Source: an uncultured Acidobacteriota bacterium (GTDB lineage Bacteria > Acidobacteriota > Vicinamibacteria > Fen-336). From it: a DNA stretch of 64,000 nt. Shown piece by piece: positions 1 through 64,000 of the stretch. Positions within the stretch are counted from its first letter, which is position 1. Every line of letters starts with the position of its first letter. The notes below the pieces were generated by a model. That model was not told the origin of the DNA, ran no database searches, and saw only the letters and a list, made by a program, of their open reading frames with translations. The stretch is taken from contig CADEEV010000002.1 of NCBI GenBank assembly GCA_902826455.1, positions 188,488-252,487 of the forward strand, in the 5' to 3' direction. Both the position numbers and the translations under genes were made by a program.

Positions 1-3000
1 CCACCGTCCTGGTCGTACGCGACACGATACCTCCCGCTGTAACCCTCGACGCTCCTGGCGGGCTCGCGCGCGGCCGAGTTGGGGCTGTCGCCGCCACCGC
101 TACGGATGCCCACGGGATCGCCGAGATCGTGATCGAGATCGACGGAACCACGGCGGCGACCTGCGCGACGCCCACGTGTTCATCGCTGGTCACGATTCCC
201 ACCGAGTCCGCAGTCGGCTCGGCGATACGCGCCGGGGTCCGGGTCCAAGACTTTGCCGGCAACACCGCCCGTGCCGACGGGGAGATCGCTGTTCTGGCCG
301 ATGCCATGGTCTCTGGGGTCGTGATGGATGACGCGACCAGCCTCCCGCTGGGTGGCGTGAGTGTGGTTCTGGCCTCGACCGAGGGCACGGCGGCCACGAC
401 GACCGACGCCCGTGGGCGTTACACGTTGAAAGCACTCGGCTCCGTCGCAGCCCTGAAGGCCTACAAACTCGGGATGACGAGCGTCGAGCGGATCGTGGCG
501 ACGGAGCCTGGCGTTGGCACCGTGCCTGTCGATCTACGCGTGCGCGAGCTCGCGCCTGTAGGCGCGGATGGCAGCCAGGTGACGCGACTCTCGACTCAAG
601 GCCTTCCCGGCCTGCTGCCGCTCGGATGGGTGCCACGCGCAGCGGCGCGGGTGGACGCGGGCAGCTCGTGGACGGTGGAGGGACTGCCGGACATCGCCGT
701 TCATCTCGTGCGCTACGACGAATCGCTGCATTCCTGGACCATGGTGTCGCCAGTCCTGTTGCCGCAGACAGGTGCGATTGCCGTGCCGCTGCAGGAGGCG
801 GGGAGCTACGCGCTCGTCAGCGCCGACTCGGGCGGCCCGACCATTCCTCCGGTGGCGCAGGTGTTGCCCGGGGTCGAGGTGATGACGCTTCCTGAATCGA
901 CGACCATGATGGGCGAGGTCGCGCCGGTCGTCATCCCTGCCTCCGGAGGAACCGCGGCGGCTACCGTTAGCCTCGAGGCTTCGCCCCTGCCTCCCTCGGG
1001 CACGGTCGTCCAGGCGTCGATTACAGAGCGATACACCCTCAACTCGGGAGAAGTGGCCTCAGCCGCTGAGCGGCAGCAGGACATCCTGGTCTATCGCTCG
1101 GCCGACGCCGCATTGAGTGCGCAGTTCCCGGTCACGCCCAGCCGTCAATACGACGCGACGGAGATCAGCGGTGGCGCCGTTCACCTGGACATTCTCGCGG
1201 GTCGGGAGTCCGTGCGTGGGAGAGTCGGCGGCAACAGTCCGCTGATTCTCGAGCGGGACGGGCTCAGGGTTTCGGTTCCAGGTGCCGCTCTTCCCGAGGA
1301 CACCGTCATCAGCGTCCGCGCGGCGGTGGCTCCCATGGAAGGAGTCTCGGTAGCCGGTCTAGGGGTCCTCGGCGACTACGAGATCGACTTGTCGGGGCAA
1401 GCGCTCGGACTGCCCGCAGAGCTATCGGTGGCCGCCGACGGAATCGGCGACGGCGAGTTCGTCCTCGCGCGCGTGGAACGATTGTTCGGCGTTGCACATC
1501 TCGTCACTGCCGGGCGTCTGGAACGCGTGGGCGACCGCCTCGTGAGCCGGCCGGATGCCGGGCTCTCTGGAGTGACCGTCGAGGGCCGCTACCTGCTCTT
1601 GCGCCTCGACACACCCATCGCGTTCATTCGCGGCCATGTGGTGACCGCGGGGACGCCCACTCGTGCCGTCGTCGCCTCGGACACCCTCGCCTTGGAGGCC
1701 CTATCCGATGCGAGCGGTGCGTACACGCTGGCGGTTCCGGTCGGGGCGACAACACTTCGCGCCTTCGTTCCCGGAACCTCGCTGGCCGCTCGTGCCACCC
1801 TCACGGCTGCCCCCGACTTCGTCGCAGTGCAGGATCTCTCGTTGGAAGGAGCCGCAAGTATCGCAACGGTCATGCCCTCCGACGGCACCACGGGCGTTGC
1901 GAGGTCGACAAACCTGCGGATCGAAGCCGCTTTACCATTCGACCCAGGCGTCGTGGGGGGTGCTAGGGGGCAGGTGAACCTGGTGGCGCTGCCTACTGGT
2001 GTGCAAGTACCGACACACCTTGCATTGTCGGCCGATCGCCGCGTCGTCACGGTCGTTCCAACGGAAGGGCTGGAGTCAGGCACCTCTTATAGGCTCACTG
2101 CAGCCGGCCTGACGGATGCCGTCGGTGGCGTGGTGATGGTGCCGGCCACTACCTTCACGACGCGCGCCGACGGCCTGTCCGAACTCGACCCGACTCGGCT
2201 GGCGTTCAGCCTTCCCGACATTGATGGAACTGTCCGCCTGACCGCGCTCCCGGCCAGCTTCCCGGCCGGTACCCGGGTCCTGGTGGTCAACACAAATAGC
2301 GCCTTCGTGGCTACCTTCGATGTCGAGAACGATGGCGGCCTCGGGAGCGTTGTTCCCGCGACATTGAAGGCGAGTATCAGCGATACGCTCCTCATCACCC
2401 TGACCGACTCGCTCGGTCGAGCCACGACCGTGCGTCGGAGTCAGTTCGAAGACAGGCAGACCGGCGTGGTCGCCGTCGGGCCAGGCGGCGGAGTCGTCAG
2501 GGCCGCGGACGGGAGCGACGCCGAGCTGAGAATCCCCGAGGGCGCCCTCTTGAACGGAGCCCATTTCAAGATTCACACCTCCGCCTCCATCGAGGACCTC
2601 CCCGAGCCCCTGCGCACCCTTCCGGACTTCCCGGACGCCGAGTTCGCCGGTGCCATCCAGATCGAATCCGTCGACGCTCCTGCCTTTGCCCGCGAGGCGA
2701 AGATAGCGTTTCCACCGCCTGCCAACCTGTCGTTCGATGTGTCCGAGGCCCGCTTTCATGTCGTGCGACGCATCGACGGTCCTCAAGGGCCCGTATTCGA
2801 GACTATCGATGATGCCGAGGTTGAGCAGGTTGGCTCCTCCGTTCGCATCGTCACTGCGAGTTGGCCGCAGGCCGGCTACGTCTCGAGTTTTGGCGGCTTT
2901 GGCGACCTACTCCAGCTGCTGTCGACGACGGTCAACAACCTCTACCTCCTTGCCGTCCGGCAGATTCAAGGTCGATCTCCCGCGGGCGCCATCACGGGTC

Positions 3001-6000
3001 ATGTGCGGCGCGCCCGGTGGGGCGCGGCCGCGATGCCCACGTACGAGGGCGTGCGCGGCGCCCTGGTCTCAATGGGCACTCTCGACAATGGCGTATGCCG
3101 CCCGTTGCAGGACGCGGGTGACGATCCGCCAGCGGCCGTCAGTCAGACCGACGGAACCTACACGGTTGTCGATCCTCACTACGACGGCGGCCCCGTGGTC
3201 ATCGCCGCGACTGTCGAGGGCCAGACAGCGTGCGTCGAGGCCTACGAGGTCCTTCGCGCGGATGCGGAGGACCTGCCGGCCGCCCAGAGGTTGCTCGATC
3301 GCTATAGCCGCGTTGCCACGGCGGACGTGTCCTTCTCCGCCCAGCCACCGCCCCCGCCGCCCGCCGCGATAGACATCGACGTATTCGTGGTCGAGGGTGA
3401 GAGGCTCAGACCTGTCAGTACGGCTGCGACTCTTGGCGCGGCGCTCCTCGTCCGGCTGACCGCCGCAGGTGCCGCGAACTTGACGGCCACTGTTCAAGGC
3501 CTGGAATGCCCTGTCGCCGAAGAGGGACCCGGCAAGTCGACGCTCGACCTCTCCGCAGGCACGCCGTGCCACCCTCTCAATCCGGGGCTCTATACCATCG
3601 TTGCGCGAGGCTTGTCCGCTTTCGGACAGCCAGTGACCGCTTCGCGCAGCCTGCTGGTGGTCGCAACGGGAGAGGCGAACACTCAGCCCATCCCCGACGC
3701 CGCTCCGGTCGTCCTGGAGACCGTCCCTCGGAACCGCAGCGTCAACATCTCACCCTCGACACTTCCGCAGTTGACCTTCTCCGAGCCCGTGCGTGTCAAC
3801 GGTGGCGTGTCACTGCGTTCCGGTGAAGTGGAGCTGCCCTGTCGTCTCCTTGGCACCACCCCGGAGGCGGAAGTCGTCGACCTCGCGCTCGCGCCAGGGG
3901 CGCGGGTGACGTCGCTGACCCTCCAGCCACTCGCGCAGCTCGCCTACGGCACCACCTACTCGCTCTCTTGGACCAGTGCCGTTCGCGACGTGGACGAACC
4001 TCCCAAGTCAGTCGAGCCCGGCGAAGCCCAGTTCCAGACGCTCGTGCCCGAGGTGTTGAGCTCCAGCGAGGAGAAGTTCGGATCGCCCGGCCTCGCCGTG
4101 GTCGACGGTCGCGCCTACCTCGTACAGGCCTTGGCGGGAGGCAAGGGCAGGGTCCGGGTCTTCGACGTCAGCGATCCAGCGATCGCATTGCCCGTAGCCC
4201 AGGACCCCGAGGGCTACGTCGTCGGGCTTCCTCTCGACGTCGTCGCTCAAGGCTCGCGGGTCGTCGTCGCCACAGGGCCAAAGACCTATCCGCAGCCTTC
4301 GAATCTCTACGTGTTCGACGTCAGCGATCCTCGCGCCACCAAGTGGGTGGGAGCGGCCAGTGCGAGCGTGAGCTCGATGGCGGGCACGGTGACTCGGCTG
4401 GCGATTCGCGATGGCCTCGTCTACGCGGCCGTCAGCAAGCAAGGCGTGAAGGTGGTCGAGCTTGGGCAGGTCGAAACCGTGTTCGGCGACCCCAACGCAG
4501 GTTCGCCGATGACCCGCGGCCTGACGACCGACGGCCTCGGCTTCGCGACCGACAGCGTGTCGCCAGCCGTCCCCGTCATGAGCAACGGCCGGTCCTCGTA
4601 CATCTACGACATCGACGTCGGCGATTTCCAGATCGACGAAGCCCCTGACGTCCTCGTTGCGACGACCGGAGAAGTGCCCCTGGCGCTCGTGAGCCCGCGC
4701 GATCAACTGGTCTATCCGCAGGCGCCGATCGAGGATGCGAACCACGAGCTGAGGATGGGCTACGCCGTGGCGTTGACTCGTCTCGGGTCGCGGCAGGTTG
4801 CCGTCGTGGCGGGCTACGGCACGGCGAACGGCGCCACCATTCCTCTTCTGGCCGTTGTCGATGTCAGTGATCCCAGGGCCGTGACGACCCTGAGTGTCCT
4901 GGATCTTTCTGCACAAGCTGGAAACCTGACCATCACTGACGTTCTGGTCAAGGATGGCGTCGCGTTCGTCGGCCTTCAGGAGGGCGATCTCGCCCATGCG
5001 GAAGGCCTGCTGCTCGTGGTCAGCCTGGGCGATGGCACCCATCCGACCTTCAACCATGCGCTTCGCGGAATCGGTGGCCGACTAGCGCTCGGCGAAGGCA
5101 ACGTATTGCTCGGCACCGCGCGGGCGTATTCCGGCTCGACCGGTCCCCTGGGCGGCATTCGCCAGGTCGCGCTCGGGGCCACGATCGGTCTCCTCGACGA
5201 CAAGAAGCAGGGTCTCGCACGCATCCGCCTGCCGCAGAACTTCACGACCTACGTCACGGCCAACGTTCCCCAGCTGGGAGAGACGATCTCGGTCGAGGCC
5301 GCGATCATCGAGACGAGGCGGGACAACGCAGTGCGCGAACCGGGCAGGCTGCCAACCTTGAAGCAGATCGACCTCAGGTGGGATGCAACCACGGGCCGCT
5401 ATGTTGGGCCGCTGCGAATCGTGGACCGCGACTGTGCGGTCACCCTGAAGCACGACCCGGATACGGATGAGCAACTCATCGATGAGCCCTGCGTAGGGGA
5501 TCTCGAGTCAGGTCCGTGGACCAAGCTACGCCTTCGACTGTCGTCGCAACTGGGAGGGCTAGAGCGAGTCGTCGATATTCACGCGTTCCGGCTGGTGGCC
5601 CTGGGGGACAGCCTCACACAGGGTGTGCAGCACGGGATTGTTGTCCACCAGCACCAGCGCTACTCGTTCCCAGCGCAGGTGGCCAACCAGATCAACAAAT
5701 ACCTGAAGGCCACCTACGGTCAGCAAGTGCTATTCAGGCAGGCGATGATTGGCGATCCTGGAATTGGTCGACCAAAAGAACTAGGGCGCCCGTTTGATCG
5801 CGAACCCGCGGGCGGCTTCAGCCAGTTCCTTGGCTTCCCGGTTCCGGCGCGCCTCGATAGCTACACGGGACCAGTGAACAATCTCGGGATGTCTGGAGCA
5901 AGAGCTCTTCATCTCTTCAGCTCAGCCGACGCTAAGTGGCCGCCCTACTGCCCGGATGTAAGTGATGGCGCCGCGTTTCCCCCGGGCAGTGAGGATCGTC

Positions 6001-7109
6001 CGCCATTCTGTGACCTGCGGCCTGCAAATTTTGAAACTCTCAGGAATCGCGAATCACCGGTCTTCAACTACGAAGCGCCGAAGAGCGTATGGCCCTATGT
6101 CATTGGCGGTCTAGGGCGCACGGCAGTTGGGGCAGCACAGGAGCTAGATCCATCGCTTCTTGTCATTCAGATAGGAAACAACGATGTCATGAATGCGGTC
6201 GTCGACGCTGACCTCAATCAGCTCACTGATGAAAGCGTCTTCAAGTCCAACTATGACGAGCTACTTACGCGCGTGAACCAGTTTGCGAAGGGGCGCGCCG
6301 ACCTGATAGTAGCGACAGTGCCTGACGTGTCCTCGATCCCTCACATGCTGAACCCGGGGGAGCCTGTCGGACCCCTTCCATTTCGACTCGACGCGCCCTT
6401 TCTCGATCAAGAAAAAATGACGCGGGGTCTCGAGAATTCACCGCTTCCGTCTGTAGACGAGACCGGCTCTTGCCTAGGTCTGGAAGAGCCCAACGGCGCA
6501 TGCATTCTCGACGGTACGAAGATTCCACTCAAGAACGCGGTTGCTGCTGGCGGATTCTTCCGAAAGCTCGGCGTTGGCCTGACTCTCGTCAACGGCGGAG
6601 GCCCGATCAGAATCAAGCGGAGAAGCGTTCTCACACCCGAGCGCTATCAGAGAATTCAGGATGCGACCGATAGCCTGAACGAGCATGTGCTCCGCCGCGC
6701 AGCTGAGCAGGATGCGATGGTAATGGACGTGAAGAGTTTCTTCGCCGAGCGCTCTCAACCGGCGGCGTTGAACGATCCAACCCTGCTCGGTGGGAGCTTT
6801 ACGGGCACTCCTTGGCGCGCGCCAAGGCCGAAGGAGAAGGTCCGAGGGATTGGAAATTCCCTTCTGAGCTGGGATGGGATCCACGCGAACAGCGCCGGCT
6901 ATGCTGCATCCGCAAATCTGGCCCTAACATCCTTGCGGCAACGGCTCCTCTCAAGGGCAGCCGGGGGACTGGACCAAGGGGCGGAGGTGCTACTCATACC
7001 GTCAGGCTCAGCCGCCGAAGAAGGGAGCATTACATGGCTCTTGACCCACCAATACTTAGAGCTCGCGCGTACGCGCTTTGTCTCCGGCCGCATCGTGACA
7101 GTGCGATGA
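1..7109 (+). CDS. Giant multidomain cell-surface protein, 5'-truncated at the window edge. Carboxypeptidase-regulatory-like and Ig-like domains, LVIVD-type beta-propeller repeats, and a C-terminal SGNH/GDSL hydrolase domain.
   Basis: The frame stays open from nt 3 to the TGA at 7107-7109 with no stop upstream of the listed 129 start. It contains 'GVVMDDATSLPLGGVSVVLAS...ARGRYTL' (CarboxypepD_reg-like). It contains repeated 'VFDVSDP...', 'VVDVSDPRAV', 'LVYAAVSKQGVKVVEL' (LVIVD-like). The C-terminus has SGNH blocks 'LGDSLTQG', 'IQIGNNDV' and 'WDGIHANSAGY' (DxxH). Confidence 0.85.
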   Translation, partial: TVLVVRDTIPPAVTLDAPGGLARGRVGAVAATATDAHGIAEIVIEIDGTTAATCATPTCSSLVTIPTESAVGSAIRAGVRVQDFAGNTARADGEIAVLADAMVSGVVMDDATSLPLGGVSVVLASTEGTAATTTDARGRYTLKALGSVAALKAYKLGMTSVERIVATEPGVGTVPVDLRVRELAPVGADGSQVTRLSTQGLPGLLPLGWVPRAAARVDAGSSWTVEGLPDIAVHLVRYDESLHSWTMVSPVLLPQTGAIAVPLQEAGSYALVSADSGGPTIPPVAQVLPGVEVMTLPESTTMMGEVAPVVIPASGGTAAATVSLEASPLPPSGTVVQASITERYTLNSGEVASAAERQQDILVYRSADAALSAQFPVTPSRQYDATEISGGAVHLDILAGRESVRGRVGGNSPLILERDGLRVSVPGAALPEDTVISVRAAVAPMEGVSVAGLGVLGDYEIDLSGQALGLPAELSVAADGIGDGEFVLARVERLFGVAHLVTAGRLERVGDRLVSRPDAGLSGVTVEGRYLLLRLDTPIAFIRGHVVTAGTPTRAVVASDTLALEALSDASGAYTLAVPVGATTLRAFVPGTSLAARATLTAAPDFVAVQDLSLEGAASIATVMPSDGTTGVARSTNLRIEAALPFDPGVVGGARGQVNLVALPTGVQVPTHLALSADRRVVTVVPTEGLESGTSYRLTAAGLTDAVGGVVMVPATTFTTRADGLSELDPTRLAFSLPDIDGTVRLTALPASFPAGTRVLVVNTNSAFVATFDVENDGGLGSVVPATLKASISDTLLITLTDSLGRATTVRRSQFEDRQTGVVAVGPGGGVVRAADGSDAELRIPEGALLNGAHFKIHTSASIEDLPEPLRTLPDFPDAEFAGAIQIESVDAPAFAREAKIAFPPPANLSFDVSEARFHVVRRIDGPQGPVFETIDDAEVEQVGSSVRIVTASWPQAGYVSSFGGFGDLLQLLSTTVNNLYLLAVRQIQGRSPAGAITGHVRRARWGAAAMPTYEGVRGALVSMGTLDNGVCRPLQDAGDDPPAAVSQTDGTYTVVDPHYDGGPVVIAATVEGQTACVEAYEVLRADAEDLPAAQRLLDRYSRVATADVSFSAQPPPPPPAAIDIDVFVVEGERLRPVSTAATLGAALLVRLTAAGAANLTATVQGLECPVAEEGPGKSTLDLSAGTPCHPLNPGLYTIVARGLSAFGQPVTASRSLLVVATGEANTQPIPDAAPVVLETVPRNRSVNISPSTLPQLTFSEPVRVNGGVSLRSGEVELPCRLLGTTPEAEVVDLALAPGARVTSLTLQPLAQLAYGTTYSLSWTSAVRDVDEPPKSVEPGEAQFQTLVPEVLSSSEEKFGSPGLAVVDGRAYLVQALAGGKGRVRVFDVSDPAIALPVAQDPEGYVVGLPLDVVAQGSRVVVATGPKTYPQPSNLYVFDVSDPRATKWVGAASASVSSMAGTVTRLAIRDGLVYAAVSKQGVKVVELGQVETVFGDPNAGSPMTRGLTTDGLGFATDSVSPAVPVMSNGRSSYIYDIDVGDFQIDEAPDVLVATTGEVPLALVSPRDQLVYPQAPIEDANHELRMGYAVALTRLGSRQVAVVAGYGTANGATIPLLAVVDVSDPRAVTTLSVLDLSAQAGNLTITDVLVKDGVAFVGLQEGDLAHAEGLLLVVSLGDGTHPTFNHALRGIGGRLALGEGNVLLGTARAYSGSTGPLGGIRQVALGATIGLLDDKKQGLARIRLPQNFTTYVTANVPQLGETISVEAAIIETRRDNAVREPGRLPTLKQIDLRWDATTGRYVGPLRIVDRDCAVTLKHDPDTDEQLIDEPCVGDLESGPWTKLRLRLSSQLGGLERVVDIHAFRLVALGDSLTQGVQHGIVVHQHQRYSFPAQVANQINKYLKATYGQQVLFRQAMIGDPGIGRPKELGRPFDREPAGGFSQFLGFPVPARLDSYTGPVNNLGMSGARALHLFSSADAKWPPYCPDVSDGAAFPPGSEDRPPFCDLRPANFETLRNRESPVFNYEAPKSVWPYVIGGLGRTAVGAAQELDPSLLVIQIGNNDVMNAVVDADLNQLTDESVFKSNYDELLTRVNQFAKGRADLIVATVPDVSSIPHMLNPGEPVGPLPFRLDAPFLDQEKMTRGLENSPLPSVDETGSCLGLEEPNGACILDGTKIPLKNAVAAGGFFRKLGVGLTLVNGGGPIRIKRRSVLTPERYQRIQDATDSLNEHVLRRAAEQDAMVMDVKSFFAERSQPAALNDPTLLGGSFTGTPWRAPRPKEKVRGIGNSLLSWDGIHANSAGYAASANLALTSLRQRLLSRAAGGLDQGAEVLLIPSGSAAEEGSITWLLTHQYLELARTRFVSGRIVTVR

Positions 7110-8116
7110 GGCGCCGCACAGCTGGCGTATCTGTCCTTATGGGGCTGATGTTTGTGCCGGGCGTGTGGTCGGCGGACTGCGAGACTGGTTGGCGAGAGCA
7201 TTGGAGCCAGAACGAAGAGTCGTACGTCCGAACGGTCCTTCTACCAGGCCTGGAGGACCGGCCCGACTATCAGGAGCTTGCACGTACGCTCGACGCTGCC
7301 CTCAATACCCAACCGGCGACGGAGATCAAACTTCGCGATCTAGTAGCCTCACCAGAGTCTGACATCGCGAGTGCCGCCGTGGCTCTGTTGGCTCGCTATC
7401 CAAGCGAGCAGAACAAGGCGTTCCTCCGTCAGTTGGCGTCTGCGGATGCACGAGTGCCCGTTAGAAATGCTGCTCTCGGCGCCTTGCTGCGCCTTTCGAC
7501 CCCTGATATCGGCGCACTCTTGGTACAGGCCCTCGGGAGTAGCGACGAGGAGTTACGGGCTGGAGCCAGCTTTCTGTTGCGTCGAACTCGCGATCCGCAG
7601 TACGGCGCCGCCCTTCTGAACTATGCGCAGGGTAGCGAAGATCGATGGCAGGTGTTTGAGTGGGTTGGTTGCCTGGGCGACCCTCCTGGCGCGACTGCGG
7701 TCCGAGATGGCTTGCTGGCACTGGCACGTGACTCAGGGAGGCCGCAGGAAGCACGGCTGGCAGCAGCTCTCGGACTTGAGGAGATGGGTCAGGGGGCTCT
7801 GGTCAAGGACGTATTGGATCGGGAAAGAGCCGACCAAACGCATCAGACGCTGGTAGCCGTACGCGCGTCGATTGTTCGCGCGGCGAGAATGCGCGGCCAA
7901 CCTGTCAGAAACGGCGCAGATGCCGTCGACTTGTTTCATGCAGCGCGGATCAGTCGCAAGATCGACGAGTGGGGTCGTGACCTTCGAATTGGGGTAACCG
8001 CCAAGTCAGACGTCGTTGTCACCTCAGATGGCCCCGATCGGCTGCCGGACACCGTCGACGATCTGTCGTCCGAGGAATCCTTGTCTACCTGGCTTTGGCG
8101 GCGCTCTCATCCGTAG
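7106..8116 (+). CDS. HEAT-repeat protein with an N-terminal signal peptide.
   Basis: ATG at 7106 overlaps the upstream TGA (ATGA). The N-terminus 'MRRRTAGVSVLMGLMFVPGVWSADC' is signal-like. HEAT/PBS-lyase-like repeats follow ('AAVALLARYPSEQNKAFLRQLASADARVPVRNAALGALLRL...'). The 6812 start in the ORF track lies inside the upstream gene. Confidence 0.75.
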   Translation: MRRRTAGVSVLMGLMFVPGVWSADCETGWREHWSQNEESYVRTVLLPGLEDRPDYQELARTLDAALNTQPATEIKLRDLVASPESDIASAAVALLARYPSEQNKAFLRQLASADARVPVRNAALGALLRLSTPDIGALLVQALGSSDEELRAGASFLLRRTRDPQYGAALLNYAQGSEDRWQVFEWVGCLGDPPGATAVRDGLLALARDSGRPQEARLAAALGLEEMGQGALVKDVLDRERADQTHQTLVAVRASIVRAARMRGQPVRNGADAVDLFHAARISRKIDEWGRDLRIGVTAKSDVVVTSDGPDRLPDTVDDLSSEESLSTWLWRRSHP

Positions 8117-8236
8117 CAGTGCCCGACACTCGCTGCGTTCCAGCCTGTGCATGAGTCTTGAGGCCCCTCGGCCTGGATCCAGTGTCCATAGGCCCGGCAA
8201 TTCGGCTGCTGTTTCCTCGAACGCATCTCCGGGGCT

Positions 8237-8728
8237 GTGCTTGAAGAGCTCACAGGCGGGCGAATCACGGGTCACTGCGTGACGGCGCTCATCATGCTGG
8301 CTGTGACGATCCAGGTTGCAGCGGCCGGCAGTCCCCGAACGGACGCTGACATTCGTGAGGCGCTGTATCCGATCCTCTCGGAGGTATCGGATGGACAGCA
8401 CGTTCGCGAGGTGTTTGAGCGTGCCTTTGCAGATGATCGCGAGGTAGTGCCCGAACTTCTCTTGCTAGTTGAGCACAGCGATGTGGACGTAGCACGAGAG
8501 GCAGCCATTGTCGTGGGACGCTTTCATGAAAGTGTTGTCACGGAAAGGCTGAAGGCAGTCTTTCGTGGTCCCTCACGAAGCCTGGTACGCGTTGGCGCAC
8601 TGTTTGGTCTTCTGAAGGCCAATGATCAACAGACTGTTGAGTTTGCCAGATCGGCCTTGCAGAGCAAAGACTACATTCTGCAGCTGGGTGGGCTCGCTGA
8701 GTCGATTTGCTGGGTGATCGTGCGCTAG
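8237..8728 (+). CDS. HEAT-like repeat protein, N-terminal fragment. Possibly the 5' part of a frameshifted gene.
   Basis: ORF with repeat-like helical sequence ('REAAIVVGRFHESVVTERLKAVFRG...ALFGLLKAND'). It ends 'ESICWVIVR*' at 8728. The next frame opens at 8701. Confidence 0.45.
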   Translation: MLEELTGGRITGHCVTALIMLAVTIQVAAAGSPRTDADIREALYPILSEVSDGQHVREVFERAFADDREVVPELLLLVEHSDVDVAREAAIVVGRFHESVVTERLKAVFRGPSRSLVRVGALFGLLKANDQQTVEFARSALQSKDYILQLGGLAESICWVIVR

Positions 8729-9048
8729 GGCCCGACCTCATCGCCTTCCTGGATTTTCAAGAAAGACAGATCCCTCCAGAGGACGTATTTGAGGTTCTCG
8801 GAAGGATGGGCGACGAGCCTAGAGCACTAGCTGTCCGGAATCGACTCGTTCAGGAGGCCAATTCTCGTGACAGGGAATGGCCCGAACGCTCCGCTGCTGC
8901 GGAAGCACTGCGCGTGCTTGGCGCCGGTGACTTGGCGAGGCCCGTGCTGGATCGGGTAGACGCGGGCAGTACCTACAACCAGATGATTCGAACAGAAGGG
9001 CGGCTCAGGCGGAACTTGGCCGCTCGCTCGGTTGTTCCGAGAGTATGA
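8701..9048 (+). CDS. HEAT-like repeat protein, C-terminal fragment. Continuation of 8237-8728 in the +2 frame.
   Basis: The frame opens directly after a TGA at 8698-8700 and overlaps the end of the previous ORF by 28 nt. The sequence continues the same repeat style ('LGDRALGPDLIAFLDFQ...EWPERSAAAEALRVLGAGDLARPVLD'). Confidence 0.4.
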   Translation, partial: VDLLGDRALGPDLIAFLDFQERQIPPEDVFEVLGRMGDEPRALAVRNRLVQEANSRDREWPERSAAAEALRVLGAGDLARPVLDRVDAGSTYNQMIRTEGRLRRNLAARSVVPRV

Positions 9049-9127
9049 CCAGCGAATGTTCTCAGCACTCATGACTCCTCCTGAGGGGCCTTAGCACGAG
9101 GAGGTGCGAGCTGACGATTCGCTCGCG

Positions 9128-9778
9128 CTAGTTCCTGTACAGCCGGAACGGATTTACCGCCGTCCCTTCCCACCACCGCCGCTCCGGCCCCAGCTTGAAG
9201 ATCGTGAAGTGCAGGTGCGGCGTCTGCGGCGGTGCGTTGCCGGTCGTGCCCACGTAGCCGATCAGGTCGCCCTTCTGCAGCTTGGCGCCCTCCGCCAGGC
9301 CCGGCGCGTAGCGGTCGAGGTGCGCGTAGTAGTAGCAGTAGGTCTCGGTGGGATCGAACTGGTAGACGGTCAGGCCGCCGCGGACGCTGGTGAACAGGCG
9401 CTTCACCATGCCGTCGTCGACGGCCACCACGGCCGTCCCGCGGGGGGCCAAGATGTCGAGGGCCTCGTGGGGGTGGTCGCCGCGACCCTCCATGAAGGTA
9501 TCGGTGAGCTTGGCGACGTCCCAGTCGGCGACGGGGAAGGCAAGGTGCCTCGCGGCGAGCAGCTCGAGGTCGGTGCCCTCGACTACCGGCGGCGGGTCGG
9601 CCGTCGGGGGAGGCTGAGGCACCTGGCCGGCGGGGAGCGTCGTGGGCGTCGGCGTCGCCGTGGCGATCGGCTTCTTGTCGCCCGAGGCGCGCGTGACCAA
9701 GCCGGTGACGATCATCGTCAGCAGCACGATCATGCCGACGACGATGCCGGTGGCGAACGGGCCGAGTCTCGCTCTCAC
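9128..9778 (-). CDS. M23 family metallopeptidase (LytM/lysostaphin-like), membrane-anchored.
   Basis: Motifs 'HEALDI' (HxxxD), 'YYYAHL' and 'TPHLHFTIFK' (HxH). N-terminal TM segment 'GIVVGMIVLLTMIVTGLV' followed by a Pro/Thr linker. Start taken as the GTG at 9778; the ATG at 9733 is an alternative. Confidence 0.8.
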   Translation of the reverse strand: MRARLGPFATGIVVGMIVLLTMIVTGLVTRASGDKKPIATATPTPTTLPAGQVPQPPPTADPPPVVEGTDLELLAARHLAFPVADWDVAKLTDTFMEGRGDHPHEALDILAPRGTAVVAVDDGMVKRLFTSVRGGLTVYQFDPTETYCYYYAHLDRYAPGLAEGAKLQKGDLIGYVGTTGNAPPQTPHLHFTIFKLGPERRWWEGTAVNPFRLYRN

Positions 9779-9783
9779 GCGGG

Positions 9784-10698
9784 CTATTGTCCGCCGCGCT
9801 TCAGGAGAGCGGGGGTGCCGGGCTTCACGAGCTGCGACAGCTCCTCCGCGTCCCAGTTGGTGAGACGGATGCAGCCGTGCGACTGGGTCTTGCCGACCGA
9901 CGCGGGCTCGGGCGTGCCGTGGATGCCGTACTGCTTCTTCGAGAGCTCGATCCACACGACGCCCACGGGGTTGTTCGGGCCCGGCGGCACCTTCGCCTTC
10001 GCGTGGCTCTCGTCGGCGTCCCAGAACAGCTCGGGGTTGTAGAAGAACGGCGGGTTCTTCGCGACGCCCAGAACCTTCCAGTTGCCCACGGGCAGCGGGT
10101 CGTGCTCGCTGCCCATGGTCGCGGGGTAGTAGGCGATCGCCTTGCCGTCCGCGCCGATGGCGGTGACCGAGAGCGCCGTGCCGTCGACCACGACGCGCGC
10201 TGCCTTCTGCGCCGGAACCTCGCTGTGGACGTTCGGCACCTGGATCTCCTGGCCGGCGGTATCGAAGGCGACACCCGGGTTGAGGCTCTTCAAGAGCTCC
10301 GGGCTCGCATGGAATCGCTCGCCCAGGGCCTCCACGGCCGAAGCGTAGCCCAGGGCCGTCAGCTCCGCCTTCTCCATCATGTCTTCGGGGATCGGCTCGA
10401 ACGGGCCTGCGAGGTCGGCGTCGGTGAGGGTGTACGGCACCAGGGCCGGAGCGTCGGCGGTCTCCTCCTCCAGCGCCGACCAGGTGCCGGGGTTCGCGGT
10501 GCCGGTCGGCCGGAGTCCGTGTCGTTTCTGGAAACAGGAGAGCGCTTTGCGCGTGTTGCCGCCGTCCTGGCCGTCGATCTCGCCCGGCGAGCAGTGGGTC
10601 CGGTCGAGGAGTACCTGCATGCGGAGCGCGCTGCGCGCGGCCGCCGGCTCGGCTGCGCCCTGCGCCGCCGTCAGTAGAACGAACGCGATCTCAAGCAT
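9784..10698 (-). CDS. L,D-transpeptidase (YkuD domain) with signal peptide.
   Basis: 'HGTPEPASVGKTQSHGCIRL' catalytic motif. Signal peptide 'MLEIAFVLLTAAQGAA'. ATG (cat) at 10696-10698. Confidence 0.85.
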   Translation of the reverse strand: MLEIAFVLLTAAQGAAEPAAARSALRMQVLLDRTHCSPGEIDGQDGGNTRKALSCFQKRHGLRPTGTANPGTWSALEEETADAPALVPYTLTDADLAGPFEPIPEDMMEKAELTALGYASAVEALGERFHASPELLKSLNPGVAFDTAGQEIQVPNVHSEVPAQKAARVVVDGTALSVTAIGADGKAIAYYPATMGSEHDPLPVGNWKVLGVAKNPPFFYNPELFWDADESHAKAKVPPGPNNPVGVVWIELSKKQYGIHGTPEPASVGKTQSHGCIRLTNWDAEELSQLVKPGTPALLKRGGQ

Positions 10699-10770
10699 GG
10701 CTCGCACCTTGCAGTTCCGAATTGCAAGACGAATGCCGGTCACGCGTGACCGGCGATTTGAAAGGAAGCC

Positions 10771-11013
10771 ATGAAGAAGACCATCAAGACGAAGACGACC
10801 GTGAAGACGACCTCGAGCAAGAGCGCCCCGCTGGTGAAGACCAGCACGAAGGTGATCGCCAAGGGCGTCGCGCGTCAGGCGGCCGGTGCGGCCAAGGAAA
10901 CCGTCGGCGCCGCGACCCGCAACCGCACGCTGCAGGTGAAGGGCATGGCCCAGCGCACGGCGGGCAAGGCGCAGGTCGCGGTCGGACGCGCCGTCCGGGC
11001 CGCCGGCAAGTAG
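10771..11013 (+). CDS. CsbD-like small stress-response protein.
   Basis: 80-aa Lys/Ala/Gly-rich ORF with a CsbD-like pattern ('AKGVARQAAGAAKETVGAATRNRTLQVKGMAQRTAGKAQ'). GGAAG-type RBS upstream of the ATG. Confidence 0.55.
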   Translation: MKKTIKTKTTVKTTSSKSAPLVKTSTKVIAKGVARQAAGAAKETVGAATRNRTLQVKGMAQRTAGKAQVAVGRAVRAAGK

Positions 11014-11023
11014 TCGCCGGACG

Positions 11024-11770
11024 CTACCGCTTCCGGGGCCGGCAGTCCGGGCCGAAGGCCGCGTTGACCTTCAGGTCCGCGATCGCGAAGCGGTAGCCGT
11101 CGGCTTCGTAGCGCACCACGGCCACGGCGTCGGCCGGCACGTTCCTTCCCGCCGTCGCCCCCTTCCACAAGGCCGCGAGGCTGCACGCCGGATCGGCGAT
11201 CGGCGTGTCGGCCTTGAGCGTCGCGGTTTCGGGATAGCGGATCATGCCCCGGTTGGGGAAGGTCGCGCGAGACCCGTTGATGCTCCGGGAGATCGTGCGG
11301 CCCGGCTCCAGTACCGTGATCCTCACCGGCTCGTACCAGGGCCCGGCGCCGCCGCCCGCTCCGGGAGGCGGAGCGTTCGCGGGCCGCGGCACCTCCCTCA
11401 CGAAGCCGTAATCGACGCCCGGGCTCGGGCTGTAAGCCGCCTTGAGATCGAGCGTTCCGTCCGAGCGCACGAAGCGCACGTTCATCGACGTCAGCTGTGC
11501 GCCGGGTCCCGCGAGGTCCCGGGCGGCGCCGTAGGCCGCGATCGGGTCGAAGTGCGTCGCGTCGCCCGCCACCTCGCGCATCTCCGGCACCAGGCCGCCC
11601 GAGATCCTGCTGAGCGCCTCGTTGAGCCCGTCGGGCTTCATGAGCGGCGCCGCCGCGCGCCACGCGAAGCGCGCGCCGAAGCCGCCCAGCATCAGGGCGA
11701 CCAACGCCATCACGGCGAAGAAGATCAGGCAGCCGACCCAGCTGGGCGTGCGGACGCGGACGAAGGGCAT
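11024..11770 (-). CDS. Hypothetical membrane-anchored protein.
   Basis: 248-aa ORF with an N-terminal TM segment ('VGCLIFFAVMALVALMLGGF'). No recognisable domain. Confidence 0.6.
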   Translation of the reverse strand: MPFVRVRTPSWVGCLIFFAVMALVALMLGGFGARFAWRAAAPLMKPDGLNEALSRISGGLVPEMREVAGDATHFDPIAAYGAARDLAGPGAQLTSMNVRFVRSDGTLDLKAAYSPSPGVDYGFVREVPRPANAPPPGAGGGAGPWYEPVRITVLEPGRTISRSINGSRATFPNRGMIRYPETATLKADTPIADPACSLAALWKGATAGRNVPADAVAVVRYEADGYRFAIADLKVNAAFGPDCRPRKR

Positions 11771-11933
11771 GGTCGGCAGAGCATAGCGCGTGTGTCGAAA
11801 AGCATTGACAGCGTTCGACGCCCTCCTCTACGGTTACCGGCAAGTTCCTGAACGCCGGACAGGGTTCCCCTGCCGTGGCTTGCTTGCGGGCTCCGCGCGC
11901 TCCCGATCGTCTTGCGCGCGAGGGGACGTCGCC

Positions 11934-12602
11934 ATGAAGCGAGTGACGTGGGTCGTCGTGTTGCTGGGGTTGCTGGGCCCCGGCTGCGGCAAGAAGTTCG
12001 TGACGGTCCAGCTCACGCCGTCGAAGGTCGCGACCACGATCAACCAGAAGGAAGGGCACGAGGACGTCGTGTGCGGGACGCCCTGCGTCAACAACGTGCT
12101 CGTGGGCTGCACGGTCGAGAACAGCATGCTCGAGTCCCAACCGTCGTCGGCCCTCGTCGGCTATTCCGCCGCCTACAACCCCGGCACGCCGCCGTGCGAT
12201 TGCTGGGGCTGGGTGAGCTGCAGCTTCCGTAGCTACATGCTGTTCGACATGAGCGCGCTGCCGGCGCCGGACGTGATGAGCGCCCACGTGCGCTGGGCGT
12301 ACAAGACCGAGAAACATTCGGGAGGTACCGCGTCTGCCGACGGGTTCTGCGCTGCGGACCTGTATGTGGCCGAAGCTCCCTGGGGACCCTACAAGATCCC
12401 CGGGAGCTCGTTGGGCGTCACGAACCTGCAGAAGCCCATCGACGTCAGCAATCAGGTGCGGCAGTGGGCGAAGGGACAGAGCCCCAACCACGGCTTCTTC
12501 CTCGTGGGCCCCAGCGAGTCGCTTCCTTCGAAGAGCAAGGACGAGTGCATGACCCAGATCAGCCTGATCCGGCTCGAGGTGATGGTCGCGGTCCCGAAGT
12601 AG
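11934..12602 (+). CDS. Hypothetical Cys-rich lipoprotein.
   Basis: ATG at 11934 with lipoprotein signal 'MKRVTWVVVLLGLLGPGCG'. Cys-rich; contains 'NHGFFLVGP'. Confidence 0.65.
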   Translation: MKRVTWVVVLLGLLGPGCGKKFVTVQLTPSKVATTINQKEGHEDVVCGTPCVNNVLVGCTVENSMLESQPSSALVGYSAAYNPGTPPCDCWGWVSCSFRSYMLFDMSALPAPDVMSAHVRWAYKTEKHSGGTASADGFCAADLYVAEAPWGPYKIPGSSLGVTNLQKPIDVSNQVRQWAKGQSPNHGFFLVGPSESLPSKSKDECMTQISLIRLEVMVAVPK

Positions 12603-12605
12603 CGA

Positions 12606-13112
12606 TCAGGGAGCCCGGAACGTCCAGCCGCCCGTGAAGTTCTCCGCGTAGAGCGCCGTCCGCTGGCCGATCGGGAGGTTGCCGGGGTTGGGCCCGAGTA
12701 GCGAGGCGCGCAGCACCGTCGTCGTGAAGGGCAGGGCGCACTGGATCTCGAGACGCTTGGTGAGGAACTCCGTGGCGCGGCCCGCCGGCAGGTTCACCGC
12801 GGCGCTGAACCCGGTCGCGCACTGTCGCCCGGCGCCGTCGAAGAGCTGGGCATAGACCTCGGCGGGATTCACGGCATCGGCGTGGGTGTCGAGGATCTGA
12901 ATCGTGACGTCCGTCGTGCACTTGCCGCCGCACTCGTCAACGACGATCACCGTGCCGATGTCCGGCGCCCCGGCAGCGTCCATGTTGTTGATGGTGGTGG
13001 GCGAGGGCGTCGGCGTCGGAGTCGGCGAAGGCGTGGGGTTCGGTGCCGACGGACTGCTGCCGCCACAGGCCGGCAGCAACAGCAAGGACAGGATCGCGAG
13101 GCGTCGCTTCAT
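12606..13112 (-). CDS. Hypothetical lipoprotein with a Pro/Thr-rich linker.
   Basis: Lipobox 'MKRRLAILSLLLLPACGG' followed by 'PSAPNPTPSPTPTPTPSPT'. Only the last 168 codons of track ORF 12606..14462 look genuine. Confidence 0.65.
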   Translation of the reverse strand: MKRRLAILSLLLLPACGGSSPSAPNPTPSPTPTPTPSPTTINNMDAAGAPDIGTVIVVDECGGKCTTDVTIQILDTHADAVNPAEVYAQLFDGAGRQCATGFSAAVNLPAGRATEFLTKRLEIQCALPFTTTVLRASLLGPNPGNLPIGQRTALYAENFTGGWTFRAP

Positions 13113-13207
13113 CGTCACTACTCCAGGAAGAAACGAAGGAATGCGGACTGTACAGACCGTGTACGCCGTGCGCAAGGCACGGACGGGCTGCGGCTCGGCC
13201 GAATGGA

Positions 13208-14617
13208 CTACGGAACGGGAGCCGGTGAGGACGCGGGAACGCGCTCCAAGGGCCATCCGCCCCCGAGCGCCCGATAGACGTTGACCACGGCGATGAGCTG
13301 GTTCCGCTGCGTCTGCGACAGCGCGATCTCGGCGGGGAAGAGCTGGGTCTGCGCGTCCAGCACCTCGAAGTAGGCCGAGAGCCCGGAGTCGTAGCGCACG
13401 TTCGCGAGACGCGTGGCCTCGCGATAGGCGTTCACCGTGCGCTCGCGCTCGCGCTTGGTCTCGACCAGCTTCTGCCGGTCGTAGAGCGCGCGAGAGACGT
13501 CGCTCAGCGAGTTCGTGACCGCGGCCTCGTACTGCACCTTCGCCTCCTCGTAGCGCGCCTTTGCGGCGTCGTAGTTCTTCTTGATGCGGCCGGCCGCGAA
13601 GATCGGACCCACGAAGCTGGCCTCGACGCTGTAGGTCTTGCCGTTCGAGAAGATCTCGCCGAGCTCCGGGCTCACGTTGCCGAAGAGGCCGGTCAGGCTG
13701 AGGGCGGGGAAGAAGCTCGCCTTCGCGGCGCCGACGCCGGCGTTGGCCGCGACCAGGTAGTCCTCGGCCTGGCGCACGTCGGGCCGGCGCTCGAGGAGCT
13801 GCGAGGGGAGACCGGCCGGGACCTCGGGCGGCAGCAGCGACGCGCCGTCGCGCAGCACGGGCTGGGGCGGGCGGCCGACCAGGAAGTTGAGCTCGTTCTC
13901 CTTGGCGAGGATCGCGCGCTCGATCTCGGGGATCTGGGCGCGCACGGTGCCGAGCGAGGCCTCGGCCCGCGAGGTCTCGAGGGCCGAGGCGGCGCCGCCC
14001 GCGAGGCGCCGCTCGAAGAGATCGTAGGTGTCCTGGAACGTGGCGGTCGTGCGCTTCGCGATCTCGAGCTCGCGGTCGAGCTCGCGCAGCTCGAAGTAGG
14101 CGATCGCGACGTCGGACGAGAGGGTCAGGAGCACGCCGCGGCGCCCGTCCTCGCTCGCCAGGTACTGCGCCTTTGCCTGCTCGGTGAGCCGGCGCAGCCG
14201 GCCCCACAGGTCGATCTCCCAGTTGAAGCCGAGCTTCGCGGTCCACTTCGTGTCCACGACGCCGTCCGCGTTCACGAACTGGTCGTTGCGCACGCGCTCG
14301 ACGCCGCCGGTGTAGCCGACGTCGGGCAGCAGGTTCCCGCGCTGCACGCCGTAGAGGGCCCGGGCCTCCTCGACGCGGGCCGCGGCGAGGCGCGCGTCGA
14401 AGCCCTTGGCCAGGGCCTCCTCGACGAGCGCCTTCAGGAACGGGTCCTGGAACACGTCCCACCAGGGAGCGTCGGCGAGCGCGTGGGCCTCGGCGACGGC
14501 ATCCTGGCCGTAGAACGCCGTCGGCACGGTCACGGGCGGCCGCTTGTAGTTGGGGCCGACGGCGCAGCCGGCGAGGCCGGCGACGGCGAGCACGAGCCCG
14601 GCGCGGGCGGGCTTCAC
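13208..14617 (-). CDS. RND efflux outer-membrane factor lipoprotein (NodT/TolC family).
   Basis: GTG at 14617 overlaps the RND stop (GTGA). Lipobox 'LVLAVAGLAGC'. Sequence typical of the OMF family ('NYKRPPVTVPTAF...'). Confidence 0.88.
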   Translation of the reverse strand: MKPARAGLVLAVAGLAGCAVGPNYKRPPVTVPTAFYGQDAVAEAHALADAPWWDVFQDPFLKALVEEALAKGFDARLAAARVEEARALYGVQRGNLLPDVGYTGGVERVRNDQFVNADGVVDTKWTAKLGFNWEIDLWGRLRRLTEQAKAQYLASEDGRRGVLLTLSSDVAIAYFELRELDRELEIAKRTTATFQDTYDLFERRLAGGAASALETSRAEASLGTVRAQIPEIERAILAKENELNFLVGRPPQPVLRDGASLLPPEVPAGLPSQLLERRPDVRQAEDYLVAANAGVGAAKASFFPALSLTGLFGNVSPELGEIFSNGKTYSVEASFVGPIFAAGRIKKNYDAAKARYEEAKVQYEAAVTNSLSDVSRALYDRQKLVETKRERERTVNAYREATRLANVRYDSGLSAYFEVLDAQTQLFPAEIALSQTQRNQLIAVVNVYRALGGGWPLERVPASSPAPVP

Positions 14618-17600
14618 GCGTGGCCGCCTTCCGGCGCCGCCGTGGGCTCGCTCGGCGGGGCCTTGTGCCTGCGTTCGGCGCCGCCGATCCGCTCTACCAC
14701 CACGAACAGGACGGGGATCACGAAGATCGCGAGGCCCGTGGCTGCGAGCATGCCCGACACCACGGCCGTGCCGAGCACGACCCGTCCCCCGGCTCCGGCC
14801 CCGGTCGCGCGCCACAGCGGCACGCAGCCGAGGATGAAGGCGAACGACGTCATGAGGATCGGCCGAAGGCGCAGCCGCGCGCCTTCGAGGGCCGCGTCGA
14901 CGAGGCTCTCGCCGCGCTCGAAGCCGGCCTTCGCGAACTCGACGATCAGGATCGCGTTCTTGGCCGCGAGGCCGATCAGCATGACGAGGCCGATCTGCCC
15001 GAAGACGTCCAGGGCGAGGCCTCGCGACCACAGGCCGATGAAGGCGCCCACCACGGCGATCGGCACCGAGAGCAGCACGCTGAACGGCAGCGTCCAGCTC
15101 TCGTAGAGCGCGGCGAGGATCAGGAACACGAAGCCCAGGGACAGGCCGAAGACGAGCCCGGCGCGGCCGGCCGCCTTGCGCTCCTGGTACGAGAGGTCGG
15201 CCCAGTCGAAGCCCATCTCCTTGGGCAGCGTCTGGTTCGCGACCTCCTCGAGCACGTCCATGGCCTGTCCCGAGCTGTAGCCCGGCGCCGCCTGGCCCGT
15301 GATCTGCGCGGCCCGGAACAGGTTGAAGCGCTGCGTGTACTCGGGACCGAAGATGCGCCGCGTCGTCACAACGGTCGACAGCGGCAGCATCTCGCCCTTG
15401 CTGTTCCGCACGTGGAAGCGGTCGATGTCCTGGGGCGACACGCGGTCGGTGCCCTCGGCCTGCAGGAACACGCGCCACTGCCGGCCGAAGCGGTTGAACT
15501 GGTTCACGAAGATGCCGCCCAGGAAGGCCTGCAGCGTCTGGTACACGTCGGCGACGGCGACGCCCTGCTTCAGCACCTTCTCACGGTCGACGTCGGCGAA
15601 CACCTGGGGCACCGTGGCCCGGAACGAGCTGTTGACCCCCGTGAGCTCGGGGCGCTTGCGCGCGGCCTCGAGGAACTTCTGCAGGTTCTCGTTCAGGAAC
15701 TCGACCGAGCCGCCGCTCCGATCCTGGAGCCAGAACGAGAAGCCGCCGGCGTTGCCGATGCCGGGGATCGCGGGAGGCAGGAACGCGAAGGCGATGGCCT
15801 CGGGCACCTGCGCCCGCAGGTTCTTGTTGATCGTGGCCAGGATGCCCTTGGCGCCGAGGGCCGCGCCGTGGCGCTCGTCCCAGGGCTCGAGCGACACGAA
15901 GAAGAAGGCCGTGTACGAGGCCGAGGTGCGGGTCAGCAGGCTGAAGCCGTTGATCGTGGTCACGTAGCGGACGCCCTCGGTGTCGGCCAGCATCTTCTCG
16001 ATGCGGCCCGTCACCTCGGTCGTGCGCTGGAACGAGGCCGCGTCGGGGAGCTGCACGTTCAGCAGCATGTAGCCCTGGTCCTCGTCGGGCACGAAGCCGC
16101 CGGGGATCTTCCGGCCCAGGCCGCCGGCCAGCAGCATGAACCCCAGCAGGATGACGAAGGCCACGGCGGTCTTGCGGATCAGCCAGTGGGACGTGCTCAC
16201 GTAGCCGCGGGTGGCGCGGGCGAAGAGCCGGTTGAACCCGGCGAAGAAGCGCGCGAGCCAGCCGGTCGACTCCTTGCGGGGCCGCAGCAGCATGGCCGAG
16301 AGGGCCGGCGACAGCGTGAGCGCGTTGAAGGCCGAGATCAGCACCGAGATCGCGATGGTCACGGCGAACTGCTTGTTGAGCGCGCCCTGGATCCCGCTCA
16401 TCAGGCCGATCGGGATGAACACGGAGGAGAGCACGAGGGCGATGCCGACGACGGGGCCGGAGACCTCCTCCATGGCCTTGAGGGTCGCCGCGCGGGGTGC
16501 CATGCCTTCTTCGATGTGATGCTCGACCGCCTCCACCACGACGATCGCGTCGTCCACCACGAGGCCGATCGCGAGCACCAGGCCGAAGAGGGACAGGGTG
16601 TTGATCGAGAAGCCGAGGAGCGGGAAGAACGCGAAGGTGCCGATCAGCGACACGGGCACGGCGATCAGCGGGATCAGCGTGGCGCGCCAGTTCTGCAGGA
16701 ACAGGAACACCACGATGATCACGAGCAGCAGCGCCTCCCACAGCGTGTTGCCGATCTCCTTCATGCCCTCGGTGACGGGCTTGCTGGTGTCGAGGCCGAC
16801 CGCGTAGTCGAGGTCGGCCGGGAAGCGCTCCTTGAGCTGGGCCAGCTGGGCCTTGACGCCTTCCGCCACCGTGAGGGCGTTGGCGCCGGGGGAGAGGAAG
16901 GCCGCGACGAGCGCCGCGGGCTTGCCGCCGAAGCGGCCCGACTGGTTGTAGTTGAGCGCGCCGAGCTCGATGCGGGCCACGTCCTTCAGGCGCACGATCG
17001 AGCCCTCGGGCGTGATGCGCACCACCACGTCGCCGAACTCCTCGGGCGTCGTGAGGCGGCCCTTGGCGCGCACGGTGTACGTGAGCTGCTGGCCCTTCGG
17101 GGCCGGCTCGGCGCCCACGCGCCCGGCCGGGTTCACGTTGCTCTGCTGCTGCACCGCCCGCACCAGGTCCGGCACCGTGAAGCCGAGCTTCGCGAGCTTG
17201 TCGGGCTTCACCCAGATGCGCATCGCGTACTCGGACAGCCCGAAGTTCACCACCTGGCCGACGCCGGGCACGCGGTAGAGCGCGTCGTTCACGTTGATCA
17301 GGGAGTAGTTGCCGAGGAACAGCGAGTCGTAGGTGCCGTTCGGCGAGTAGAGCGCCGCGATCACCAGGGGCAGGCCCACCGTGCTGCGGTACGTGAGGCC
17401 GAACTGGTTCACGTCGGAGGGCAGGTTGGGCTGGGCCTGGGCGACACGGTTCTGGGCGTTCACCTGGTCGATGTTGACCTCGCTCTCGACGTCGAACGTG
17501 ACCGTGAGGGTCATCGTGCCGTCGTTGGCGTTGGTCGACTGCATGTACAGCATCTTGTCGACGCCGTTCATCTGCTGCTCGAGGGGCGTCGCCACCGACT

Positions 17601-17775
17601 GCTCGATCGTCACGGCGTCGGCGCCGGTGTAGCTCGTCTGGATCTGGATCTGGGGCGGGATGATCGAGGGGTACTGGGCGATGGGCAGTCCCGTCATGGA
17701 GACGAGACCGAGGATCACCGTGACGATCGCGATCACGATGGCGACGATGGGGCGGTCGACGAAGAAGCGCGACAT
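14614..17775 (-). CDS. RND multidrug efflux permease (HAE1/AcrB family).
   Basis: Canonical N-terminus 'MSRFFVDRPIVAIVIAIV', 1,053 aa, with 12-TM RND architecture. Confidence 0.95.
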   Translation of the reverse strand: MSRFFVDRPIVAIVIAIVTVILGLVSMTGLPIAQYPSIIPPQIQIQTSYTGADAVTIEQSVATPLEQQMNGVDKMLYMQSTNANDGTMTLTVTFDVESEVNIDQVNAQNRVAQAQPNLPSDVNQFGLTYRSTVGLPLVIAALYSPNGTYDSLFLGNYSLINVNDALYRVPGVGQVVNFGLSEYAMRIWVKPDKLAKLGFTVPDLVRAVQQQSNVNPAGRVGAEPAPKGQQLTYTVRAKGRLTTPEEFGDVVVRITPEGSIVRLKDVARIELGALNYNQSGRFGGKPAALVAAFLSPGANALTVAEGVKAQLAQLKERFPADLDYAVGLDTSKPVTEGMKEIGNTLWEALLLVIIVVFLFLQNWRATLIPLIAVPVSLIGTFAFFPLLGFSINTLSLFGLVLAIGLVVDDAIVVVEAVEHHIEEGMAPRAATLKAMEEVSGPVVGIALVLSSVFIPIGLMSGIQGALNKQFAVTIAISVLISAFNALTLSPALSAMLLRPRKESTGWLARFFAGFNRLFARATRGYVSTSHWLIRKTAVAFVILLGFMLLAGGLGRKIPGGFVPDEDQGYMLLNVQLPDAASFQRTTEVTGRIEKMLADTEGVRYVTTINGFSLLTRTSASYTAFFFVSLEPWDERHGAALGAKGILATINKNLRAQVPEAIAFAFLPPAIPGIGNAGGFSFWLQDRSGGSVEFLNENLQKFLEAARKRPELTGVNSSFRATVPQVFADVDREKVLKQGVAVADVYQTLQAFLGGIFVNQFNRFGRQWRVFLQAEGTDRVSPQDIDRFHVRNSKGEMLPLSTVVTTRRIFGPEYTQRFNLFRAAQITGQAAPGYSSGQAMDVLEEVANQTLPKEMGFDWADLSYQERKAAGRAGLVFGLSLGFVFLILAALYESWTLPFSVLLSVPIAVVGAFIGLWSRGLALDVFGQIGLVMLIGLAAKNAILIVEFAKAGFERGESLVDAALEGARLRLRPILMTSFAFILGCVPLWRATGAGAGGRVVLGTAVVSGMLAATGLAIFVIPVLFVVVERIGGAERRHKAPPSEPTAAPEGGHA

Positions 17776-17793
17776 GGGAGGGCTTCCTCGTCC

Positions 17794-18918
17794 CTAGCGC
17801 GCGGCGCTCTCGGGCGCCCAGGGCTTCGTCGTGACGACCGTGCCGGGCCGGGTGGTCTGAAGGCCCGTGACCACCACCTTGTCGTCGGCCTTCAGGCCCT
17901 TCGTCACGATCCACAGGTCGCCGGTCTTCTCCGCCAGCTCCACCGGGCGGATCTCGAGCTTGCTGTCGGCGCCCACGACGGCGACGCGGAAGCCGCCCTG
18001 CAGCTCGATCACCGCGCGCTGCGGGACGAGCAGGGCGCCGGTGCGCGTCTCGATCGAGGCGCGCACGCGGCCGTACTGGCCCGGCCGCAGGATGTTGTCG
18101 GGGTTCGGGAAGAAGCCGCGGATCGTCATGGTGCCCGTGCCCGGGTCCACCTCGCGGTCGGCCATCTCGGCGCGGCCCTTCTCGGGCCACACGGTGCCGT
18201 CGTCGAGGACGAGCTCGAGGAACGGCCCCTTCTTGGTGGTCGCGTAGTCCTTGCGGTTGATGCTGGCCGCGAAGCGCATGTACTCGCGCTCGCTGATCCC
18301 GTACGTCACGCGGATCGGGTCGACGGTCGAGACCGTGGTCATCACCGTCTGGGGGTTCACGAGGTCGCCCACCTGCGCCTTGGCGAGGCCGACGATGCCG
18401 TCGATCGGAGAGGTGACGTGGGTCCAGCCGAGGCCGAGGGCCGCCTGGTCCACGGCCGCCTTCGCGGAAGCCACCGCGGCCTGGGCGTTGCGCTGCGCCG
18501 CGAGGGCGTTGTCGAGCTCCTGCTGGCTGATCGCGCGCTGCGCGGCCAGGGGCGTGAAGCGCTCGACGTCGCGGTTGGTCTTCTCGAACAGGGCCTGGGC
18601 CTGGCCGAGTGCGCCTTGCGCCTGCTCGATCGAGGCCCGGAACTGCCGCGGGTCGATCTCGAACAGCCGGTCGCCCGCGCGGACGAACTGGCCTTCCTTG
18701 TAGTCCTGCTTCAGCAGGTAGCCCTCGACCTTCGGGCGGATGTCGGCGTTCACCGAGCCGTCGAGGGTCGAGATCCACTCCGTGGTGACGGGGACGTCGC
18801 GCTGCACCACGGAGACCACGGAGACCTCGGGCGGCGCGGCCGGCTGTTCCTTCTTGGCGCAGGCAACGGAGAGGAAAAGGGGCAGGGACAGGACTACGGC
18901 ACGCCTGTAGAAGTTCAC
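17794..18918 (-). CDS. RND efflux membrane fusion protein (periplasmic adaptor, lipoprotein).
   Basis: Lipobox 'LFLSVAC'. HlyD/AcrA-like coiled-coil and beta-barrel sequence. Lies 18 nt upstream of the RND gene. Confidence 0.9.
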   Translation of the reverse strand: MNFYRRAVVLSLPLFLSVACAKKEQPAAPPEVSVVSVVQRDVPVTTEWISTLDGSVNADIRPKVEGYLLKQDYKEGQFVRAGDRLFEIDPRQFRASIEQAQGALGQAQALFEKTNRDVERFTPLAAQRAISQQELDNALAAQRNAQAAVASAKAAVDQAALGLGWTHVTSPIDGIVGLAKAQVGDLVNPQTVMTTVSTVDPIRVTYGISEREYMRFAASINRKDYATTKKGPFLELVLDDGTVWPEKGRAEMADREVDPGTGTMTIRGFFPNPDNILRPGQYGRVRASIETRTGALLVPQRAVIELQGGFRVAVVGADSKLEIRPVELAEKTGDLWIVTKGLKADDKVVVTGLQTTRPGTVVTTKPWAPESAAR

Positions 18919-19063
18919 TGAGCGCTCCTGACGAAAGCATCATATATGAACGATCCAGCGCCTGACTATTAGACGAAGGTATGAGTGTCGCCTTTGAAGC
19001 GCGGCGCTACGCGGCTAGAATCCCGCGACCCCGTTACCGATGACCCCGACCCGGAGGTAGACG

Positions 19064-21847
19064 ATGCGTCGATCCCTGCTCGCATCCTTGTTGTTGTGTA
19101 TGGCGCCGCTCTCCGGGGCCCAGGGACTCGACACCCCCGAGCCCGGGTCCGCCGAGGCGATCGCGGCGGCCACCACGGAGCCGCGCTTCCTCTCGCCGTG
19201 GGTCGCGTCGGTGCCGGCCAGCGACAGCGTGCCCTCGCCCACGAAGTTCCTGGGCCACATCGCGGGCGCGCCGGGCGAGCTCAGCAACACCACCAAGATC
19301 TACGGGTACTACCGCGCCCTCGCCGCCGCGACGCCGCGCGTCCGCGTCGAGACGATCGGCAAGACGGAGGAGGGCCGCGACATCCTCCTCGTGATCGTGG
19401 GCGAGGAGAAGGACGTCGCGGGCGTCGACGGCGTGCGCAAGGCCATGGCGAACCTCGCCGACCCGCGCCGCTGCGACCAGGCCTGCGCCGACAAGACGAT
19501 CGGCAGCTTCAAGCCGTTCTACATGCTCCACGGCGGCCTGCACTCGGCCGAGACCGGCTCTCCCGAGATGCTGATGGAGCTCGTGTACCGCCTCGCCGTC
19601 TCGAACGAGCCGCTCATCAAGGGCATCCGCGACAACATGACGGTGCTGGTCAACCCGGTCGCCGAGCCCGACGGCCGCGACAAGATGGTCGACTGGTTCT
19701 ACCGGCACCTCAAGGGCAAGACCGACTTCGACACTCTGCCGCGCCGCTCGCCGCCGTACTGGGGCAAGTACGTGCGCCACGACAACAACCGCGACGGCGT
19801 CCAACGCAAGCTGGCCCTCACCCGCGCGACCCAGGACGCCTACCTCAAGTGGCTGCCGATGGTCGTCCACGACCTGCACGAGTCGATCGCGCTGCTCTCG
19901 ATCTGGACCGGCACGGGTCCCTACAACGTGAACCTCGAGCCGAGCGTCTTCTCGGAGTGGCACACGATCGCCTTCCACGAGGTCTCGACGCTCACGTCCT
20001 TCGGCATGCCCGGCGTCTGGACGTACGGCTTCGGCGAGGGGTGGGCCCACCTGTACGCGGACTCGGTGGCGATCAACCACAACGGCATCGGCCGCGGCTA
20101 CGAGACCTTCGGCAACGCGACCGCCGAGACCGTGGAGCGCCGGCTCTACGCCGACGACGAGCGCTACACGGGCCGCGCCGTGACCGAGGCCGACTGGTAC
20201 CGCGTCGTGCCGCCGCCCAAGAAGTTCAAGTGGTCGCTGCGCAACAACACGAACTACATGCAGACCGCGGTGCTCGCGGCCCTCGAGTACTCGGCCCGCA
20301 ACGCCCCCGACATGCTGCGCCAGTTCTATCGGCGCGGCGCCTCCGCGATCCGCCGCGGCGACGCCGAGAAGCCCTACGCGGTCGCGATCCCCGAGGCCCA
20401 GGGCGACCGCCGGCGCCTGGCGCGCCTCGTGAACCTGCTGCGCGAGCACGGCATCGAGGTGTCGCGGGCGACCACGGCCTTCAAGGTCAAGGAAGGCGAC
20501 TACCCGGCCGGCACCTACCTCGTGAAGATGAGCCAGCCGTATCGCGGCTGGGCCCTCGACCTGCTCATCCCCCAGAAGTACCCGATCGACAAGGCGCCCT
20601 ACGAAGCCTACGACGACGTGGCCTGGGCGATCTCCGTGAGCCTCGGCGTCGACACGAAGCCGATCGGCGACGAGGCCGTGAAGCAGGTGGCGACCAGCCT
20701 CGTCACGGAGCCCGTGAAGTATGCCGGCCACGTCGAAGGGGCCGGGCCGGTCTACCTCGTGCGCGACGCGGGACAGGAGTCGCTCCTCGCGGCCCGCGTG
20801 CGTCTCGCGAAGTTCGCGGTGGAGATCGCCGAGAAGCCGTTCAAGGCCGGCGATCGCGACTACCCGGCGGGCTCCTGGGTGATCCCGGCGGCGGCCGGCC
20901 TCGGGCCGGTCCTCGAGCAGGCGGCGGTCGAGCTCGACCTCGACGTGCGCAGCGCCGACAAGGCCCCCGACGTCCCGCGCCATCCCGCCGACTGGCCGCG
21001 CCTCGCGCTGCTGCAGCAGTGGGAGGACACGCAGGCCGCCGGCTGGGTGCGCATGATCTTCGACGACCAGAAGATCCCGTACACGCTGATCATGGACGAC
21101 GAGGTGAAGAAGGGCGGCCTGCGCACGCGCTTCGACGTGATCGTCTTCCCGGACACCTACAACAGCCTGAAGGACATGGCCGCCGGCATCGATCCCAAGG
21201 CGGGCGCCCTGGCCTTCACGAAGACGCCGGAGTTCGCCGCGAGTGGCACGCCCACGAGCTCGAGCGACATCACCGGCGGCTTCACCTGGACCGGTATCCA
21301 GAACGTCGCCGAGTTCGTGAAGCAGGGCGGCACGCTCGTCACCCTGGGCGGCGCCTCGTCTCTCGCCCTCGACGGCGGCATCGGCTCCGACATGCACCGT
21401 GCCTCGGCCAAGGACGTCTTGAACCCCGGCAGCGAGCTGCGCGCCCGCTTCCGCCGGCCCGAGCACCCGCTCGCCTACGGCTACCCCGAGAAGACGTCGG
21501 TGTTCCGCGAGGAGCGGCCGCTCTACGACACGGAGCGCGTCGAGCAGGGCCGCGTCGTGCTGCAGTGGGGCACCGAGATCCCGAAGGACGAGCTCGACGA
21601 GGAGCCCGAGGCCGACGACGACGCGCCCAAGCCGAAGAAGGACGCGATCGTGGTCAGCGGCGGCATCAAGGGCGGCGACGAGATCGCGGGCAAGGGCGCC
21701 ATCTTCGACATCCCGGTGGGCAAGGGCCGCGTCGTCGCCTACAACTTCGACCCCATCCACCGCTACCAGACGGAGTCGGACTTCCGCCTCGTGTGGAACG
21801 CGATCCTCAACTGGAACGACTTCCCGCCGACGCCGCCCGGGCGCTAG
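19064..21847 (+). CDS. Secreted M14-family zinc carboxypeptidase-like protein (927 aa).
   Basis: Signal peptide 'MRRSLLASLLLCMAPLSGAQG'. HxxE zinc motif in 'HGGLHSAETGSPE'. Good RBS 'GGAGG' upstream. Competing long ORFs on both strands are low-complexity. Confidence 0.8.
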   Translation: MRRSLLASLLLCMAPLSGAQGLDTPEPGSAEAIAAATTEPRFLSPWVASVPASDSVPSPTKFLGHIAGAPGELSNTTKIYGYYRALAAATPRVRVETIGKTEEGRDILLVIVGEEKDVAGVDGVRKAMANLADPRRCDQACADKTIGSFKPFYMLHGGLHSAETGSPEMLMELVYRLAVSNEPLIKGIRDNMTVLVNPVAEPDGRDKMVDWFYRHLKGKTDFDTLPRRSPPYWGKYVRHDNNRDGVQRKLALTRATQDAYLKWLPMVVHDLHESIALLSIWTGTGPYNVNLEPSVFSEWHTIAFHEVSTLTSFGMPGVWTYGFGEGWAHLYADSVAINHNGIGRGYETFGNATAETVERRLYADDERYTGRAVTEADWYRVVPPPKKFKWSLRNNTNYMQTAVLAALEYSARNAPDMLRQFYRRGASAIRRGDAEKPYAVAIPEAQGDRRRLARLVNLLREHGIEVSRATTAFKVKEGDYPAGTYLVKMSQPYRGWALDLLIPQKYPIDKAPYEAYDDVAWAISVSLGVDTKPIGDEAVKQVATSLVTEPVKYAGHVEGAGPVYLVRDAGQESLLAARVRLAKFAVEIAEKPFKAGDRDYPAGSWVIPAAAGLGPVLEQAAVELDLDVRSADKAPDVPRHPADWPRLALLQQWEDTQAAGWVRMIFDDQKIPYTLIMDDEVKKGGLRTRFDVIVFPDTYNSLKDMAAGIDPKAGALAFTKTPEFAASGTPTSSSDITGGFTWTGIQNVAEFVKQGGTLVTLGGASSLALDGGIGSDMHRASAKDVLNPGSELRARFRRPEHPLAYGYPEKTSVFREERPLYDTERVEQGRVVLQWGTEIPKDELDEEPEADDDAPKPKKDAIVVSGGIKGGDEIAGKGAIFDIPVGKGRVVAYNFDPIHRYQTESDFRLVWNAILNWNDFPPTPPGR

Positions 21848-21853
21848 CGCGAC

Positions 21854-23305
21854 TCAGGGCAGCAGCGTGTCGGAGGTCGGTGAGAGGTTGAGGGCCGCGT
21901 CGTAGCCGTAGGCGCACAGGCGGAACGGGGGCTTGCCCTCGAGGCTGAAGAACGGGATGAACGCGCCGCGATAGCCGCGCGGCTCGGCGCACGACGTGGT
22001 GTCGGCCGGCCCGTACTTGAAGAACGCGCCCACTACCTCGTCGTCGAAGCGCCAGACGATGCGGTAGCCGTCCTTCGAGCCGCCCTCCACGTCGAAGCGC
22101 GGCGCACGGCCGGGCGCCGTGGTGTCGATGCGCACCGTGGCGATCGCCGGGTGGCGCGGATCCTCGTCGCCGCCGATCAGGCACAGCGCGTAGTAGCCCT
22201 CGGCCCGGGGCAGCGCGTCGTCGATGGGCTGCGCGAGCGGGCGAGGCGCGCCGTAGCCGTCGTCCGAGCGGCAGTCGACGCTCGCGGCCGACCCGATCTT
22301 GTGGCGATAGGTATCGACTGCGCCGGTCGCGCTCACGTCCCAGCGCGTCTGCGGCGCGCCGAAGACCGGCTGCGTGAGCGCCGGGTTCACGGCGCCCAGC
22401 CAGTCGGGGCTCGGCCGCGGTCCACGGCCGGTATCGAACGGACAGGCGGGGCGCTCGAGGTCGAGTCCGCCGTCCTCGTCGAAGCACAGGCCGAGGCCGA
22501 CGAGCGGCACCACATAGCTGGTGTCGGTGCGCGACGTGGCTGCGAGACCGGCGGGTTCGCACGGGCGGTTCAAGGCGCAGTCCCCGAGTCGGCCGCTGAG
22601 CCGAGTCGTGGTGTTGACGAGACCGAGCACGCGGCCGCTCACCCGCGAGATCACGGGCGAGCCCGAGCTGCCGGCCTGGATGCCCTCGCAGCGCAGCCGC
22701 GCCAGGTCGTGCCAGTACCACTGGCGCTCGAGCACGACGCGGGCGACGCCGTCGACCGAGCACGACGCGAGGCGCAGGAAGTCGGGCGTGCCGAAGTCCT
22801 GCAGGGGAGCGCCCACCACCACGACCGGCTCCGAGGCCGAGGGCGGCGCGTCCGCGACCTTCCAGGGGCGATACCCGCGGCGCTCCAGCGAGCCGAGGGT
22901 CGCGTCGAGCTCCACGATGCCGATGTCGGCGCCCTTCATGGTGCCGAGGCCGACGGTGCGCACGGGCACCGTGTCCTGCCCCGCGGCCGTGTCCTCGAAG
23001 AAGCCGAACGTGACGTGCCACTCGGGATGCGCCTCGTCGCGCAGCACCTCGTTCGGGGCGAACGCGCCGACGCAGTGGCCGTTCGTGAGCACGTAGGCGG
23101 GAGCCCCGGGTCCGCCCCCGGTGTCAAGAAGGACCGCTGTGCAGGTGTTGCCGCCGTTCAGACGCACGACGCCCGAATAGGCGTTGCGGCCGTCGGCGTT
23201 GTGCAGCACAACCGGCTCGCCGAGGTCGGCGGCGCCGTACAGGGGCACCTCGCGGAAGTCGCCGCAGCCCGCGGCGAAGAAAGCGAACGGCAGGAGCCAG
23301 CGCAT
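21854..23305 (-). CDS. Trypsin-like (S1) serine peptidase lipoprotein.
   Basis: Lipobox 'FAFFAAGCG'. Catalytic His 'TNGHC', Asp 'DIGIVEL', Ser 'GSSGSPV'. Confidence 0.8.
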   Translation of the reverse strand: MRWLLPFAFFAAGCGDFREVPLYGAADLGEPVVLHNADGRNAYSGVVRLNGGNTCTAVLLDTGGGPGAPAYVLTNGHCVGAFAPNEVLRDEAHPEWHVTFGFFEDTAAGQDTVPVRTVGLGTMKGADIGIVELDATLGSLERRGYRPWKVADAPPSASEPVVVVGAPLQDFGTPDFLRLASCSVDGVARVVLERQWYWHDLARLRCEGIQAGSSGSPVISRVSGRVLGLVNTTTRLSGRLGDCALNRPCEPAGLAATSRTDTSYVVPLVGLGLCFDEDGGLDLERPACPFDTGRGPRPSPDWLGAVNPALTQPVFGAPQTRWDVSATGAVDTYRHKIGSAASVDCRSDDGYGAPRPLAQPIDDALPRAEGYYALCLIGGDEDPRHPAIATVRIDTTAPGRAPRFDVEGGSKDGYRIVWRFDDEVVGAFFKYGPADTTSCAEPRGYRGAFIPFFSLEGKPPFRLCAYGYDAALNLSPTSDTLLP

Positions 23306-23355
23306 CCAGGAGGAATTGTAGCGAGGCGTGCGGGGTCGAGGCGTATCATGCCGCC

Positions 23356-24039
23356 ATGCGCTCCCTCCTCTCCGCCGTCCTGCTGCTCGCGGCCGCGTGG
23401 CCGGCTCTCGCCGCGAACCCGAAGCCGGCTCCGGCCCCGTCGCCCGGGATCTATCTCGAGCCCGCCAAGGACGGGAAGGACGCCGACCTGCAGAAGGTCG
23501 AGGCCTCGTCGCCGGTGCGGGCCGGCGTGAAGGACCTCAAGAAGGGTCTCGCGAGCTCGATGTTCACGGGCGGCCTCCTGGGCGGACCCAAGATGACGTC
23601 GATCTTCGAAGGGACGAAGGCGGCGCGGCGCGTGACGTCGGGGGCGTGGTTCCAGTTCCACTTCGACCCCAAGGCGGCGCAAGCGCCACAGTCGTCGTCG
23701 CGGGCGCCCCAGACCCAGGAAGACATGATGGCGATGCTGCAGCAGCAGGCGGAGTCCCAGTCCGGCGCGGTCGACGGCATGCCCATGGGCGCGCGCTCGC
23801 CGCAGGACTTCGTGCTCGTGAAGCTCGAGGTGAAGAACGAGGAGCGCCTGCTCGTCACCGGCATGGACATGAAGGCCAAGAACACCCTGCCGTTCCGCGT
23901 GCGCCAGCTCGGGCCGAACGCCTACCGCGTCGCGCCGGAGAAGGCCCTCGGCCCCGGCGAGTACGCCTTCTTCGCGCCCCCGAACAAGAGCGGCGGCGGC
24001 GGCTCGCAGGTCTGGGACTTCGGCGTCGACAAGGACTAA
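23356..24039 (+). CDS. Secreted hypothetical protein.
   Basis: Signal peptide 'MRSLLSAVLLLAAAWPALAA'. 227 aa with no recognised domain. The overlapping 23328 frame upstream of 24048 is judged spurious. Confidence 0.65.
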   Translation: MRSLLSAVLLLAAAWPALAANPKPAPAPSPGIYLEPAKDGKDADLQKVEASSPVRAGVKDLKKGLASSMFTGGLLGGPKMTSIFEGTKAARRVTSGAWFQFHFDPKAAQAPQSSSRAPQTQEDMMAMLQQQAESQSGAVDGMPMGARSPQDFVLVKLEVKNEERLLVTGMDMKAKNTLPFRVRQLGPNAYRVAPEKALGPGEYAFFAPPNKSGGGGSQVWDFGVDKD

Positions 24040-24047
24040 GAGGACTC

Positions 24048-24872
24048 TTGGACTACCTCGAGGAGCGGCCGGTGCCGCCGCTGCGGCCGTACCTCGAGTG
24101 CCTGTGGCGCGTCGTGGATCGCGGGTCCCGGAGGGGCCGTGAAGCCCAGCGCATCGTTCCCGACGGGTGCCCCGAGCTCATCGTCCACCTCGGCGATCCG
24201 TTCTCGCGCGAGGTGGCCGGGCGCTGGGTGCGGCAACCCCGCGTGTTCCTCGCCGCGACCCTGACGCGGCCGTGGCGCCTGCGGCCCGGGCCGCGGGTGC
24301 GCACCGTCGGTCTGCGCTTCCGGCCCGGCGCCATCACCTCGGTGTTCGGCTTCTCGATGACCGGCCTTGCGGATCGCGAGGTCCCGCTGCCGGCGAAGGC
24401 GCTCGTGGCGGCGCTCACGCGCGCGCGGGGCGACCAGCGGCGCTTCGCAGCGGCGCAGGCCTGGCTCCTCGAGCGCGTCCGCGAGGCGACGGCGCCCGAG
24501 CCCAACGCGCGACCCGCGGTGGCCCTGGTGCTGAAGGACCGTGGCAGCGTGCGCATGGCCGCCGTCGCGAAGGCGCTGGGTTGGACGCCTCGGCGCCTGG
24601 AACGCGTGTTCCTGCGCGACCTCGGCATCCGGCCCAAGCTGTACGCACGCATCGTGCGGCTGAACGCGGTGCTCGCGACCCTCGACGACGCCGAGCGCGG
24701 CGGCGCCGTGGACCTCGCCCTGGACGCCGGCTACTTCGACCAGGCCCACCTGCTGCGGGATTTCCGGACCCTCGCGGGCCGCTCGCCGCGCGCCGGCTCC
24801 ACGGCCGACGGCGCGCTGGCCCGGCACTTCACGCATCCGGAGCGGCTGCGGGCCCTGTTCGCGCCGGAATAG
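24048..24872 (+). CDS. AraC-family transcriptional regulator.
   Basis: TTG at 24048 preceded by an AGGA RBS. The C-terminal AraC HTH region ends '...LLRDFRTLAGRSP...'. The N-terminal domain is AraC-effector-like. Confidence 0.75.
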   Translation: MDYLEERPVPPLRPYLECLWRVVDRGSRRGREAQRIVPDGCPELIVHLGDPFSREVAGRWVRQPRVFLAATLTRPWRLRPGPRVRTVGLRFRPGAITSVFGFSMTGLADREVPLPAKALVAALTRARGDQRRFAAAQAWLLERVREATAPEPNARPAVALVLKDRGSVRMAAVAKALGWTPRRLERVFLRDLGIRPKLYARIVRLNAVLATLDDAERGGAVDLALDAGYFDQAHLLRDFRTLAGRSPRAGSTADGALARHFTHPERLRALFAPE

Positions 24873-24941
24873 CCTGTCGCATTCGTCCAATCGGGGCGGC
24901 CGGCCCGCGCGCTAACCTCGGGCCGTTCGATGGAGGAATCG

Positions 24942-25406
24942 ATGAAGAGAGCCGCACGTGGGATCGTGGGAGCGATGGGCTTGATGGTCGCGGCGGCGGC
25001 GCAGGCCGCGCCGCTGGACGTGGCGTCGCTGGGCTGGCTCGAGGGCCGCTGGTCCGGCGACAAGGACGGGGTCTACTCCGAGGAGCTGTGGACCGGCGTG
25101 CGCGGCGGCGCCGTGATGGGCCTGCACCGCGACATCAAGGGCGACAGCGTGGTGTCGTGGGAATTCTTCCGGATCGCCGCGACGAAGGACGGCGTCTTCT
25201 ACTTCGCGAGCCCGCGCTCGGCGCCGCCGACGCCGTTCAAGCTGGTCGAGGCCAGCGCCACCCGCGCGGTGTTCGAGAACAAGGAGCACGACTTCCCGCA
25301 GCGCATCCTGTACTGGCGCGAGGGCAAGGCGCTCCACGCGCGCATCGAGGGCCCCATGGACGGCAAGACCGTGTCCGAAGACTGGGTCTGGGTGCGCCAG
25401 CCCTAG
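24942..25406 (+). CDS. Secreted DUF6265-like protein.
   Basis: GGAGGA RBS, ATG at 24942, signal peptide 'MKRAARGIVGAMGLMVAAAAQAA'. Confidence 0.7.
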   Translation: MKRAARGIVGAMGLMVAAAAQAAPLDVASLGWLEGRWSGDKDGVYSEELWTGVRGGAVMGLHRDIKGDSVVSWEFFRIAATKDGVFYFASPRSAPPTPFKLVEASATRAVFENKEHDFPQRILYWREGKALHARIEGPMDGKTVSEDWVWVRQP

Positions 25407-25412
25407 GAGAGC

Positions 25413-26387
25413 ATGCGACCGCGGATCCACCTGCTGAACCCGATGTGGGACGAGAGCGGCGGCAGCGAGCATCGTGTCGCCGCCCTCGCAGGTGCGCTGT
25501 CGCCGGACGCCGACGTCACGATCTGGTCGGACCACGAGCCCGCTCCCGGCTGGCGCGCGCGCCTGCCGATCCGGAAGATCGCGCCGCGGCGTCTCGCGTT
25601 CCCCATCCGCGGCACGCTCGTGGTGGTGGGCGTGTACTTTCGGGTCGGAGACTGGCTGCGCTGGAGCCGGCCGAGCCGCACCATCCTCGTCTGCAACACC
25701 TTTTCGCCCCGGGGCCTCGCGCGTCAGCGGCAACGTGTGTCCTGGGGAGGGTCACGGCCGCTGGAGCTCGTGTTCGCGTCCGAGACGTTGCGACGCAAGC
25801 TCGACCTCCCGGGCATCGTGCAACCGTCCGTCGTGGATCTCGAGGAGTTCTCCCCCCGGCTCGAGAGCCGGACCACGTTCACGGTGGGACGCCTGAGCCG
25901 CGACGTCGCCGAGAAGCACCACGAGCGGGATCCGGGCCTGTACCGCCGCCTCGCCGCCCGCGGCTGCCAGGTGCGCGTCATGGGCGGGACGGTGCTCGAG
26001 CCCGCGCTGCGCGAGGCGGGAGGGCTCGAGGGGATCGCGCTGCTGCCGGCACAGGCTCAGCCGGCCAGCGCGTTCCTGGCGGGCCTCGACTGCTTCTTCT
26101 ACAGGACGTCGCGGTCCTTCTTCGAAGCCTCCGGCCGCGTGGTCACCGAGGCCATGGCGATGGGCCTGCCGGTCGTGGCCGACCGTGTCGGAGGCTACGC
26201 GGACGTGATCGAGCCGGGCGTGAACGGCTTCCTGTTCGACGACGACGACGAGGCCGTGGCGCAGATCGAGCGTCTGAGGCTCGATCCCGAGCTGCGCCGG
26301 CGCATCGGGCGCGCCGCCCGGGAAAGCGTGGAGCGGGAGCTGTCGCCCGGCGCTCGCCGGGAGATCGTCGAGTTCTACACCCGCTAG
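25413..26387 (+). CDS. Glycosyltransferase family 4 (GT-B fold).
   Basis: 'EASGRVVTEAMAMGLPVVADRVGG' GT4 signature. Confidence 0.85.
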   Translation: MRPRIHLLNPMWDESGGSEHRVAALAGALSPDADVTIWSDHEPAPGWRARLPIRKIAPRRLAFPIRGTLVVVGVYFRVGDWLRWSRPSRTILVCNTFSPRGLARQRQRVSWGGSRPLELVFASETLRRKLDLPGIVQPSVVDLEEFSPRLESRTTFTVGRLSRDVAEKHHERDPGLYRRLAARGCQVRVMGGTVLEPALREAGGLEGIALLPAQAQPASAFLAGLDCFFYRTSRSFFEASGRVVTEAMAMGLPVVADRVGGYADVIEPGVNGFLFDDDDEAVAQIERLRLDPELRRRIGRAARESVERELSPGARREIVEFYTR

Positions 26388-27700
26388 GGCCGGGTGCTCG
26401 AGGCCTGCATCCACTCGCGCAGGCGCGTCATGTCCGCCGGCGCCGTGCGCGAGGCGGCGAGCAACACGGCCATGACGAGGAGCGCCAGGACGGGAACCAC
26501 GTGCATCGCGAGGCGCAGGCCCTCGGAGATCGCGAAGGCCGGGTCGCCGCCGGCCGCGGCCGCGACGCGCGCGTAGTGGTCGCTGGCGGCGCCCGTGAGG
26601 ACCGGGCCCAGCGCCCCGCCGAGCATGTACATCGCGAAGAAGTACAAGGCCATGGCCGTGCCCCGCAGCGCCGGCTCGATGACGTCGTGCAGGGCGGAGT
26701 AGACCACCGAGTAGTACACCTGCATCGCCGCGTAGCCGAGCCCGGCCACGACGGCGAACGCCGCGACGTGGCCGCGGCCCTGCTGCAGTGCGACCCACAT
26801 CAACGGGGCCGCGAGGGCGACGCCCGCGGCTCCGACGAGAAGGCGGCCGTCGGGCCGCCGCCGAGCGAGCGCATCGCCGGCATGGCCACCGGCCAGCAGC
26901 CCGAGGATGCCTGCGAGCGACACGCCCATGCCGACGAAGCCGGCGCTGCGGATCCCGAGGCCGTGGTAGCGCATCAGGTACGGGGCCAGGAAGCTGCTGA
27001 AGGCGTACATGCTGAAGTTGTGGAGCGCGCCCGAGGCGATGATCCACACCACCGTCGGGGTCGCGAGGACCAGCCGGTAGGGCGACCCCTCGCGCTGACG
27101 CGCGCCGATCGCGAACGCCTCGCTCGCGCCCCGGCCGGGCTCCTGGATCCGCAGCACGGCCAGGGCACAGAGCAGGCCGGGGATCGCCGCCAGGAAGAAG
27201 GCCCAGCGCCAGCCGAAGGCGTGGGCGACGGCGCCGCCCACGGCGAAGCTCGAGGCCAGGCCCAGGGGGAGCCCGAGCATGAAGATGGACATGGCGCGGG
27301 CCCGGCGCTCCGCGGGGAACAGGTCGCCGATCAGCGACGAGGCGGCCGGCGCGCAGCTCGCCTCGCCGACGCCGACGCCGAGGCGGCACGCGAGAAGCGA
27401 CGCGTAGCTCCAGGCGGCGCCCGTGGCCGCCGTGAGCAGGCTCCAGCCGAACACGCCCGCCGCCAGCATCTTCGGACGGGCGACCCGGTCCGCGAGGCGG
27501 CCGAGGGGAATCCCCGCCACCGCGTACAAGAGGATGAAGACCGTGCTGGCTCCGCCGAGGGCCGTGTCGGAGAGGTTCCACTCGCGCCGGATCGGCTCGC
27601 TCACGACGCCGAGGATCTGGCGGTCGAAGAAGTTGAGGAAGTTGATCGCGAACAGGACGCCCAGGGCATAGGCGCCGCCGCGCGGCCGGGAACCGGTCAC
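26384..27700 (-). CDS. MFS transporter.
   Basis: GTG at 27700 overlaps the upstream stop (GTGA). Motif A-like 'GRLADRVARPK'. 12-TM hydrophobic profile. Confidence 0.85.
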   Translation of the reverse strand: MTGSRPRGGAYALGVLFAINFLNFFDRQILGVVSEPIRREWNLSDTALGGASTVFILLYAVAGIPLGRLADRVARPKMLAAGVFGWSLLTAATGAAWSYASLLACRLGVGVGEASCAPAASSLIGDLFPAERRARAMSIFMLGLPLGLASSFAVGGAVAHAFGWRWAFFLAAIPGLLCALAVLRIQEPGRGASEAFAIGARQREGSPYRLVLATPTVVWIIASGALHNFSMYAFSSFLAPYLMRYHGLGIRSAGFVGMGVSLAGILGLLAGGHAGDALARRRPDGRLLVGAAGVALAAPLMWVALQQGRGHVAAFAVVAGLGYAAMQVYYSVVYSALHDVIEPALRGTAMALYFFAMYMLGGALGPVLTGAASDHYARVAAAAGGDPAFAISEGLRLAMHVVPVLALLVMAVLLAASRTAPADMTRLREWMQASSTRP

Positions 27701-28710
27701 GAGGTCGGCCTGGAGTCTTCCGCGCGGTGCGCGATCACCTCGACGATGCGCGCCTGCAGGTCGCCCATCACGGCATCGGTCCACAGGCCGGCGTAGGCAT
27801 TGAAGCGCGTCGTCAGCCGATGCCTCGACAGCAGCACGAGCCGCGTGCGGCCGCCCTCGACGGGCTCGAGGCGGAACTCGCCCCAGGTGACCTCGAAGTG
27901 CTCGCCCCCGACACGCACGTGCTCGTCGAGGGTGCCCGGGGCGATCGACTCGGGCACCACCTGGATGTGGAAGCCCAGGCGGCGGTTCGTCTCCCAGACC
28001 CCGACCGGCTCCCTGAACGTGATGCCCTCGCGGAAGCTCGCGATGCGCAGGGCGCCCGGGCCCTCGCGGTCGAGGACGGCCTTCAGCGGCAGCGGAATGC
28101 CGATCGCGGTGAAGAAACCGCCCCGGATCTCGTCCGGGTCGATCTCGGGGACGCGGATCACCTCGCGCCAGACCGCCTCGGGCGCCGCGTCCACGACGCG
28201 CTCGGTGACGACCTCGCGCGACACGCTCGGAGCCGGCGCTCGCAGCTCGACGGGGGAGCTCAGGAACGGCAGCAGCGCGAGGGCGGCGAGCGGCGGCACG
28301 CGCGCGTCGCGGCGGCGCAGCACGAGGCCGGCCACGACGCCGCCCGCCACGGACAGCCCCACGAAGATGGGGGCGGCCATCACGATGCAGATGGCGCCCT
28401 CGAGCAGCGTGACCGCCAGGCCCATCAGGAGCGTGATGCAGGCGGCGGCCGGCAGCATCACCCAGGTCCAGACCGCGCGCCGCAGGGACAGGGGCAGCGC
28501 CGCCACCGAGAAGGCGCCCAGCGCGATCGGCACCAGCACGAGGAACGACACGCTCATGACCCCGAAGATCTGCCCCTCCTGCGGGCCCTGCGGCCTCGTC
28601 GGAAAGCCGAACACGAGTCGCGCCACGAGGCCGTAGCCGGCGCCGGCCAGGATGCCGGCGAGCGGCCCGGCCAGTAGCGCGCGCGGCGATGCCGGCTCTG
28701 CCCCTTTCAT
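27697..28710 (-). CDS. Integral membrane protein with a C-terminal SRPBCC (START/polyketide-cyclase-like) domain.
   Basis: ATG (cat 28708-28710). Four N-terminal TM segments, then 'APEAVWREVIRVPEI...GFFTAIGIPLPL...' SRPBCC-like sequence. Translationally coupled to the MFS gene. Confidence 0.7.
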   Translation of the reverse strand: MKGAEPASPRALLAGPLAGILAGAGYGLVARLVFGFPTRPQGPQEGQIFGVMSVSFLVLVPIALGAFSVAALPLSLRRAVWTWVMLPAAACITLLMGLAVTLLEGAICIVMAAPIFVGLSVAGGVVAGLVLRRRDARVPPLAALALLPFLSSPVELRAPAPSVSREVVTERVVDAAPEAVWREVIRVPEIDPDEIRGGFFTAIGIPLPLKAVLDREGPGALRIASFREGITFREPVGVWETNRRLGFHIQVVPESIAPGTLDEHVRVGGEHFEVTWGEFRLEPVEGGRTRLVLLSRHRLTTRFNAYAGLWTDAVMGDLQARIVEVIAHRAEDSRPTS

Positions 28711-28734
28711 GCGCGGCCATTCTATGATGCGCCG

Positions 28735-29484
28735 ATGCGCTCCCGCGGTCTCCTGCTCCTTCTCGCGGCCTGGCTCGCCGCACCCTCCGCCCACGCCGGC
28801 GATCCCGCGGTCGATCTCGAGCTCGCGATCGGCCGCGGCGACGTAGCCGCCGTCAAGGCCTTCCTCGCCGGCGGCCGCAGCGCCGACACGCCGATCGCCG
28901 AGGGCCACCAGACGCCGCTGCAGCGCGCCGCGTCCACCGGCAAGACCGCGATCGCGAAGCTGCTGCTCGAGCGCGGGGCCAGCGTCAACGCGCCGTCGGC
29001 CTCGGGCAGCGCCCTGCACCTCGCGATCGGCGGCGGCTGGGACGACATCGTCCAGCTCCTGATCGACAACGGCGCCGATCCCGACCAGCGCGACCCCTTC
29101 GACAACACGCCGCTCGTGAGGGCGGTGAGCGCCCAGAACCGCGAGGCCGCGCAGATCCTGATCAAGGCGGGGGCCGACCTCGGCGCCAGCACCTACGGCC
29201 TCACGCCGCTCATGTTCGCGTCGAGCACCGGCGACCCGGAGTCGATCCGCTTCCTGGTGAAGGCCGGCGCCAAGGTGAACGGCGTCGGCAAGGGCCAGTA
29301 CGGCGGCCGCAGCGCGCTGCTCGCCGCGATCCCCGACGGCCACGCGGACTGCGTCAAGGTCCTGATCGAGCTCAAGGCCGACGTGAACCAGAAGGGCCCC
29401 GACGGCAAGACGCCCCTGGCGACGGCGCGCGAGGCGAAACAGGAGGAGATCGTGACGATTCTCAAGGCCGCGGGGGCCCGGTGA
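28735..29484 (+). CDS. Secreted ankyrin-repeat protein.
   Basis: Signal peptide 'MRSRGLLLLLAAWLAAPSAHA'. ANK repeats ('TPLQRAASTGKTAIAKLLLERGASVNA...'). Confidence 0.85.
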   Translation: MRSRGLLLLLAAWLAAPSAHAGDPAVDLELAIGRGDVAAVKAFLAGGRSADTPIAEGHQTPLQRAASTGKTAIAKLLLERGASVNAPSASGSALHLAIGGGWDDIVQLLIDNGADPDQRDPFDNTPLVRAVSAQNREAAQILIKAGADLGASTYGLTPLMFASSTGDPESIRFLVKAGAKVNGVGKGQYGGRSALLAAIPDGHADCVKVLIELKADVNQKGPDGKTPLATAREAKQEEIVTILKAAGAR

Positions 29485-31025
29485 CGGGCCGCCCGCTCGT
29501 CCTCTTCCTGGCGGCAGCGCTGGCCCTGCCGGCGCATGCCGCCGATCCCAAGCTGGTTGCGAAGCTGCTGAAGCAGCTCGCCGACAGGAAGGACGACAAG
29601 CGCATCGACGCGTCCTACACCCTCGTCGACCTGCGGATCGTCGAAGCGGTGCCGGCGCTGATCGTGGCGCTGCGCGATCCCGTGAAGGAGGTGCGCTACA
29701 ACGCCGCGGGCGCGCTGTGGAACCTGGGCGAGGCCGCGCGTCCCGCCGTGCCCGACCTGATCCGTCGCCTCGACGATCCCGATCCCGGCGTGCGCGTGCA
29801 GGCGGCCGGCGCCCTGAAGGGCTTGAACGCCGCGACGGCCCAGGTCATGGCGGCGCTCAAGAAGGTGCTGGTCGACGGCGACGAGGACGATCGCAAGCGC
29901 GCCAAGGACATGCTGAAGGGCGGGGGCGCGGGCGGCATCCAGTTCGCGGCCCAGGAGGGCCAGGCCGACGTCGTGGCGGGGCTGCTCGACGGCGGCGTCG
30001 ACGTGGACGCGCTCGACGACAACAAGCGGACGGCGCTGCACTGGGCCGCGTCCCAGGGCCGCGAGGACGTCGTGAAGCTGCTGCTCGAGCGCGGCGCCGA
30101 CGTCTCGCTCGCCGACAAGGACCAGAACCAGCCACTGCACCTGGCCGCGTTCAAGGGCTCGCTGCCCGTGGCCCAGCTGCTGCTCGACAAGAAGGCCGAC
30201 GTGAACGCCGTCGAGGAGCGCCGCATCACTCCGCTGCACCTCGCGGCGCGCACGGGCAACAAGCCCCTCGTGGACCTGCTGCTGGCGCGCGGCGCCAACC
30301 CCAAGGCCAAGGACCAGCAGGGCTCGAGCCCGATGCACTGGGCGGCCTCGGGCGGCCAGACCGACGTGGTGCTCGCGTTCCTCGCGAAGGGCCTCGACGT
30401 GAACCTTCCGGACTCCCACGGCCAGGGCCCGCTCTACGACGCCGCGGCCGGCGGCCACACCGAGCTCGTGAAGCTGCTGCTCGACCGCAAGGCCGCCGTG
30501 AAGGGCACGGGCCTCATGGCGACGATGACGGGCACGCCGCTCCACGGCGCGGCCCGCGGCGGTCATCTCGCCACCATGGAGCTGCTGATCGCGCGGGGCG
30601 TGCCGCTCAACGCGGCGCAGTTCGACAAGACGGCGCTCCACGCCGCCGCCGCCGAGGGCCGGATCGAGGCCATGAAGCTGCTGCTCGCGAAGGGCATGAA
30701 GGTCGACGCCGTGGCGCCCCAGACGAGCGGCGGCACGCCGTTGTTCAGCGCCGTCTTCGAGGGCCAGCTCCCGGCGGTGCAGTTCCTGGTCGAGCAGGGC
30801 GCGAACGTGAACGCGAAGGAGGCCTCGAGCGGCCGCACGGTCCTGCACAGCGCCATGAACCGCGGCGGCCTCGACGACAAGCGCCAGGCCATCGTGAAGC
30901 TGCTCCTCGACCGCAAGGCCGATCCCAACGCGAAGGACGCGGCGGGAGCGACGCCCCTCGCGGTAGCGCTCGAGAACCAGAACAAGGAAGGTGCCGCCCT
31001 GCTGCGGCAGTACGGGGCGCAATAG
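29481..31025 (+). CDS. Secreted HEAT-repeat plus ankyrin-repeat protein.
   Basis: ATG overlaps the upstream stop (ATGA). Signal peptide 'LVLFLAAALALPAHA'. HEAT repeats ('DPVKEVRYNAAGALWNLG', 'DPDPGVRVQAAGAL'), then about 9 ANK repeats. Confidence 0.85.
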   Translation: MTGRPLVLFLAAALALPAHAADPKLVAKLLKQLADRKDDKRIDASYTLVDLRIVEAVPALIVALRDPVKEVRYNAAGALWNLGEAARPAVPDLIRRLDDPDPGVRVQAAGALKGLNAATAQVMAALKKVLVDGDEDDRKRAKDMLKGGGAGGIQFAAQEGQADVVAGLLDGGVDVDALDDNKRTALHWAASQGREDVVKLLLERGADVSLADKDQNQPLHLAAFKGSLPVAQLLLDKKADVNAVEERRITPLHLAARTGNKPLVDLLLARGANPKAKDQQGSSPMHWAASGGQTDVVLAFLAKGLDVNLPDSHGQGPLYDAAAGGHTELVKLLLDRKAAVKGTGLMATMTGTPLHGAARGGHLATMELLIARGVPLNAAQFDKTALHAAAAEGRIEAMKLLLAKGMKVDAVAPQTSGGTPLFSAVFEGQLPAVQFLVEQGANVNAKEASSGRTVLHSAMNRGGLDDKRQAIVKLLLDRKADPNAKDAAGATPLAVALENQNKEGAALLRQYGAQ

Positions 31026-31027
31026 AG

Positions 31028-33175
31028 ATGAGGCGCGCCGTCGCACTGCTGTTGGCGGGCCTGGTGGCGCCCGCGAGCCACGGGCAGCAGGTCGTGCCGG
31101 GCACGGCCGCCGAGGTGGTGCAGCTCGACGTGGTGGTGACCGACTCGAACGGCCGCCCCGTGCGCGACCTGACCCTCGCCGACTTCCTCGTGCAGGAGGA
31201 CGGCAAGCCGCAGAAGCTGTCGCTGTTCGTGCCGTCGGGCTCGAACGCCCCCGAGCCGACCGAGGAAGAGCTCGTCGCGGCGGAGGCGGCCGAGGCGGCC
31301 GGCGAGGCGCCGAAGTCGCCCGGCCGCAGCATCGCGGTCGTGGTCGACGACCTGCACATCGCCCCGGAGAGCATCGAGCTGGCGCGGCGCGCGCTGCGCC
31401 GGCTGCCCCGCGAGCTGATGCGCGACGACGACTCGGTGGCCCTGGTCACGACCGCCCATGGCGTCATCCAGCAGTTCACGAAGGACACGGCGACCCTGGG
31501 CCAGGCCATCGAGCGCCTGATCGCCCAGGCCCCGGCCTTCCCGCCCGCGGCCCACTCCCAGATGACCGCGGTGCAGGCGGAGCTGATCCTGCGGGGCGAC
31601 CGCAACGCCCGCAAGCTCGCCGCCAAGAGCCTCATCGCCGAGCCGGGCAGCATCTTCGACACGGCCGGCCCGCGCGCCGCGATCGCGGCCGCGAACGGCG
31701 GCGGCAACACGAGCGCCGCCGGCGGCGACGCCGGCAAGGAGGCCGCGGCCGAGGACGAGGTGCAGCGCCAGGCCCGCGGCGTGCTGGCCGAGGCCCTGCG
31801 CTACTCCGTCGCGTCGCTGTCGGGCGTCGAGGACGTGCTGCGCGGCCTCGGCGCGCGGCCGGGCCGCAAGCTGTGCCTGCTGGTCTCGGACGGCTTCCTG
31901 GTGGGCCGCGGCACGTCCGACGAGCGCACCCGCGACCTGCAGCGGGTCACCGACGCCGCGACGCGCGCGGGCGCCGTCGTCTACACCCTCGACACGCGCG
32001 GCCTGATCTCCGGCGGCGCCGACGCGAGCATCGCGGGCAACAGCGTGCAGCCCGAGTTCAAGGCCGGCATCGACGCCCAGTCGTCCGCGATCTACCGCAC
32101 GACCCTGCGCGACATCGCCCTCGACACCGGCGGCCTGTTCGTGTCGGGCACGAACGAGATGGCGGCCGGGATCGCGCGCATGCTGGCGGACAACGCGGCC
32201 TACTACCTCATGGCCTACGAGCCGACCAACACGAAGCGCGACGGGCGCTTCCGCAGGATCAAGGTGCGGGTGCCGGCCCACGCCAACTACGACGTGCGCA
32301 CGCGCGCCGGCTACTTCGCCCGCGACGCGAAGAAGCCCGGGCCGCCGCCGCAGCGCGCCGTGCTCGACGGCGGGCTCGATCTCGACGAGGCCCGCGAGGC
32401 CCTGGCCCAGCCGCTGCCGGGCGGCGGCATCCCGGTGTCGGTCGACGCCGCGTTCCTCGACCTGCCCGCCACCGGGCCGCAGGCCCTCGTGCGAGCCCAC
32501 GTCGAGCTGGCCGGTCTCGTGTGGGACAAGGCCGAGGGCCGCAACCACGCCACCGTCGAGCTGCTCGGCAGCGCCTACGGGCCGAGCGGACAGGCCGTGG
32601 GCGCGCCCTTCGGACAGCGCGCCGAGCTCAACTTCTCCGACGCCGAGCTCAAGCGCGCGGTCGCCGCGGGCCTCGAGTTCCAGCAGTCCCTGAGCCTGCC
32701 GCCGGGCCGCTACGACGTGCGCGTGCTGGCCCGCGAGAAGCGCATCGGCCAGGTGGGCGGCGGCAGCGCGCCGATCGAGATGCCCGACCTCGCGGACGGC
32801 GCGCTCGCCGCGAGCGGCGTGTTCCTGGCCTCGGCCAAGGCCGGCGCCGATCCCCAGACCCAGGCGCGCGGCGTGCGCCGCGTCAAGAAGGGCGAGAACC
32901 TGTTCTTCCAGGTCTACGTGTACAACGCGGAGGGCGCCGGCACCCGCGCCGCGGACGTCGTGCTGCAGGCGCAGGTGTGGTCGAACGGCAAGCCGATCGC
33001 GGCCTCGAAGGTGCAGCCCGCCAAGCTCGCGACCGACGGTGTCACGCCGATCCCCGAGACCAACGAGGTCGGCCTCTCCGGGCTCGCCCCCGGTCCCTAC
33101 GAGCTGCGCGTGGTGGTGGTCGATCGCAAGGCGGAGGCGACCGTGAAACGCTCCGCCGCGTTCGAGATCGAATGA
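31028..33175 (+). CDS. Secreted VWA-domain protein (VWFA-related acidobacterial family), copy 1.
   Basis: ATG at 31028, 2 nt after the upstream stop. Signal peptide. N-terminal 'VVQLDVVVTDSNGRPV...FLVQEDGKPQKLSLF' beta-sandwich, then a VWA domain. Confidence 0.85.
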   Translation: MRRAVALLLAGLVAPASHGQQVVPGTAAEVVQLDVVVTDSNGRPVRDLTLADFLVQEDGKPQKLSLFVPSGSNAPEPTEEELVAAEAAEAAGEAPKSPGRSIAVVVDDLHIAPESIELARRALRRLPRELMRDDDSVALVTTAHGVIQQFTKDTATLGQAIERLIAQAPAFPPAAHSQMTAVQAELILRGDRNARKLAAKSLIAEPGSIFDTAGPRAAIAAANGGGNTSAAGGDAGKEAAAEDEVQRQARGVLAEALRYSVASLSGVEDVLRGLGARPGRKLCLLVSDGFLVGRGTSDERTRDLQRVTDAATRAGAVVYTLDTRGLISGGADASIAGNSVQPEFKAGIDAQSSAIYRTTLRDIALDTGGLFVSGTNEMAAGIARMLADNAAYYLMAYEPTNTKRDGRFRRIKVRVPAHANYDVRTRAGYFARDAKKPGPPPQRAVLDGGLDLDEAREALAQPLPGGGIPVSVDAAFLDLPATGPQALVRAHVELAGLVWDKAEGRNHATVELLGSAYGPSGQAVGAPFGQRAELNFSDAELKRAVAAGLEFQQSLSLPPGRYDVRVLAREKRIGQVGGGSAPIEMPDLADGALAASGVFLASAKAGADPQTQARGVRRVKKGENLFFQVYVYNAEGAGTRAADVVLQAQVWSNGKPIAASKVQPAKLATDGVTPIPETNEVGLSGLAPGPYELRVVVVDRKAEATVKRSAAFEIE

Positions 33176-33183
33176 GGGTGACG

Positions 33184-35304
33184 ATGAAGAAGGCATTCGC
33201 CATCGGCCTTGCGCTCCTGCTGACGCCCAGGGCCGGGGCCCAGCAGGCCGTCACCGGATCCGCCGCCGAGATCGTGCAGCTCGACGTGGTGGTGACCGAC
33301 GGCGACGGGAAGCCGGTCCGCACCCTGACCCAGGCCGACTTCGAGGTTCAGGAGGACGGCAAGCCGCAGCGCCTGTCGTTGTTCGTGCCTTCCGGGGCCT
33401 CGGGCACGCTGGCCGTGGCCGACACGCCAGGCGCCGCGGGCGCCCCTCCGGGCCCCGCGGCGGCCGGCCGCAACATCGCGGTGGTCGTGGACGACATCCA
33501 CATCGCTCCGGAGAACCTGGTGCAGGCCCGCACGGCGCTGAAGCGGCTGCCCCGCGAGATGATGCTCGAGGGCGACAGCGTCGCGCTGGTGTCCTCGACG
33601 CGCGGTGTCATCGAGCCGTTCACGAAGGACCGCGAGCGCCTCGAGCACGCGATCGACACGCTCCTGGCGCTGGCGCCGCCGGCGCCCCAGGGCCGCGGCA
33701 CGCAGATGACGCCGGCCCAGGCCGAGCTGATCCTGCGCGGCGACCGCAACGCCCGCAAGCTCGCGGCGCGCACGCTGCGCCTCGAGCCCGGGAGCGTCAG
33801 CGATTCGAACGGGCCGCGCGCGGCGCTCACCAGCAACTACGGCCAGTCCGGGGCGCCGACCGAGGAGGGCGTCGATGCGGCGGCGGAAGACGAGGCCCAG
33901 CGCCAGGCCCGCGGCATTCTCGCGGAGACGCTGCACTTCTCGGTCGCTTCCCTGGCGGCCGTCGAGGACGTCAGCCGCGCGATGTCGGCGTGGCCCGGCC
34001 GCAAGGTGATGCTGCTGCTCTCGGACGGCTTCCTGGTGGGCCGCGGCACGAGCGAGGAGCGCACGCGCGAGGTGCAGCGCGTCGTCGACGCGGCGACGCG
34101 CGGCGGCGCCGTCGTGTACACCATGGACACCAAGGGCCTGATCACCGGCGGCCCGGACGCGAGCGCCGCGGGAACCGCCGTGGGCCAGGACTTCAAGGCG
34201 AACGTCGACCAGCAGTCGATGCAGCTCCTGCGCGGCACGCTCGCCGACATCGCGGCCCAGACCGGCGGCTTTCTCGTCGCCGGCACGAACGACCTCGCGG
34301 GCGGCCTCGCGCGCATGCTGGACGACAACGCGTCCTACTACCTCATGGCCTACGAGCCGCTGAACGCGAAGCGCGACGGCAAGTTCCGCCGCATCAAGGT
34401 GCGCCTGCCGGCCCACGCGAGCTACCAGGTGCGCACGCGCGCCGGCTACTACGCGCGCGACGCCAAGGTGGCGGCGCCGCCGCCGCCGCGCGCCGTGCTC
34501 ACGCCGGGCCTCGACCTCGGCACCGTGGTCGCGGCCCTCGCGGCGCCGCTGCCGCAAGGCGGCATCCCGGTGCGGCTCGGGGCCGACTTCCTGTCCTTGC
34601 CGGCCACGGGCTCGCAGGCCCTGGTCCAGGCCCACGTCGACATCGCGGCGCTCCAGTGGCAGAAGACGGCGGGGCGCAACCAGGCCACCCTCGAGCTGCT
34701 CGGCAGCGCGTTCGATGCCGGCGGCAACGCGGCCGGCGCGCCGTTCGGCCAGCGCGCCGAGCTCAACTTCTCCGACGAAGAGCTGAAGCGCGCGAGGGCC
34801 ACCGGCGTCGAGTTCCAGCAGGCGCTCGGCCTGCCGCCCGGCCGCTACGAGGTGCGGCTGCTCGCGCGCGAGACGCGGCTGGGACAGGCGGGCTCGAGCC
34901 ACGTCGCGCTCGAGGTGCCGGATCTCGCGAACGGCGCCCTCGCCACGAGCGGCGTGTTCCTGGCCGCGGCCCCCGCCGCGGCGTCGCAATCGGCGAAGTC
35001 GCAGCGCCGCTTCAAGAAGGACACGAGCCTGTTCTTCCAGGTCTACGTGTACAACGCGCGGGGTGCTTCCGAAGGCGCCGCGGACGTGGTGCTGCAGGCG
35101 CAGATCTGGTCGGGCGGCAAGGCCATCGCGGCCTCGAAGCCGCAGCCCGCGACGCTCGGCAAGGACGGGGAGACGCCGCTGCCCGAGACCAACGAGGTGG
35201 GCCTCGCCGGGCTCGAGCCGGGTCCCTACGAGCTGCGCGTGGTGGTGGTCGACCGCAAGGCCAACGTCAACGCGCTGCGCACGGCCGAGTTCGCGATCGA
35301 GTGA
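33184..35304 (+). CDS. Secreted VWA-domain protein (VWFA-related acidobacterial family), copy 2. Tandem paralog of copy 1.
   Basis: ATG at 33184. Collinear with copy 1 throughout ('IVQLDVVVTDGDGKPV...FEVQEDGKPQRLSLF' ... 'GPYELRVVVVDRKA'). Confidence 0.85.
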   Translation: MKKAFAIGLALLLTPRAGAQQAVTGSAAEIVQLDVVVTDGDGKPVRTLTQADFEVQEDGKPQRLSLFVPSGASGTLAVADTPGAAGAPPGPAAAGRNIAVVVDDIHIAPENLVQARTALKRLPREMMLEGDSVALVSSTRGVIEPFTKDRERLEHAIDTLLALAPPAPQGRGTQMTPAQAELILRGDRNARKLAARTLRLEPGSVSDSNGPRAALTSNYGQSGAPTEEGVDAAAEDEAQRQARGILAETLHFSVASLAAVEDVSRAMSAWPGRKVMLLLSDGFLVGRGTSEERTREVQRVVDAATRGGAVVYTMDTKGLITGGPDASAAGTAVGQDFKANVDQQSMQLLRGTLADIAAQTGGFLVAGTNDLAGGLARMLDDNASYYLMAYEPLNAKRDGKFRRIKVRLPAHASYQVRTRAGYYARDAKVAAPPPPRAVLTPGLDLGTVVAALAAPLPQGGIPVRLGADFLSLPATGSQALVQAHVDIAALQWQKTAGRNQATLELLGSAFDAGGNAAGAPFGQRAELNFSDEELKRARATGVEFQQALGLPPGRYEVRLLARETRLGQAGSSHVALEVPDLANGALATSGVFLAAAPAAASQSAKSQRRFKKDTSLFFQVYVYNARGASEGAADVVLQAQIWSGGKAIAASKPQPATLGKDGETPLPETNEVGLAGLEPGPYELRVVVVDRKANVNALRTAEFAIE

Positions 35305-36263
35305 AGCCGCTCCGCTTCGCCCTGGGCTGCGCCGCGCTGCTGCTGATGTGGGGTGGCCTCGCGGCCCTGGCGCTCCGCGTCATGACGCCGGTGACGCCCG
35401 CGGCCCCGCGGCCCTGGCTGGCTCTCGTGGCCGGCGGCCTCGTGGCGCTGGGCCTGCAGAGCCTGTGGTACCTGGCGTTCGGCGGGGTCGGGCGCGGCTC
35501 CGGCTCGCGGCAGGAGATCCTGAGGCGCGCCGCGGCGGGCGAGGCGCCGCCCGACGGCGGCTTCATCGTGGCGACGGGCACCGTGCGTGCGCTCGGCGCG
35601 CCGCTCGTAGCACCGCTCTCGGGCCGCGAGTGCGCCGCCTACATGTACCGGATGTTCTACCGCGGCCGCGAGGCCGGCAAGAAGCGCGCGCTCGCCGAGG
35701 TGCCGGTGTTCTGGGGCCACTCGTTCCGGCCCTTCGCGATCGACCATCCCGCCGCGCGCTTCCGTGTGATGGCGGTGCCGCTGCTCGGCAACCAGGCCGA
35801 GCGCCGCGAGGGCGACGCCGTCGTGGCTCAGGCCCGGCAGTGGGTCGCCTCTACTGCGTTCGAGGATGTTTCGCCCAACGTCGTCGGTTCGCTCGGCGCG
35901 GCCCTCGCCCACGTGAAGACGCTGTTCAGCGACGAGGACGGCGAGGACCGCCGCGACTACCGGCGCGCCGGCGAGGAGGGCCGCGATCCCGGGACGCTGA
36001 TCCTCGAGGAGACCCTCCTGCCCGTCGGCGAGGTGGCTTCGGTCTCGGGCCGCTGGTCCGCGGCGAAGAGCGCCATCGTGGCGGGCGGCGGCGACGCCGT
36101 GGCGGAGACCGTGTCGGCCGTGCTGGGACCGCCCGAGCGCCTGAAGGGGCCGGGCGAAGTGCCGCCCTCGTTCGCGTCCTACCTGACGAGCGCGATCGTG
36201 CTCACGGCCCTGGGCGCCGGCCTCGTCTGGTTCTCGATCGCGATCCTGCCCGGGATGAAATGA
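35301..36263 (+). CDS. Hypothetical membrane protein.
   Basis: GTG at 35301 overlaps the upstream TGA. Two N-terminal TM segments and one C-terminal TM segment. Confidence 0.6.
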   Translation: MKPLRFALGCAALLLMWGGLAALALRVMTPVTPAAPRPWLALVAGGLVALGLQSLWYLAFGGVGRGSGSRQEILRRAAAGEAPPDGGFIVATGTVRALGAPLVAPLSGRECAAYMYRMFYRGREAGKKRALAEVPVFWGHSFRPFAIDHPAARFRVMAVPLLGNQAERREGDAVVAQARQWVASTAFEDVSPNVVGSLGAALAHVKTLFSDEDGEDRRDYRRAGEEGRDPGTLILEETLLPVGEVASVSGRWSAAKSAIVAGGGDAVAETVSAVLGPPERLKGPGEVPPSFASYLTSAIVLTALGAGLVWFSIAILPGMK

Positions 36264-37711
36264 AGGGCGGCCTCGTCCTCGTCACGGGCGCCACCGGCTA
36301 CATCGGGGGCCGCCTCGTGCCCCGACTGCTCGAGGCCGGCTACCGCGTGCGCTGCCTGGCGCGGGCCCGCGGCAAGCTCGCGGCACACGTGTGGGCCGCG
36401 GATCCGCGCGTCGAGATCGTCGAGGGCGACGTCGGGGAGCCCGAGGCGCTCCAGATAGCGCTCGCCGGCTGCACGGCCGCCTACTACCTCGTGCACTCCA
36501 TGGTCGCGACGGGCGCCGCGTACGCGGCCCAGGACCGCGCGCTCGCGGAGGCCTTCGCGGGCGCGGCCGGCCGTGCGGGGCTCGAGCGCCTCGTCTACCT
36601 GGGCGGGCTGGGCGAGCTCGGCGACGGTCTCTCGGAGCACCTCGAGTCGCGGCGCGAGGTAGAGCGCAGGCTCCAGTCGGGCCCGATCCCGGTGACCGTG
36701 TTGCGCGCGGCCATGATCATCGGCTCCGGGTCCGCCTCCTTCGAGATCCTGCGCTACCTCGTCGAGCGCCTGCCGGTGATGATCACCCCCAAGTGGGTCG
36801 CGACCGAGTGCCAGCCGATCGCCGTGCGCAACGTCCTGCGCTACCTGGTCGCGTGCCTCGACGTGCCCGAGACGCGCGGCCGCACCCTCGACATCGGCGG
36901 GCCCGACGTGCTCTCGTACCGCGCGATCATGGACGTCATGGCCGAGGAGCGCGGGCTTCCGCGGCGCATCGTGATCCCCGTGCCCGTGCTGACGCCGCGC
37001 CTCAGCTCGCTCTGGATCCATCTCGTCACCCCGCTCTCGCGACGCATCGCGCGCCCGCTCGCCGAGGGGCTGCGCAACCGCGTGGTGTGCCGCAACGACG
37101 ACGCGCAGCGCCTCATGCCCGGCTCGCTGCTGACCGTGCGCGAGGCGATCCGCGCGGCGCTCCAGCGCCTGAAGGCCGGTGACGTCGAGACGGCGTGGTC
37201 CACCGCCGGGCCGATCCCGGGCGACCCCGACTGGGCCGGCGGCACCGTGTTCACGGACAGCCGCTCCGTCGCGATTGCGGCGAGCCCGGCCCGGGTCTTC
37301 GCCGCGGTGCGGCGCATCGGCGGCGGCCACGGCTGGTACGCGGCCGACCGGCTGTGGCGCCTGCGCGGCCTTCTCGATCGCCTGGTGGGCGGCCCCGGCC
37401 TGCGCCGCGGCCGGCGCGATCCCGACAGCGTCGGCTACGGCGAGGCCCTCGACTTCTGGCGCGTGACCGGCCTCGTGCCCGACCGGCGTCTCGCCCTGCG
37501 CGCCGAGATGAAGCTGCCGGGCGAGGCCCTGCTGGAGTTCACGGTCGAGCCCGAGGGTGCGAACGCGCGGCTGGTGCAGACCGCGCGGTTCCTGCCCCGC
37601 GGCCTGCTCGGCCTCGCCTACTGGTACGCCGTGCTGCCCTTCCACGGCATCGTCTTCGCCGGCATGCTCCAGGGCATCCGGCGCGAGGCGGAGACGCCCG
37701 CGCCCGCCTGA
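36260..37711 (+). CDS. NAD(P)-binding SDR/NmrA-like domain fused to a DUF2867-like domain.
   Basis: ATG overlaps the upstream stop (ATGA). Rossmann motif 'LVTGATGYIGGRLV'. The C-terminal ~160 aa is SRPBCC-like ('VFTDSRSVAIAASPARVFAAVRRIGGGHGWY'). Confidence 0.8.
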   Translation: MKGGLVLVTGATGYIGGRLVPRLLEAGYRVRCLARARGKLAAHVWAADPRVEIVEGDVGEPEALQIALAGCTAAYYLVHSMVATGAAYAAQDRALAEAFAGAAGRAGLERLVYLGGLGELGDGLSEHLESRREVERRLQSGPIPVTVLRAAMIIGSGSASFEILRYLVERLPVMITPKWVATECQPIAVRNVLRYLVACLDVPETRGRTLDIGGPDVLSYRAIMDVMAEERGLPRRIVIPVPVLTPRLSSLWIHLVTPLSRRIARPLAEGLRNRVVCRNDDAQRLMPGSLLTVREAIRAALQRLKAGDVETAWSTAGPIPGDPDWAGGTVFTDSRSVAIAASPARVFAAVRRIGGGHGWYAADRLWRLRGLLDRLVGGPGLRRGRRDPDSVGYGEALDFWRVTGLVPDRRLALRAEMKLPGEALLEFTVEPEGANARLVQTARFLPRGLLGLAYWYAVLPFHGIVFAGMLQGIRREAETPAPA

Positions 37712-37714
37712 GCC

Positions 37715-38527
37715 ATGCCCGAGCTCCCCGAGGTCGAGGTCACGCGCCGGCAGCTCGCCCCCATGCTCGTGGGGCGCAAGGTCGCGCGCGTCTTCACGAC
37801 CCGGCCGAGCTACTTCTTCCTGACGCCGCCGGCGACGCTGCGGCGGCGCCTCACGGGCCGCGTCGTCGAGCGCCTGGAGCGCCTCGGCAAGTACCTGCTC
37901 GCCGACCTCGACAGCGGCGAGCGCCTCTTGCTCCACCTCGGCATGACGGGGGAGATCGTGCGCGAGGGCGCCGTCGACCACGACCGCCACGTGCACCTGC
38001 GCCTCGAGTTCGACGACGGCCGGCCCGGCGTCGTGTTCCGCGACGAGCGCAAGTTCGGGAAGGTGCAGCTCCTCGCCGCCGGCGAGGACTCGAAGCGCGT
38101 GCTGCGCCTGGGCCCCGACGCGCTCTCGGCCGACGCGGAGCACCTCCACGCGGCCACGCGCGGGCGGCGCATCCCGATCAAGACGCTGCTGCTGGACCAG
38201 GCGGTGCTGGCCGGCGTCGGCAACATCTACGCGGACGAGGCGCTGTTCCTGGCGCGGGTGCGTCCCACGCGGCGCGCCGCCGGCCTGACGCGGGCCGAGA
38301 CCCCGGCGATCGCCGCCGCGGTGCGCCAGGTGCTGCGGCGCGCGATCGAGGCCGGCGGCTCCAGCATCAGCGACTTCGTCCAGCCCGAGGGTGGAGAAGG
38401 CGGCTATCAGCACGAGCGCCACGTCTACGCGCGCGAGGGCGAGCCCTGCGGCCGCTGCGGCACGGCGATCCGCCGCACGGTGCTCGGCCAGCGCTCGTCC
38501 CACTACTGCCCGAGCTGCCAGCGCTGA
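37715..38527 (+). CDS. mutM: Formamidopyrimidine-DNA glycosylase.
   Basis: Canonical N-terminus 'MPELPEVEVTRR'. 'KFGKVQL' and a C-terminal zinc finger 'CGRCGTAIRRTVLGQRSSHYCPSCQ'. Confidence 0.95.
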   Translation: MPELPEVEVTRRQLAPMLVGRKVARVFTTRPSYFFLTPPATLRRRLTGRVVERLERLGKYLLADLDSGERLLLHLGMTGEIVREGAVDHDRHVHLRLEFDDGRPGVVFRDERKFGKVQLLAAGEDSKRVLRLGPDALSADAEHLHAATRGRRIPIKTLLLDQAVLAGVGNIYADEALFLARVRPTRRAAGLTRAETPAIAAAVRQVLRRAIEAGGSSISDFVQPEGGEGGYQHERHVYAREGEPCGRCGTAIRRTVLGQRSSHYCPSCQR

Positions 38528-38528
38528 G

Positions 38529-38825
38529 ATGGCCGAGGACGACGACCCTCCCTTCGAGCTGCCAATTGGGGACGAGCTCGACCTGCACGCCTTCGCGCCC
38601 CGCGACGTGACCTCCGTGGTGGAGGATTACCTGAGGGCCTGCCGCGAGCGGGGCATCCTGCGGGTGCGGCTCGTCCACGGACGCGGTCGCGGGGTGCAGC
38701 GCTCGGCCGTGCGGGCGCTGTGTGCCCGGCTCCCGTTCGTGGTCGGCCTCGACGAGGCGCCGCCCGAGCTCGGCGGCTGGGGTGCGACGTTCGTGACGCT
38801 GGCAGCGCCCACCGACATCGGCTAA
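38529..38825 (+). CDS. Small Smr-domain protein (98 aa).
   Basis: Starts 1 nt after the mutM stop. Smr-like 'ELDLHAF...ILRVRLVHGRGRG'. Confidence 0.7.
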   Translation: MAEDDDPPFELPIGDELDLHAFAPRDVTSVVEDYLRACRERGILRVRLVHGRGRGVQRSAVRALCARLPFVVGLDEAPPELGGWGATFVTLAAPTDIG

Positions 38826-38870
38826 CGTCGCCCCACCGCAAGCACTCACGTACAACCTGCTGGAGGTGCG

Positions 38871-40352
38871 ATGCTCGCCCTGTCCCTCTCCCTGGCCCTG
38901 CTCGGTGCCGCCGCTCCCGCCGCCGAGCCCCCCGAGCTCGCCGGCTTCGCCGAGTACGCCGCGAAGGCAATGGCCGACTGGCACGCGCCGGGCCTGGCCG
39001 TCGCGGTCGTGAAGGACGGCGCCGTGGTGTTCGAGCGCGGCTTCGGCGTGCGCACGCTGGGCAAGCCCGAGCCCGTCGACACGGCCACGCGCTTCGCCGC
39101 CGCGTCGACGACGAAGGCCATGACCGCGACGGCGCTGCTGCTGCTCGCGAAGGACGGCAAGCTCTCCCTCGACGAGCCGGCTATCCGCTACGTGCCGGAG
39201 CTGCGCTTCAAGGACCCCTACGTGACCCGCGAGGTCCGCGTGCGTGACCTGCTCACCCACAGCGCCGGGATGCCCAGCACCGATTGGCTCTGGTACGAGC
39301 AGGAGGAATCGACGCCCGAGATCCTCAAGCACCTGCAGTGGGTGGAGCCGGCGAGCTCCATGCGCACCCACTTCCTCTACCAGAACGTGATGTACGGCGC
39401 CGCGGGCGAGGTGGTGGCCCGCGCCTCGGGCATGCCCTGGGCGGACTTCGTACGGACGCGCCTGTTCGCTCCGCTCGGGATGAAGGACACGCTCCCGCTC
39501 GCGAGCCTCGTGGCGGGCCAGCCCGACGTGGCCTCGCCCCACGCCGAGCGCGCGGGCCGCGTCGAGGTGATCCGGAACGCGAGCGTCGACGGCGTCGCGC
39601 CGGCCGGCTCCGTGTGGTCGAGCATCCACGACATGGCGCGCTGGGTGACGTACCTGCTCGACCCGAAGAACGCCGAGACGCTCGGGCCGTTGTTCGAGCC
39701 CCAGGTGATCATCGACCCCGACGAGTTCTATCCGACCGCGCGCCTCACGCAGCCCCACTGGACGACCTACGGCCTCGGCTGGTTCCAGCAGGACTACGCC
39801 GGCCAGAAGCTCGACTTCCACACCGGCAGCATCGACGGCATGGTGGCGATCGTGGGCCTCGTGCGCGACAAGAACCTCGGCATCGTCGTGCTCTCGAACC
39901 TGGACGGCTCGCAGCTCCGCCATGCCTTGATGCTGTCGGTCTTCGATCGCTACCTCGGCCGGCCCCCGCGCGACTGGAGCGCCGACCTGCGCGCGCTCTA
40001 CGGCGGACGCAAGAAGGAGCAGGACGAGGCCGAGGCGAAGCTCGTGGCGGCGCGCCACGAAGGCACGCGGCCGTCCCTGACCCTCGAGCGCTACGTCGGT
40101 CGCTACGCCGACCCGCGCGCGACGCCGGTGGAGGTGGCGATGACGGACGGGGCGCTGCGGCTGCGCTTCGGACGCGGCGGCGCCCGTCTCGAGCACTGGC
40201 ACTACGAGACGTTCCGCGCCGTCTGGGACGCGACCTGGCGGGATCCGGAGTTCGTTACGTTCCGGCTCGACGCCGCCGGCGCGGTGAAGGAGCTCGAGAT
40301 GGGCCCGCTCGCGTTCCAGCGCGAGGCTCCGGCCGCCGCGGCGAGCCGCTAG
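38871..40352 (+). CDS. Beta-lactamase-fold serine hydrolase (class C / PBP-like) with a C-terminal extension.
   Basis: Signal peptide. 'ASTTK' (SxxK), 'YQN', 'HTG' motifs. Confidence 0.85.
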   Translation: MLALSLSLALLGAAAPAAEPPELAGFAEYAAKAMADWHAPGLAVAVVKDGAVVFERGFGVRTLGKPEPVDTATRFAAASTTKAMTATALLLLAKDGKLSLDEPAIRYVPELRFKDPYVTREVRVRDLLTHSAGMPSTDWLWYEQEESTPEILKHLQWVEPASSMRTHFLYQNVMYGAAGEVVARASGMPWADFVRTRLFAPLGMKDTLPLASLVAGQPDVASPHAERAGRVEVIRNASVDGVAPAGSVWSSIHDMARWVTYLLDPKNAETLGPLFEPQVIIDPDEFYPTARLTQPHWTTYGLGWFQQDYAGQKLDFHTGSIDGMVAIVGLVRDKNLGIVVLSNLDGSQLRHALMLSVFDRYLGRPPRDWSADLRALYGGRKKEQDEAEAKLVAARHEGTRPSLTLERYVGRYADPRATPVEVAMTDGALRLRFGRGGARLEHWHYETFRAVWDATWRDPEFVTFRLDAAGAVKELEMGPLAFQREAPAAAASR

Positions 40353-40362
40353 AATCGCCGCC

Positions 40363-42366
40363 ATGCAACAGCGCTGTCTCGCACTGCTCGTGTGCGCCGC
40401 CCTCCCGGCGCTCGCCGAGGCTGCCGCGCGCCATGGCTTCGGCCTCGCCGACCTGGACCGGCTCGAGTCCGTCTCCGACCCTCAGGTGTCGCCCGACGGC
40501 GCCTGGGTGGCATACGTGGTCGAGCGCGTCGACGCGAAGAAGGACGCGAACACGAGCGACCTGTGGATGACGCGCTGGGACGGCCAGGAGAGCGTGCGGC
40601 TCACCGCGAGCCCCGAGGACGACACGCAGCCGCGCTTCAGCCCCGACGGGCGCGAGATCGCCTTCCTGTCCGCGCGCGGCGGCGACGACGCCACGACCCA
40701 GGTCTGGATCCTGAACCGCGCCGGCGGCGAAGCGACGGCGCTCACGCACCTCCCGGGCGAGGTCGAGGACTTCGCCTGGGCGCCCGACGGCAAGCGCCTC
40801 GCGTTGATCGTCGGCGATCCCGATCCCGAGCCCGCCGGCGACGACGCCGCCGACACCGCGCGGCCGATCGTGATCGACCGCTATCACTTCAAGCAGGACT
40901 ACCAGGGCTATCTCACCGACCAGCGCTCGCACCTCTACGTGTTCGACCGCGCGACGGGGAAGGCGACGCAGATCCTGTCGGGCGCCTTCGACGAGACGAT
41001 GCCGTCGTGGTCGCCGGACGGGACCGAGATCCTGTTCGTGAGCAAGCGCGACGGCGATCCGGACCGCCGCGAGAACTACGACCTGTACCTGGTAGAGCCG
41101 AAGGCCGGCGCCGTGCCGCGCAAGCTCACGACCTTCGTGGGTGTCGACAACCTGCCGGACTGGGACAGCCGGCCCGCGTGGAGCCCCGACGGCAAGACCA
41201 TCGCCTACGCGCGGCTGGGCACGGCCGAGGACGCCGACGAGTTCTACGGCCCGCCGGAGATCGCGACGATCGCCGCCGCGGGCGGAGAGCCCAGGCGTCT
41301 CACCGCCTCGGTCGACCGCTGGATGCTGCACCCGCGGTTCTCGGCGGACGGCGCCTGGCTCTACTTCCAGCTCGAGGACGACCGCAGCGTCGTGCTCGCC
41401 CGCGTGCCGGCCGCCGGCGGGCCGGTGGAACGACTCCTCGCGCCCGGTGTCGTCGTCAGCGCGGTGGCGACGGGGAAATCGGGCGTCGCCGTCATCGCCG
41501 GAACCGGTGCCGCGCCCGCCGAGCTGCAGGTCCTCGACGGCAAGGCGCTACGGCCGCTGACGACGCGCAACGCCGCGCTGCTCGCGAGCCTCGACCTCGG
41601 CGCGGTCGAAGCGGTCGACCTCAAGAGCCAGGACGGCACGCCGATCGGCGCCATGCTCGTGAAGCCTCCGGATTTCCAGAATGGCAAGCGCTACCCGCTG
41701 CTGCTCTGGATCCACGGCGGCCCGGTGATGCAGGACCAGCACGCCTTCGACAGCTTCGCGCAGTTCTTCGCGGGCCAGGGCTACGTCGTGCTGAGCCCGA
41801 ACTATCGCGGCAGCGGCGGACGCGGCTTCGCGTTCGCGAAGGCGATCAGCGGCGACTGGGGCCACCTCGAGGTGCTGGACGTCCTGGGCGCCGTCGACGG
41901 CCTGGTCGCCCAGGGCATCGCCGATCCTCAGCGTCTCGTGGTCGGCGGCTGGAGCTACGGCGGCATGATGACGAACTACGTCATCGCGAGCGACACGCGC
42001 TTCAAGGCCGCCGCGAGCATCGCGGGCGTCTCCAACATGCTCGGCAGCTACGGCACCGACCAGTACGTCACCTGGTACGAGCGCGAGCTGGGCCTGCCCT
42101 GGAAGGGCCTCGACAAGTGGCTGAAGGTCTCGTACCCCTTCTACCACGCCGACCGCATCACGACCCCGACGATGTTCCTGTGCGGCGAGAAGGACTGGAA
42201 CGTGCCGCTCGTGAACTCGGAGCAGATGTTCCAGGCCCTGAAGAGCCTCGGCGTCGACACGAAGCTCGTGATCTACCCGGGGGCCCACCACGGCATCGAC
42301 GCGCCCAGCTACCAGCGCGACATCCTCGAGCGGATGCTCGCCTGGTACCAGAAGCACCTGCCGTGA
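40363..42366 (+). CDS. S9 family (prolyl oligopeptidase / DPP-like) serine peptidase.
   Basis: Signal peptide. TolB-like beta-propeller N-terminus. 'GGWSYGG' nucleophile elbow. Confidence 0.88.
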   Translation: MQQRCLALLVCAALPALAEAAARHGFGLADLDRLESVSDPQVSPDGAWVAYVVERVDAKKDANTSDLWMTRWDGQESVRLTASPEDDTQPRFSPDGREIAFLSARGGDDATTQVWILNRAGGEATALTHLPGEVEDFAWAPDGKRLALIVGDPDPEPAGDDAADTARPIVIDRYHFKQDYQGYLTDQRSHLYVFDRATGKATQILSGAFDETMPSWSPDGTEILFVSKRDGDPDRRENYDLYLVEPKAGAVPRKLTTFVGVDNLPDWDSRPAWSPDGKTIAYARLGTAEDADEFYGPPEIATIAAAGGEPRRLTASVDRWMLHPRFSADGAWLYFQLEDDRSVVLARVPAAGGPVERLLAPGVVVSAVATGKSGVAVIAGTGAAPAELQVLDGKALRPLTTRNAALLASLDLGAVEAVDLKSQDGTPIGAMLVKPPDFQNGKRYPLLLWIHGGPVMQDQHAFDSFAQFFAGQGYVVLSPNYRGSGGRGFAFAKAISGDWGHLEVLDVLGAVDGLVAQGIADPQRLVVGGWSYGGMMTNYVIASDTRFKAAASIAGVSNMLGSYGTDQYVTWYERELGLPWKGLDKWLKVSYPFYHADRITTPTMFLCGEKDWNVPLVNSEQMFQALKSLGVDTKLVIYPGAHHGIDAPSYQRDILERMLAWYQKHLP

Positions 42367-44825
42367 GCGCCGACCTGCGCGTGGCCCTGCGCGCCCTGTG
42401 GCGCAGCCCGCTCAGCACCGCGTTGATCGTGATCGCCCTCGGTCTCGGGATCGGGGTCAACACCGCGATCTTCAGCCTGGTCGACGTGATCCTGTTCCGG
42501 CCGCTGGCTGTTCCCGAGCCGGAACGTCTCGTCCGCGTCCTGGCCATGCACGAGGGCGGGATCTCTGAGTCGTCGCTCCCGTCCTTCATCGACTACCGCG
42601 ACGGCACGCATTCGTTCGCCTCGCTCGCGGCATTCGAGGAGTACCACGTATTCCACTTGTCCCTCGAGGGGCGGGAGCCCGACCGCGTGTCCGGCGCTAT
42701 CGTGACGGGCCGCTACTTCGAGACGTTGGGAGTGCGTCCTGCGCTCGGCCGGACCATCGGCACGACCGACGACGGGGCTCGCGGCACCGGCCAGGTCGTG
42801 GTGCTGTCCGACGCCTCGTGGCGCCGTCGCTTCGCCGCCGATGCGCGCGTGCTCGGTCAGGAGGTCCGCCTGAACGGTGAGACCTTCACGATCGTGGGAG
42901 TCCTCCCATCCTCGTTCCAGGGCGCCAACGCCGGTACCCGGCCCGAGGTCTTCATCCCCATGTCGATGGCCGCTGTGGCGGAGCCCGGGACCAAGGCTGA
43001 GGAGTTGTTCGACGCCCGGGACTACCCGTGGGTCGACATCGTGGGACGCCTGGCCCCGGGCGTCGGTTTCGCCGCGGCGGAGGCCGAGATGGAGGCGCTC
43101 GGAAAGCGCCGCCGCGCGGACGCATCAGCCGAGAACCCCGACCCGATGCCGCTGCTTCGGCCGGCCACGACCGCGGCGCTCGACACCTACTACGCTGGGG
43201 CGCCGCGCGTCGCCAGGTTGCTGCTGGGCATCGTGGCCCTCGTCCTCGCCATCGCGTGTGCCGACGCTGCCGCCCTGCTGCTTGCGCGTGGCGAGCGTCG
43301 CCGGCGAGAGATCGCCATCCGCCTCGCCGTAGGCGCGTCGCGCGTCCGCATCGTGCGTCAACTCCTGATCGAGAGCGTCGTTCTCGCGGCTCTCGGAGCC
43401 GTACTGGGATTGTTCTTCGCCCACATCTCCGTATCGCTGATCGTGCGGCTCGTGCCTGAGGATTCGTGGCTCCTGCCGGCCGACACGACCTCCATGCTCG
43501 ACCTGCGGATGCTCGCGGTCACCGTGGCCGCGGCAATCGTCGTGGGAATCGCCTTCGGCCTCGTGCCTGCATTCCGCGCGGCGCGCACGGACGTCACGCG
43601 CGGTCTTGCGAGCGACGGCGCGTCCCTGCGGACCACCGGCGCCCGGCTGCCCCTGGGTGGAGCGTTCATCGTGGGACAGGTCGCCATCACCTGCGTGCTG
43701 CTGGTGGGTGCGGGCCTGCTCGTCCGCAGCCTGCGGTCGGTGCTCGCCGTCGAGCCCGGCTACGACGTCGATCACGGCGCGGTGGCGTACTTCGACCTGG
43801 CGACCCAGGGCTACGACGCGGCGCGCGCGGCGCGCTTGGAGTCGGAGCTGCTGCACCGGGTTCGAGCGTTGCCCGAGATCCAGAGCGCGGCCCTCGGCGT
43901 CAGCGTCCCGCTGCAAGGATGGGGGATGAGCGTGCGTGTGCGGGAAGTCGACGGCTACGATCCGCCAGGAGCCGCGTCGGTCGTCGTGCCGTTCAACGTC
44001 GTGACGGCGGGCTACTTCGAGACCCTGGGGGTGCCGTTCGTCGCCGGTCATGACCTGAGCGATCTCGAGCCGTCGAATGGACCGCTGAACGTCGTCGTGA
44101 ACCAGGCCTTCGAGCGGCGCTTCTGTCCCGGCGGATCGGCGCTCGGGCGCAGCTTCACGGGGCTGGCAGGGCTGATCGTCAACCGAGGCGCAACGATCGT
44201 CGGTGTCGTGAGGGACTACAAGTCGCGCTCCCAGCGCGAGTCGCCTCGCGAGATGGTCTACGGGTCTCTCGCCCAGTTTCCGCGTCCGCGGCTCGCCGTC
44301 GCGATACGCACTCACGCGCGTCCGACGGCGGCCCTGCCTCTGGTTCGGCGCGTAGTCAGAGAGCTCGATCCGGAGCTGCCACTGTTCGGCGTGCGGCCTC
44401 TCCGTGAGCAGTGGTCGTTCGCGGCTTCGTTCGACCGGCTGCTCGCGACCCTCCTCACGGCGTTCGCAGGCCTAGCCCTCGCGCTCGCCGCAGCGGGCCT
44501 GTTCGGACTGCTCTCCTACGGTGTCGAGGGCCGTCGGCGTGAGATCGGGCTACGCATGGCGCTCGGTGCCCAGGCCGGAGCCATCGTCCGGTTGGTCGTG
44601 CGCGAAGGGCTGGTGTTCGTGGCCGGCGGTCTGGCCCTCGGCCTCGCGGCGTCGCTCGCTGCCTCGCGGATCCTGAAGACTCAGCTGTTCGGAGTGTCGG
44701 ACTGGGATCCCGTGGCGTTCGCGGGTGCGTCGGCGGTGCTGATCGGCGTCGCGCTGCTCGCCGCCCATGGCCCGGCACGGCGCGCCGCTCGCGTCGACCC
44801 CATGACTGCGCTGCGCAGCGAGTAG
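42363..44825 (+). CDS. FtsX/MacB-type ABC transporter permease with duplicated halves (ADOP family).
   Basis: GTG overlaps the upstream TGA. N-terminal 'ALRALWRSPLSTALIVIALGLGIGVNTAIFSLVD' MacB-like motif. Two FtsX halves. No ATPase gene adjacent. Confidence 0.85.
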   Translation: MSADLRVALRALWRSPLSTALIVIALGLGIGVNTAIFSLVDVILFRPLAVPEPERLVRVLAMHEGGISESSLPSFIDYRDGTHSFASLAAFEEYHVFHLSLEGREPDRVSGAIVTGRYFETLGVRPALGRTIGTTDDGARGTGQVVVLSDASWRRRFAADARVLGQEVRLNGETFTIVGVLPSSFQGANAGTRPEVFIPMSMAAVAEPGTKAEELFDARDYPWVDIVGRLAPGVGFAAAEAEMEALGKRRRADASAENPDPMPLLRPATTAALDTYYAGAPRVARLLLGIVALVLAIACADAAALLLARGERRRREIAIRLAVGASRVRIVRQLLIESVVLAALGAVLGLFFAHISVSLIVRLVPEDSWLLPADTTSMLDLRMLAVTVAAAIVVGIAFGLVPAFRAARTDVTRGLASDGASLRTTGARLPLGGAFIVGQVAITCVLLVGAGLLVRSLRSVLAVEPGYDVDHGAVAYFDLATQGYDAARAARLESELLHRVRALPEIQSAALGVSVPLQGWGMSVRVREVDGYDPPGAASVVVPFNVVTAGYFETLGVPFVAGHDLSDLEPSNGPLNVVVNQAFERRFCPGGSALGRSFTGLAGLIVNRGATIVGVVRDYKSRSQRESPREMVYGSLAQFPRPRLAVAIRTHARPTAALPLVRRVVRELDPELPLFGVRPLREQWSFAASFDRLLATLLTAFAGLALALAAAGLFGLLSYGVEGRRREIGLRMALGAQAGAIVRLVVREGLVFVAGGLALGLAASLAASRILKTQLFGVSDWDPVAFAGASAVLIGVALLAAHGPARRAARVDPMTALRSE

Positions 44826-44828
44826 ACG

Positions 44829-45611
44829 CTACTTCCCGAAGGCCTCCGCCTTCTTCTTGATCTCGGCCATCTCCGGCGACGCCGCGAGCTCCTTGAGCGC
44901 GGCGTTCACGCGCACGAACAGGTCCTTGTCCTCGCGCCGCACGCCGACGTGGTACCCGAGGCGGTTCAAGGGCTCGCCCACGACGCGGATCGTGGGGTCG
45001 TCGTTGACGCGCCAGCGCACGTAGGTCGAGTCGTGGACGAGGGCGTCGAGGGTGCCGTCGAGGAGCGCCTTGAACAGGGCGCCCTCGCTGTCGAAGGACT
45101 TCGACTGGGTCGCGCCCAGCGAGCGCAGGGTCTGCTCGACCGCGGGATCGGCGTAGTAGCCCACGAGACGCGCGGTGGCGAGGTCGCGATAGGTGCGCAC
45201 CTTGGCGTCGGCGCCGTGCACCGCGATCACGAGGCCCCAGGAGTAGTACGGGTCGGACGCGGCGACGCTCGCGGGCGTCTTGCGGCTCGGCGTCCAGGAG
45301 CTGAGGATCACGTCGAACTTGTTCTCGAGAAGCTCCTTCTCGATGTTGATCCAGCTCGCGCTCACGAAGCGCGGGGTCATGCCGAGGCGCTGGGCGAGCG
45401 CCTTCGCGACGTCGACGTCGAGGCCGGACAGGCCCTTGAACTGCGCGGGCGTCACGGGCGGGAGCGACGTGGCGCCGCCGAGGAGGGCCGGCAGCCGCTC
45501 GGGCACGAAGGACCAGGGCGGGTTGTCGCTCGAGATCCCGATCCTGAGCTCGGCGCCCAGGGCCGGCAGCCCGAGCAGGGCCAGCGCCACGACCGTCGCG
45601 AATCGCTTCAT
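44829..45611 (-). CDS. ABC transporter substrate-binding protein, family 3 (amino-acid-binding type).
   Basis: Signal peptide 'MKRFATVVALALLGLPALGA'. SBP_bac_3-like sequence. Confidence 0.8.
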   Translation of the reverse strand: MKRFATVVALALLGLPALGAELRIGISSDNPPWSFVPERLPALLGGATSLPPVTPAQFKGLSGLDVDVAKALAQRLGMTPRFVSASWINIEKELLENKFDVILSSWTPSRKTPASVAASDPYYSWGLVIAVHGADAKVRTYRDLATARLVGYYADPAVEQTLRSLGATQSKSFDSEGALFKALLDGTLDALVHDSTYVRWRVNDDPTIRVVGEPLNRLGYHVGVRREDKDLFVRVNAALKELAASPEMAEIKKKAEAFGK

Positions 45612-45644
45612 GGAACCCCCGAAAAAGGTCCGGGCGATTCTACG

Positions 45645-46556
45645 CTAGCGGCGGCGGGCCGCGGCCTTGCGGGCGAGCTCGCCTTCCTCGGGATGCGAGC
45701 GGACCGGAACGCGCACCGAGGCGCCTGGCAGCACACGGGACTTGAGCCAGGTCGCGATGGCTTCGAGAGCCGGGCCGGTGTTCGAGGGCATCACCACGGT
45801 GGCCGTGAGCTGGCCGCTGCGCACGAGCTCCTGGCCCACGTCGGGCACGCCGTCGATGCCGAGGAACGGCACGTCGCCCCAGCGCTTCTGCACCTCGGCT
45901 GCCGCTTCCACCGCGCGGCGGGCGCCCCGCGCCATGGAATCGTCCTGCCCGGCCACGAGATCGACGCGGACGCTCTCCGAGGTCTTGAGGCGCAGCCACT
46001 GGCGCACCGCCGCCTCGGCGCTGTCCTCGCTCCACTGGGCGTCGAGCACCACGGGATGGATCTTCGAGCCGGCGATCGCCTCGAGCATGCCCTGGAGGCG
46101 CTCGCGGGCCGCGCTGGTCGCGAGCGGTCCCTGGATGTAGAGCGCGGTGCCGCCGGACGGCAGCAGCGTGCGCATCTGGCGTCCCTGGATGCGGCCGATC
46201 TCGACCTGGTCGGAGCCGACCGCGAACACCGCGAGGTTGGGATGCTGGCGCCGCAGCTCCTCGACGTACCCGACCGTCGAGTTGAGGATGCCCCAGGCGA
46301 TACCGGCCGCCGTGGCCTTCTGGGCAACGCGATCGAGGCCGTCGGCCGCGACCGGCTCGACGATGATCGCCGTCGGCCGCTGGCTCGCGTGCACGTACTT
46401 GAAGAGCTGCTGGATCTGCAGGACGGCGCTCATCTCCGCGAACACCACCTCGACGTCGAGCTTCACGCGCGCGCCGGTCGTGCGGGCGTCGGAGGCCTGC
46501 AGGACCTGGTATTCGTTGTCCTTCTCCGGAAGGGAGACGACCACCTTTTCGTTCAT
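45645..46556 (-). CDS. Periplasmic-binding-protein type I (sugar-binding/LacI-type ligand domain) protein without a signal peptide or HTH.
   Basis: 'KVVVSLPEKDNEYQ' PBP1 N-terminal motif. No secretion signal. 303 aa. Confidence 0.7.
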   Translation of the reverse strand: MNEKVVVSLPEKDNEYQVLQASDARTTGARVKLDVEVVFAEMSAVLQIQQLFKYVHASQRPTAIIVEPVAADGLDRVAQKATAAGIAWGILNSTVGYVEELRRQHPNLAVFAVGSDQVEIGRIQGRQMRTLLPSGGTALYIQGPLATSAARERLQGMLEAIAGSKIHPVVLDAQWSEDSAEAAVRQWLRLKTSESVRVDLVAGQDDSMARGARRAVEAAAEVQKRWGDVPFLGIDGVPDVGQELVRSGQLTATVVMPSNTGPALEAIATWLKSRVLPGASVRVPVRSHPEEGELARKAAARRR

Positions 46557-46572
46557 CGCTGTCCCGTCGAGT

Positions 46573-48795
46573 CTACGTCCCGACGCGGCCGAGGAGGAAG
46601 GGCTCCCGGCGCTCCACGCGGACGCCGCCGATCTGGTCTTCCACCTGCAGCACGAGCTCGTAGCTGCCCTCGGCCAGGCCGTCGAGGCCGAGGCCGAGCA
46701 CCCGGATCAGGCGTCCGCTCGCGTCCACCGCGATCGGCGTCGCCGCGGCCTGGCGCACGACCTCGCCGGCACCCGTCCGCAGCTCCAGTCCGGCGCTGAC
46801 CTTGCCGCCCGAGCCCGCCGCGCCGAAGACCTCGAACTGGCAGTAGAGCCCGCCCTTCGCCGGGAAGAGACGATGGGCGACGAGTGCCGGCCGGGGCTTG
46901 TCGCCGGCGTTCACCACCGGAGTGAGCTGGTCGCTGAGGATCGGCGTCGACAGGCGCAGGCCGCTCGGCTCGGCTATCTCGATGCGCTGCGTCACCGAGC
47001 CCACGGCTCCGCTCTGGACGTCGCGCGCCACCACCCGGACCTGGGTGATGCCCGGGGGCAGCTCGAACTCCCGGACGAGGGAGCGCCAGCCCGACGGGCC
47101 GGCGCCCTTCACGACCATCTCGGCCGTGTCGTCGTGCTTGAAGCCGCGGCCGGAGTCGCGATTCACCGCGACGGCGGTGACCTGCAGGTGGCCGACGCGC
47201 CCGTCGCCCTTGGGCGTCAGCTGCAGCCGGCTCGCGTCCACCTCGGCCGCGACCACGACGCGGGTCAGGCCGGCCTGGTTGGGCTCCATCTGGTAGGTCA
47301 TGGCGCGCAGCGGGATGCCCGCGAGGGGGTGCACCGTGTCGAGGGCGTGAGCCACGGCCGGAACGAGGTAGTCCTTGTCCTTCTCCTTGTCCTTCTTCTT
47401 CGCTTCCTTCTTCGCGTTCTCGGCCTGCTCCGAGCGCAGCGTGTAGCCGCGGCGCGCCCGGACCGTGAGGCCGGGACGGTTGACCTCGACCCGCAGCTTG
47501 CGCCAGCCGCGATCGTTCTTGCCGTCGGGAGGATAGAAGCCGAGCAGGTAGAACACGCGGGATTCGTCCGCCACGCGCGCGACGCCCGCGTCGAGGTCGT
47601 TCGTGTTGCGGATCGACGCGCCGCCGCTCTCCTCGGCGAGCGACTGGGTGCCCGCGTCGGACAGGTTGCGGGCCTCGAAGCCCATGGCCGAGCGGTCGCG
47701 GGGGTCCTCGAGGTCGCCGAAGCTGGCCGCGGTCTCGTGGTCGGCGGCGCCCGGCAGGCCCTTGACGTTGACGAAGTAGATGGCGGCGTTCGCGGCACGG
47801 GACGCCGCCACCAGGTCGCGCAGCTCGCGGCCCCCGTCGTCCACGTAGCCCTCGGACATCAGCAGGATCGACTTGCGCCCGCGGATCGGCGCCAGGGCGT
47901 CGATCTGGCGCCGCACCGCCTGGATCGTGAGCGCCATGCGCGAGCGCCGGCGGGAGTCCACCTCGACCGCGCGGTTGCGCACCATGCTCTCGCACACGCT
48001 CGCGAGGCAGACGTTGCGGTTCAGCCAGCGCTGGATCACGCGCGCCTTGGGGCCGCGCTGGCCGCCGGGGTTGTTGGCGTCGGCGCTCGACGTCGCGCGG
48101 GTGGGCAGCGTCTGCGCGCCGCCGGTGCCCGCCAGGGCGCCCTGGTTGCCGAAGGCGGGGCTGTCGTCGTGGTTCGCGATCCAGTAGCCCTCGTACTCCG
48201 ACATGTAGGCCATTTCCTGGGCCGACTCGTTGAGCCCGCGCAGGCGCTCGAGGATCGCGAGGAGGTCGGGCCGCCCCTCGGGAAGGCGCGCGCTCCAGAA
48301 GGCGCTGCCGCTGGTGGTCGCGAGGGTGACCTCGTCGCCGTTGCGCAGGGACTTCTCGAGGAACGCCGCGAGGGCCTGGCGCGTGGGCTGCGTGAAGGGC
48401 GCCGCGATGCCGGCGTCGTCCACCACGATGCCGAAGATGCGCCCCGGACCGACCGGGGTCTCGTTCGTCGCCACCGCGTTCGCGGCGCTCGCGGTCGCGG
48501 CCGCCGCGTCGGGCTCCGCCGGAGCCGCGAAGGCCTCGAAGCTCGCGACCGACTGCGGCTTGCCGTCCTCCTTCACCACGAAGTCGTCCTTCGTCAGGCC
48601 GGAGACGGGGCGGCCGGCCTCGTCGACCACGACCGCGTCGACCGTGATGAGCTCGACCTCCGAAGCGAACGACGGGACTTGCTGTTGGGGCGCCGAAGTG
48701 GCGCCCTGGGGCGTCGCGACGGACAGGAGCAGCAGCGGCAGGAGCGTTCGATTCAGGGGCATGATCACCGTCCGGGAAGAGCGAAGAAGACGCAT
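46573..48795 (-). CDS. Secreted VWA-domain protein (VWFA-related acidobacterial family), copy 3.
   Basis: 'VELITVDAVVVDEAGRPVSGLTKDDFVVKEDGKPQSV' N-domain as in copies 1 and 2. Signal peptide; the start could be the ATG at 48795 or at 48762. Confidence 0.82.
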   Translation of the reverse strand: MRLLRSSRTVIMPLNRTLLPLLLLSVATPQGATSAPQQQVPSFASEVELITVDAVVVDEAGRPVSGLTKDDFVVKEDGKPQSVASFEAFAAPAEPDAAAATASAANAVATNETPVGPGRIFGIVVDDAGIAAPFTQPTRQALAAFLEKSLRNGDEVTLATTSGSAFWSARLPEGRPDLLAILERLRGLNESAQEMAYMSEYEGYWIANHDDSPAFGNQGALAGTGGAQTLPTRATSSADANNPGGQRGPKARVIQRWLNRNVCLASVCESMVRNRAVEVDSRRRSRMALTIQAVRRQIDALAPIRGRKSILLMSEGYVDDGGRELRDLVAASRAANAAIYFVNVKGLPGAADHETAASFGDLEDPRDRSAMGFEARNLSDAGTQSLAEESGGASIRNTNDLDAGVARVADESRVFYLLGFYPPDGKNDRGWRKLRVEVNRPGLTVRARRGYTLRSEQAENAKKEAKKKDKEKDKDYLVPAVAHALDTVHPLAGIPLRAMTYQMEPNQAGLTRVVVAAEVDASRLQLTPKGDGRVGHLQVTAVAVNRDSGRGFKHDDTAEMVVKGAGPSGWRSLVREFELPPGITQVRVVARDVQSGAVGSVTQRIEIAEPSGLRLSTPILSDQLTPVVNAGDKPRPALVAHRLFPAKGGLYCQFEVFGAAGSGGKVSAGLELRTGAGEVVRQAAATPIAVDASGRLIRVLGLGLDGLAEGSYELVLQVEDQIGGVRVERREPFLLGRVGT

Positions 48796-49004
48796 CGATA
48801 CCCTATCACGGGGGCTCTTATTAAATACGTCTTCGAAAGTTTCGCGGCCGCCGCGACGCGCCTCTACTCGTTGGCCTGGATGCATTTCGCCTTGCTGGGC
48901 GCGGTCGTTCGTATACCTTATTCATTGACGAGCCTGCGCGTGGGACGCTAGTCTCACTGGACTTCCCTTACAGAATTGACCGAAGTCCTGAGGAGATCCC
49001 CGAG

Positions 49005-51959
49005 ATGAAACGTTCGCCTTTCCTGGCGCTGCTGCTCGTCCTGTTCGCCGGCAGCGCCTCCGCCCAGGCGACCGCCACGCTGCGCGGCCGCGTCACGGAT
49101 TCGCAGGACGCCGTCATCGCCGGCGCGACGGTCACAGCGCGCCAGGCCGACACCGGCATCGAGCGCGAGACGACGAGCGACGCGCGCGGCAGCTTCGTGC
49201 TCTCCGACCTGAAGCCGGGCGCCTACGTGCTGCGCGCCAAGGCCGCGGGCTTCGCGGAGCGCGAGTACAAGGCCCTGACCCTGCAGGTGGGCCAGTACTC
49301 CGAGGTGAACCTGGCCCTGCTCGTGGCGAAGCTGAGCGACAAGGTCGAGGTCGAGGCGAACCCCCTGGCCGTGCAGGACCTCACGTCGGTCGTGGGCAGC
49401 GTCCTCGGGTCCGACAAGATCGAGCAGATGCCGCTGAACGGCCGCAACTTCCTCGAGCTCGCGTTCCTCGTCCCCGGCAACGCCCCCGCCCCGAACTTCG
49501 ACCCGACCAAGTCCAACTCGGTCGTGGTCTCGTCGGCGGGCCAGCTCGGCCGCGGCGGCAACATCACCGTGGACGGCGCCGACAACAACGACGACGTCGT
49601 GGGCGGCACGCTCCAGAACCTGCCCCAGGACGCGATCCAGGAATTCCAGATCGCCACCAGCCGCTTCTCGGCCGAGGTGGGCCGCTCCGCCGGCTCGGCG
49701 ATCAACGTCGTGACCCGCTCCGGCGGCGACGAGTGGAAGGGCAGCGCGGCGTTCTACCTGCGCGACGACGCGCTCCAGAGCCTGCCGGCCACGTTCGACG
49801 AGTCGGTGAGCGAAGCGCCCGACTTCAGCCGCAAGCAGTACGCGCTCTCCGTCGGCGGCCCGCTCGTGAAGGGCAAGCTGTTCTGGTTCGGCGCCGCCGA
49901 GTACCGCGACCAGGACGGCGCCACCCTCGTCGGCCGCCGCGACGCCGCGGCCCGCCGCTTCCTGATCGACCTCGCCAAGGCCCCGCTCACCGACTTCCTC
50001 GGCACGACGCGCCTCGACTGGACGCCGAACGACAGCGACCGCGTGAGCTTCCGGTACTCGATCGAGAACGCCGACGACACGGGCGCCAGCACCCTCGACC
50101 GGGCCCTGGGCTCGGCCTCGCAGCGCCAGCAGAGCGAGAACAAGTACCACTCGGTCCTCGGCACCTGGACCCACATCCTCGGTCCCCGCGCCGCGAACAC
50201 CCTGAACGTCCACTACAACCGCTTCCGCAACACGATCGTGCCCGTGGGCTCGGGCCCGCAGCTCACCTATCCGAGCTTCCAGGACGGCACCTCGTTCCGC
50301 GTCCCCCAGGGCACCGACCAGGACCGCTTCCAGGTCACGGACAGCGTCTCCCTCGCGCTGGGCAACCACGGCCTGCGCTTCGGCGGCGAGATCCAGAAGG
50401 TCAAGGGCGACTTCCACCTCGGCGTGTTCCGCGCGGGCCGCGTCGAGTACGTCCAGGACTTCCCGGCCTACGACGTGAACGGCGACGGCGCCGTCGACGA
50501 CGACGACCTGCTCTTCGCCGTCACGCTGCGCAGCGGCTTCCCCGATCGTGACCTCGATCTCGTCAACTGCGACAGCACCCACTTCGCCGGCTTCGTGCAG
50601 GACGACTGGCGCGTCAGCCGGCAGCTCACGCTGAACGTCGGGCTGCGCTACGAGTTCGACACCAACGTGAAGAACGTGAGCGGCTACGGCGACGTGAACC
50701 CGATCGTGCAGTCCTTCTACAAGGGCGACCGCAAGAAGGACATGAACAACTTCGGCCCCCGCATCGGCTTCAACTGGGCGAACAAGCGTGGCGACCTGAG
50801 CTTCCACGGCGGCTACGGCATCTACTACGACCGCGTCACCCTCGAGATCATCTCCCTCGAGCGCGGTCTCGACGGCCGGGCCCTGCCGATCGAGGTGCGG
50901 GCCGGCAACCTGCTGTTCCTCGATCCCAACACCGGCCAGGCGCCGCCCTTCGCGCCCAGCACGTCGAACCCGTTCACGGGCTTCATCCTGCCCGGCGCCG
51001 GCGCCTCGGGCATCAACATCATCGACAACTCGCTGCAGAACCCGTCGGTGCAACAGTTCAACCTGGGCTTCGAGAAGAAGATCGGCCGCGACCTGGTGCT
51101 GCGCGTCGACGGCGTCCACGCCCTGGGCTCGCACTTCATCATCGGCCGCACGGTCGGCGAGGTCTTCAACCCCGTCGTGGGCGGTCCCGACCGCGTCGTG
51201 AACCTGGAGTCGAGCGTCGGCACGCGCTACGACGGCCTGCTCGTGGCGGCCGAGAAGCGCATCGGCCAGAAGCACTGGCTGCGCCTGGCCTACACCCTGG
51301 CCTCGGCGAAGAACTACGCGAACGACGACCAGATCCCGTTCTCGAACGGCCCCCTCGACCCGAACGACCTCGAGCGCGAGTACGGTCCGACGCCGAACGA
51401 CCAGCGCCACCGCTTCACGTTCTCGGGCTCCTTCGGCCTGCCCTGGCAGCTGCGCCTGTCGCCCCTCGTGACCCTGGCCTCGGCCGTGCCGATGGACATC
51501 CTGATGCCCGACGCCCAGACCCGCATCCCGACCATCGATCGCAACTCGGGCGGTCGGCGCTTCAAGACCGCGGCGGACCTGAACGCGTTCATCACCCAGA
51601 CCAACGCCGGCGGTGGCATCGACGGCGTGCTGCTGCCGCTCGTCTCGAGCTCGGCGCGCTTCGGCGACAGCTTCAAGTCGGTCGACCTGCGCCTCTCGCG
51701 CACCTTCAAGCTGGGCTCGACGCTCAGCCTCGAGGCGCTGGCCGAGGCCTTCAACGTCTTCAACACGACCAACATCCTCGGCACCAACGTGAAGAACTAC
51801 TCGGGCTACCGCAACGTGCTGGTGCGCGACAGCGAGAACCCGGCCAACCCGGGCTACTTCACGTCCTCGAGCTTCGGAAAGCCGGTCACGACGGCCGGCG
51901 GCGTGTTCGGCTCGGGTGGCCCCCGCGCGGTGCAGCTCGGCGTCCGCCTGAACTTCTAG
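49005..51959 (+). CDS. TonB-dependent outer-membrane receptor with an N-terminal carboxypeptidase-regulatory-like domain.
   Basis: Signal peptide. 'LRGRVTDSQDAVIAGATVTA' CarboxypepD_reg domain. Plug 'QMPLNGRNFLELAFLVPG'. C-terminal 'VRLNF'. Confidence 0.9.
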   Translation: MKRSPFLALLLVLFAGSASAQATATLRGRVTDSQDAVIAGATVTARQADTGIERETTSDARGSFVLSDLKPGAYVLRAKAAGFAEREYKALTLQVGQYSEVNLALLVAKLSDKVEVEANPLAVQDLTSVVGSVLGSDKIEQMPLNGRNFLELAFLVPGNAPAPNFDPTKSNSVVVSSAGQLGRGGNITVDGADNNDDVVGGTLQNLPQDAIQEFQIATSRFSAEVGRSAGSAINVVTRSGGDEWKGSAAFYLRDDALQSLPATFDESVSEAPDFSRKQYALSVGGPLVKGKLFWFGAAEYRDQDGATLVGRRDAAARRFLIDLAKAPLTDFLGTTRLDWTPNDSDRVSFRYSIENADDTGASTLDRALGSASQRQQSENKYHSVLGTWTHILGPRAANTLNVHYNRFRNTIVPVGSGPQLTYPSFQDGTSFRVPQGTDQDRFQVTDSVSLALGNHGLRFGGEIQKVKGDFHLGVFRAGRVEYVQDFPAYDVNGDGAVDDDDLLFAVTLRSGFPDRDLDLVNCDSTHFAGFVQDDWRVSRQLTLNVGLRYEFDTNVKNVSGYGDVNPIVQSFYKGDRKKDMNNFGPRIGFNWANKRGDLSFHGGYGIYYDRVTLEIISLERGLDGRALPIEVRAGNLLFLDPNTGQAPPFAPSTSNPFTGFILPGAGASGINIIDNSLQNPSVQQFNLGFEKKIGRDLVLRVDGVHALGSHFIIGRTVGEVFNPVVGGPDRVVNLESSVGTRYDGLLVAAEKRIGQKHWLRLAYTLASAKNYANDDQIPFSNGPLDPNDLEREYGPTPNDQRHRFTFSGSFGLPWQLRLSPLVTLASAVPMDILMPDAQTRIPTIDRNSGGRRFKTAADLNAFITQTNAGGGIDGVLLPLVSSSARFGDSFKSVDLRLSRTFKLGSTLSLEALAEAFNVFNTTNILGTNVKNYSGYRNVLVRDSENPANPGYFTSSSFGKPVTTAGGVFGSGGPRAVQLGVRLNF

Positions 51960-51963
51960 CAGG

Positions 51964-53292
51964 GTGTCCGCTCCCGGGGCGGCCCTCGAGCGCCGGTTGG
52001 GGCTCGGGGCCGCCGTCGCACTCGTCGTCGGCGAGGTCATCGGCGTGGGGATCTTCCTCACCCCCGCCGAGATGGCGAAGGGCCTCGGCTCGCCGTTCTG
52101 GCTGCTCGTCGTGTGGCTGTTCGTGGGCGCCACCGCCTTCTGCGGCGCGCTCTGCTACGGGGAGCTCGCCGCGCGCTTCCCGGAGGCCGGCGGCGGCTAC
52201 GTCTACCTGCGGGAGGCCTGGGGCCCGGGCTTCGCGTTCCTGTACGGCTGGAAGTGCCTGCTCGTCATGGACCCCGGCCTCACGGCGGCGCTCGGCGCCG
52301 GCGTCGCCGAGTACCTGGCGTACCTGGTGCCGCTCCCGCCCGCGGCGCTCAAGCTGGTCGCGATCGGCGTGATCCTGCTCCTCGCCACGGTCAACGCCCT
52401 CGGTGCGCGCTGGGGCGCCGGCCTGCTGACGCTGCTCACGGTCGCGAAGATCGTCCTGCTCGGCACGCTCATCCTCTGGGGCTTCGCGTCGGGACGCGGC
52501 GACTTCGGCCACTTCGTGCCCTTCGTCGCGCAGCGCGAGGGATCGGGCTCGCTCGTGGGGGGTCTCGCCGGAGGCCTGATCGCCGCCTTCTTCTCCTACG
52601 GGGGCTTCTGGGACGTCTCGAAGCTCGCGGGCGAGGTCAAGGATCCGGGCCGGGTCCTGCCCCGCGCCCTGGCCCTGGGCGTCGCGATCGTGACGCTCGT
52701 CTACATCCTGACGAGCGCCGTGTTCCTCTATCTCGTGCCCTTCGAGGGGACCGCCAGCGGCTCGGCGTTCCTCGCCACGGCGGGGGAGCTGATGTTCGGC
52801 CCCACCGGTGGCCGCGTGTTCGCGGCGATCGTGCTCGTGGCCGTGCTCGGGAGCATGGCCGCGTTCCTGATGGCGGCGCCGCGGGTCTACTACGCGATGG
52901 CGAAGGACGGGCTGTTCCTGCGCGGGATGGCCGCGGTGCACCCGCGCTTCGGGACGCCGGTGCGCGCGATCGCCGTGCAGGCCGTCCTGGGCTCGATCCT
53001 GCTGGCCCTCGGCTCGTTCGGCGAGATCGTCGCGTACTTCGTGTTCGTGACCCTGTGCTTCATCGCCCTGACCGTGGCCGGGCTCTACCGCCTGCCGCGG
53101 CCGGCGGCCGGGACGTTCCGGGTGCCCGGCTACCCGGTGACGCCCATCGGCTTCCTCGTGCTGCTGGGCCTGCTGCTCCTGCTGCTCGGCGCCGGCCGGC
53201 CGACCCAGGCGGCGGCCGGCGTCGCCGTCATGCTGCTCGGCGTGCCGGTCTATCGCTTCTGGGTCCTGCCGCGCCGGCGGGACGAGGACTAG
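51964..53292 (+). CDS. APC-family amino acid permease.
   Basis: GTG at 51964. 'GVGIFLTP' and 12-TM APC-like sequence. Confidence 0.85.
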   Translation: MSAPGAALERRLGLGAAVALVVGEVIGVGIFLTPAEMAKGLGSPFWLLVVWLFVGATAFCGALCYGELAARFPEAGGGYVYLREAWGPGFAFLYGWKCLLVMDPGLTAALGAGVAEYLAYLVPLPPAALKLVAIGVILLLATVNALGARWGAGLLTLLTVAKIVLLGTLILWGFASGRGDFGHFVPFVAQREGSGSLVGGLAGGLIAAFFSYGGFWDVSKLAGEVKDPGRVLPRALALGVAIVTLVYILTSAVFLYLVPFEGTASGSAFLATAGELMFGPTGGRVFAAIVLVAVLGSMAAFLMAAPRVYYAMAKDGLFLRGMAAVHPRFGTPVRAIAVQAVLGSILLALGSFGEIVAYFVFVTLCFIALTVAGLYRLPRPAAGTFRVPGYPVTPIGFLVLLGLLLLLLGAGRPTQAAAGVAVMLLGVPVYRFWVLPRRRDED

Positions 53293-53924
53293 ACGCCGCG
53301 CTTGCGGTAGACGACCGACCGAAGCAGTCCGCCGGCGCGTCTGGTGGTCACGACCGGATCGAGCCGCACTACCGCGAAGGCCCGGTCGAAGTCGGGCAGG
53401 CGGCGGGCCGCGATGCCGCAGGTCGCCCGGAAGAAGGCGTACAGCGCCCGCACCACGCCGCGCCGCAGGCTTCGCGGCCAGCCGGGTCCGTCGACCGAGA
53501 AGTCGCCGAAGAGCCAGCTGCCCCCCGGCACGAGGGCCGCGTCGAGGCGCCGCACGATCGCCTCGAGCTCCGCCTCCGAGAACAGGTCGAGGAAGCAGTG
53601 GGTGACGACGAGGTCGAAACGCTCGAGAGGGCCGAGGCTCTCGATTCCGCCTGTCCGCAGCTGCACGCGACCCGCCAGGGAGCCGAGGCGGGCCGCGGCG
53701 CGCCGGTTCATGGCGGCCGAGGCGTCGAGGGACACGACACGGTCCACGAGGCCGCTCTCCAGGAGCTCCACGAGGAAGCGGCCCGTCCCTCCGCCCACGA
53801 CGAGCGCCCGCGGGCAGCGGGGAAGGCGCGGGAGCAGCTCGACCTGGCTCGCGTGGATGCGGCCCGCGAAGGCGACGCCGGCCAGCACGTCGTACACGGG
53901 AGCGAGGCGGTCGAATCCGCTCAC
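53289..53924 (-). CDS. Class I SAM-dependent methyltransferase.
   Basis: GTG at 53924 overlaps the upstream TGA. 'ALVVGGGTGRF' SAM motif I. Confidence 0.78.
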   Translation of the reverse strand: MSGFDRLAPVYDVLAGVAFAGRIHASQVELLPRLPRCPRALVVGGGTGRFLVELLESGLVDRVVSLDASAAMNRRAAARLGSLAGRVQLRTGGIESLGPLERFDLVVTHCFLDLFSEAELEAIVRRLDAALVPGGSWLFGDFSVDGPGWPRSLRRGVVRALYAFFRATCGIAARRLPDFDRAFAVVRLDPVVTTRRAGGLLRSVVYRKRGV

Positions 53925-54730
53925 GGCAGGAGCCGCGGCAGCGCTCCCAGGAGGAAGGCGCCGTCGCTCCAGGCCCGATACCGCTCGTCGCGGCCGAACC
54001 AGCCCTGGCCCAGGAGCAGTCCGGCCGGCGTCGCGATCAGGACCGCGAGCACGGCGAAGACCGCCCGCTCGGGAGGCGGTGCGGCCCAGGCGAGCGCGAT
54101 CGCCGCGAGCCCGCCCCCGAGGGTGGTCGCGTAGACGCAGGCACGGGCGCGCTCCAGGCCCCAGGCGAGCGCCAGGGAGCGACTCGACTGTTCGCGGTCG
54201 ACCGGCGCCTCGAAGATCCCGAGCACCAGCAGGTTCAGGAAGGCGGCCAGGCCGTGGAGACCCGCGGCCGCCAGGGGCCAGGCCCCGTGCGGTGTCCCGA
54301 CCAGCAGCGGCCCGCCCCAGAGGCCCGCGGCGTACAGCACGGCCGCGACGGGCTCCTTCGCCAGCGAGGCGAGCAGGGCGCCCTGGGCCGAGACGAGGTA
54401 GAGCAGGACGCCCAGTGCCAGGCCGAACCCGAACGCCTGCACCGTGGGCCGCAGCGCACAGGCGGCCGCGAGGCCCACTCCGCCGACGACCGCGAGAGCC
54501 CTCGCGAGCCCCTGGAAGTGGCGGTGGTGGAAGCGGTGACGGAACGTGTGCAGCCGGGCGGCGCCGCACACGTCGAGCAGGTGGTCGGCCGTGTAGATGC
54601 ACCAGACCGCCGCCAGCAATGCGATCCACCAGGCGGGGCGCATCCGCGCGCCCGTCGCGTGCTCGGCCAGCAGGCCCCCGCAGGCCGCGCCCGCCACCAC
54701 GTCGAGGCTCAGGGCGCGCAGCACCCGCAT
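53921..54730 (-). CDS. Polytopic membrane protein (possible UbiA-like prenyltransferase fold).
   Basis: 269 aa and very hydrophobic. 'YTADHLLD' Asp-rich motif. Coupled to the downstream methyltransferase. Confidence 0.6.
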   Translation of the reverse strand: MRVLRALSLDVVAGAACGGLLAEHATGARMRPAWWIALLAAVWCIYTADHLLDVCGAARLHTFRHRFHHRHFQGLARALAVVGGVGLAAACALRPTVQAFGFGLALGVLLYLVSAQGALLASLAKEPVAAVLYAAGLWGGPLLVGTPHGAWPLAAAGLHGLAAFLNLLVLGIFEAPVDREQSSRSLALAWGLERARACVYATTLGGGLAAIALAWAAPPPERAVFAVLAVLIATPAGLLLGQGWFGRDERYRAWSDGAFLLGALPRLLP

Positions 54731-54733
54731 GGC

Positions 54734-56539
54734 TCAGGCGCCGGTGGGCGTCGAGGTCCGGCCCCGGCCCGGAAAGAACAGGTCGAGGGCGTTCACGCGC
54801 TCGCGTCGCCGCTCCGCTTCGAGGTTGAGGGCCCGTGCCTTCAGCAGGTCCTCGAGGGAGATGAGGCCGACCAGGCCCTCCTCCTCCGAGACCACGGGAA
54901 GCCGCGTGTGGCCCGTTTCCGCCATCCGGTAGACCACGACGCGCAGGGGCTCGTCGGGCCTCGCCACGACGACCGGGCCGGCCGCGGCTTCGCCCAGGCT
55001 CTGGCCGGCCGCGCCGCGCGCGGCGCGCTCCAGGAGCACCGCGCGGCTCGCGACGCCCACCAGGCGGCCGTCGTCCACGATGGGATAGAGGCGCTGGCCG
55101 CGGGCCGTGTCGCCGTGGAGCGTCTGGGCCAGCTCGCCCAGGCGCGTCGCGGCCGGGAGCGCCACGACCTTCGTGCGCATCACTTCGCGCACGAACAGGA
55201 TCTCGAGGGGATCGACGGCGTACTCACGGCTCAGGTGGTAGCCGCGGCGGCTCACCTTCTCGGTGAGGATCGAGCGCCGCAGGGTCAGCACCGTGAACGC
55301 GTGGGCGATCGTCGACGCCACGAGCAGCGGCAGCAGCACGTTGACGTCGTGGGTCAGCTCCAGGGCGAACACGATGCCCGTGAGCGGCGAGCGCATCGTG
55401 CCGCCGAGGATCGCGCCCATGCTGACGAGAGGCCAGAAGCCGGCGCCGGCATCGGGCAGCACGCGGGCCTCGAGCCCGCCCATGGCGGCGCCCATCATCA
55501 ACAGGGGAGCGAGCACGCCTCCGGAGGTCCCCGAGCCCAGGGAGACCGCCCAGATCGTGGACTTGATCAGCAGCACGCCGAGGATCAGCCGCGCCGGGGC
55601 GTCGCCCTGCAGGAGCTGCTCGATCACGTCGTAGCCCACGCCGAGCGCCTGGGGGAACACGAGGCCGCCGAGGCCGATCGCGAGCCCTCCCAGGGCGGGC
55701 CACCACATCCAGTGGATCGGGAGCCGGGCGAAGGCGTCCTCGGCCGCGTACACGGCCTGGGTCAGCAGCAACGCCAGCACGCCGGCCATCACCCCCGCGA
55801 GGACGCAGCCGGCGAGACCCCCGGGGCCGATGAACAGCGCGTGGGGCGGGACCGCGAAGATCGGGCCCAGGCCCATGAGGTAGCGGCGGGCCGCCGCGGC
55901 CGTGGCGCTCGCCAGGGCGACCGGCACGAAGCTGCGCGGCTTCCATTCGAAGAGCAGCAGCTCGACCGCGAGCAGCGTCGCGGCCACGGGAGCCGCGAAG
56001 GTCGCGGACATGCCGGCCGCGGCGCCGGCGACCATCAGGGTGCGGCGCTCCGCGCTCGTCAGGTGGATGAGCTGCGCCACCATGGAGCCGAAGGCGCCCC
56101 CCGTCATGATGATCGGGCCCTCGGCGCCGAAGGGCCCGCCGGAGCCGATGGAGATCGCGGCCGACAGCGGCTTCAGCAGCGCCACCTTCGGCTCGACCCG
56201 GCCGCCCTTCAACAGGATCGCCTCGATCGCCTCGGGGATGCCGTGGCCGCGGATCCGGTCGGAGCCGTAGCGCGCCATGACGCCGATCGCGAGGGCGCCG
56301 ACCACCGGCACGAGGACCACGAAGCCACCCAGGTGATGGCCCTCGGGCGTCACGAGGTCGGTGCTGAAGCGCTGGAAGAAGAACAGGTTCGTGAAGAGCC
56401 CGATGAGACGGCTCAAGGCGAGGGCCACGATCGCGCTCAGGCCCCCGATGCCCACGGCGAGGGCGGAGACGGGGAGGACCCGGGCCGTGGTGGTGAAGTC
56501 GCCCAGTTCCTCGGAGGCCGGTCGTGTCGGAGCGGTCAA
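54734..56539 (-). CDS. ClC-family chloride channel/antiporter with two C-terminal CBS domains.
   Basis: 'GSGGPFGAEGP', 'GIPE', 'GTSGGVLAPLLM' ClC selectivity motifs, then CBS pair. Start uncertain: TTG at 56539 or GTG at 56557. Confidence 0.85.
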   Translation of the reverse strand: MTAPTRPASEELGDFTTTARVLPVSALAVGIGGLSAIVALALSRLIGLFTNLFFFQRFSTDLVTPEGHHLGGFVVLVPVVGALAIGVMARYGSDRIRGHGIPEAIEAILLKGGRVEPKVALLKPLSAAISIGSGGPFGAEGPIIMTGGAFGSMVAQLIHLTSAERRTLMVAGAAAGMSATFAAPVAATLLAVELLLFEWKPRSFVPVALASATAAAARRYLMGLGPIFAVPPHALFIGPGGLAGCVLAGVMAGVLALLLTQAVYAAEDAFARLPIHWMWWPALGGLAIGLGGLVFPQALGVGYDVIEQLLQGDAPARLILGVLLIKSTIWAVSLGSGTSGGVLAPLLMMGAAMGGLEARVLPDAGAGFWPLVSMGAILGGTMRSPLTGIVFALELTHDVNVLLPLLVASTIAHAFTVLTLRRSILTEKVSRRGYHLSREYAVDPLEILFVREVMRTKVVALPAATRLGELAQTLHGDTARGQRLYPIVDDGRLVGVASRAVLLERAARGAAGQSLGEAAAGPVVVARPDEPLRVVVYRMAETGHTRLPVVSEEEGLVGLISLEDLLKARALNLEAERRRERVNALDLFFPGRGRTSTPTGA

Positions 56540-56540
56540 G

Positions 56541-56561
56541 ACGATATATCGTAGCACGATA
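56541..56561. promoter_or_regulatory. Overlapping palindromes built from ACGAT/ATCGT half-sites. Candidate MarR operator in the divergent ClC/MarR spacer.
   Basis: 'ACGATATATCGT' (perfect 12-bp palindrome) and 'TATCGTagcACGATA' in the A/T-richer 49-nt spacer between divergent genes. Confidence 0.45.
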
Positions 56562-56588
56562 CAAAAGGGATGAGGATAGACTGGCGCC

Positions 56589-57020
56589 GTGAAGCGGCGG
56601 CGTCCGGTGAGCGACGCGGAGTACGAGACCCTGTCGGCGTTCCGCCACGCCCTCGCCCGCTTCCTGGGCTTCAGCGAGGCGGCCGCCGAGGCCGCAGGCC
56701 TGACGCCGCGCCAGTACCAGGCGCTCCTGGCGCTGCGCGCGCACCGCGGGCCCATGTCGATCGGCGAGGTGGCCGAGCGCCTGCAGATCCACCACCACAG
56801 CGCCGTGGGCCTCGTGGACCGGCTCGAGGGCCTGGGCCTGGCGCGGCGCGTCAGCGATCCGGGCGACCGGCGCCGGGTCCACGTCGCGCCGACGGCCCGG
56901 GGCCGCGCCCAGGTGGCGCGTCTCGCGGCGATCCATCGCGACGAGCTCCAGCAGGTGGGCGACGGGCTGCGCGAGATCCTCGACCGGCTGGCCCTCGGAC
57001 GGAAGCGCAAGCCTCGCTAG
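56589..57020 (+). CDS. MarR-family transcriptional regulator.
   Basis: GTG at 56589. wHTH 'LTPRQYQALLALRAHRGPMSIGEVAERLQIHHHSAVGLVDRLEGLGLARR'. Confidence 0.85.
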   Translation: MKRRRPVSDAEYETLSAFRHALARFLGFSEAAAEAAGLTPRQYQALLALRAHRGPMSIGEVAERLQIHHHSAVGLVDRLEGLGLARRVSDPGDRRRVHVAPTARGRAQVARLAAIHRDELQQVGDGLREILDRLALGRKRKPR

Positions 57021-57076
57021 CGGGCCCCGCACCCCATCCAGGGAGCTGGACTCCAAATAATCTCGGTTTTCCCCTT

Positions 57077-57092
57077 GCCCTCGCGCGAGGGC
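57077..57092. promoter_or_regulatory. Perfect 16-bp GC palindrome GCCCTCGCGCGAGGGC upstream of the metalloprotease gene.
   Basis: Read directly at 57077-57092, about 50 nt upstream of the ATG at 57141. Confidence 0.3.
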
Positions 57093-57140
57093 GGCGATAG
57101 TGTCGCGCAAACACTCGTCGTCTCTTTCCGGGGGGAACCT

Positions 57141-60100
57141 ATGAAGCAGGCCATGCATGGCCGCCCGCGCGGCGGCTCGATGCGTACGGGATGGGTCCAC
57201 GCGCTCACGGGAGCGCTCGCTCTGTTCGCCTTCGCCTTGCCGGCGCTGGCCGAATCCGGGCGCGAACTGTGGAGCCGGCAGTCGGGGAAGGCCACCGCAA
57301 GCCTCGCCGGCAGCGGCAAAGGGGAGATACGCCCCCTCCGATCCCAGGGCCTGAGCCTCGACCGTAGCGGCCTCGCGTCCCTGCTCGCCGGCGCGCCGAT
57401 GGAGCGCACCGCGGCCGGCCGTCAGCGGCCCCTGATCGTCGACCTGCCCGATCCCAAGGGCGGGTTCCAGCGCTTCGCCCTCGTGGAATCGCCCGTGATG
57501 GAGGCGGCCCTCGCCGCGAAGCACCCGGAGATCAAGACCTACGCGGGCCGCGGCGTCGACGATCCCACGGCTTCGGTCCGCGCCGACCTCTCGCCCCTGG
57601 GCTTCCATGCCTCGGTGCGCTCGGCCAGGGGCTCCTGGTACATCGATCCCTCGAGCCACAAGAACCAGGGCCTGTACCTGAGCTACTACCGTGGCGACCT
57701 CAAGGAGAACGTCCACGGAGCCTTCTCCGACTCCATCGAGCGCGACGGCGGCGCCCCGGCGCTCTCCACGAACCGGCCCCGCCACCTGACCGGCGCCGAC
57801 GTGACCCTCCACGGCTCGGGCTTCGCGCCCCACGCGGCGGTCCGCATCACGATCACGTCGCCCGAGGGCTCCGAACGCTCTCTCGACGCGGCCGCCGACG
57901 CCCAGGGCTCGTTCGAGCTGGAGTTCGCCGCGGCCGACGGCAGCCTGGGCGCCTACGACGTCGCGGCCGAGGCCGGCGACGACGAGGCGCGGGCGATCTA
58001 CGACGTCGTGGGCGACGAGACCGACCTCGATCCGACGGGGGACGACACCCGGCGCCTCTACCGCCTGGCCCTGATCACCGACCCCGGATATGCCACGTAC
58101 TTCGGAGGACCCGACAACGTCACGGCCGCCAAGGTGGCCCTGATCAACCGCGTCAACCAGCTGTACGAGTCCGACCTGTCCGTCCACCTCGAGCTGGTCG
58201 CGAACAACGACCTGCTGAACCTCGACACCTGGGCCCTGGCCACGGCTCCGAACGGACCTTGCGGCACGGCAGCCTGCTTCACCCAGTCCCAGGTCACGGG
58301 CTGCTCCAGCACCACGCGGGCGCGCTTCGTGATCGGCCAGATCATCGGCGCGTCGAACTACGACATCGGGCACCTCGCGCTCGGCCAGCCGGGCGGCGGC
58401 GTCGCCAACCTCGGCGTCATCGGCCGCTCCAACAAGGCCGGCGGCTGCACGGGCATCCCGACTCCCGTGGGCGACTTCTACGCGATCGACTACGTGGCCC
58501 ACGAGATGGGCCACCAGTTCAGCGGCAACCACACGTTCAACGGCAACCAGCTCAACTGCTCGGGCGGCAACCGCAGCGCCGCCAACTCGGTGGAGCCCGG
58601 CAGCGGCTCGTCGATCATGGCCTACGCCGGCATCTGCCTGACCGACGACCTGCAGCCCCACAGCGATCCCTACTTCAGCCAGCGCAGCCAGCAGGAGATC
58701 ATCACCTACCTCTCCTCGAACCAGGCCGACATCAACGAGGTGCAGACGGCGTCGCTGCGGCACTTCGGCGGCGGCAACGAAGTGCAGGTCGCGACGTTCG
58801 GGCCGGGCTTCGCGCCGTCGTCCACGATCCAGCCGTTGAGCGTCAACATCAACGCGATCCCGAGCGCGACGTCCCGCGGCGGCGCCGAGCAGGACGGCAC
58901 GACCGTGACGATCGCCACGGCCGCGTCCCACACCCTCAAGGTCGGCGACGTCGTGACGATCGCCGGCGTGGCCGAGGCCGGCTACAACGGCACGTTCACG
59001 GTCACGACCGTGCCCGCGTCGCGCGCCTTCACCTACGAGAACGTCGTCACCGGACTTGCGAACTCCGGCGGCGGCACGGTCACCCTCGCGGTGCCCGGCG
59101 CCAGCGAGTCCGGCACGACGGTCACGATCAGCACCGCGGCCGCCCATGGCCGCTCGGTGGGTGAGTGGGTCACGATCGCCGGCGTCGGCGTCGCCGGCTA
59201 CAACGGGACGTTCGCCATCACGGCGGTTCCGACGACGCGCACGTTCCAGTACTCGAACGCGGCCTCTGGCCTCGCGAACTCCGGCGGCGGAACGGCCACG
59301 CTGTTCTCGGGCTTCCAGGTGCGCTACAACGGCGTCGACTCGGCCCCCGTCGGCGGCAGCAGCAGCCTGACCTACTCGACCGCGAACCTGCAGACGGCCA
59401 TCGCCGGCATCCCCGGCCTCCCGTCGGCGCCGACCGTCAGCGGCGCGAGCGCCACGGGCTTCACGGTGACGTTCGCCGACGGCATCGACGTCCCGCAGAA
59501 CCTCGAGATCGTCAACCTCAGCTGCGGCGGCTGCTTCGCCTCGGTGGAGGAGACGAACCACGGCGGCGCCTTCGACTCGTTCACCATCAACTACAACGGC
59601 GCCGACTCGGCCCCGATCTCGACCGGCCTGGGCAACTACACGAGCGCCGGCGTCAAGGCCGCGATCGAGGGCATCGCCGGCTGGCCCGCGGGCGGCACCG
59701 TGACGGTCGCCAACTTCGGCGGCGGCGGCAGCCCGAGCAGCAACGGCTTCCAGGTGACGTTCGGCGGCACGCTCGCCGCGACCAACCAGCCGCTGCTCTC
59801 CCTCACCAACATGTCCGCGGCCGCGACCGGCTTCTTCGGCGAGACCGACAAGGGCGGCCCGGTCGACAACAAGGGCGGTCCGGGCTCAGGCCTCACCGAC
59901 AACAACAAGCCGATCGTCGCGGCGCCCCTGCAGACCGTGATCCCGATGCGCACGCCGTTCTACCTCACCGGCAGCGCGGTGGACCCCGACGGCGACAGCC
60001 TCCTCTACTCCTGGGAGCAGAACGACCGCGGCAACGCCGGCACGTCGCTCCTCAACAACGTCAAGCTGAACGGCGCCCTGTTCTCCATGTTCCCGAAGTC

Positions 60101-61676
60101 CGCGCCGATCAGCGAGGCCGACACGCTGCTGTACGAGTCGCCCAACGAGAACCACCTCACCACGGATCCGACGCGTGTCTTCCCGGACCTCCAGCAGATC
60201 CTGGACAACAACACGAACGCCGACACCGGCAGCTGCCCGGTGGACGCCGACATCGCGCCGCCCGTCCCGATCCCGACCCGGGAGTGCTTCGAGGAGTTCC
60301 TGCCGACGACCGACTACGTCGGCTTCTCGACCACGGGCTTCAACAACGCGAGCCCGCTCTCGCTGCACTTCCGCTTCACGGCCCGTGACAGTCACGGCGG
60401 AGTCGCCGCGGCCGTGCCCGACACGACCGTGCTCCTGGCCGCGGCCGCCGGACCCTTCCGCGTGACGGCGCCCGATTCCAACGTCACCTGGGCGGGCGGT
60501 TCCACCCGGACCGTGACCTGGGACGTCAACCAGACCAACGTCGACCCCGTGAACGCGACGCAGGTCACGATCCGCCTGTCGCTGGACGGCGGCCAGACCT
60601 ATCCCCAGGTGCTGGCCCTCGACACCGACAACGACGGCTCGGCCGACGTGGCGCTGCCCAACGTGAACTCGACTGAGGCCCGCATCATGGTCGACGCCAC
60701 GAGCAACGGCTTCTTCGACATCTCGAACAGCAACTTCACGATCGAAGCCGACACGACGGCGCCGACGGTCACCCTGACCCGGCCCAACGGCGGCGAGAAG
60801 CTGTTCTCCGGCGTGCCCTACGTCGTCACCTGGACGGCCTCGGACGACGCCGGTGTCAGCTTCTTCGACGTGTTCGTCTCGTTCAACGGCGGGTCGACCT
60901 ACAGCCCGACGCCGGTCTGCGACGACGTGCCGGGAACCGAGACGTCCTGCCTCGCGACGATCACGGTCGCGAGCAACCAGACGAACGTGAAGCTCCGCGT
61001 CACGGCCACCGACGGCGGCGGCAACAGCGCCTCCGATGCGTCGAACGCGAAGTTCAGCGTCAACCTGGGCACTCCGACGATCACCGTGAACAAGCCCAAC
61101 GCCGCCGGCCTCGCCTGGCAGGCCGGCACGGTCAAGGCGATCGGCTTCGCCCACAACCTGGGCGCGAACGCCCCCGTGTCGATCGAGCTCGACCGCAACT
61201 ACCCGTCCGGCACCTGGGAGACGATCGCCGCCAGCACCCCGACGACCGGAAACGCCAGCTCGACCTTCAACTGGACCGTCACCTCGCCCGTGACCGTGGG
61301 GGCCACGGCTCGCATCCGGGTCACGGCGCTCGCCGTGCCCGCGAGCGACACCAGCGACATCCCGTTCAGCATCACGAGCCGGGTGAAGGTGGCGGCGCCG
61401 AACACGGCGGTCAAGTGGAAGGTCGGCACCACGAAGGTCGTCAAGTTCAACCACACGTATGCGACGCCCCACGACTTCGCGATCACGCTCGATCGTGACG
61501 GCGACGGCCTCTGCGAGGAGCTGATCGCGTCGCCCGTCACGGCCGCGGCGGCGGCGGGGACCTACAACTGGGTGGTGAGCGCTCCGGCGGGCGCCACGAA
61601 CCGGATCTGCGTGACGTCGACGTCCGACCCCGCCGGCACCGACATCTCGGACGTGGCCTTCACGATCCAGCCGTAG
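57141..61676 (+). CDS. Large secreted zinc metalloprotease (metzincin, reprolysin/M12B-like) with C-terminal Ig-like/beta-sandwich domains.
   Basis: RBS 'GGGGGGAA' and ATG at 57141. Signal peptide. 'VAHEMGHQFSGNHTFNG' HExxHxxGxxH zinc motif. Many beta-sandwich repeats. Confidence 0.85.
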   Translation: MKQAMHGRPRGGSMRTGWVHALTGALALFAFALPALAESGRELWSRQSGKATASLAGSGKGEIRPLRSQGLSLDRSGLASLLAGAPMERTAAGRQRPLIVDLPDPKGGFQRFALVESPVMEAALAAKHPEIKTYAGRGVDDPTASVRADLSPLGFHASVRSARGSWYIDPSSHKNQGLYLSYYRGDLKENVHGAFSDSIERDGGAPALSTNRPRHLTGADVTLHGSGFAPHAAVRITITSPEGSERSLDAAADAQGSFELEFAAADGSLGAYDVAAEAGDDEARAIYDVVGDETDLDPTGDDTRRLYRLALITDPGYATYFGGPDNVTAAKVALINRVNQLYESDLSVHLELVANNDLLNLDTWALATAPNGPCGTAACFTQSQVTGCSSTTRARFVIGQIIGASNYDIGHLALGQPGGGVANLGVIGRSNKAGGCTGIPTPVGDFYAIDYVAHEMGHQFSGNHTFNGNQLNCSGGNRSAANSVEPGSGSSIMAYAGICLTDDLQPHSDPYFSQRSQQEIITYLSSNQADINEVQTASLRHFGGGNEVQVATFGPGFAPSSTIQPLSVNINAIPSATSRGGAEQDGTTVTIATAASHTLKVGDVVTIAGVAEAGYNGTFTVTTVPASRAFTYENVVTGLANSGGGTVTLAVPGASESGTTVTISTAAAHGRSVGEWVTIAGVGVAGYNGTFAITAVPTTRTFQYSNAASGLANSGGGTATLFSGFQVRYNGVDSAPVGGSSSLTYSTANLQTAIAGIPGLPSAPTVSGASATGFTVTFADGIDVPQNLEIVNLSCGGCFASVEETNHGGAFDSFTINYNGADSAPISTGLGNYTSAGVKAAIEGIAGWPAGGTVTVANFGGGGSPSSNGFQVTFGGTLAATNQPLLSLTNMSAAATGFFGETDKGGPVDNKGGPGSGLTDNNKPIVAAPLQTVIPMRTPFYLTGSAVDPDGDSLLYSWEQNDRGNAGTSLLNNVKLNGALFSMFPKSAPISEADTLLYESPNENHLTTDPTRVFPDLQQILDNNTNADTGSCPVDADIAPPVPIPTRECFEEFLPTTDYVGFSTTGFNNASPLSLHFRFTARDSHGGVAAAVPDTTVLLAAAAGPFRVTAPDSNVTWAGGSTRTVTWDVNQTNVDPVNATQVTIRLSLDGGQTYPQVLALDTDNDGSADVALPNVNSTEARIMVDATSNGFFDISNSNFTIEADTTAPTVTLTRPNGGEKLFSGVPYVVTWTASDDAGVSFFDVFVSFNGGSTYSPTPVCDDVPGTETSCLATITVASNQTNVKLRVTATDGGGNSASDASNAKFSVNLGTPTITVNKPNAAGLAWQAGTVKAIGFAHNLGANAPVSIELDRNYPSGTWETIAASTPTTGNASSTFNWTVTSPVTVGATARIRVTALAVPASDTSDIPFSITSRVKVAAPNTAVKWKVGTTKVVKFNHTYATPHDFAITLDRDGDGLCEELIASPVTAAAAAGTYNWVVSAPAGATNRICVTSTSDPAGTDISDVAFTIQP
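58866..59310 (+). repeat. Intragenic tandem duplication (2 x ~216 nt, 72 aa) inside the metalloprotease gene.
   Basis: Two units: '...TVTIATAASHTLKVGDVVTIAGVAEAGYNGTFTVTTVPASRAFTYENVVTGLANSGGGTVTL' and '...TVTISTAAAHGRSVGEWVTIAGVGVAGYNGTFAITAVPTTRTFQYSNAASGLANSGGGTATL'. Confidence 0.6.
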
Positions 61677-61690
61677 TCGCGCAACGCTCT

Positions 61691-61734
61691 CGGGCTGCGC
61701 TCCTTCGAAAGAAGGGGCGCAGCCTTTTTCTGTT
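61691..61734. terminator. Bidirectional rho-independent terminator between convergent genes.
   Basis: GGGCTGCGCTCCTTC-gaaa-GAAGGGGCGCAGCC stem-loop followed by TTTTTCTGTTT. It sits between the metalloprotease stop (61676) and the minus-strand gene stop (61741). Confidence 0.8.
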
Positions 61735-61740
61735 TGCGGG

Positions 61741-62679
61741 CTAGCCGCGCTTCAGCTTCTCGTAGCCGTGGCGGCCCGGCTCGGGCAGGTCCACGGGGGG
61801 CGGGGCCGCGGGCATCAAGACCTGGGGGAAGAGGCCGGTCTGGAAGCCGTCGAAGTCGCGCGCCCACTCCTTGTGGTTGTAGACGCAGACCGGCAGGCAG
61901 ATCGAGCAGTAGTCGTGCTTCGCGAAGTACGGGAAGCAGCGGCCCGTGTCGACCCTGTAGCGGTCGTTGCCGAGATGGTCCTTGCCGGCGGTCTTGCTGC
62001 GCTCGTCGGGGATCGCGTCGGCGGGGCAGTAGATGCGGCAGGCCCGGCAGGTGTCGCAGAACTTCGCGATGCCGGCGTCGATCGGGTGGTCGATCGCGAG
62101 CTCCATGGAGGTCGCGACGCTGCCCATGCGGAACAGCGGGCCGAGCTTCGGGTTGATGATCGAGCCGTGGCGGCCGAGCTCGCCGAAGCCGGCCTTGAGG
62201 CCGATCGGGACGTGGAGCAGGTCGCTGTCGCCGATCGGGTGCTCGATCTTGCACGCGTAGCCCAGGGAGCGGATGTGGTCGCCGAGGGCGATCACGGTCT
62301 CGCCCAGGGTGAAGTAGACGCGCAGGCACTCGATGGCGGAGCGCGTCGAGGGCACCACCTGGAACTCGCGCCACAGCATGCGCTGGCCCACCGCGATCGC
62401 GAAGCGGCCGGGAATCTCGCGGCCGCCGTACACGTCGGAGGCCTCGATCTCGCAGACGCCCACGATGTCGGCGCCGAACGCCGTCGCCTTCGCCTTGAGG
62501 TGGGCGGACGCGGCGTCCGCCGAGGCGAAGGCGGTGCGCTCGGCAGCGACCGGGCCGTCGAAGCGCGGCTGCTGTTCCTCGCGGATCTGGCGCAGGTAGC
62601 GGTCGACCTCGTCGATGTGGATCGTCCGGCCGCCCACGAGGGCGTACCAGGCATCCCAGGCGAACGCCGGAACGCTCAC
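61741..62679 (-). CDS. QueG-like / reductive-dehalogenase-superfamily protein with two 4Fe-4S motifs.
   Basis: GTG at 62679 overlaps the upstream TGA. 'CDTCRACRIYCP' and 'CSICLPVCVYN' ferredoxin motifs. 'GFGELGRHGSIINPKLGPLF' QueG-like segment. Confidence 0.75.
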   Translation of the reverse strand: MSVPAFAWDAWYALVGGRTIHIDEVDRYLRQIREEQQPRFDGPVAAERTAFASADAASAHLKAKATAFGADIVGVCEIEASDVYGGREIPGRFAIAVGQRMLWREFQVVPSTRSAIECLRVYFTLGETVIALGDHIRSLGYACKIEHPIGDSDLLHVPIGLKAGFGELGRHGSIINPKLGPLFRMGSVATSMELAIDHPIDAGIAKFCDTCRACRIYCPADAIPDERSKTAGKDHLGNDRYRVDTGRCFPYFAKHDYCSICLPVCVYNHKEWARDFDGFQTGLFPQVLMPAAPPPVDLPEPGRHGYEKLKRG

Positions 62680-63713
62680 TGGGCGGCGACGGGCGGCTCG
62701 ATGCGGGCGGCGTGGATCTCGGTGGGGATGAAGTCGCGGTCCACGAGGCCCTTCACGTCGAGGCGGCGCTCGAGGATGCCGGCCTCGAGGCCCATGTCGG
62801 CGATCTCCTGCATCTCGTCGTCGCCCGGCGTCAGCATCCGGTAGCTCACGCGGTCGGGAGGCTGGGTCAGCACGAAGCGCAGCAGCTTCTCGTCCTGGCG
62901 GAAGTAGGGCGAGACGAGCTTGGCCGCCTCGAGGCGGTGGGTCTCGGCCCACTCGCCGCTCTCGGCGATGCCCCGCACCAGGTCCTTGACCACGGCGGGC
63001 TTCTCGCCGATCAGCTTCTCGGTGACGACCAGCACGCACGAGATGAAGTGCGGCCAGATGTCCTTGGCGTGGTAGAGCACGCGGCCGCTGCCGTCGAGCT
63101 CGGCACGGGCCGCATGGGGCTCGCCGATGAAGTAGGCGTCGATGGCCTTGCTCGCGAGGGCGCCCGGCATGTCGGGCGGCGGCATCTCCACGAAGCGGAT
63201 GTCCGCGGGATCGACGCCCTCGTCCTTCATGAGCTTGCGGATCACGAGGTTCTGGTTGCTGTACTTGCTCGGGATCGCGAAGGTCTTGCCCTTGAGGTCC
63301 CCGAGGGTCTTCGCCGGGAGGTCGCTGCGCACCATCACCGTCGAGCCGTCGCGATGGCCGAGATACGCGATCTTCACCTTGAGGCCCTGCTCCTTCAGCT
63401 TCATGGCGAGGGGCGCGATCATGAACGTCGCGTCGAGGCGGCCGCTCTTCACGGTCTCGACGACGGTGGGAAAGTCCGTGAAGCGCTGCGACTCGAAGCG
63501 CGTGCCGTGGCTCGTCTTCGTGGCGTAGTCGGTGACCGGGCACGTGAGGTGGCACGTGACGGGCAGGAACCCGACCTTGAGGGTCTCGCGGACCTCGTTT
63601 CCGGCGGTGGGCGTCTCGGGAGCCGGGGAGGTCCGCATGCGGAGGAGGGCCAGGAGCGCCACGAGGGCGACGGCGCCGAGACCGTATCGAAGCAGCGGCG
63701 AGCGCATGGCCAA
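62676..63713 (-). CDS. NMT1/THI5-like (SsuA/TauA-type) periplasmic substrate-binding protein.
   Basis: Signal peptide 'MAMRSPLLRYGLGAVALVALLALL'. NMT1-like SBP sequence. Confidence 0.78.
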   Translation of the reverse strand: MAMRSPLLRYGLGAVALVALLALLRMRTSPAPETPTAGNEVRETLKVGFLPVTCHLTCPVTDYATKTSHGTRFESQRFTDFPTVVETVKSGRLDATFMIAPLAMKLKEQGLKVKIAYLGHRDGSTVMVRSDLPAKTLGDLKGKTFAIPSKYSNQNLVIRKLMKDEGVDPADIRFVEMPPPDMPGALASKAIDAYFIGEPHAARAELDGSGRVLYHAKDIWPHFISCVLVVTEKLIGEKPAVVKDLVRGIAESGEWAETHRLEAAKLVSPYFRQDEKLLRFVLTQPPDRVSYRMLTPGDDEMQEIADMGLEAGILERRLDVKGLVDRDFIPTEIHAARIEPPVAAQ

Positions 63714-63749
63714 GTCTGACGCGCGGCGCGCCGTGGCGCAATGCCGGGC

Positions 63750-64000
63750 TCAGTGCACGGCGGGCGAAGCGGGCAGGGCCAGGCGCTCGAACACCGCGGC
63801 GACCAGCCGGTCGCAGCGCCGGAGGTGGAACGCGAAGGCCTGGGACGAGGTGACGCCGGCCCGTTCGTAGAGCTCCTCGCGCAGCAGGGCCCGGGCCCGG
63901 TGCAGACGGGTCTTCACGGCGTCCTCGCGCAGGCCGAGGCATTCCGCGGTCTCGTCCGTGCTGAGGCCCTCGACGTCCCGCAGCACCACCACCGCGCGGT
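63750..64000 (-). CDS. ECF-type sigma-70 factor. C-terminal part; 5' end lies outside the window.
   Basis: Region 4 'VLRDVEGLSTDETAECLGLREDAVKTRLHRARALLREEL', followed by a ~40-aa C-terminal tail. Confidence 0.7.
   Translation of the reverse strand, partial: RAVVVLRDVEGLSTDETAECLGLREDAVKTRLHRARALLREELYERAGVTSSQAFAFHLRRCDRLVAAVFERLALPASPAVH

Follow-up and report, generated by a model that had tools for sequence, protein, structure and literature searches.

We analysed a run of closely packed plus-strand genes in the window (the whole 64,000-nucleotide stretch of DNA), which comes from an acidobacterial, Vicinamibacteria-like genome. It is likely that eleven of these genes, g1 to g11 (28735-44825), form a compact, probably co-transcribed operon in which functionally independent units are strung together, and not the genes for one machine. 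Evidence of joint work from outside the array exists for one set alone, the exported ankyrin proteins together with the membrane protein g5, and it comes from sequence comparison. The VWA, SDR, MutM and Smr proteins look like co-transcribed passengers, and the genes other than the ankyrin and g5 genes (those for the VWFA-related proteins, g6, Fpg, Smr, g9 and g10) would act on their own. Coordinates and assignments are summarized in the table.

Table. Genes and candidate signals of the eleven-gene string, in window coordinates
Feature	Position	Strand	Assignment	Basis
TATGAT	28723..28728	+	-10-like hexamer, candidate; 6 nt 5' of the g1 ATG	Read from sequence
g1	28735..29484	+	Ankyrin-repeat protein, predicted exported, 249 aa	Pfam Ank_2 3e-39; GC3 frame
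g2	29481..31025	+	HEAT + ankyrin repeat protein, predicted exported, 514 aa	Pfam HEAT_2 6e-13, Ank_2 1e-80
g3	31028..33175	+	VWFA-related protein (TIGR03436), predicted exported, 715 aa	NCBIfam TIGR03436, 213.3 bits
g4	33184..35304	+	Tandem paralogue of g3, 706 aa	NCBIfam TIGR03436, 217.1 bits
g5	35301..36263	+	3-TM membrane protein, unnamed family, 320 aa	AF2 pLDDT 77
g6	36260..37711	+	Atypical SDR fused to DUF2867, 483 aa	Pfam NAD_binding_10/NmrA + DUF2867
g7	37715..38527	+	Formamidopyrimidine-DNA glycosylase (Fpg/MutM), 270 aa	NF002211, 288 bits (cutoff 212)
g8	38529..38825	+	Small stand-alone Smr-domain protein, 98 aa	Pfam Smr PF01713 1.9e-16, 60.4 bits (cutoff 25.7)
g9	38871..40352	+	Beta-lactamase-fold serine hydrolase + DUF3471, predicted exported	Pfam
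g10	40363..42366	+	S9 prolyl-oligopeptidase-family peptidase with PD40 propeller, predicted exported	Pfam
g11	42363..44825	+	Duplicated MacB_PCD/FtsX permease, 820 aa	Pfam
Hairpin	44838..44853	+	Terminator-like hairpin with T-rich tail, 13 nt after the g11 stop	Consensus scan, pattern match only

The initial annotation described the first eight genes (28735-38825, the array), and both the GC3 frame plot and the translations agree with these eight plus-strand open reading frames, which are free of internal stops. Proteins annotated on a 255,934-bp NCBI contig match seven of these products exactly; the exception is g2, for which a different start was presumably called there. Pfam and NCBIfam also agree with the domains first assigned (ankyrin, HEAT plus ankyrin, two TIGR03436 VWFA-related proteins, three TM helices, SDR plus DUF2867, Fpg/MutM and Smr), and the profiles proposed for checking them (TIGR03436, Ank_2, HEAT_2 and DUF2867) all found matches. 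The predicted export of g1 to g4 is consistent with Sec-type signal-like N-terminal segments, read by eye on these proteins and on their orthologues. The N-terminus of g1 (MRSRGLLLLLAAWLAAPSAHA) is signal-like, and g1, g2 and their orthologues have N-termini of the n-h-c type ending in AHA or A-x-A. Because of these export signals, g1 and g2 are probably extracytoplasmic.

Neighbouring genes of the array overlap by 4 nt or are separated by 1-8 nt, as originally described, with one correction: the g1/g2 overlap at 29481 reads GTGA, not ATGA. The g4/g5 and g5/g6 junctions are GTGA and ATGA overlaps, respectively, and the gaps measure 2 nt (g2/g3), 8 nt (g3/g4), 3 nt (g6/g7) and 1 nt (g7/g8). The same tight junctions are found in the relative L019. 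Genes across the window often overlap by 4 nt or stand close together, even when they are convergent, and a crude codon-usage gene caller finds 11 of 18 pairs outside the array to be tight. On related acidobacterial contigs with independent gene calls, the gap is at most 10 nt in 23 of 70 co-directional pairs (33%; median 31 nt). The packing of the array is therefore above background, yet not extreme for this compact genome (73% GC). Seven consecutive junctions of at most 8 nt, kept in L019, could also reflect selection to express the whole set together. The right-hand boundary of the array is arbitrary, because g9 (after a 45-nt gap), g10 (10-nt gap) and g11 (4-nt overlap) extend the string to 44825. 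PADLOC models of anti-phage defence gave nothing for g3 to g8 and only generic ankyrin or HEAT matches for g1 and g2 (PDC-M72A, Ankyrin, MzaA, HEAT_CxxC_PDDEXK); a known anti-phage defence system was rejected, as no system-specific match was found beyond these repeats.

We propose that transcription starts at the -10-like TATGAT hexamer just upstream of the g1 start codon, and that the mRNA may be leaderless. The hexamer sits inside the 24-nt divergent intergenic region 28711-28734, and the same TATGAT-N6-start arrangement precedes the ankyrin gene in L019, despite a different upstream gene there. A consensus promoter scan gave no match for the region of this site, so that we infer, rather than observe, a promoter. 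The Shine-Dalgarno (SD) scan found no motif before g1 and SD-like motifs only before g4 and g9 (GGAGG in the latter case), and because of this distribution most of the downstream genes would be translated by termination-reinitiation coupling. From 28735 up to 43391, no terminator-like hairpin was detected on the plus strand by the consensus scan; the first lies inside g11 (43391-43409). Judged by their spacing, g1 to g8 are probably on one transcript, and a single long transcript from g1 to g11 is plausible. The initial proposal of one transcript with coupled translation is thus consistent with the tight spacing and with the lack of a terminator-like site from g1 to the inside of g11; its limit of eight genes is not, as the string goes on to g11.

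The array order recurs only in the close acidobacterial relatives L019, L004 and L011, with insertions and deletions and with syntenic flanks. In L019, an MFS gene is followed by ANK, HEAT-ANK, one VWA gene, g5, SDR, mutM, smr, bla (g9) and S9 (g10), and then by SBP, PBP and VWA-like genes. L004 has VWA, g5, mutM, smr, bla and S9, and L011 has HEAT-ANK, a VWA scar of ~190 nt, g5 and mutM; both are without the SDR gene. The scar joins the VWA start codon to the final ~55 codons and contains a frameshift; since several of the comparison loci are short metagenome contigs, an assembly error could conceivably account for it. The VWA copy number within the clade is 0 (the L011 deletion scar), 1 (L019) or 2. 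Synteny reaches beyond the array to an upstream MFS gene (85% identity) and the downstream genes d1-d4 (72-93% identity), and the conservation within the clade is therefore not array-specific.

At greater distance the VWFA, g5 and HEAT-ANK anchors lose their array neighbours, with locus L014, where an ankyrin gene lies 3' of a g5 homologue, as a partial exception. None of 47 metagenome loci anchored on the ~720-aa VWFA family (397 kb; 33 loci with at least 1 kb upstream and 29 with at least 700 nt downstream) contains ANK, g5, SDR-DUF2867, mutM or smr, and two further VWFA-anchored loci (L020, L021) do not repeat the array combination. L019 aside, g5 homologues of at most 59% identity have unrelated neighbourhoods (L001, L002, L007 and seven GTDB loci). 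Orthologues of g2 are 78-79% identical in L019 and L011; those at 58% and 43% identity stand in unrelated contexts (L069, L070), with no VWA gene or g5 nearby. The g1 orthologue in L019 is 63% identical. The search for conserved synteny that the initial annotation had proposed therefore recovers the order in L019, L004 and L011 only, and not at the 47 plus two VWFA-anchored, about ten g5-anchored and two g2-anchored loci.

The membrane protein g5 has no Pfam or NCBIfam match. Its two N-terminal TM helices are followed by a soluble beta-rich domain and then by a third TM helix at the C-terminus, and a profile search yields a family of 791 cluster representatives. Among the best 150 of these 791, 41 are at least 400 aa long and at least 25 carry ankyrin repeats directly after TM3; Pfam confirmed the repeats in six of seven long members tested, and one member has TPR in their place. 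The fusion proteins, one of which comes from an Acidobacteria MAG (MBV9496916.1), come from a subfamily that is more remote (E about 1e-37 to 1e-22). The ankyrin domain is rare in bacteria. In 91 family proteins, the mean number of K+R residues is 2.96 after TM2 and 2.48 before TM3, versus 1.33 in loop 1 and 1.32 after TM3, and from this positive-inside count we infer that the beta-rich domain is cytoplasmic and the C-terminus outside. With the C-terminus so placed, the fused ankyrin repeats would also lie outside, on the predicted periplasmic side, and thus in the compartment to which the signal peptides assign g1 and g2.

At L014, the g5 homologue is followed by an ankyrin gene on the same strand, the product of which has a signal- or lipobox-like N-terminus. 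Given the fusions after TM3 and this adjacency, it is plausible that g5 and the exported ankyrin proteins are a functional pair, in which g5 would work with g1 and g2 as a membrane-anchored module alongside a periplasmic protein-binding solenoid. For this locus the link is indirect: the array g5 ends ~5 residues after TM3 and has a predicted periplasmic loop of only ~10 residues, which may leave little for free periplasmic g1 or g2 to contact. Unfused g5 homologues have no ankyrin neighbour in nine of the eleven lineages examined.

The VWFA-related proteins g3 and g4 are 64-65% identical to each other, and g3 is 74% identical to the sole VWA gene product of L019. Neither has a Pfam match, the Pfam VWA models included. 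The motif DDLH stands at the position of the MIDAS DxSxS, and across 28 family members (alignment A2) D103 and H106 are invariant, while D104 and L105 are each kept in at least 90%. A canonical VWA domain was accordingly rejected for both proteins. The AF2 model of g4 (pLDDT 72) has two C-terminal beta-sandwich domains and a long helical insertion, and its Foldseek matches are RbmA FnIII pairs and transglutaminase C-terminal barrels. We hypothesize that g3 and g4, each with a degenerate MIDAS and a pair of Ig/FnIII-like domains, are exported and act in binding or as matrix-type proteins.

In g6, the motif TGATGYIG (TGxxGxxG) is found at residue 9 and YxxxK nowhere, which led us to reject a classical SDR. 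As its best Pfam matches are NAD_binding_10 and NmrA, g6 is assigned as an atypical SDR of the NmrA-like kind, to which an SRPBCC-like DUF2867 domain is fused; it would act on its own. A counterpart is present in L019, and the junctions left by its absence from L004 and L011 are clean. The g7 protein also passes TIGR00577 (269, cutoff 203), begins with MPELPEVE (Pro2/Glu3) and ends in a zinc finger (C245-x2-C-x16-C-x2-C). The smr gene follows mutM in L004 and L019, and a 67% identical Smr is found behind a different gene in L020. Both Fpg and Smr would be cytoplasmic housekeeping nucleic-acid enzymes, each independent of the rest. In L004 and L019, g9 after smr and g10 are kept and tblastn found no g11; g9 and g10 would be exported hydrolases acting separately.

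The initial annotation proposed that the array encodes one undescribed envelope complex, possibly linked to redox stress, comprising either all of g1 to g8, mutM and smr included as integral components, or no fewer than ANK, HEAT-ANK, the VWFA pair, the TM protein and SDR-DUF2867. We now regard such a complex as very improbable. It would explain why all junctions are tight, in L019 too, and why five products are predicted to be exported or membrane-bound, and no known partner system (MoxR, catalase) is present to account for the genes otherwise. However, the gene order is lost beyond a narrow clade and broken by insertions and deletions within it: two relatives have no SDR gene, L019 has a single VWFA gene, and in L011 the VWFA gene is deleted. 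Moreover, no other component occurs at any of the 47 VWFA-anchored loci, beyond the clade the other array genes are missing around homologues of g5 and g2, the clade synteny covers unrelated flanking genes, and Fpg and Smr are cytoplasmic enzymes without signal peptides. What survives of the scaffold idea is the link between the ankyrin proteins and g5, which is backed by domain fusions; VWA, SDR, mutM and smr are not tied in. Co-expression without a complex, as a response to oxidative or envelope stress, would bring together AnkB-like periplasmic ankyrin proteins, exported hydrolases, an SDR that binds NAD(P), and Fpg, which repairs 8-oxoguanine. In favour of this reading, Fpg is a genuine repair enzyme for oxidative damage, the linkage of ANK to mutM is kept in four clade members, and periplasmic AnkB provides a precedent for H2O2 resistance in P. 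aeruginosa (as reported in PMC10294975). We nevertheless consider this improbable, because the Pfam-scanned genes in and beside the string include no catalase, peroxidase, OxyR/PerR-type regulator or thiol-redox gene, and the SDR lacks YxxxK and is dispensable in relatives.

A purely convenient arrangement, in which genome compaction and drift account for the string and the ankyrin-g5 link is no functional link either, is unlikely but carries some weight. Short gaps and 4-nt overlaps are found window-wide and gaps this short occur in a third of co-directional pairs in related contigs, most g5 lineages have no ankyrin neighbour, and g2 orthologues occur without g5. Against it stand the ankyrin fusions in at least 25 of the best 150 g5-family representatives, the exported ankyrin gene adjoining the distant g5 homologue at L014, and the agreement between the predicted side of the fused repeats and the export signals of g1 and g2. 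We therefore favour an operon of independent units that includes one plausible pair.

Several known systems resemble parts of this operon. Bat operons comprise a MoxR AAA+ ATPase, DUF58, BatA/BatB VWA and TPR proteins. The string shares with such MoxR-VWA aerotolerance-type clusters two tandem VWA-type genes beside alpha-solenoid repeat proteins and a membrane protein; however, it has cleavable-looking signal peptides in place of TM anchors on its VWA proteins, and their MIDAS is degenerate. Neither AAA_3/MoxR nor DUF58 was found among 20 proteins scanned with Pfam (g1-g11, two upstream minus-strand, four downstream and three further upstream plus-strand genes), in keeping with the initial remark that the VWA genes have no MoxR ATPase nearby. 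The wider TIGR03436 family (acidobact_VWFA) comes from Acidobacteriota, as do g3 and g4, which score far above its curated NCBIfam cutoff of 81.25 bits. Homologues of ~720 aa with 43-51% identity are abundant, the few with a named source are assigned to Vicinamibacteria, and a full-text literature search for TIGR03436 returned no papers and no published function. This subgroup differs from canonical VWA proteins in the DDLH motif, the helical insertion and the paired beta-sandwich domains.

The TM - beta-rich domain - TM layout of g5 is also that of GIDE proteins (PF12483; MUL1/MAPL-type). GIDE matches were weak and limited to 2 of 17 g5 relatives (E 0.069), with none for g5 itself and none at E ≤0.01 in 20 distant family members; GIDE was rejected, as the Pfam threshold was not reached. 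The g7 and g8 proteins fit their family models, and the mutM-smr adjacency occurs only in the close clade; since g8 is far below the cutoffs of the SmrA, SmrB and MutS2 equivalogs, it is a generic stand-alone Smr. The katB-ankB operon is found in P. aeruginosa and also in Xanthomonas and Leptospira, and its adjacent catalase gene is the defining partner of ankB. No catalase domain was found among the genes scanned with Pfam from 23356 to 51959, and g1 and g2 match generic ankyrin models only, with no AnkB-specific match; g2 adds HEAT repeats. Like AnkB, g1 and g2 carry ankyrin repeats, and their signal-like N-termini make them candidates for export. In P. aeruginosa, AnkB in the periplasm supports both the activity of the KatB catalase and resistance to H2O2 (Howell et al., 2000, as cited in PMC10294975).

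A position-specific GC plot shows successive plus-strand coding frames from position 28735 onward, in agreement with eight consecutive ORFs (g1 to g8) in a window with a GC content of about 73%, where long spurious ORFs are plentiful. The eight ORFs proposed in the initial annotation are borne out by this plot and by their clean translations, their domain annotations are confirmed by Pfam and NCBIfam, and seven of the eight products are identical to proteins already called on an NCBI contig. The names of homologues point to an origin in Vicinamibacteria/Acidobacteriota. The junctions from g1 to g8 are, in order, a 4-nt overlap, a 2-nt gap, an 8-nt gap, two 4-nt overlaps, a 3-nt gap and a 1-nt gap; the only slip among them concerns the overlap at 29481, which reads GTGA and had been given as ATGA. 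Sec-type signal-like N-termini are present on g1 to g4 and on their orthologues. The co-directional string runs past 38825 through three further genes (g9 to g11) to 44825.

Features of the string and of other parts of the window
Feature	Position	Strand	Assignment	Remarks
Giant ORF	129-7109	+	CarboxypepD_reg, Big_5 and GDSL-lipase domains	at least 2326 aa
u1	27697-28710	-	membrane protein, no Pfam family	upstream neighbour; ATG 28710-28708
g1	28735-29484	+	ANK (Pfam/NCBIfam)	clean translation
g2	29481-31025	+	HEAT_2 + ANK (Pfam/NCBIfam)	clean translation
g3	31028-33175	+	TIGR03436 acidobact_VWFA, no Pfam match	213 bits (cutoff 81)
g4	33184-35304	+	TIGR03436 acidobact_VWFA, no Pfam match	217 bits (cutoff 81)
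g5	35301-36263	+	three-TM protein, no Pfam or NCBIfam family	
g6	36260-37711	+	NAD_binding_10/NmrA + DUF2867	
g7	37715-38527	+	Fpg equivalog	
g8	38529-38825	+	Smr	
g9		+	beta-lactamase-fold protein with DUF3471	45-nt gap after g8; own GGAGG
g10		+	S9 peptidase	10-nt gap after g9
g11	42363-44825	+	duplicated MacB_PCD/FtsX permease	4-nt overlap with g10
Third VWFA-related gene	46573-48768	-	no Pfam match	731 aa

GC content (54-70%) is lower over the first 9000 or so nucleotides of the window than elsewhere in it, and the GC3 signal there is comparatively weak. The giant ORF located there may encode a surface protein that was acquired recently or is of atypical composition. An rRNA operon in this low-coding region is ruled out by the lack of any Rfam match. 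Since Rfam gave no match in the whole window, the array also contains no riboswitch, leader RNA or other structured RNA of that database, and PADLOC detected no defence system.

The signals around the string are consistent with a single transcription unit. A consensus scan found no terminator-like hairpin on the plus strand from 28735 to 43391; one hairpin lies within g11 (43391-43409), and the next (44838-44853) starts 13 nt past the g11 stop codon. A sigma-70 consensus scan of 27500-45500 returned no promoter-like sites. Just 24 nt (28711-28734) separate g1 from the divergent gene u1, and this spacer is AT-rich against a genomic GC content of 73%. By eye, we found in it a plus-strand TATGAT ending 6 nt ahead of the g1 ATG and a minus-strand TAGAAT 8 nt ahead of the u1 ATG, two -10-like hexamers that overlap. 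The arrangement TATGAT-N6-start also precedes the orthologous ANK gene of L019, a close clade relative, although u1 is absent there. Shine-Dalgarno-like motifs occur in the string only before g4 and g9, and neither g1 nor u1 has one. From these motifs, the spacer suggests back-to-back leaderless transcripts of u1 and g1: the transcript would begin at or beside the g1 start codon, and translation of each downstream gene would couple to that of the gene before it.

On related acidobacterial contigs with independently called genes, the gap is no longer than 10 nt in 23 of 70 co-directional pairs (median 31 nt), and a crude codon-usage caller finds 11 of 18 pairs in the window outside the array equally tight, with convergent pairs also just 3-6 nt apart. 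The two gene-calling approaches thus set the background of tight junctions at 33-61%. The view that tight spacing is merely a genome-wide habit is partly true, but the run of seven exceeds this background; seven consecutive tight junctions are somewhat enriched, in a genome that is generally compact. The packing supports an operon and not a shared function. A single transcript, as initially proposed, is therefore likely from the spacing, while the step from packing to common function does not hold; tight packing in compact high-GC genomes is no proof of it.

Comparison with other genomes leads away from an eight-gene system. The ~720-aa VWFA form represented by g3 and g4 belongs to a large family (43-51% identity), whose few source-named members are assigned to Vicinamibacteria, and on two long contigs (L020, L021) it lies in unrelated contexts. 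A metagenome scan with the VWFA family alignment yielded 47 loci (397 kb in total; upstream sequence of 1 kb or more in 33, downstream sequence of 700 nt or more in 29), at none of which did tblastn with all window proteins detect ANK, g5, SDR-DUF2867, mutM or smr. Neither VWA nor g5 genes occur near the HEAT-ANK orthologues at 58% identity (located on a 592-kb contig) and at 43%. Among 5.8 billion proteins, g5 has no more than 20 close clusters, and its neighbours change with distance: in one group at 59% identity (L007-L010) it follows ccmG-ccmH-cycH and a DsbA-like gene, at 57% (L002, L003) it is flanked by two small unknown genes, and at 48% (L001) its upstream neighbour is a divergently transcribed Ser/Thr kinase gene and its downstream neighbour a convergent ABC-transporter gene. 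Seven GTDB species representatives with g5 homologues at 35-49% identity, in MAGs labelled Acidobacteriota, Vicinamibacteria and Thermoanaerobaculia and in three labelled Betaproteobacteria, proteobacterium and Rhodoferax, show no VWA, SDR, mutM or smr nearby. An all-against-all ORF comparison of 11 loci, 4 kb on each side, gave no conserved g5 neighbour other than shadow ORFs.

Only three close relatives retain recognizable parts of the order. L019 (g5 59% identical) has the whole string with tight junctions but a single VWA gene, closer to g3 (74% identity) than to g4 (67%). L004 (77%) carries a g4-like VWA end followed by g5, mutM, smr, bla and S9, and L011 (68%) a g2-like HEAT-ANK gene (79%), a ~190-nt VWA remnant, g5 and mutM. 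Both lack the SDR-DUF2867 gene, with clean g5/mutM junctions. The L011 remnant (1059-1228) consists of the VWA start codon, ATGAAGAAG, and, directly attached, the final ~55 codons with a 1-nt frameshift, and it lies between intact HEAT-ANK and g5 genes; provided that it is not an assembly artefact, this scar is a natural VWFA deletion. The flanks of L019 are syntenic as well, upstream with an MFS gene at 85% and downstream with SBP, PBP and third VWA-like genes at 72-78%. L019 lacks u1 and g11 at the corresponding positions and L004 also lacks g11, further indels within an otherwise collinear 25-kb block.

Across the loci compared, the eight-gene order is confined to one narrow clade, in which unrelated neighbour genes are equally syntenic and the VWFA and SDR genes are variably present. 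The initial annotation had suggested an undescribed envelope-associated scaffold or complex, possibly redox-stress linked, and had named a gene order not conserved outside this genome as grounds for refutation; beyond the narrow clade the order is indeed not conserved. That system is not supported; what survives of the interpretation is a likely operon and a plausible link between the ankyrin proteins and the membrane protein.

The 3' genes are of familiar kinds. Because g6 has the TGxxGxxG motif and lacks YxxxK, its sequence marks it as an atypical NmrA-like SDR; a literature search gave only two incidental mentions of DUF2867. Both the Fpg N-terminus and the zinc finger are present in g7, and g8 is a generic stand-alone Smr protein. 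As the L020 Smr, 67% identical to g8, comes after a different gene, the mutM-smr adjacency is also limited to the clade.

The ~720-aa VWFA proteins have DDLH in place of the MIDAS DxSxS motif, with D103 and H106 invariant and D104 and L105 kept in 90% or more of the members; the large TIGR03436 family therefore includes a subgroup that lost the canonical motif. In an AF2 model of g4 (pLDDT 72), the alpha/beta core is VWA-like and carries a long helical insertion, and the two beta-sandwiches that come after it at the C-terminus match the FnIII pairs of RbmA and the C-terminal barrels of transglutaminases. The modelled fold is consistent with these being, plausibly, exported binding or matrix proteins without canonical metal-dependent adhesion. 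A full-text literature search for TIGR03436 returned no papers, and the family has no published function.

At six of the 47 metagenome loci (L028, L031, L032, L033, L037, L047) and on L021, a duplicated MacB_PCD/FtsX permease 35-40% identical to g11 adjoins the ~720-aa VWFA gene, on its downstream side in six of the seven and on its upstream side in L037; one more metagenome locus, L068, gives only a partial 133-aa permease match. In the window, g11 lies 7 kb downstream of the VWFA genes. Given the strong expansion of both families in Acidobacteria, the adjacency may arise by chance. The third VWFA-related gene of the window is 25-27% identical to g3 and g4 and occupies the same position in L004 (77%) and L019 (72%); at two metagenome loci (L042, L046) this type stands in tandem with the g3/g4 type.

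The g5 family gives a concrete lead. A profile search returned 791 matches at E ≤1e-3 among 1.84 billion representatives, and 41 of the best 150 are at least 400 aa long. At least 25 of these 41 carry ankyrin repeats immediately C-terminal to the third TM helix; Pfam confirmed ANK in six of seven long members of one test set, and one family member has TPR repeats instead. The fusions, which include an annotated Acidobacteria MAG protein (MBV9496916.1), retain signature motifs of the family such as PLxAPxSGxxCVAYxY and DEDG. Many of them (P0334, P0340, P0398 and others) have, beyond the ANK repeats, an extra C-terminal region of ~100-150 aa without Pfam match (the stretch noted runs from about residue 430 to the end); it may bind a ligand or act as an effector domain. 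A GIDE identity for g5 was rejected, with hits in only two of 17 members (E 0.069) and in none of 20 distant members.

In the AF2 model of g5 (pLDDT 77), two N-terminal TM helices precede a beta-rich domain and a C-terminal TM helix. Mean K+R counts over 91 family members are higher after TM2 (2.96) and before TM3 (2.48) than in loop 1 (1.33) and after TM3 (1.32). By this heuristic, the beta-domain is predicted to be cytoplasmic, and the C-terminus, with any fused ANK, to lie outside the membrane, where g1 and g2 are also predicted to be. The locus L014, from a Vicinamibacteria MAG, has a g5 homologue at 41% identity, and downstream of it on the same strand come a small membrane ORF and then an ANK protein with a signal/lipobox-like N-terminus. 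Against a pairing, g5 itself is predicted to expose very little to the periplasm, and most unfused homologues have no ANK neighbour. A functional ANK-g5 pairing is plausible and not established.

We speculate that g5-type proteins, an uncharacterised Pfam-less module of ~790 cluster representatives with members from Acidobacteriota MAGs and from three MAGs that bear proteobacterial or betaproteobacterial labels, would pair a beta-domain on the cytoplasmic side with a solenoid of ankyrin, sometimes TPR, repeats on the extracytoplasmic side. Many lineages would have this solenoid as a cis fusion, and here the Sec-exported g1 and g2 would provide it in trans. The pair would form a trans-envelope device of a new kind, for binding or signalling, with the VWFA proteins encoded in between as its periplasmic clients or ligands in this clade. 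Taken as a whole, we consider this scheme improbable. An unnamed membrane family that is repeatedly fused to ANK on the predicted periplasmic side is a modest but concrete lead, and the fusions offer a testable handle on the role of exported ankyrin proteins in free-living soil Acidobacteria.

Neither of two known systems provides a template for the array. An analogy with Bat/MoxR is ruled out because MoxR and DUF58 partner genes are absent from the string and the scanned flanks by Pfam, in line with the lack of a MoxR partner noted initially, and an analogy with AnkB-catalase because no catalase gene occurs in the same regions. The novelty of the whole array is low: it is an ordinary clade-specific operon of mixed function, made up of known kinds of genes and one uncharacterised membrane family.

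Follow-up and report, generated by a model that had tools for sequence, protein, structure and literature searches.

A tandem pair of ankyrin-repeat genes with predicted export signals is conserved independently of the adjacent VWA genes

Two ankyrin (ANK)-repeat genes, ank1 and ank2, form a tandem pair that is the conserved unit of the locus studied here; the adjacency of the pair to VWA genes, seen in the 64,000-nucleotide stretch of DNA that we analyzed (the window), is not conserved. Export of both products is supported by signal-peptide features that are conserved in all complete orthologues. ANK and HEAT+ANK solenoids behind N-termini of the Sec/signal peptidase I type make a role as exported protein-binding modules reasonable, and we lean toward the reading that ank1 and ank2 are a self-contained, translationally coupled exported module, a periplasmic protein-binding pair whose client is encoded elsewhere. 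Free-living bacteria seldom have exported ANK proteins, and a role is known for few of these. Ank1 is now defined as a small family of ∼250 residues, nearly always paired with a second, putatively exported ANK protein whose N-terminal domain varies between lineages, and together they offer a concrete two-protein system, open to testing, in soil bacteria that have received little study. The practical importance of the pair is modest, and current understanding is left unchallenged.

Results and Discussion

Genes and protein architecture

The initial annotation described two consecutive ANK/HEAT-repeat ORFs, and both are present on the plus strand and confirmed by Pfam (Table 1). Ankyrin-repeat proteins (Pfam PF00023/PF12796) are built of 33-residue helix-turn-helix units in tandem. 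The Pfam family Ank_2 (cut-off 27.3 bits) matches the Ank1 protein at 133.9 bits (E = 3e-39) and the Ank2 protein at 266.3 bits (E = 1.4e-80), so both carry ANK repeats above the gathering threshold. We counted the repeats of Ank1 and Ank2 with a self-trained repeat HMM. For Ank2, this HMM and the AlphaFold2 model (mean pLDDT 88.2), in which ∼4 HEAT-like hairpins are followed by 11 ANK helix pairs, agree on the number of ANK repeats, and the estimate of about nine made from the sequence at the outset was an undercount. The three to four HEAT repeats proposed for the same protein correspond to the ∼4 hairpins. The model has ∼8 helices across residues 23–147, and hairpins of this region score above the gathering thresholds of HEAT_2 (PF13646; 49.3 bits, cut-off 27.7, residues 57–141) and HEAT (36.5 bits, cut-off 23.5, residues 51–141), with further matches to HEAT_EZ and Arm. 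Structure comparisons gave no functional lead: a PDB profile search with the Ank1 family returned generic ANK/DARPin solenoid structures only, and the top Foldseek matches of the Ank2 model were ankyrin and DARPin solenoids.

Table 1. Coordinates of the ank1–ank2 pair, its predicted protein regions and the two downstream context genes (positions in the window).
Feature	Coordinates	Strand	Basis
ank1, predicted exported ANK-repeat protein, 249 aa	28735..29484	+	ORF and Pfam Ank_2
Ank1 signal-peptide-like region, residues 1–21, MRSRGLLLLLAAWLAAPSAHA, predicted cleavage AHA/GD	28735..28797	+	heuristic n/h/c analysis
Ank1 ANK solenoid, 7 repeats, residues 28–249	28816..29481	+	repeat HMM and Pfam
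GTGA overlap, 4 bp, ank2 start codon over ank1 TGA stop	29481..29484	+	sequence
ank2, predicted exported HEAT+ANK protein, 514 aa, GTG start	29481..31025	+	ORF, Pfam, AlphaFold2
Ank2 signal-peptide-like region, residues 1–20, MTGRPLVLFLAAALALPAHA, predicted cleavage AHA/AD	29481..29540	+	heuristic analysis
Ank2 HEAT-like region, ∼4 helical hairpins, residues 23–147	29547..29921	+	Pfam and AlphaFold2 helices
Ank2 ANK solenoid, 11 repeats, residues 149–514	29925..31022	+	repeat HMM, AlphaFold2
vwa1, predicted exported TIGR03436 VWA-like protein, context gene	31028..33175	+	TIGR03436, 213.3 bits
vwa2, tandem paralogue of vwa1 (64% identity), context gene	33184..35304	+	TIGR03436, 217.1 bits

In the window the pair is surrounded by MFS, VWA, SDR and fpg genes. 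From ank1 to fpg, seven genes either overlap or lie no more than 8 bp apart, so that co-transcription of the ANK and VWA genes is almost certain in the source genome. A scan of positions 27500–39500 returned neither promoter-like nor plus-strand terminator-like sites, a result that is uninformative for this high-GC genome. The regional GC content around ank1 and ank2 (0.735–0.738) equals that of the flanking regions; there is thus no sign of recent acquisition, and recent horizontal transfer was rejected on this basis.

Conservation of the ank1–ank2 pair

The overlap of the ank2 start codon with the ank1 stop codon suggests translational coupling of the two genes, and the identical 4-bp arrangement is found in loci L020, L022 and L096 and on the P0127 contig. 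Besides the identical entry of the source contig, Ank1 has ∼29 orthologues at 39–85% identity; the relatives sampled are few, and most of their contigs are short and metagenomic. In 15 of the 16 evaluable Ank1 loci, ank1 is followed within 0–570 bp by another ANK gene whose start is signal-peptide-like. Among nearer relatives this partner is of the HEAT+ANK type, an Ank2 orthologue scoring 689–929 bits (L020, L022, L025, L096). Among more distant relatives (L023/L024, L028, L030–L033, L035, L036, L040) it is a different protein of ∼330–365 aa, in which a beta-rich N-domain, without significant match in Pfam and PDB searches, precedes the ANK repeats. Since ank1 stands alone, with no second ANK gene, in L097 and solo Ank2-like genes occur in L001–L003, the two proteins are not strictly interdependent.

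When all loci were compared with one another, the ANK genes alone were commonly shared and no other shared neighbors were found. In the window clade the pair is flanked by MFS and VWA genes, in L025 by upp and a Ser/Thr kinase gene and in L096 by DinB, and at distant loci the flanks include Mo-oxidoreductase, LMF1, BlaR1-M56 and DUF6159. Searches with Ank2 itself were dominated by its repeats. With the full-length protein, for which 8000 word-sharing candidates were scored, generic ANK proteins filled the list; at least 5 orthologue-like proteins were obtained, all without VWA neighbors, and the closest orthologues (those of L020, L022, L025 and L096) were absent from the matches and were found later. 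An exhaustive search of representatives with the HEAT region was dominated by long multi-HEAT proteins, so that family size cannot be read from it.

Proposed role and comparison with known exported ANK proteins

We propose that translational coupling joins ank1 and ank2 into a two-gene module. It occurs in a small group of soil-metagenome bacteria, and across their genomes its second gene is the only neighbor that it keeps. Both products would be exported via Sec and probably cleaved by signal peptidase I. Mature Ank1 (7 ANK repeats) and mature Ank2 (∼4 HEAT-like hairpins and 11 ANK repeats) are predicted to fold into alpha-solenoids and may bind other proteins in the periplasm, or after further secretion, so as to hold, mask or position a client of the envelope whose gene lies elsewhere in the genome. 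Such a role would be akin to that of the few characterized exported bacterial ANK proteins. We infer that Ank1 and Ank2 reside in the periplasm, cooperate and act by binding.

Pseudomonas aeruginosa has a periplasmic ankyrin-like protein, AnkB, encoded in a katB-ankB operon. AnkB would resemble our pair in its export and in the co-transcription of its gene with that of an exported protein that it reportedly supports; in contrast, no catalase gene is present at the ank1/ank2 locus, and the co-transcribed VWA neighbor is not conserved with the ANK pair.

Bd3460 of Bdellovibrio bacteriovorus is an exported six-repeat ANK self-protection protein that acts in the periplasm by binding another exported protein, and its gene adjoins that of its target, the DD-endopeptidase Bd3459 (PMC4686830). 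Ank1 has the same general build, a small ANK-only protein behind a predicted signal peptide. Unlike the target of Bd3460, an enzyme gene of such a kind is not a conserved neighbor of ank1 and ank2, and no specific sequence relation between Bd3460 and Ank1 was seen beyond the repeat consensus, the matches being to generic ANK structures only. A second case is Tli, an ANK-repeat protein that confers immunity to Tle, the T6SS lipase of Enterobacter cloacae; Tli is a lipoprotein that is encoded directly after tle and must reach the periplasm to function (bioRxiv 10.1101/2023.03.28.534661). The likeness lies in an ANK-repeat protein with a periplasmic site of action, whereas Ank1 and Ank2 lack a lipobox cysteine and their genes lack an adjacent lipase gene.

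These two proteins, working against DD-endopeptidases and the Tle lipase, respectively, raise the alternative that Ank1 and Ank2 serve in immunity or self-protection by masking a toxin or lytic enzyme that acts in the periplasm, and the immunity domains listed for polymorphic toxin systems include ANK and HEAT repeats (PMC3482391). An immunity gene normally lies in linkage with the gene of its cognate effector; here, however, the neighbors in the window and at the other loci are unrelated, the flanks differ from clade to clade, and genes for toxins, peptidoglycan hydrolases or lipases are not among the conserved neighbors. Neither protein carries a lipoprotein signal. We regard an immunity function as unlikely and prefer a binding pair with a client encoded elsewhere.

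The adjacent VWA genes

The two genes directly downstream of the pair are indeed VWA genes, as first described, and both exceed the cut-off of TIGR03436 (acidobact_VWFA, NCBIfam; 81.25 bits). Their products have signal-peptide-like N-termini by the heuristic test, and AlphaFold2 and Foldseek assign to the vwa1 product a VWA-like core with two C-terminal beta-sandwiches. The vwa1 family is large (423 matches at E<1e-30) and named as Vicinamibacteria VWA; the entry P0399, 64% identical and on the same 255,934-bp contig, supports vwa2 as the tandem paralogue of vwa1. Judged from VWA relatives labelled Vicinamibacteria or Acidobacteriota, the window most likely belongs to an Acidobacteriota lineage of the Vicinamibacteria type. 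A third TIGR03436-like gene lies on the minus strand of the window at 46576–48921. We found no literature mentioning TIGR03436 or linking Acidobacteria VWA proteins to ankyrin proteins.

The initial annotation proposed that the ANK pair provides periplasmic scaffolds for the downstream VWA proteins. Such a scaffold or chaperone role, at least in the window lineage, would fit the operon-tight spacing (2 bp between ank2 and vwa1, 8 bp between vwa1 and vwa2) and the signal-peptide-like N-termini of Ank1, Ank2, VWA1 and VWA2, by which all four would share a compartment. The arrangement is also kept in L020/L021 (Ank1 80% identical) and in L022 (63%), which has a single VWA copy. These loci are the only others in which ANK–VWA adjacency was found, but they come from close relatives whose gene order matches that of the window for more than 15 kb, unrelated housekeeping genes included. 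In L022 the collinear stretch spans the MFS gene, SDR, fpg, beta-lactamase and Tricorn protease, with 70–85% amino-acid identity, and the shared gene order reflects close kinship and not functional linkage.

Beyond this clade the association is absent. At Ank1 identities of 51–52% or less the pair is located elsewhere: in L025 and L096 (51–52%) it is present and no VWA gene was found nearby, nor was one found at 10 more distant Ank1 loci, and, going by the gene list alone, the P0127 contig apparently also has the pair with no VWA gene nearby. Starting from the VWA side, none of 17 VWA-anchored loci outside the window clade (L005–L019, L098 and the P0408 contig; flanks of up to 10 kb, several contigs being shorter) has an ANK gene by sequence or gene list. 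Adjacency in non-collinear genomes is thus absent from the 12 other evaluable Ank1 loci and from all VWA-anchored loci sampled. The VWA family is far larger than the Ank1 family, and the third TIGR03436-like gene lacks an ANK-like partner, no ANK-like ORF having been found elsewhere in the 64-kb window. The co-occurrence of ANK and TIGR03436 genes, suggested as a check when the scaffold was proposed, is therefore largely missing from related genomes. The placement of the pair upstream of the VWA genes is probably a lineage-specific gene order and not a functional link, and we consider the VWA scaffold improbable, while co-transcription may leave room for a functional link specific to this lineage. 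Tight operon spacing and synteny among close relatives hinted at a link that was gone once more distant relatives were included, a caution for this kind of analysis.

In Bat/aerotolerance-type operons, VWA proteins are combined with TPR repeat proteins. The ank locus is similar in that genes for VWA proteins, exported or membrane-bound, adjoin genes for alpha-solenoid repeat proteins. It differs in its repeats, which are ANK and HEAT, not TPR, in an association that is not conserved and in the absence of MoxR AAA+ ATPase and DUF58 genes from the gene string, neither of which was matched in the nine genes scanned around the pair.

Possible effector and escort roles

Most studied bacterial ANK proteins target eukaryotic hosts, and Ank1 and Ank2 could by analogy be effectors against soil protists or fungi, carried over the inner membrane by Sec and from there released in vesicles or through a type II system. 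Of the named NCBIfam models, those of Legionella/Coxiella Dot/Icm Ank effectors (NF0430xx) score best, and they match through the repeats only. Ank1 reaches 91 bits and Ank2 134.7 bits against a cut-off of 600 for AnkY; across the equivalog models NF043019–NF043029 (cut-offs 450–1400 bits) the scores of the two proteins are 5–25 times below the cut-offs. We rejected the type IV effector reading, which the initial annotation mentioned for exported bacterial ankyrin proteins in general, on these scores. Dot/Icm Ank effectors lack Sec signal peptides and depend on the type IV system, and type IV substrates are not known to use an N-terminal Sec signal. A match to a secretion-system family was found for none of the nine genes scanned around the pair, and the base composition, equal to that of the flanks, gives no sign of recent acquisition. 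An effector role by any of these routes thus appears quite improbable, and we retain the periplasmic binding pair as the preferred reading.

A bolder proposal is that Ank1 and its partner form a dedicated heterodimer that acts in the periplasm as a holdase or escort of large exported proteins of the envelope or matrix; in the window lineage this heterodimer would have been recruited for the duplicated TIGR03436 VWA adhesin-like proteins. We give this proposal, too, little credence; if true, it would define a periplasmic chaperone system built on ANK repeats whose second subunit is exchangeable, either HEAT+ANK or beta-rich+ANK.

Signal-peptide features

The signal-peptide calls are from a heuristic test of n-, h- and c-regions combined with conservation among orthologues. 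For Sec/signal peptidase I substrates we required a positive n-region, an h-region of 7–15 residues, small residues at −3/−1 and the absence of a lipobox cysteine and of a twin-arginine motif. Both proteins have these features: a positive n-region, a hydrophobic core of 10–12 residues (mean Kyte-Doolittle 2.7–2.9) and an A-H-A cleavage motif. The SDR and Fpg proteins of the same gene string, taken as cytoplasmic controls, show none of them. Tat export was ruled out by the lack of an RR motif, and lipoprotein status by the lack of a lipobox cysteine. The layout is kept in every complete Ank1 and Ank2 orthologue, which bears out the classical signal peptides first noted on both ORFs as far as this heuristic reaches. 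Export and cleavage of both proteins are predicted from these features.

That the N-termini stay uncleaved, so that Ank1 and Ank2 remain in the cytoplasm or are held in the inner membrane by an N-terminal helix, is very improbable: ank2 does start with GTG, no Shine-Dalgarno sequence is clearly visible upstream of ank1 and the signal-peptide call is heuristic, but the cores have only 10–12 residues and are followed by a helix-breaking proline and an AXA motif, the Ank1 layout persists down to 39% identity although the segment's own sequence varies freely, and the next methionine of Ank2 lies near residue 123, within the HEAT domain. In both genes no possible start codon lies between the preceding in-frame stop and the assigned start, so that the hydrophobic segments cannot be buried by an N-terminal extension. 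Residues 1–19 of Ank2 are unstructured in the AlphaFold2 model (pLDDT <50), and behind the signal-peptide-like region its orthologues share a conserved mature N-terminus, ADxKxxAKLLKQL.

Ank1 and Ank2 are predicted exported ankyrin-repeat proteins

The seven plus-strand genes from ank1 to fpg are closely packed in the window: the GTG start of ank2 lies on the ank1 stop in a 4-bp overlap, and the remaining spacings are gaps of at most 8 bp or overlaps. GC content stays at 0.72-0.75 over this region and does not shift at the ankyrin-repeat (ANK) genes relative to their surroundings. Divergent from ank1, with 24 bp between both start codons, lies the gene for a 337-aa protein whose N-terminal half contains several hydrophobic segments; this gene is found in metagenomic locus L020 and missing from L022.

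Coordinates of features in the window and in the metagenomic contigs compared
Feature	Sequence	Coordinates	Strand	Length	Remark
MFS transporter	window	26384-27700	-		upstream
membrane protein	window	27697-28710	-	337 aa	upstream of ank1; unassigned, no family match
ank1	window	28735-29484	+	249 aa	
Ank1 C-terminus	window	29464-29484	+		no basic tail
ank2	window	29481-31025	+	514 aa	
vwa1	window	31028-33175	+	715 aa	TIGR03436
V-D-D-L-H motif	window	31346-31357	+		VWA1 residues 107-110; equivalent position in vwa2
vwa2	window	33184-35304	+	706 aa	TIGR03436
membrane protein, unnamed	window	35301-36263	+	320 aa	no Pfam or NCBIfam match
SDR+DUF2867	window	36260-37711	+	483 aa	SDR/NmrA-like fusion
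fpg	window	37715-38527	+	270 aa	mutM
third TIGR03436-like ORF	window	46576-48921	-		130 bits to VWA1
distant second gene (beta-rich + ANK)	L023	10771-11865			equivalents in L028, L030, L031, L033, L036, L040
ANK array	L043	5251-13550			
ANK array	L047	2-10879			

Pfam assigns only ANK families to Ank1 (Ank_2, E=3e-39), while Ank2 matches ANK (E=1.4e-80) and, at residues 51-141, HEAT_2, HEAT, HEAT_EZ and Arm. A repeat HMM built from Ank1 and Ank2 themselves counts 7 evenly spaced ANK repeats in the former and 11 in the latter. Four orthologues went into an AlphaFold2 model of Ank2 (mean pLDDT 88.2), in which residues 1-19 are unstructured at the N-terminus, residues 23-147 form about eight HEAT-like helices and residues 151-510 form 11 ANK helix pairs. 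Foldseek matched the model to ankyrin and DARPin solenoids. Together with the N-terminal features, these results confirm the initial annotation of two exported-type ORFs, one ANK and one HEAT plus ANK; the HEAT part of Ank2 stands, and its estimate of about nine ANK repeats gives way to the 11 found by both the HMM and the model. Type IV effector families were ruled out on score for both proteins. The closest Ank1 orthologues (P0122-P0124, P0126-P0130) end in a basic tail of about 10 aa (e.g. GAALPAKKS), which is missing from Ank1 of the window owing to the position of its stop codon at the overlap with the ank2 start.

Signal peptides were judged by heuristic scoring of classical features. 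Both Ank1 and Ank2 have a positive n-region, a 10-12-residue hydrophobic core and a proline, followed by A-H-A at the predicted cleavage site; this scoring found neither a twin-arginine motif nor a lipobox cysteine in either protein. Both annotated starts are the first start codon past an in-frame stop. The layout is retained in every complete orthologue, although the sequence of the segment itself varies. The N-termini of VWA1 and VWA2 exhibit the same features, and those of the SDR protein and Fpg do not.

The tandem ANK pair as the conserved unit

The comparison covered the contigs of the Ank1 orthologues as well as 71 loci of a metagenome scan. The Ank1 search delimited a clean family whose members are about 250 residues long, with about 29 orthologues at 39-85% identity in addition to the identical entry from the source contig (255,934 bp). 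A second ANK gene directly follows ank1 in 15/16 evaluable loci, and all second genes whose N-termini were examined have a signal-peptide-like start. Judged by gene content across these loci, it is the tandem of ANK genes that is conserved as a unit.

The next gene encodes an Ank2 orthologue, with VWA genes nearby, where Ank1 identity is 80% (L020/L021) or 63% (L022, one VWA copy). At 51-52% identity the Ank2 orthologue is kept (689-747 bits in L025 and L096; probably also on the contig of the Ank1 orthologue P0127, where a 518-aa gene appears in the gene list) and no VWA gene is nearby. L097 (51%) has ank1 alone, with no second ANK gene and no VWA gene nearby. Ten more distant loci (42-46%), again with no VWA gene nearby, carry a different second ANK gene, whose product of about 330-365 residues combines a signal-peptide-like N-terminus with a beta-rich domain (about 180 residues) and about five ANK repeats; the beta-rich domain had no match in sequence searches of Pfam or PDB.

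The flanks of the pair are functionally unrelated across loci: upp and a Ser/Thr kinase gene adjoin it in L025, DinB in L096, and NADH/formate dehydrogenase genes on the P0127 contig. In an all-against-all comparison of 12 loci, no gene other than the ANK genes was shared outside the window's own clade. The Ank2 search yielded five orthologue-like proteins without VWA neighbours, a list from which the nearest orthologues are missing. Ank2-like genes also occur without a partner (L001-L003).

The VWA neighbours

The two genes downstream of ank2 were correctly annotated as TIGR03436 (213 and 217 bits; cut-off 81). The ANK pair had been proposed to form periplasmic scaffolds for these VWA proteins, but ANK-VWA adjacency occurs only in the window, L020/L021 and L022. 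Because co-transcription in the window genome is nearly unavoidable, a functional tie to the VWA proteins specific to this lineage keeps a low probability. The window gene order is reproduced in L020/L021 and L022. In L022 the collinearity extends from the MFS gene through the SDR gene, fpg, a beta-lactamase gene and a Tricorn-like protease gene at 70-85% amino-acid identity; on this evidence it is simply a close relative, and the shared order therefore says little on function. The VWA1 family is large (423 matches at E<1e-30, several of them named Vicinamibacteria VWA proteins), and an ANK gene occurs in 0/17 VWA-anchored loci outside the window clade (L005-L019, L098 and the P0408 contig, by sequence or gene list), within flanks of up to 10 kb on contigs several of which are shorter. 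The scaffold proposal, which predicted ANK-VWA association in relatives, thus fails beyond one narrow clade, and these comparisons do not support a VWA link of the pair.

In a model of VWA1 from 30 homologues (mean pLDDT 74.3), the N-terminus forms a small beta domain, the VWA-like alpha/beta core is interrupted by a long helical insertion, and the C-terminal part consists of two beta-sandwich domains. For these sandwiches, Foldseek ranked highest the biofilm scaffold protein RbmA of Vibrio cholerae and transglutaminase C-terminal barrels, at low TM-scores (query 0.15, target about 0.36). In the alignment of the 700-750-aa family, D107 and H110 of a V-D-D-L-H motif are invariant and D108 and L109 are at least 90% conserved. 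In our reading, with the motif placed by eye on the alignment, it occupies the expected place of the canonical MIDAS D-x-S-x-S, which suggests a VWA fold without metal coordination of the usual style. These features are in keeping with an exported protein of the adhesin or matrix type, and none of them requires an ANK partner.

At 64% identity, vwa1 and vwa2 are paralogues in tandem; since only one copy occupies this position in L022, the duplication is recent in the window's lineage. The third TIGR03436-like gene of the window has no ANK neighbour. The 320-aa protein has a hydrophobic N-terminus and its gene overlaps vwa2 by 4 bp; L022 keeps this gene immediately downstream of its VWA gene (378 bits), and the other VWA loci compared lack it. 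The SDR/NmrA-like+DUF2867 gene and fpg lie in the same overlapping string, and L022 keeps their order, followed there by an Smr gene.

A possible role of the ANK pair

Domain content and the pattern of conservation are direct results. From the conserved signal peptides, the conserved, translationally coupled pairing and the precedents below, we infer that Ank1 and Ank2 would be exported by Sec and processed by signal peptidase I, and that they most likely act as cooperating protein-binding solenoids, either in the periplasm or once released further, on a client whose gene probably lies elsewhere in the genome. As a general idea, exported modules for protein binding, already put forward in the initial annotation, are reasonable. 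Bd3460, a six-repeat ANK protein with a signal peptide, masks DD-endopeptidases in the Bdellovibrio periplasm (PMC4686830), and Tli neutralises the Tle lipase only once it has arrived in the periplasm (bioRxiv 10.1101/2023.03.28.534661). Immunity domains listed for polymorphic toxin systems include ANK and HEAT repeats (PMC3482391). Bd3460 and Tli resemble the pair, as proposed here, in being exported ANK proteins that act in the periplasm, but Ank1 and Ank2 have no linked cognate enzyme gene at the locus, and membership in any of these three systems was therefore rejected. The ANK pair belongs to an uncharacterised but unsurprising kind.

Other ANK loci in the metagenome scan

The gene calls of L004 (ENA contig k141_286239, 3800 bp) are mirror-symmetric and suggest an assembly artefact of the inverted-repeat (hairpin) type; in its 755-aa protein P0004, the N-terminal half is genuine HEAT+ANK sequence, and what is fused to it translates the antisense strand. 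The metagenomic contigs L043 and L047 carry long arrays in which 12-15 ANK-containing ORFs follow one another, each of 150-264 aa and with no relationship to the Ank1 family.
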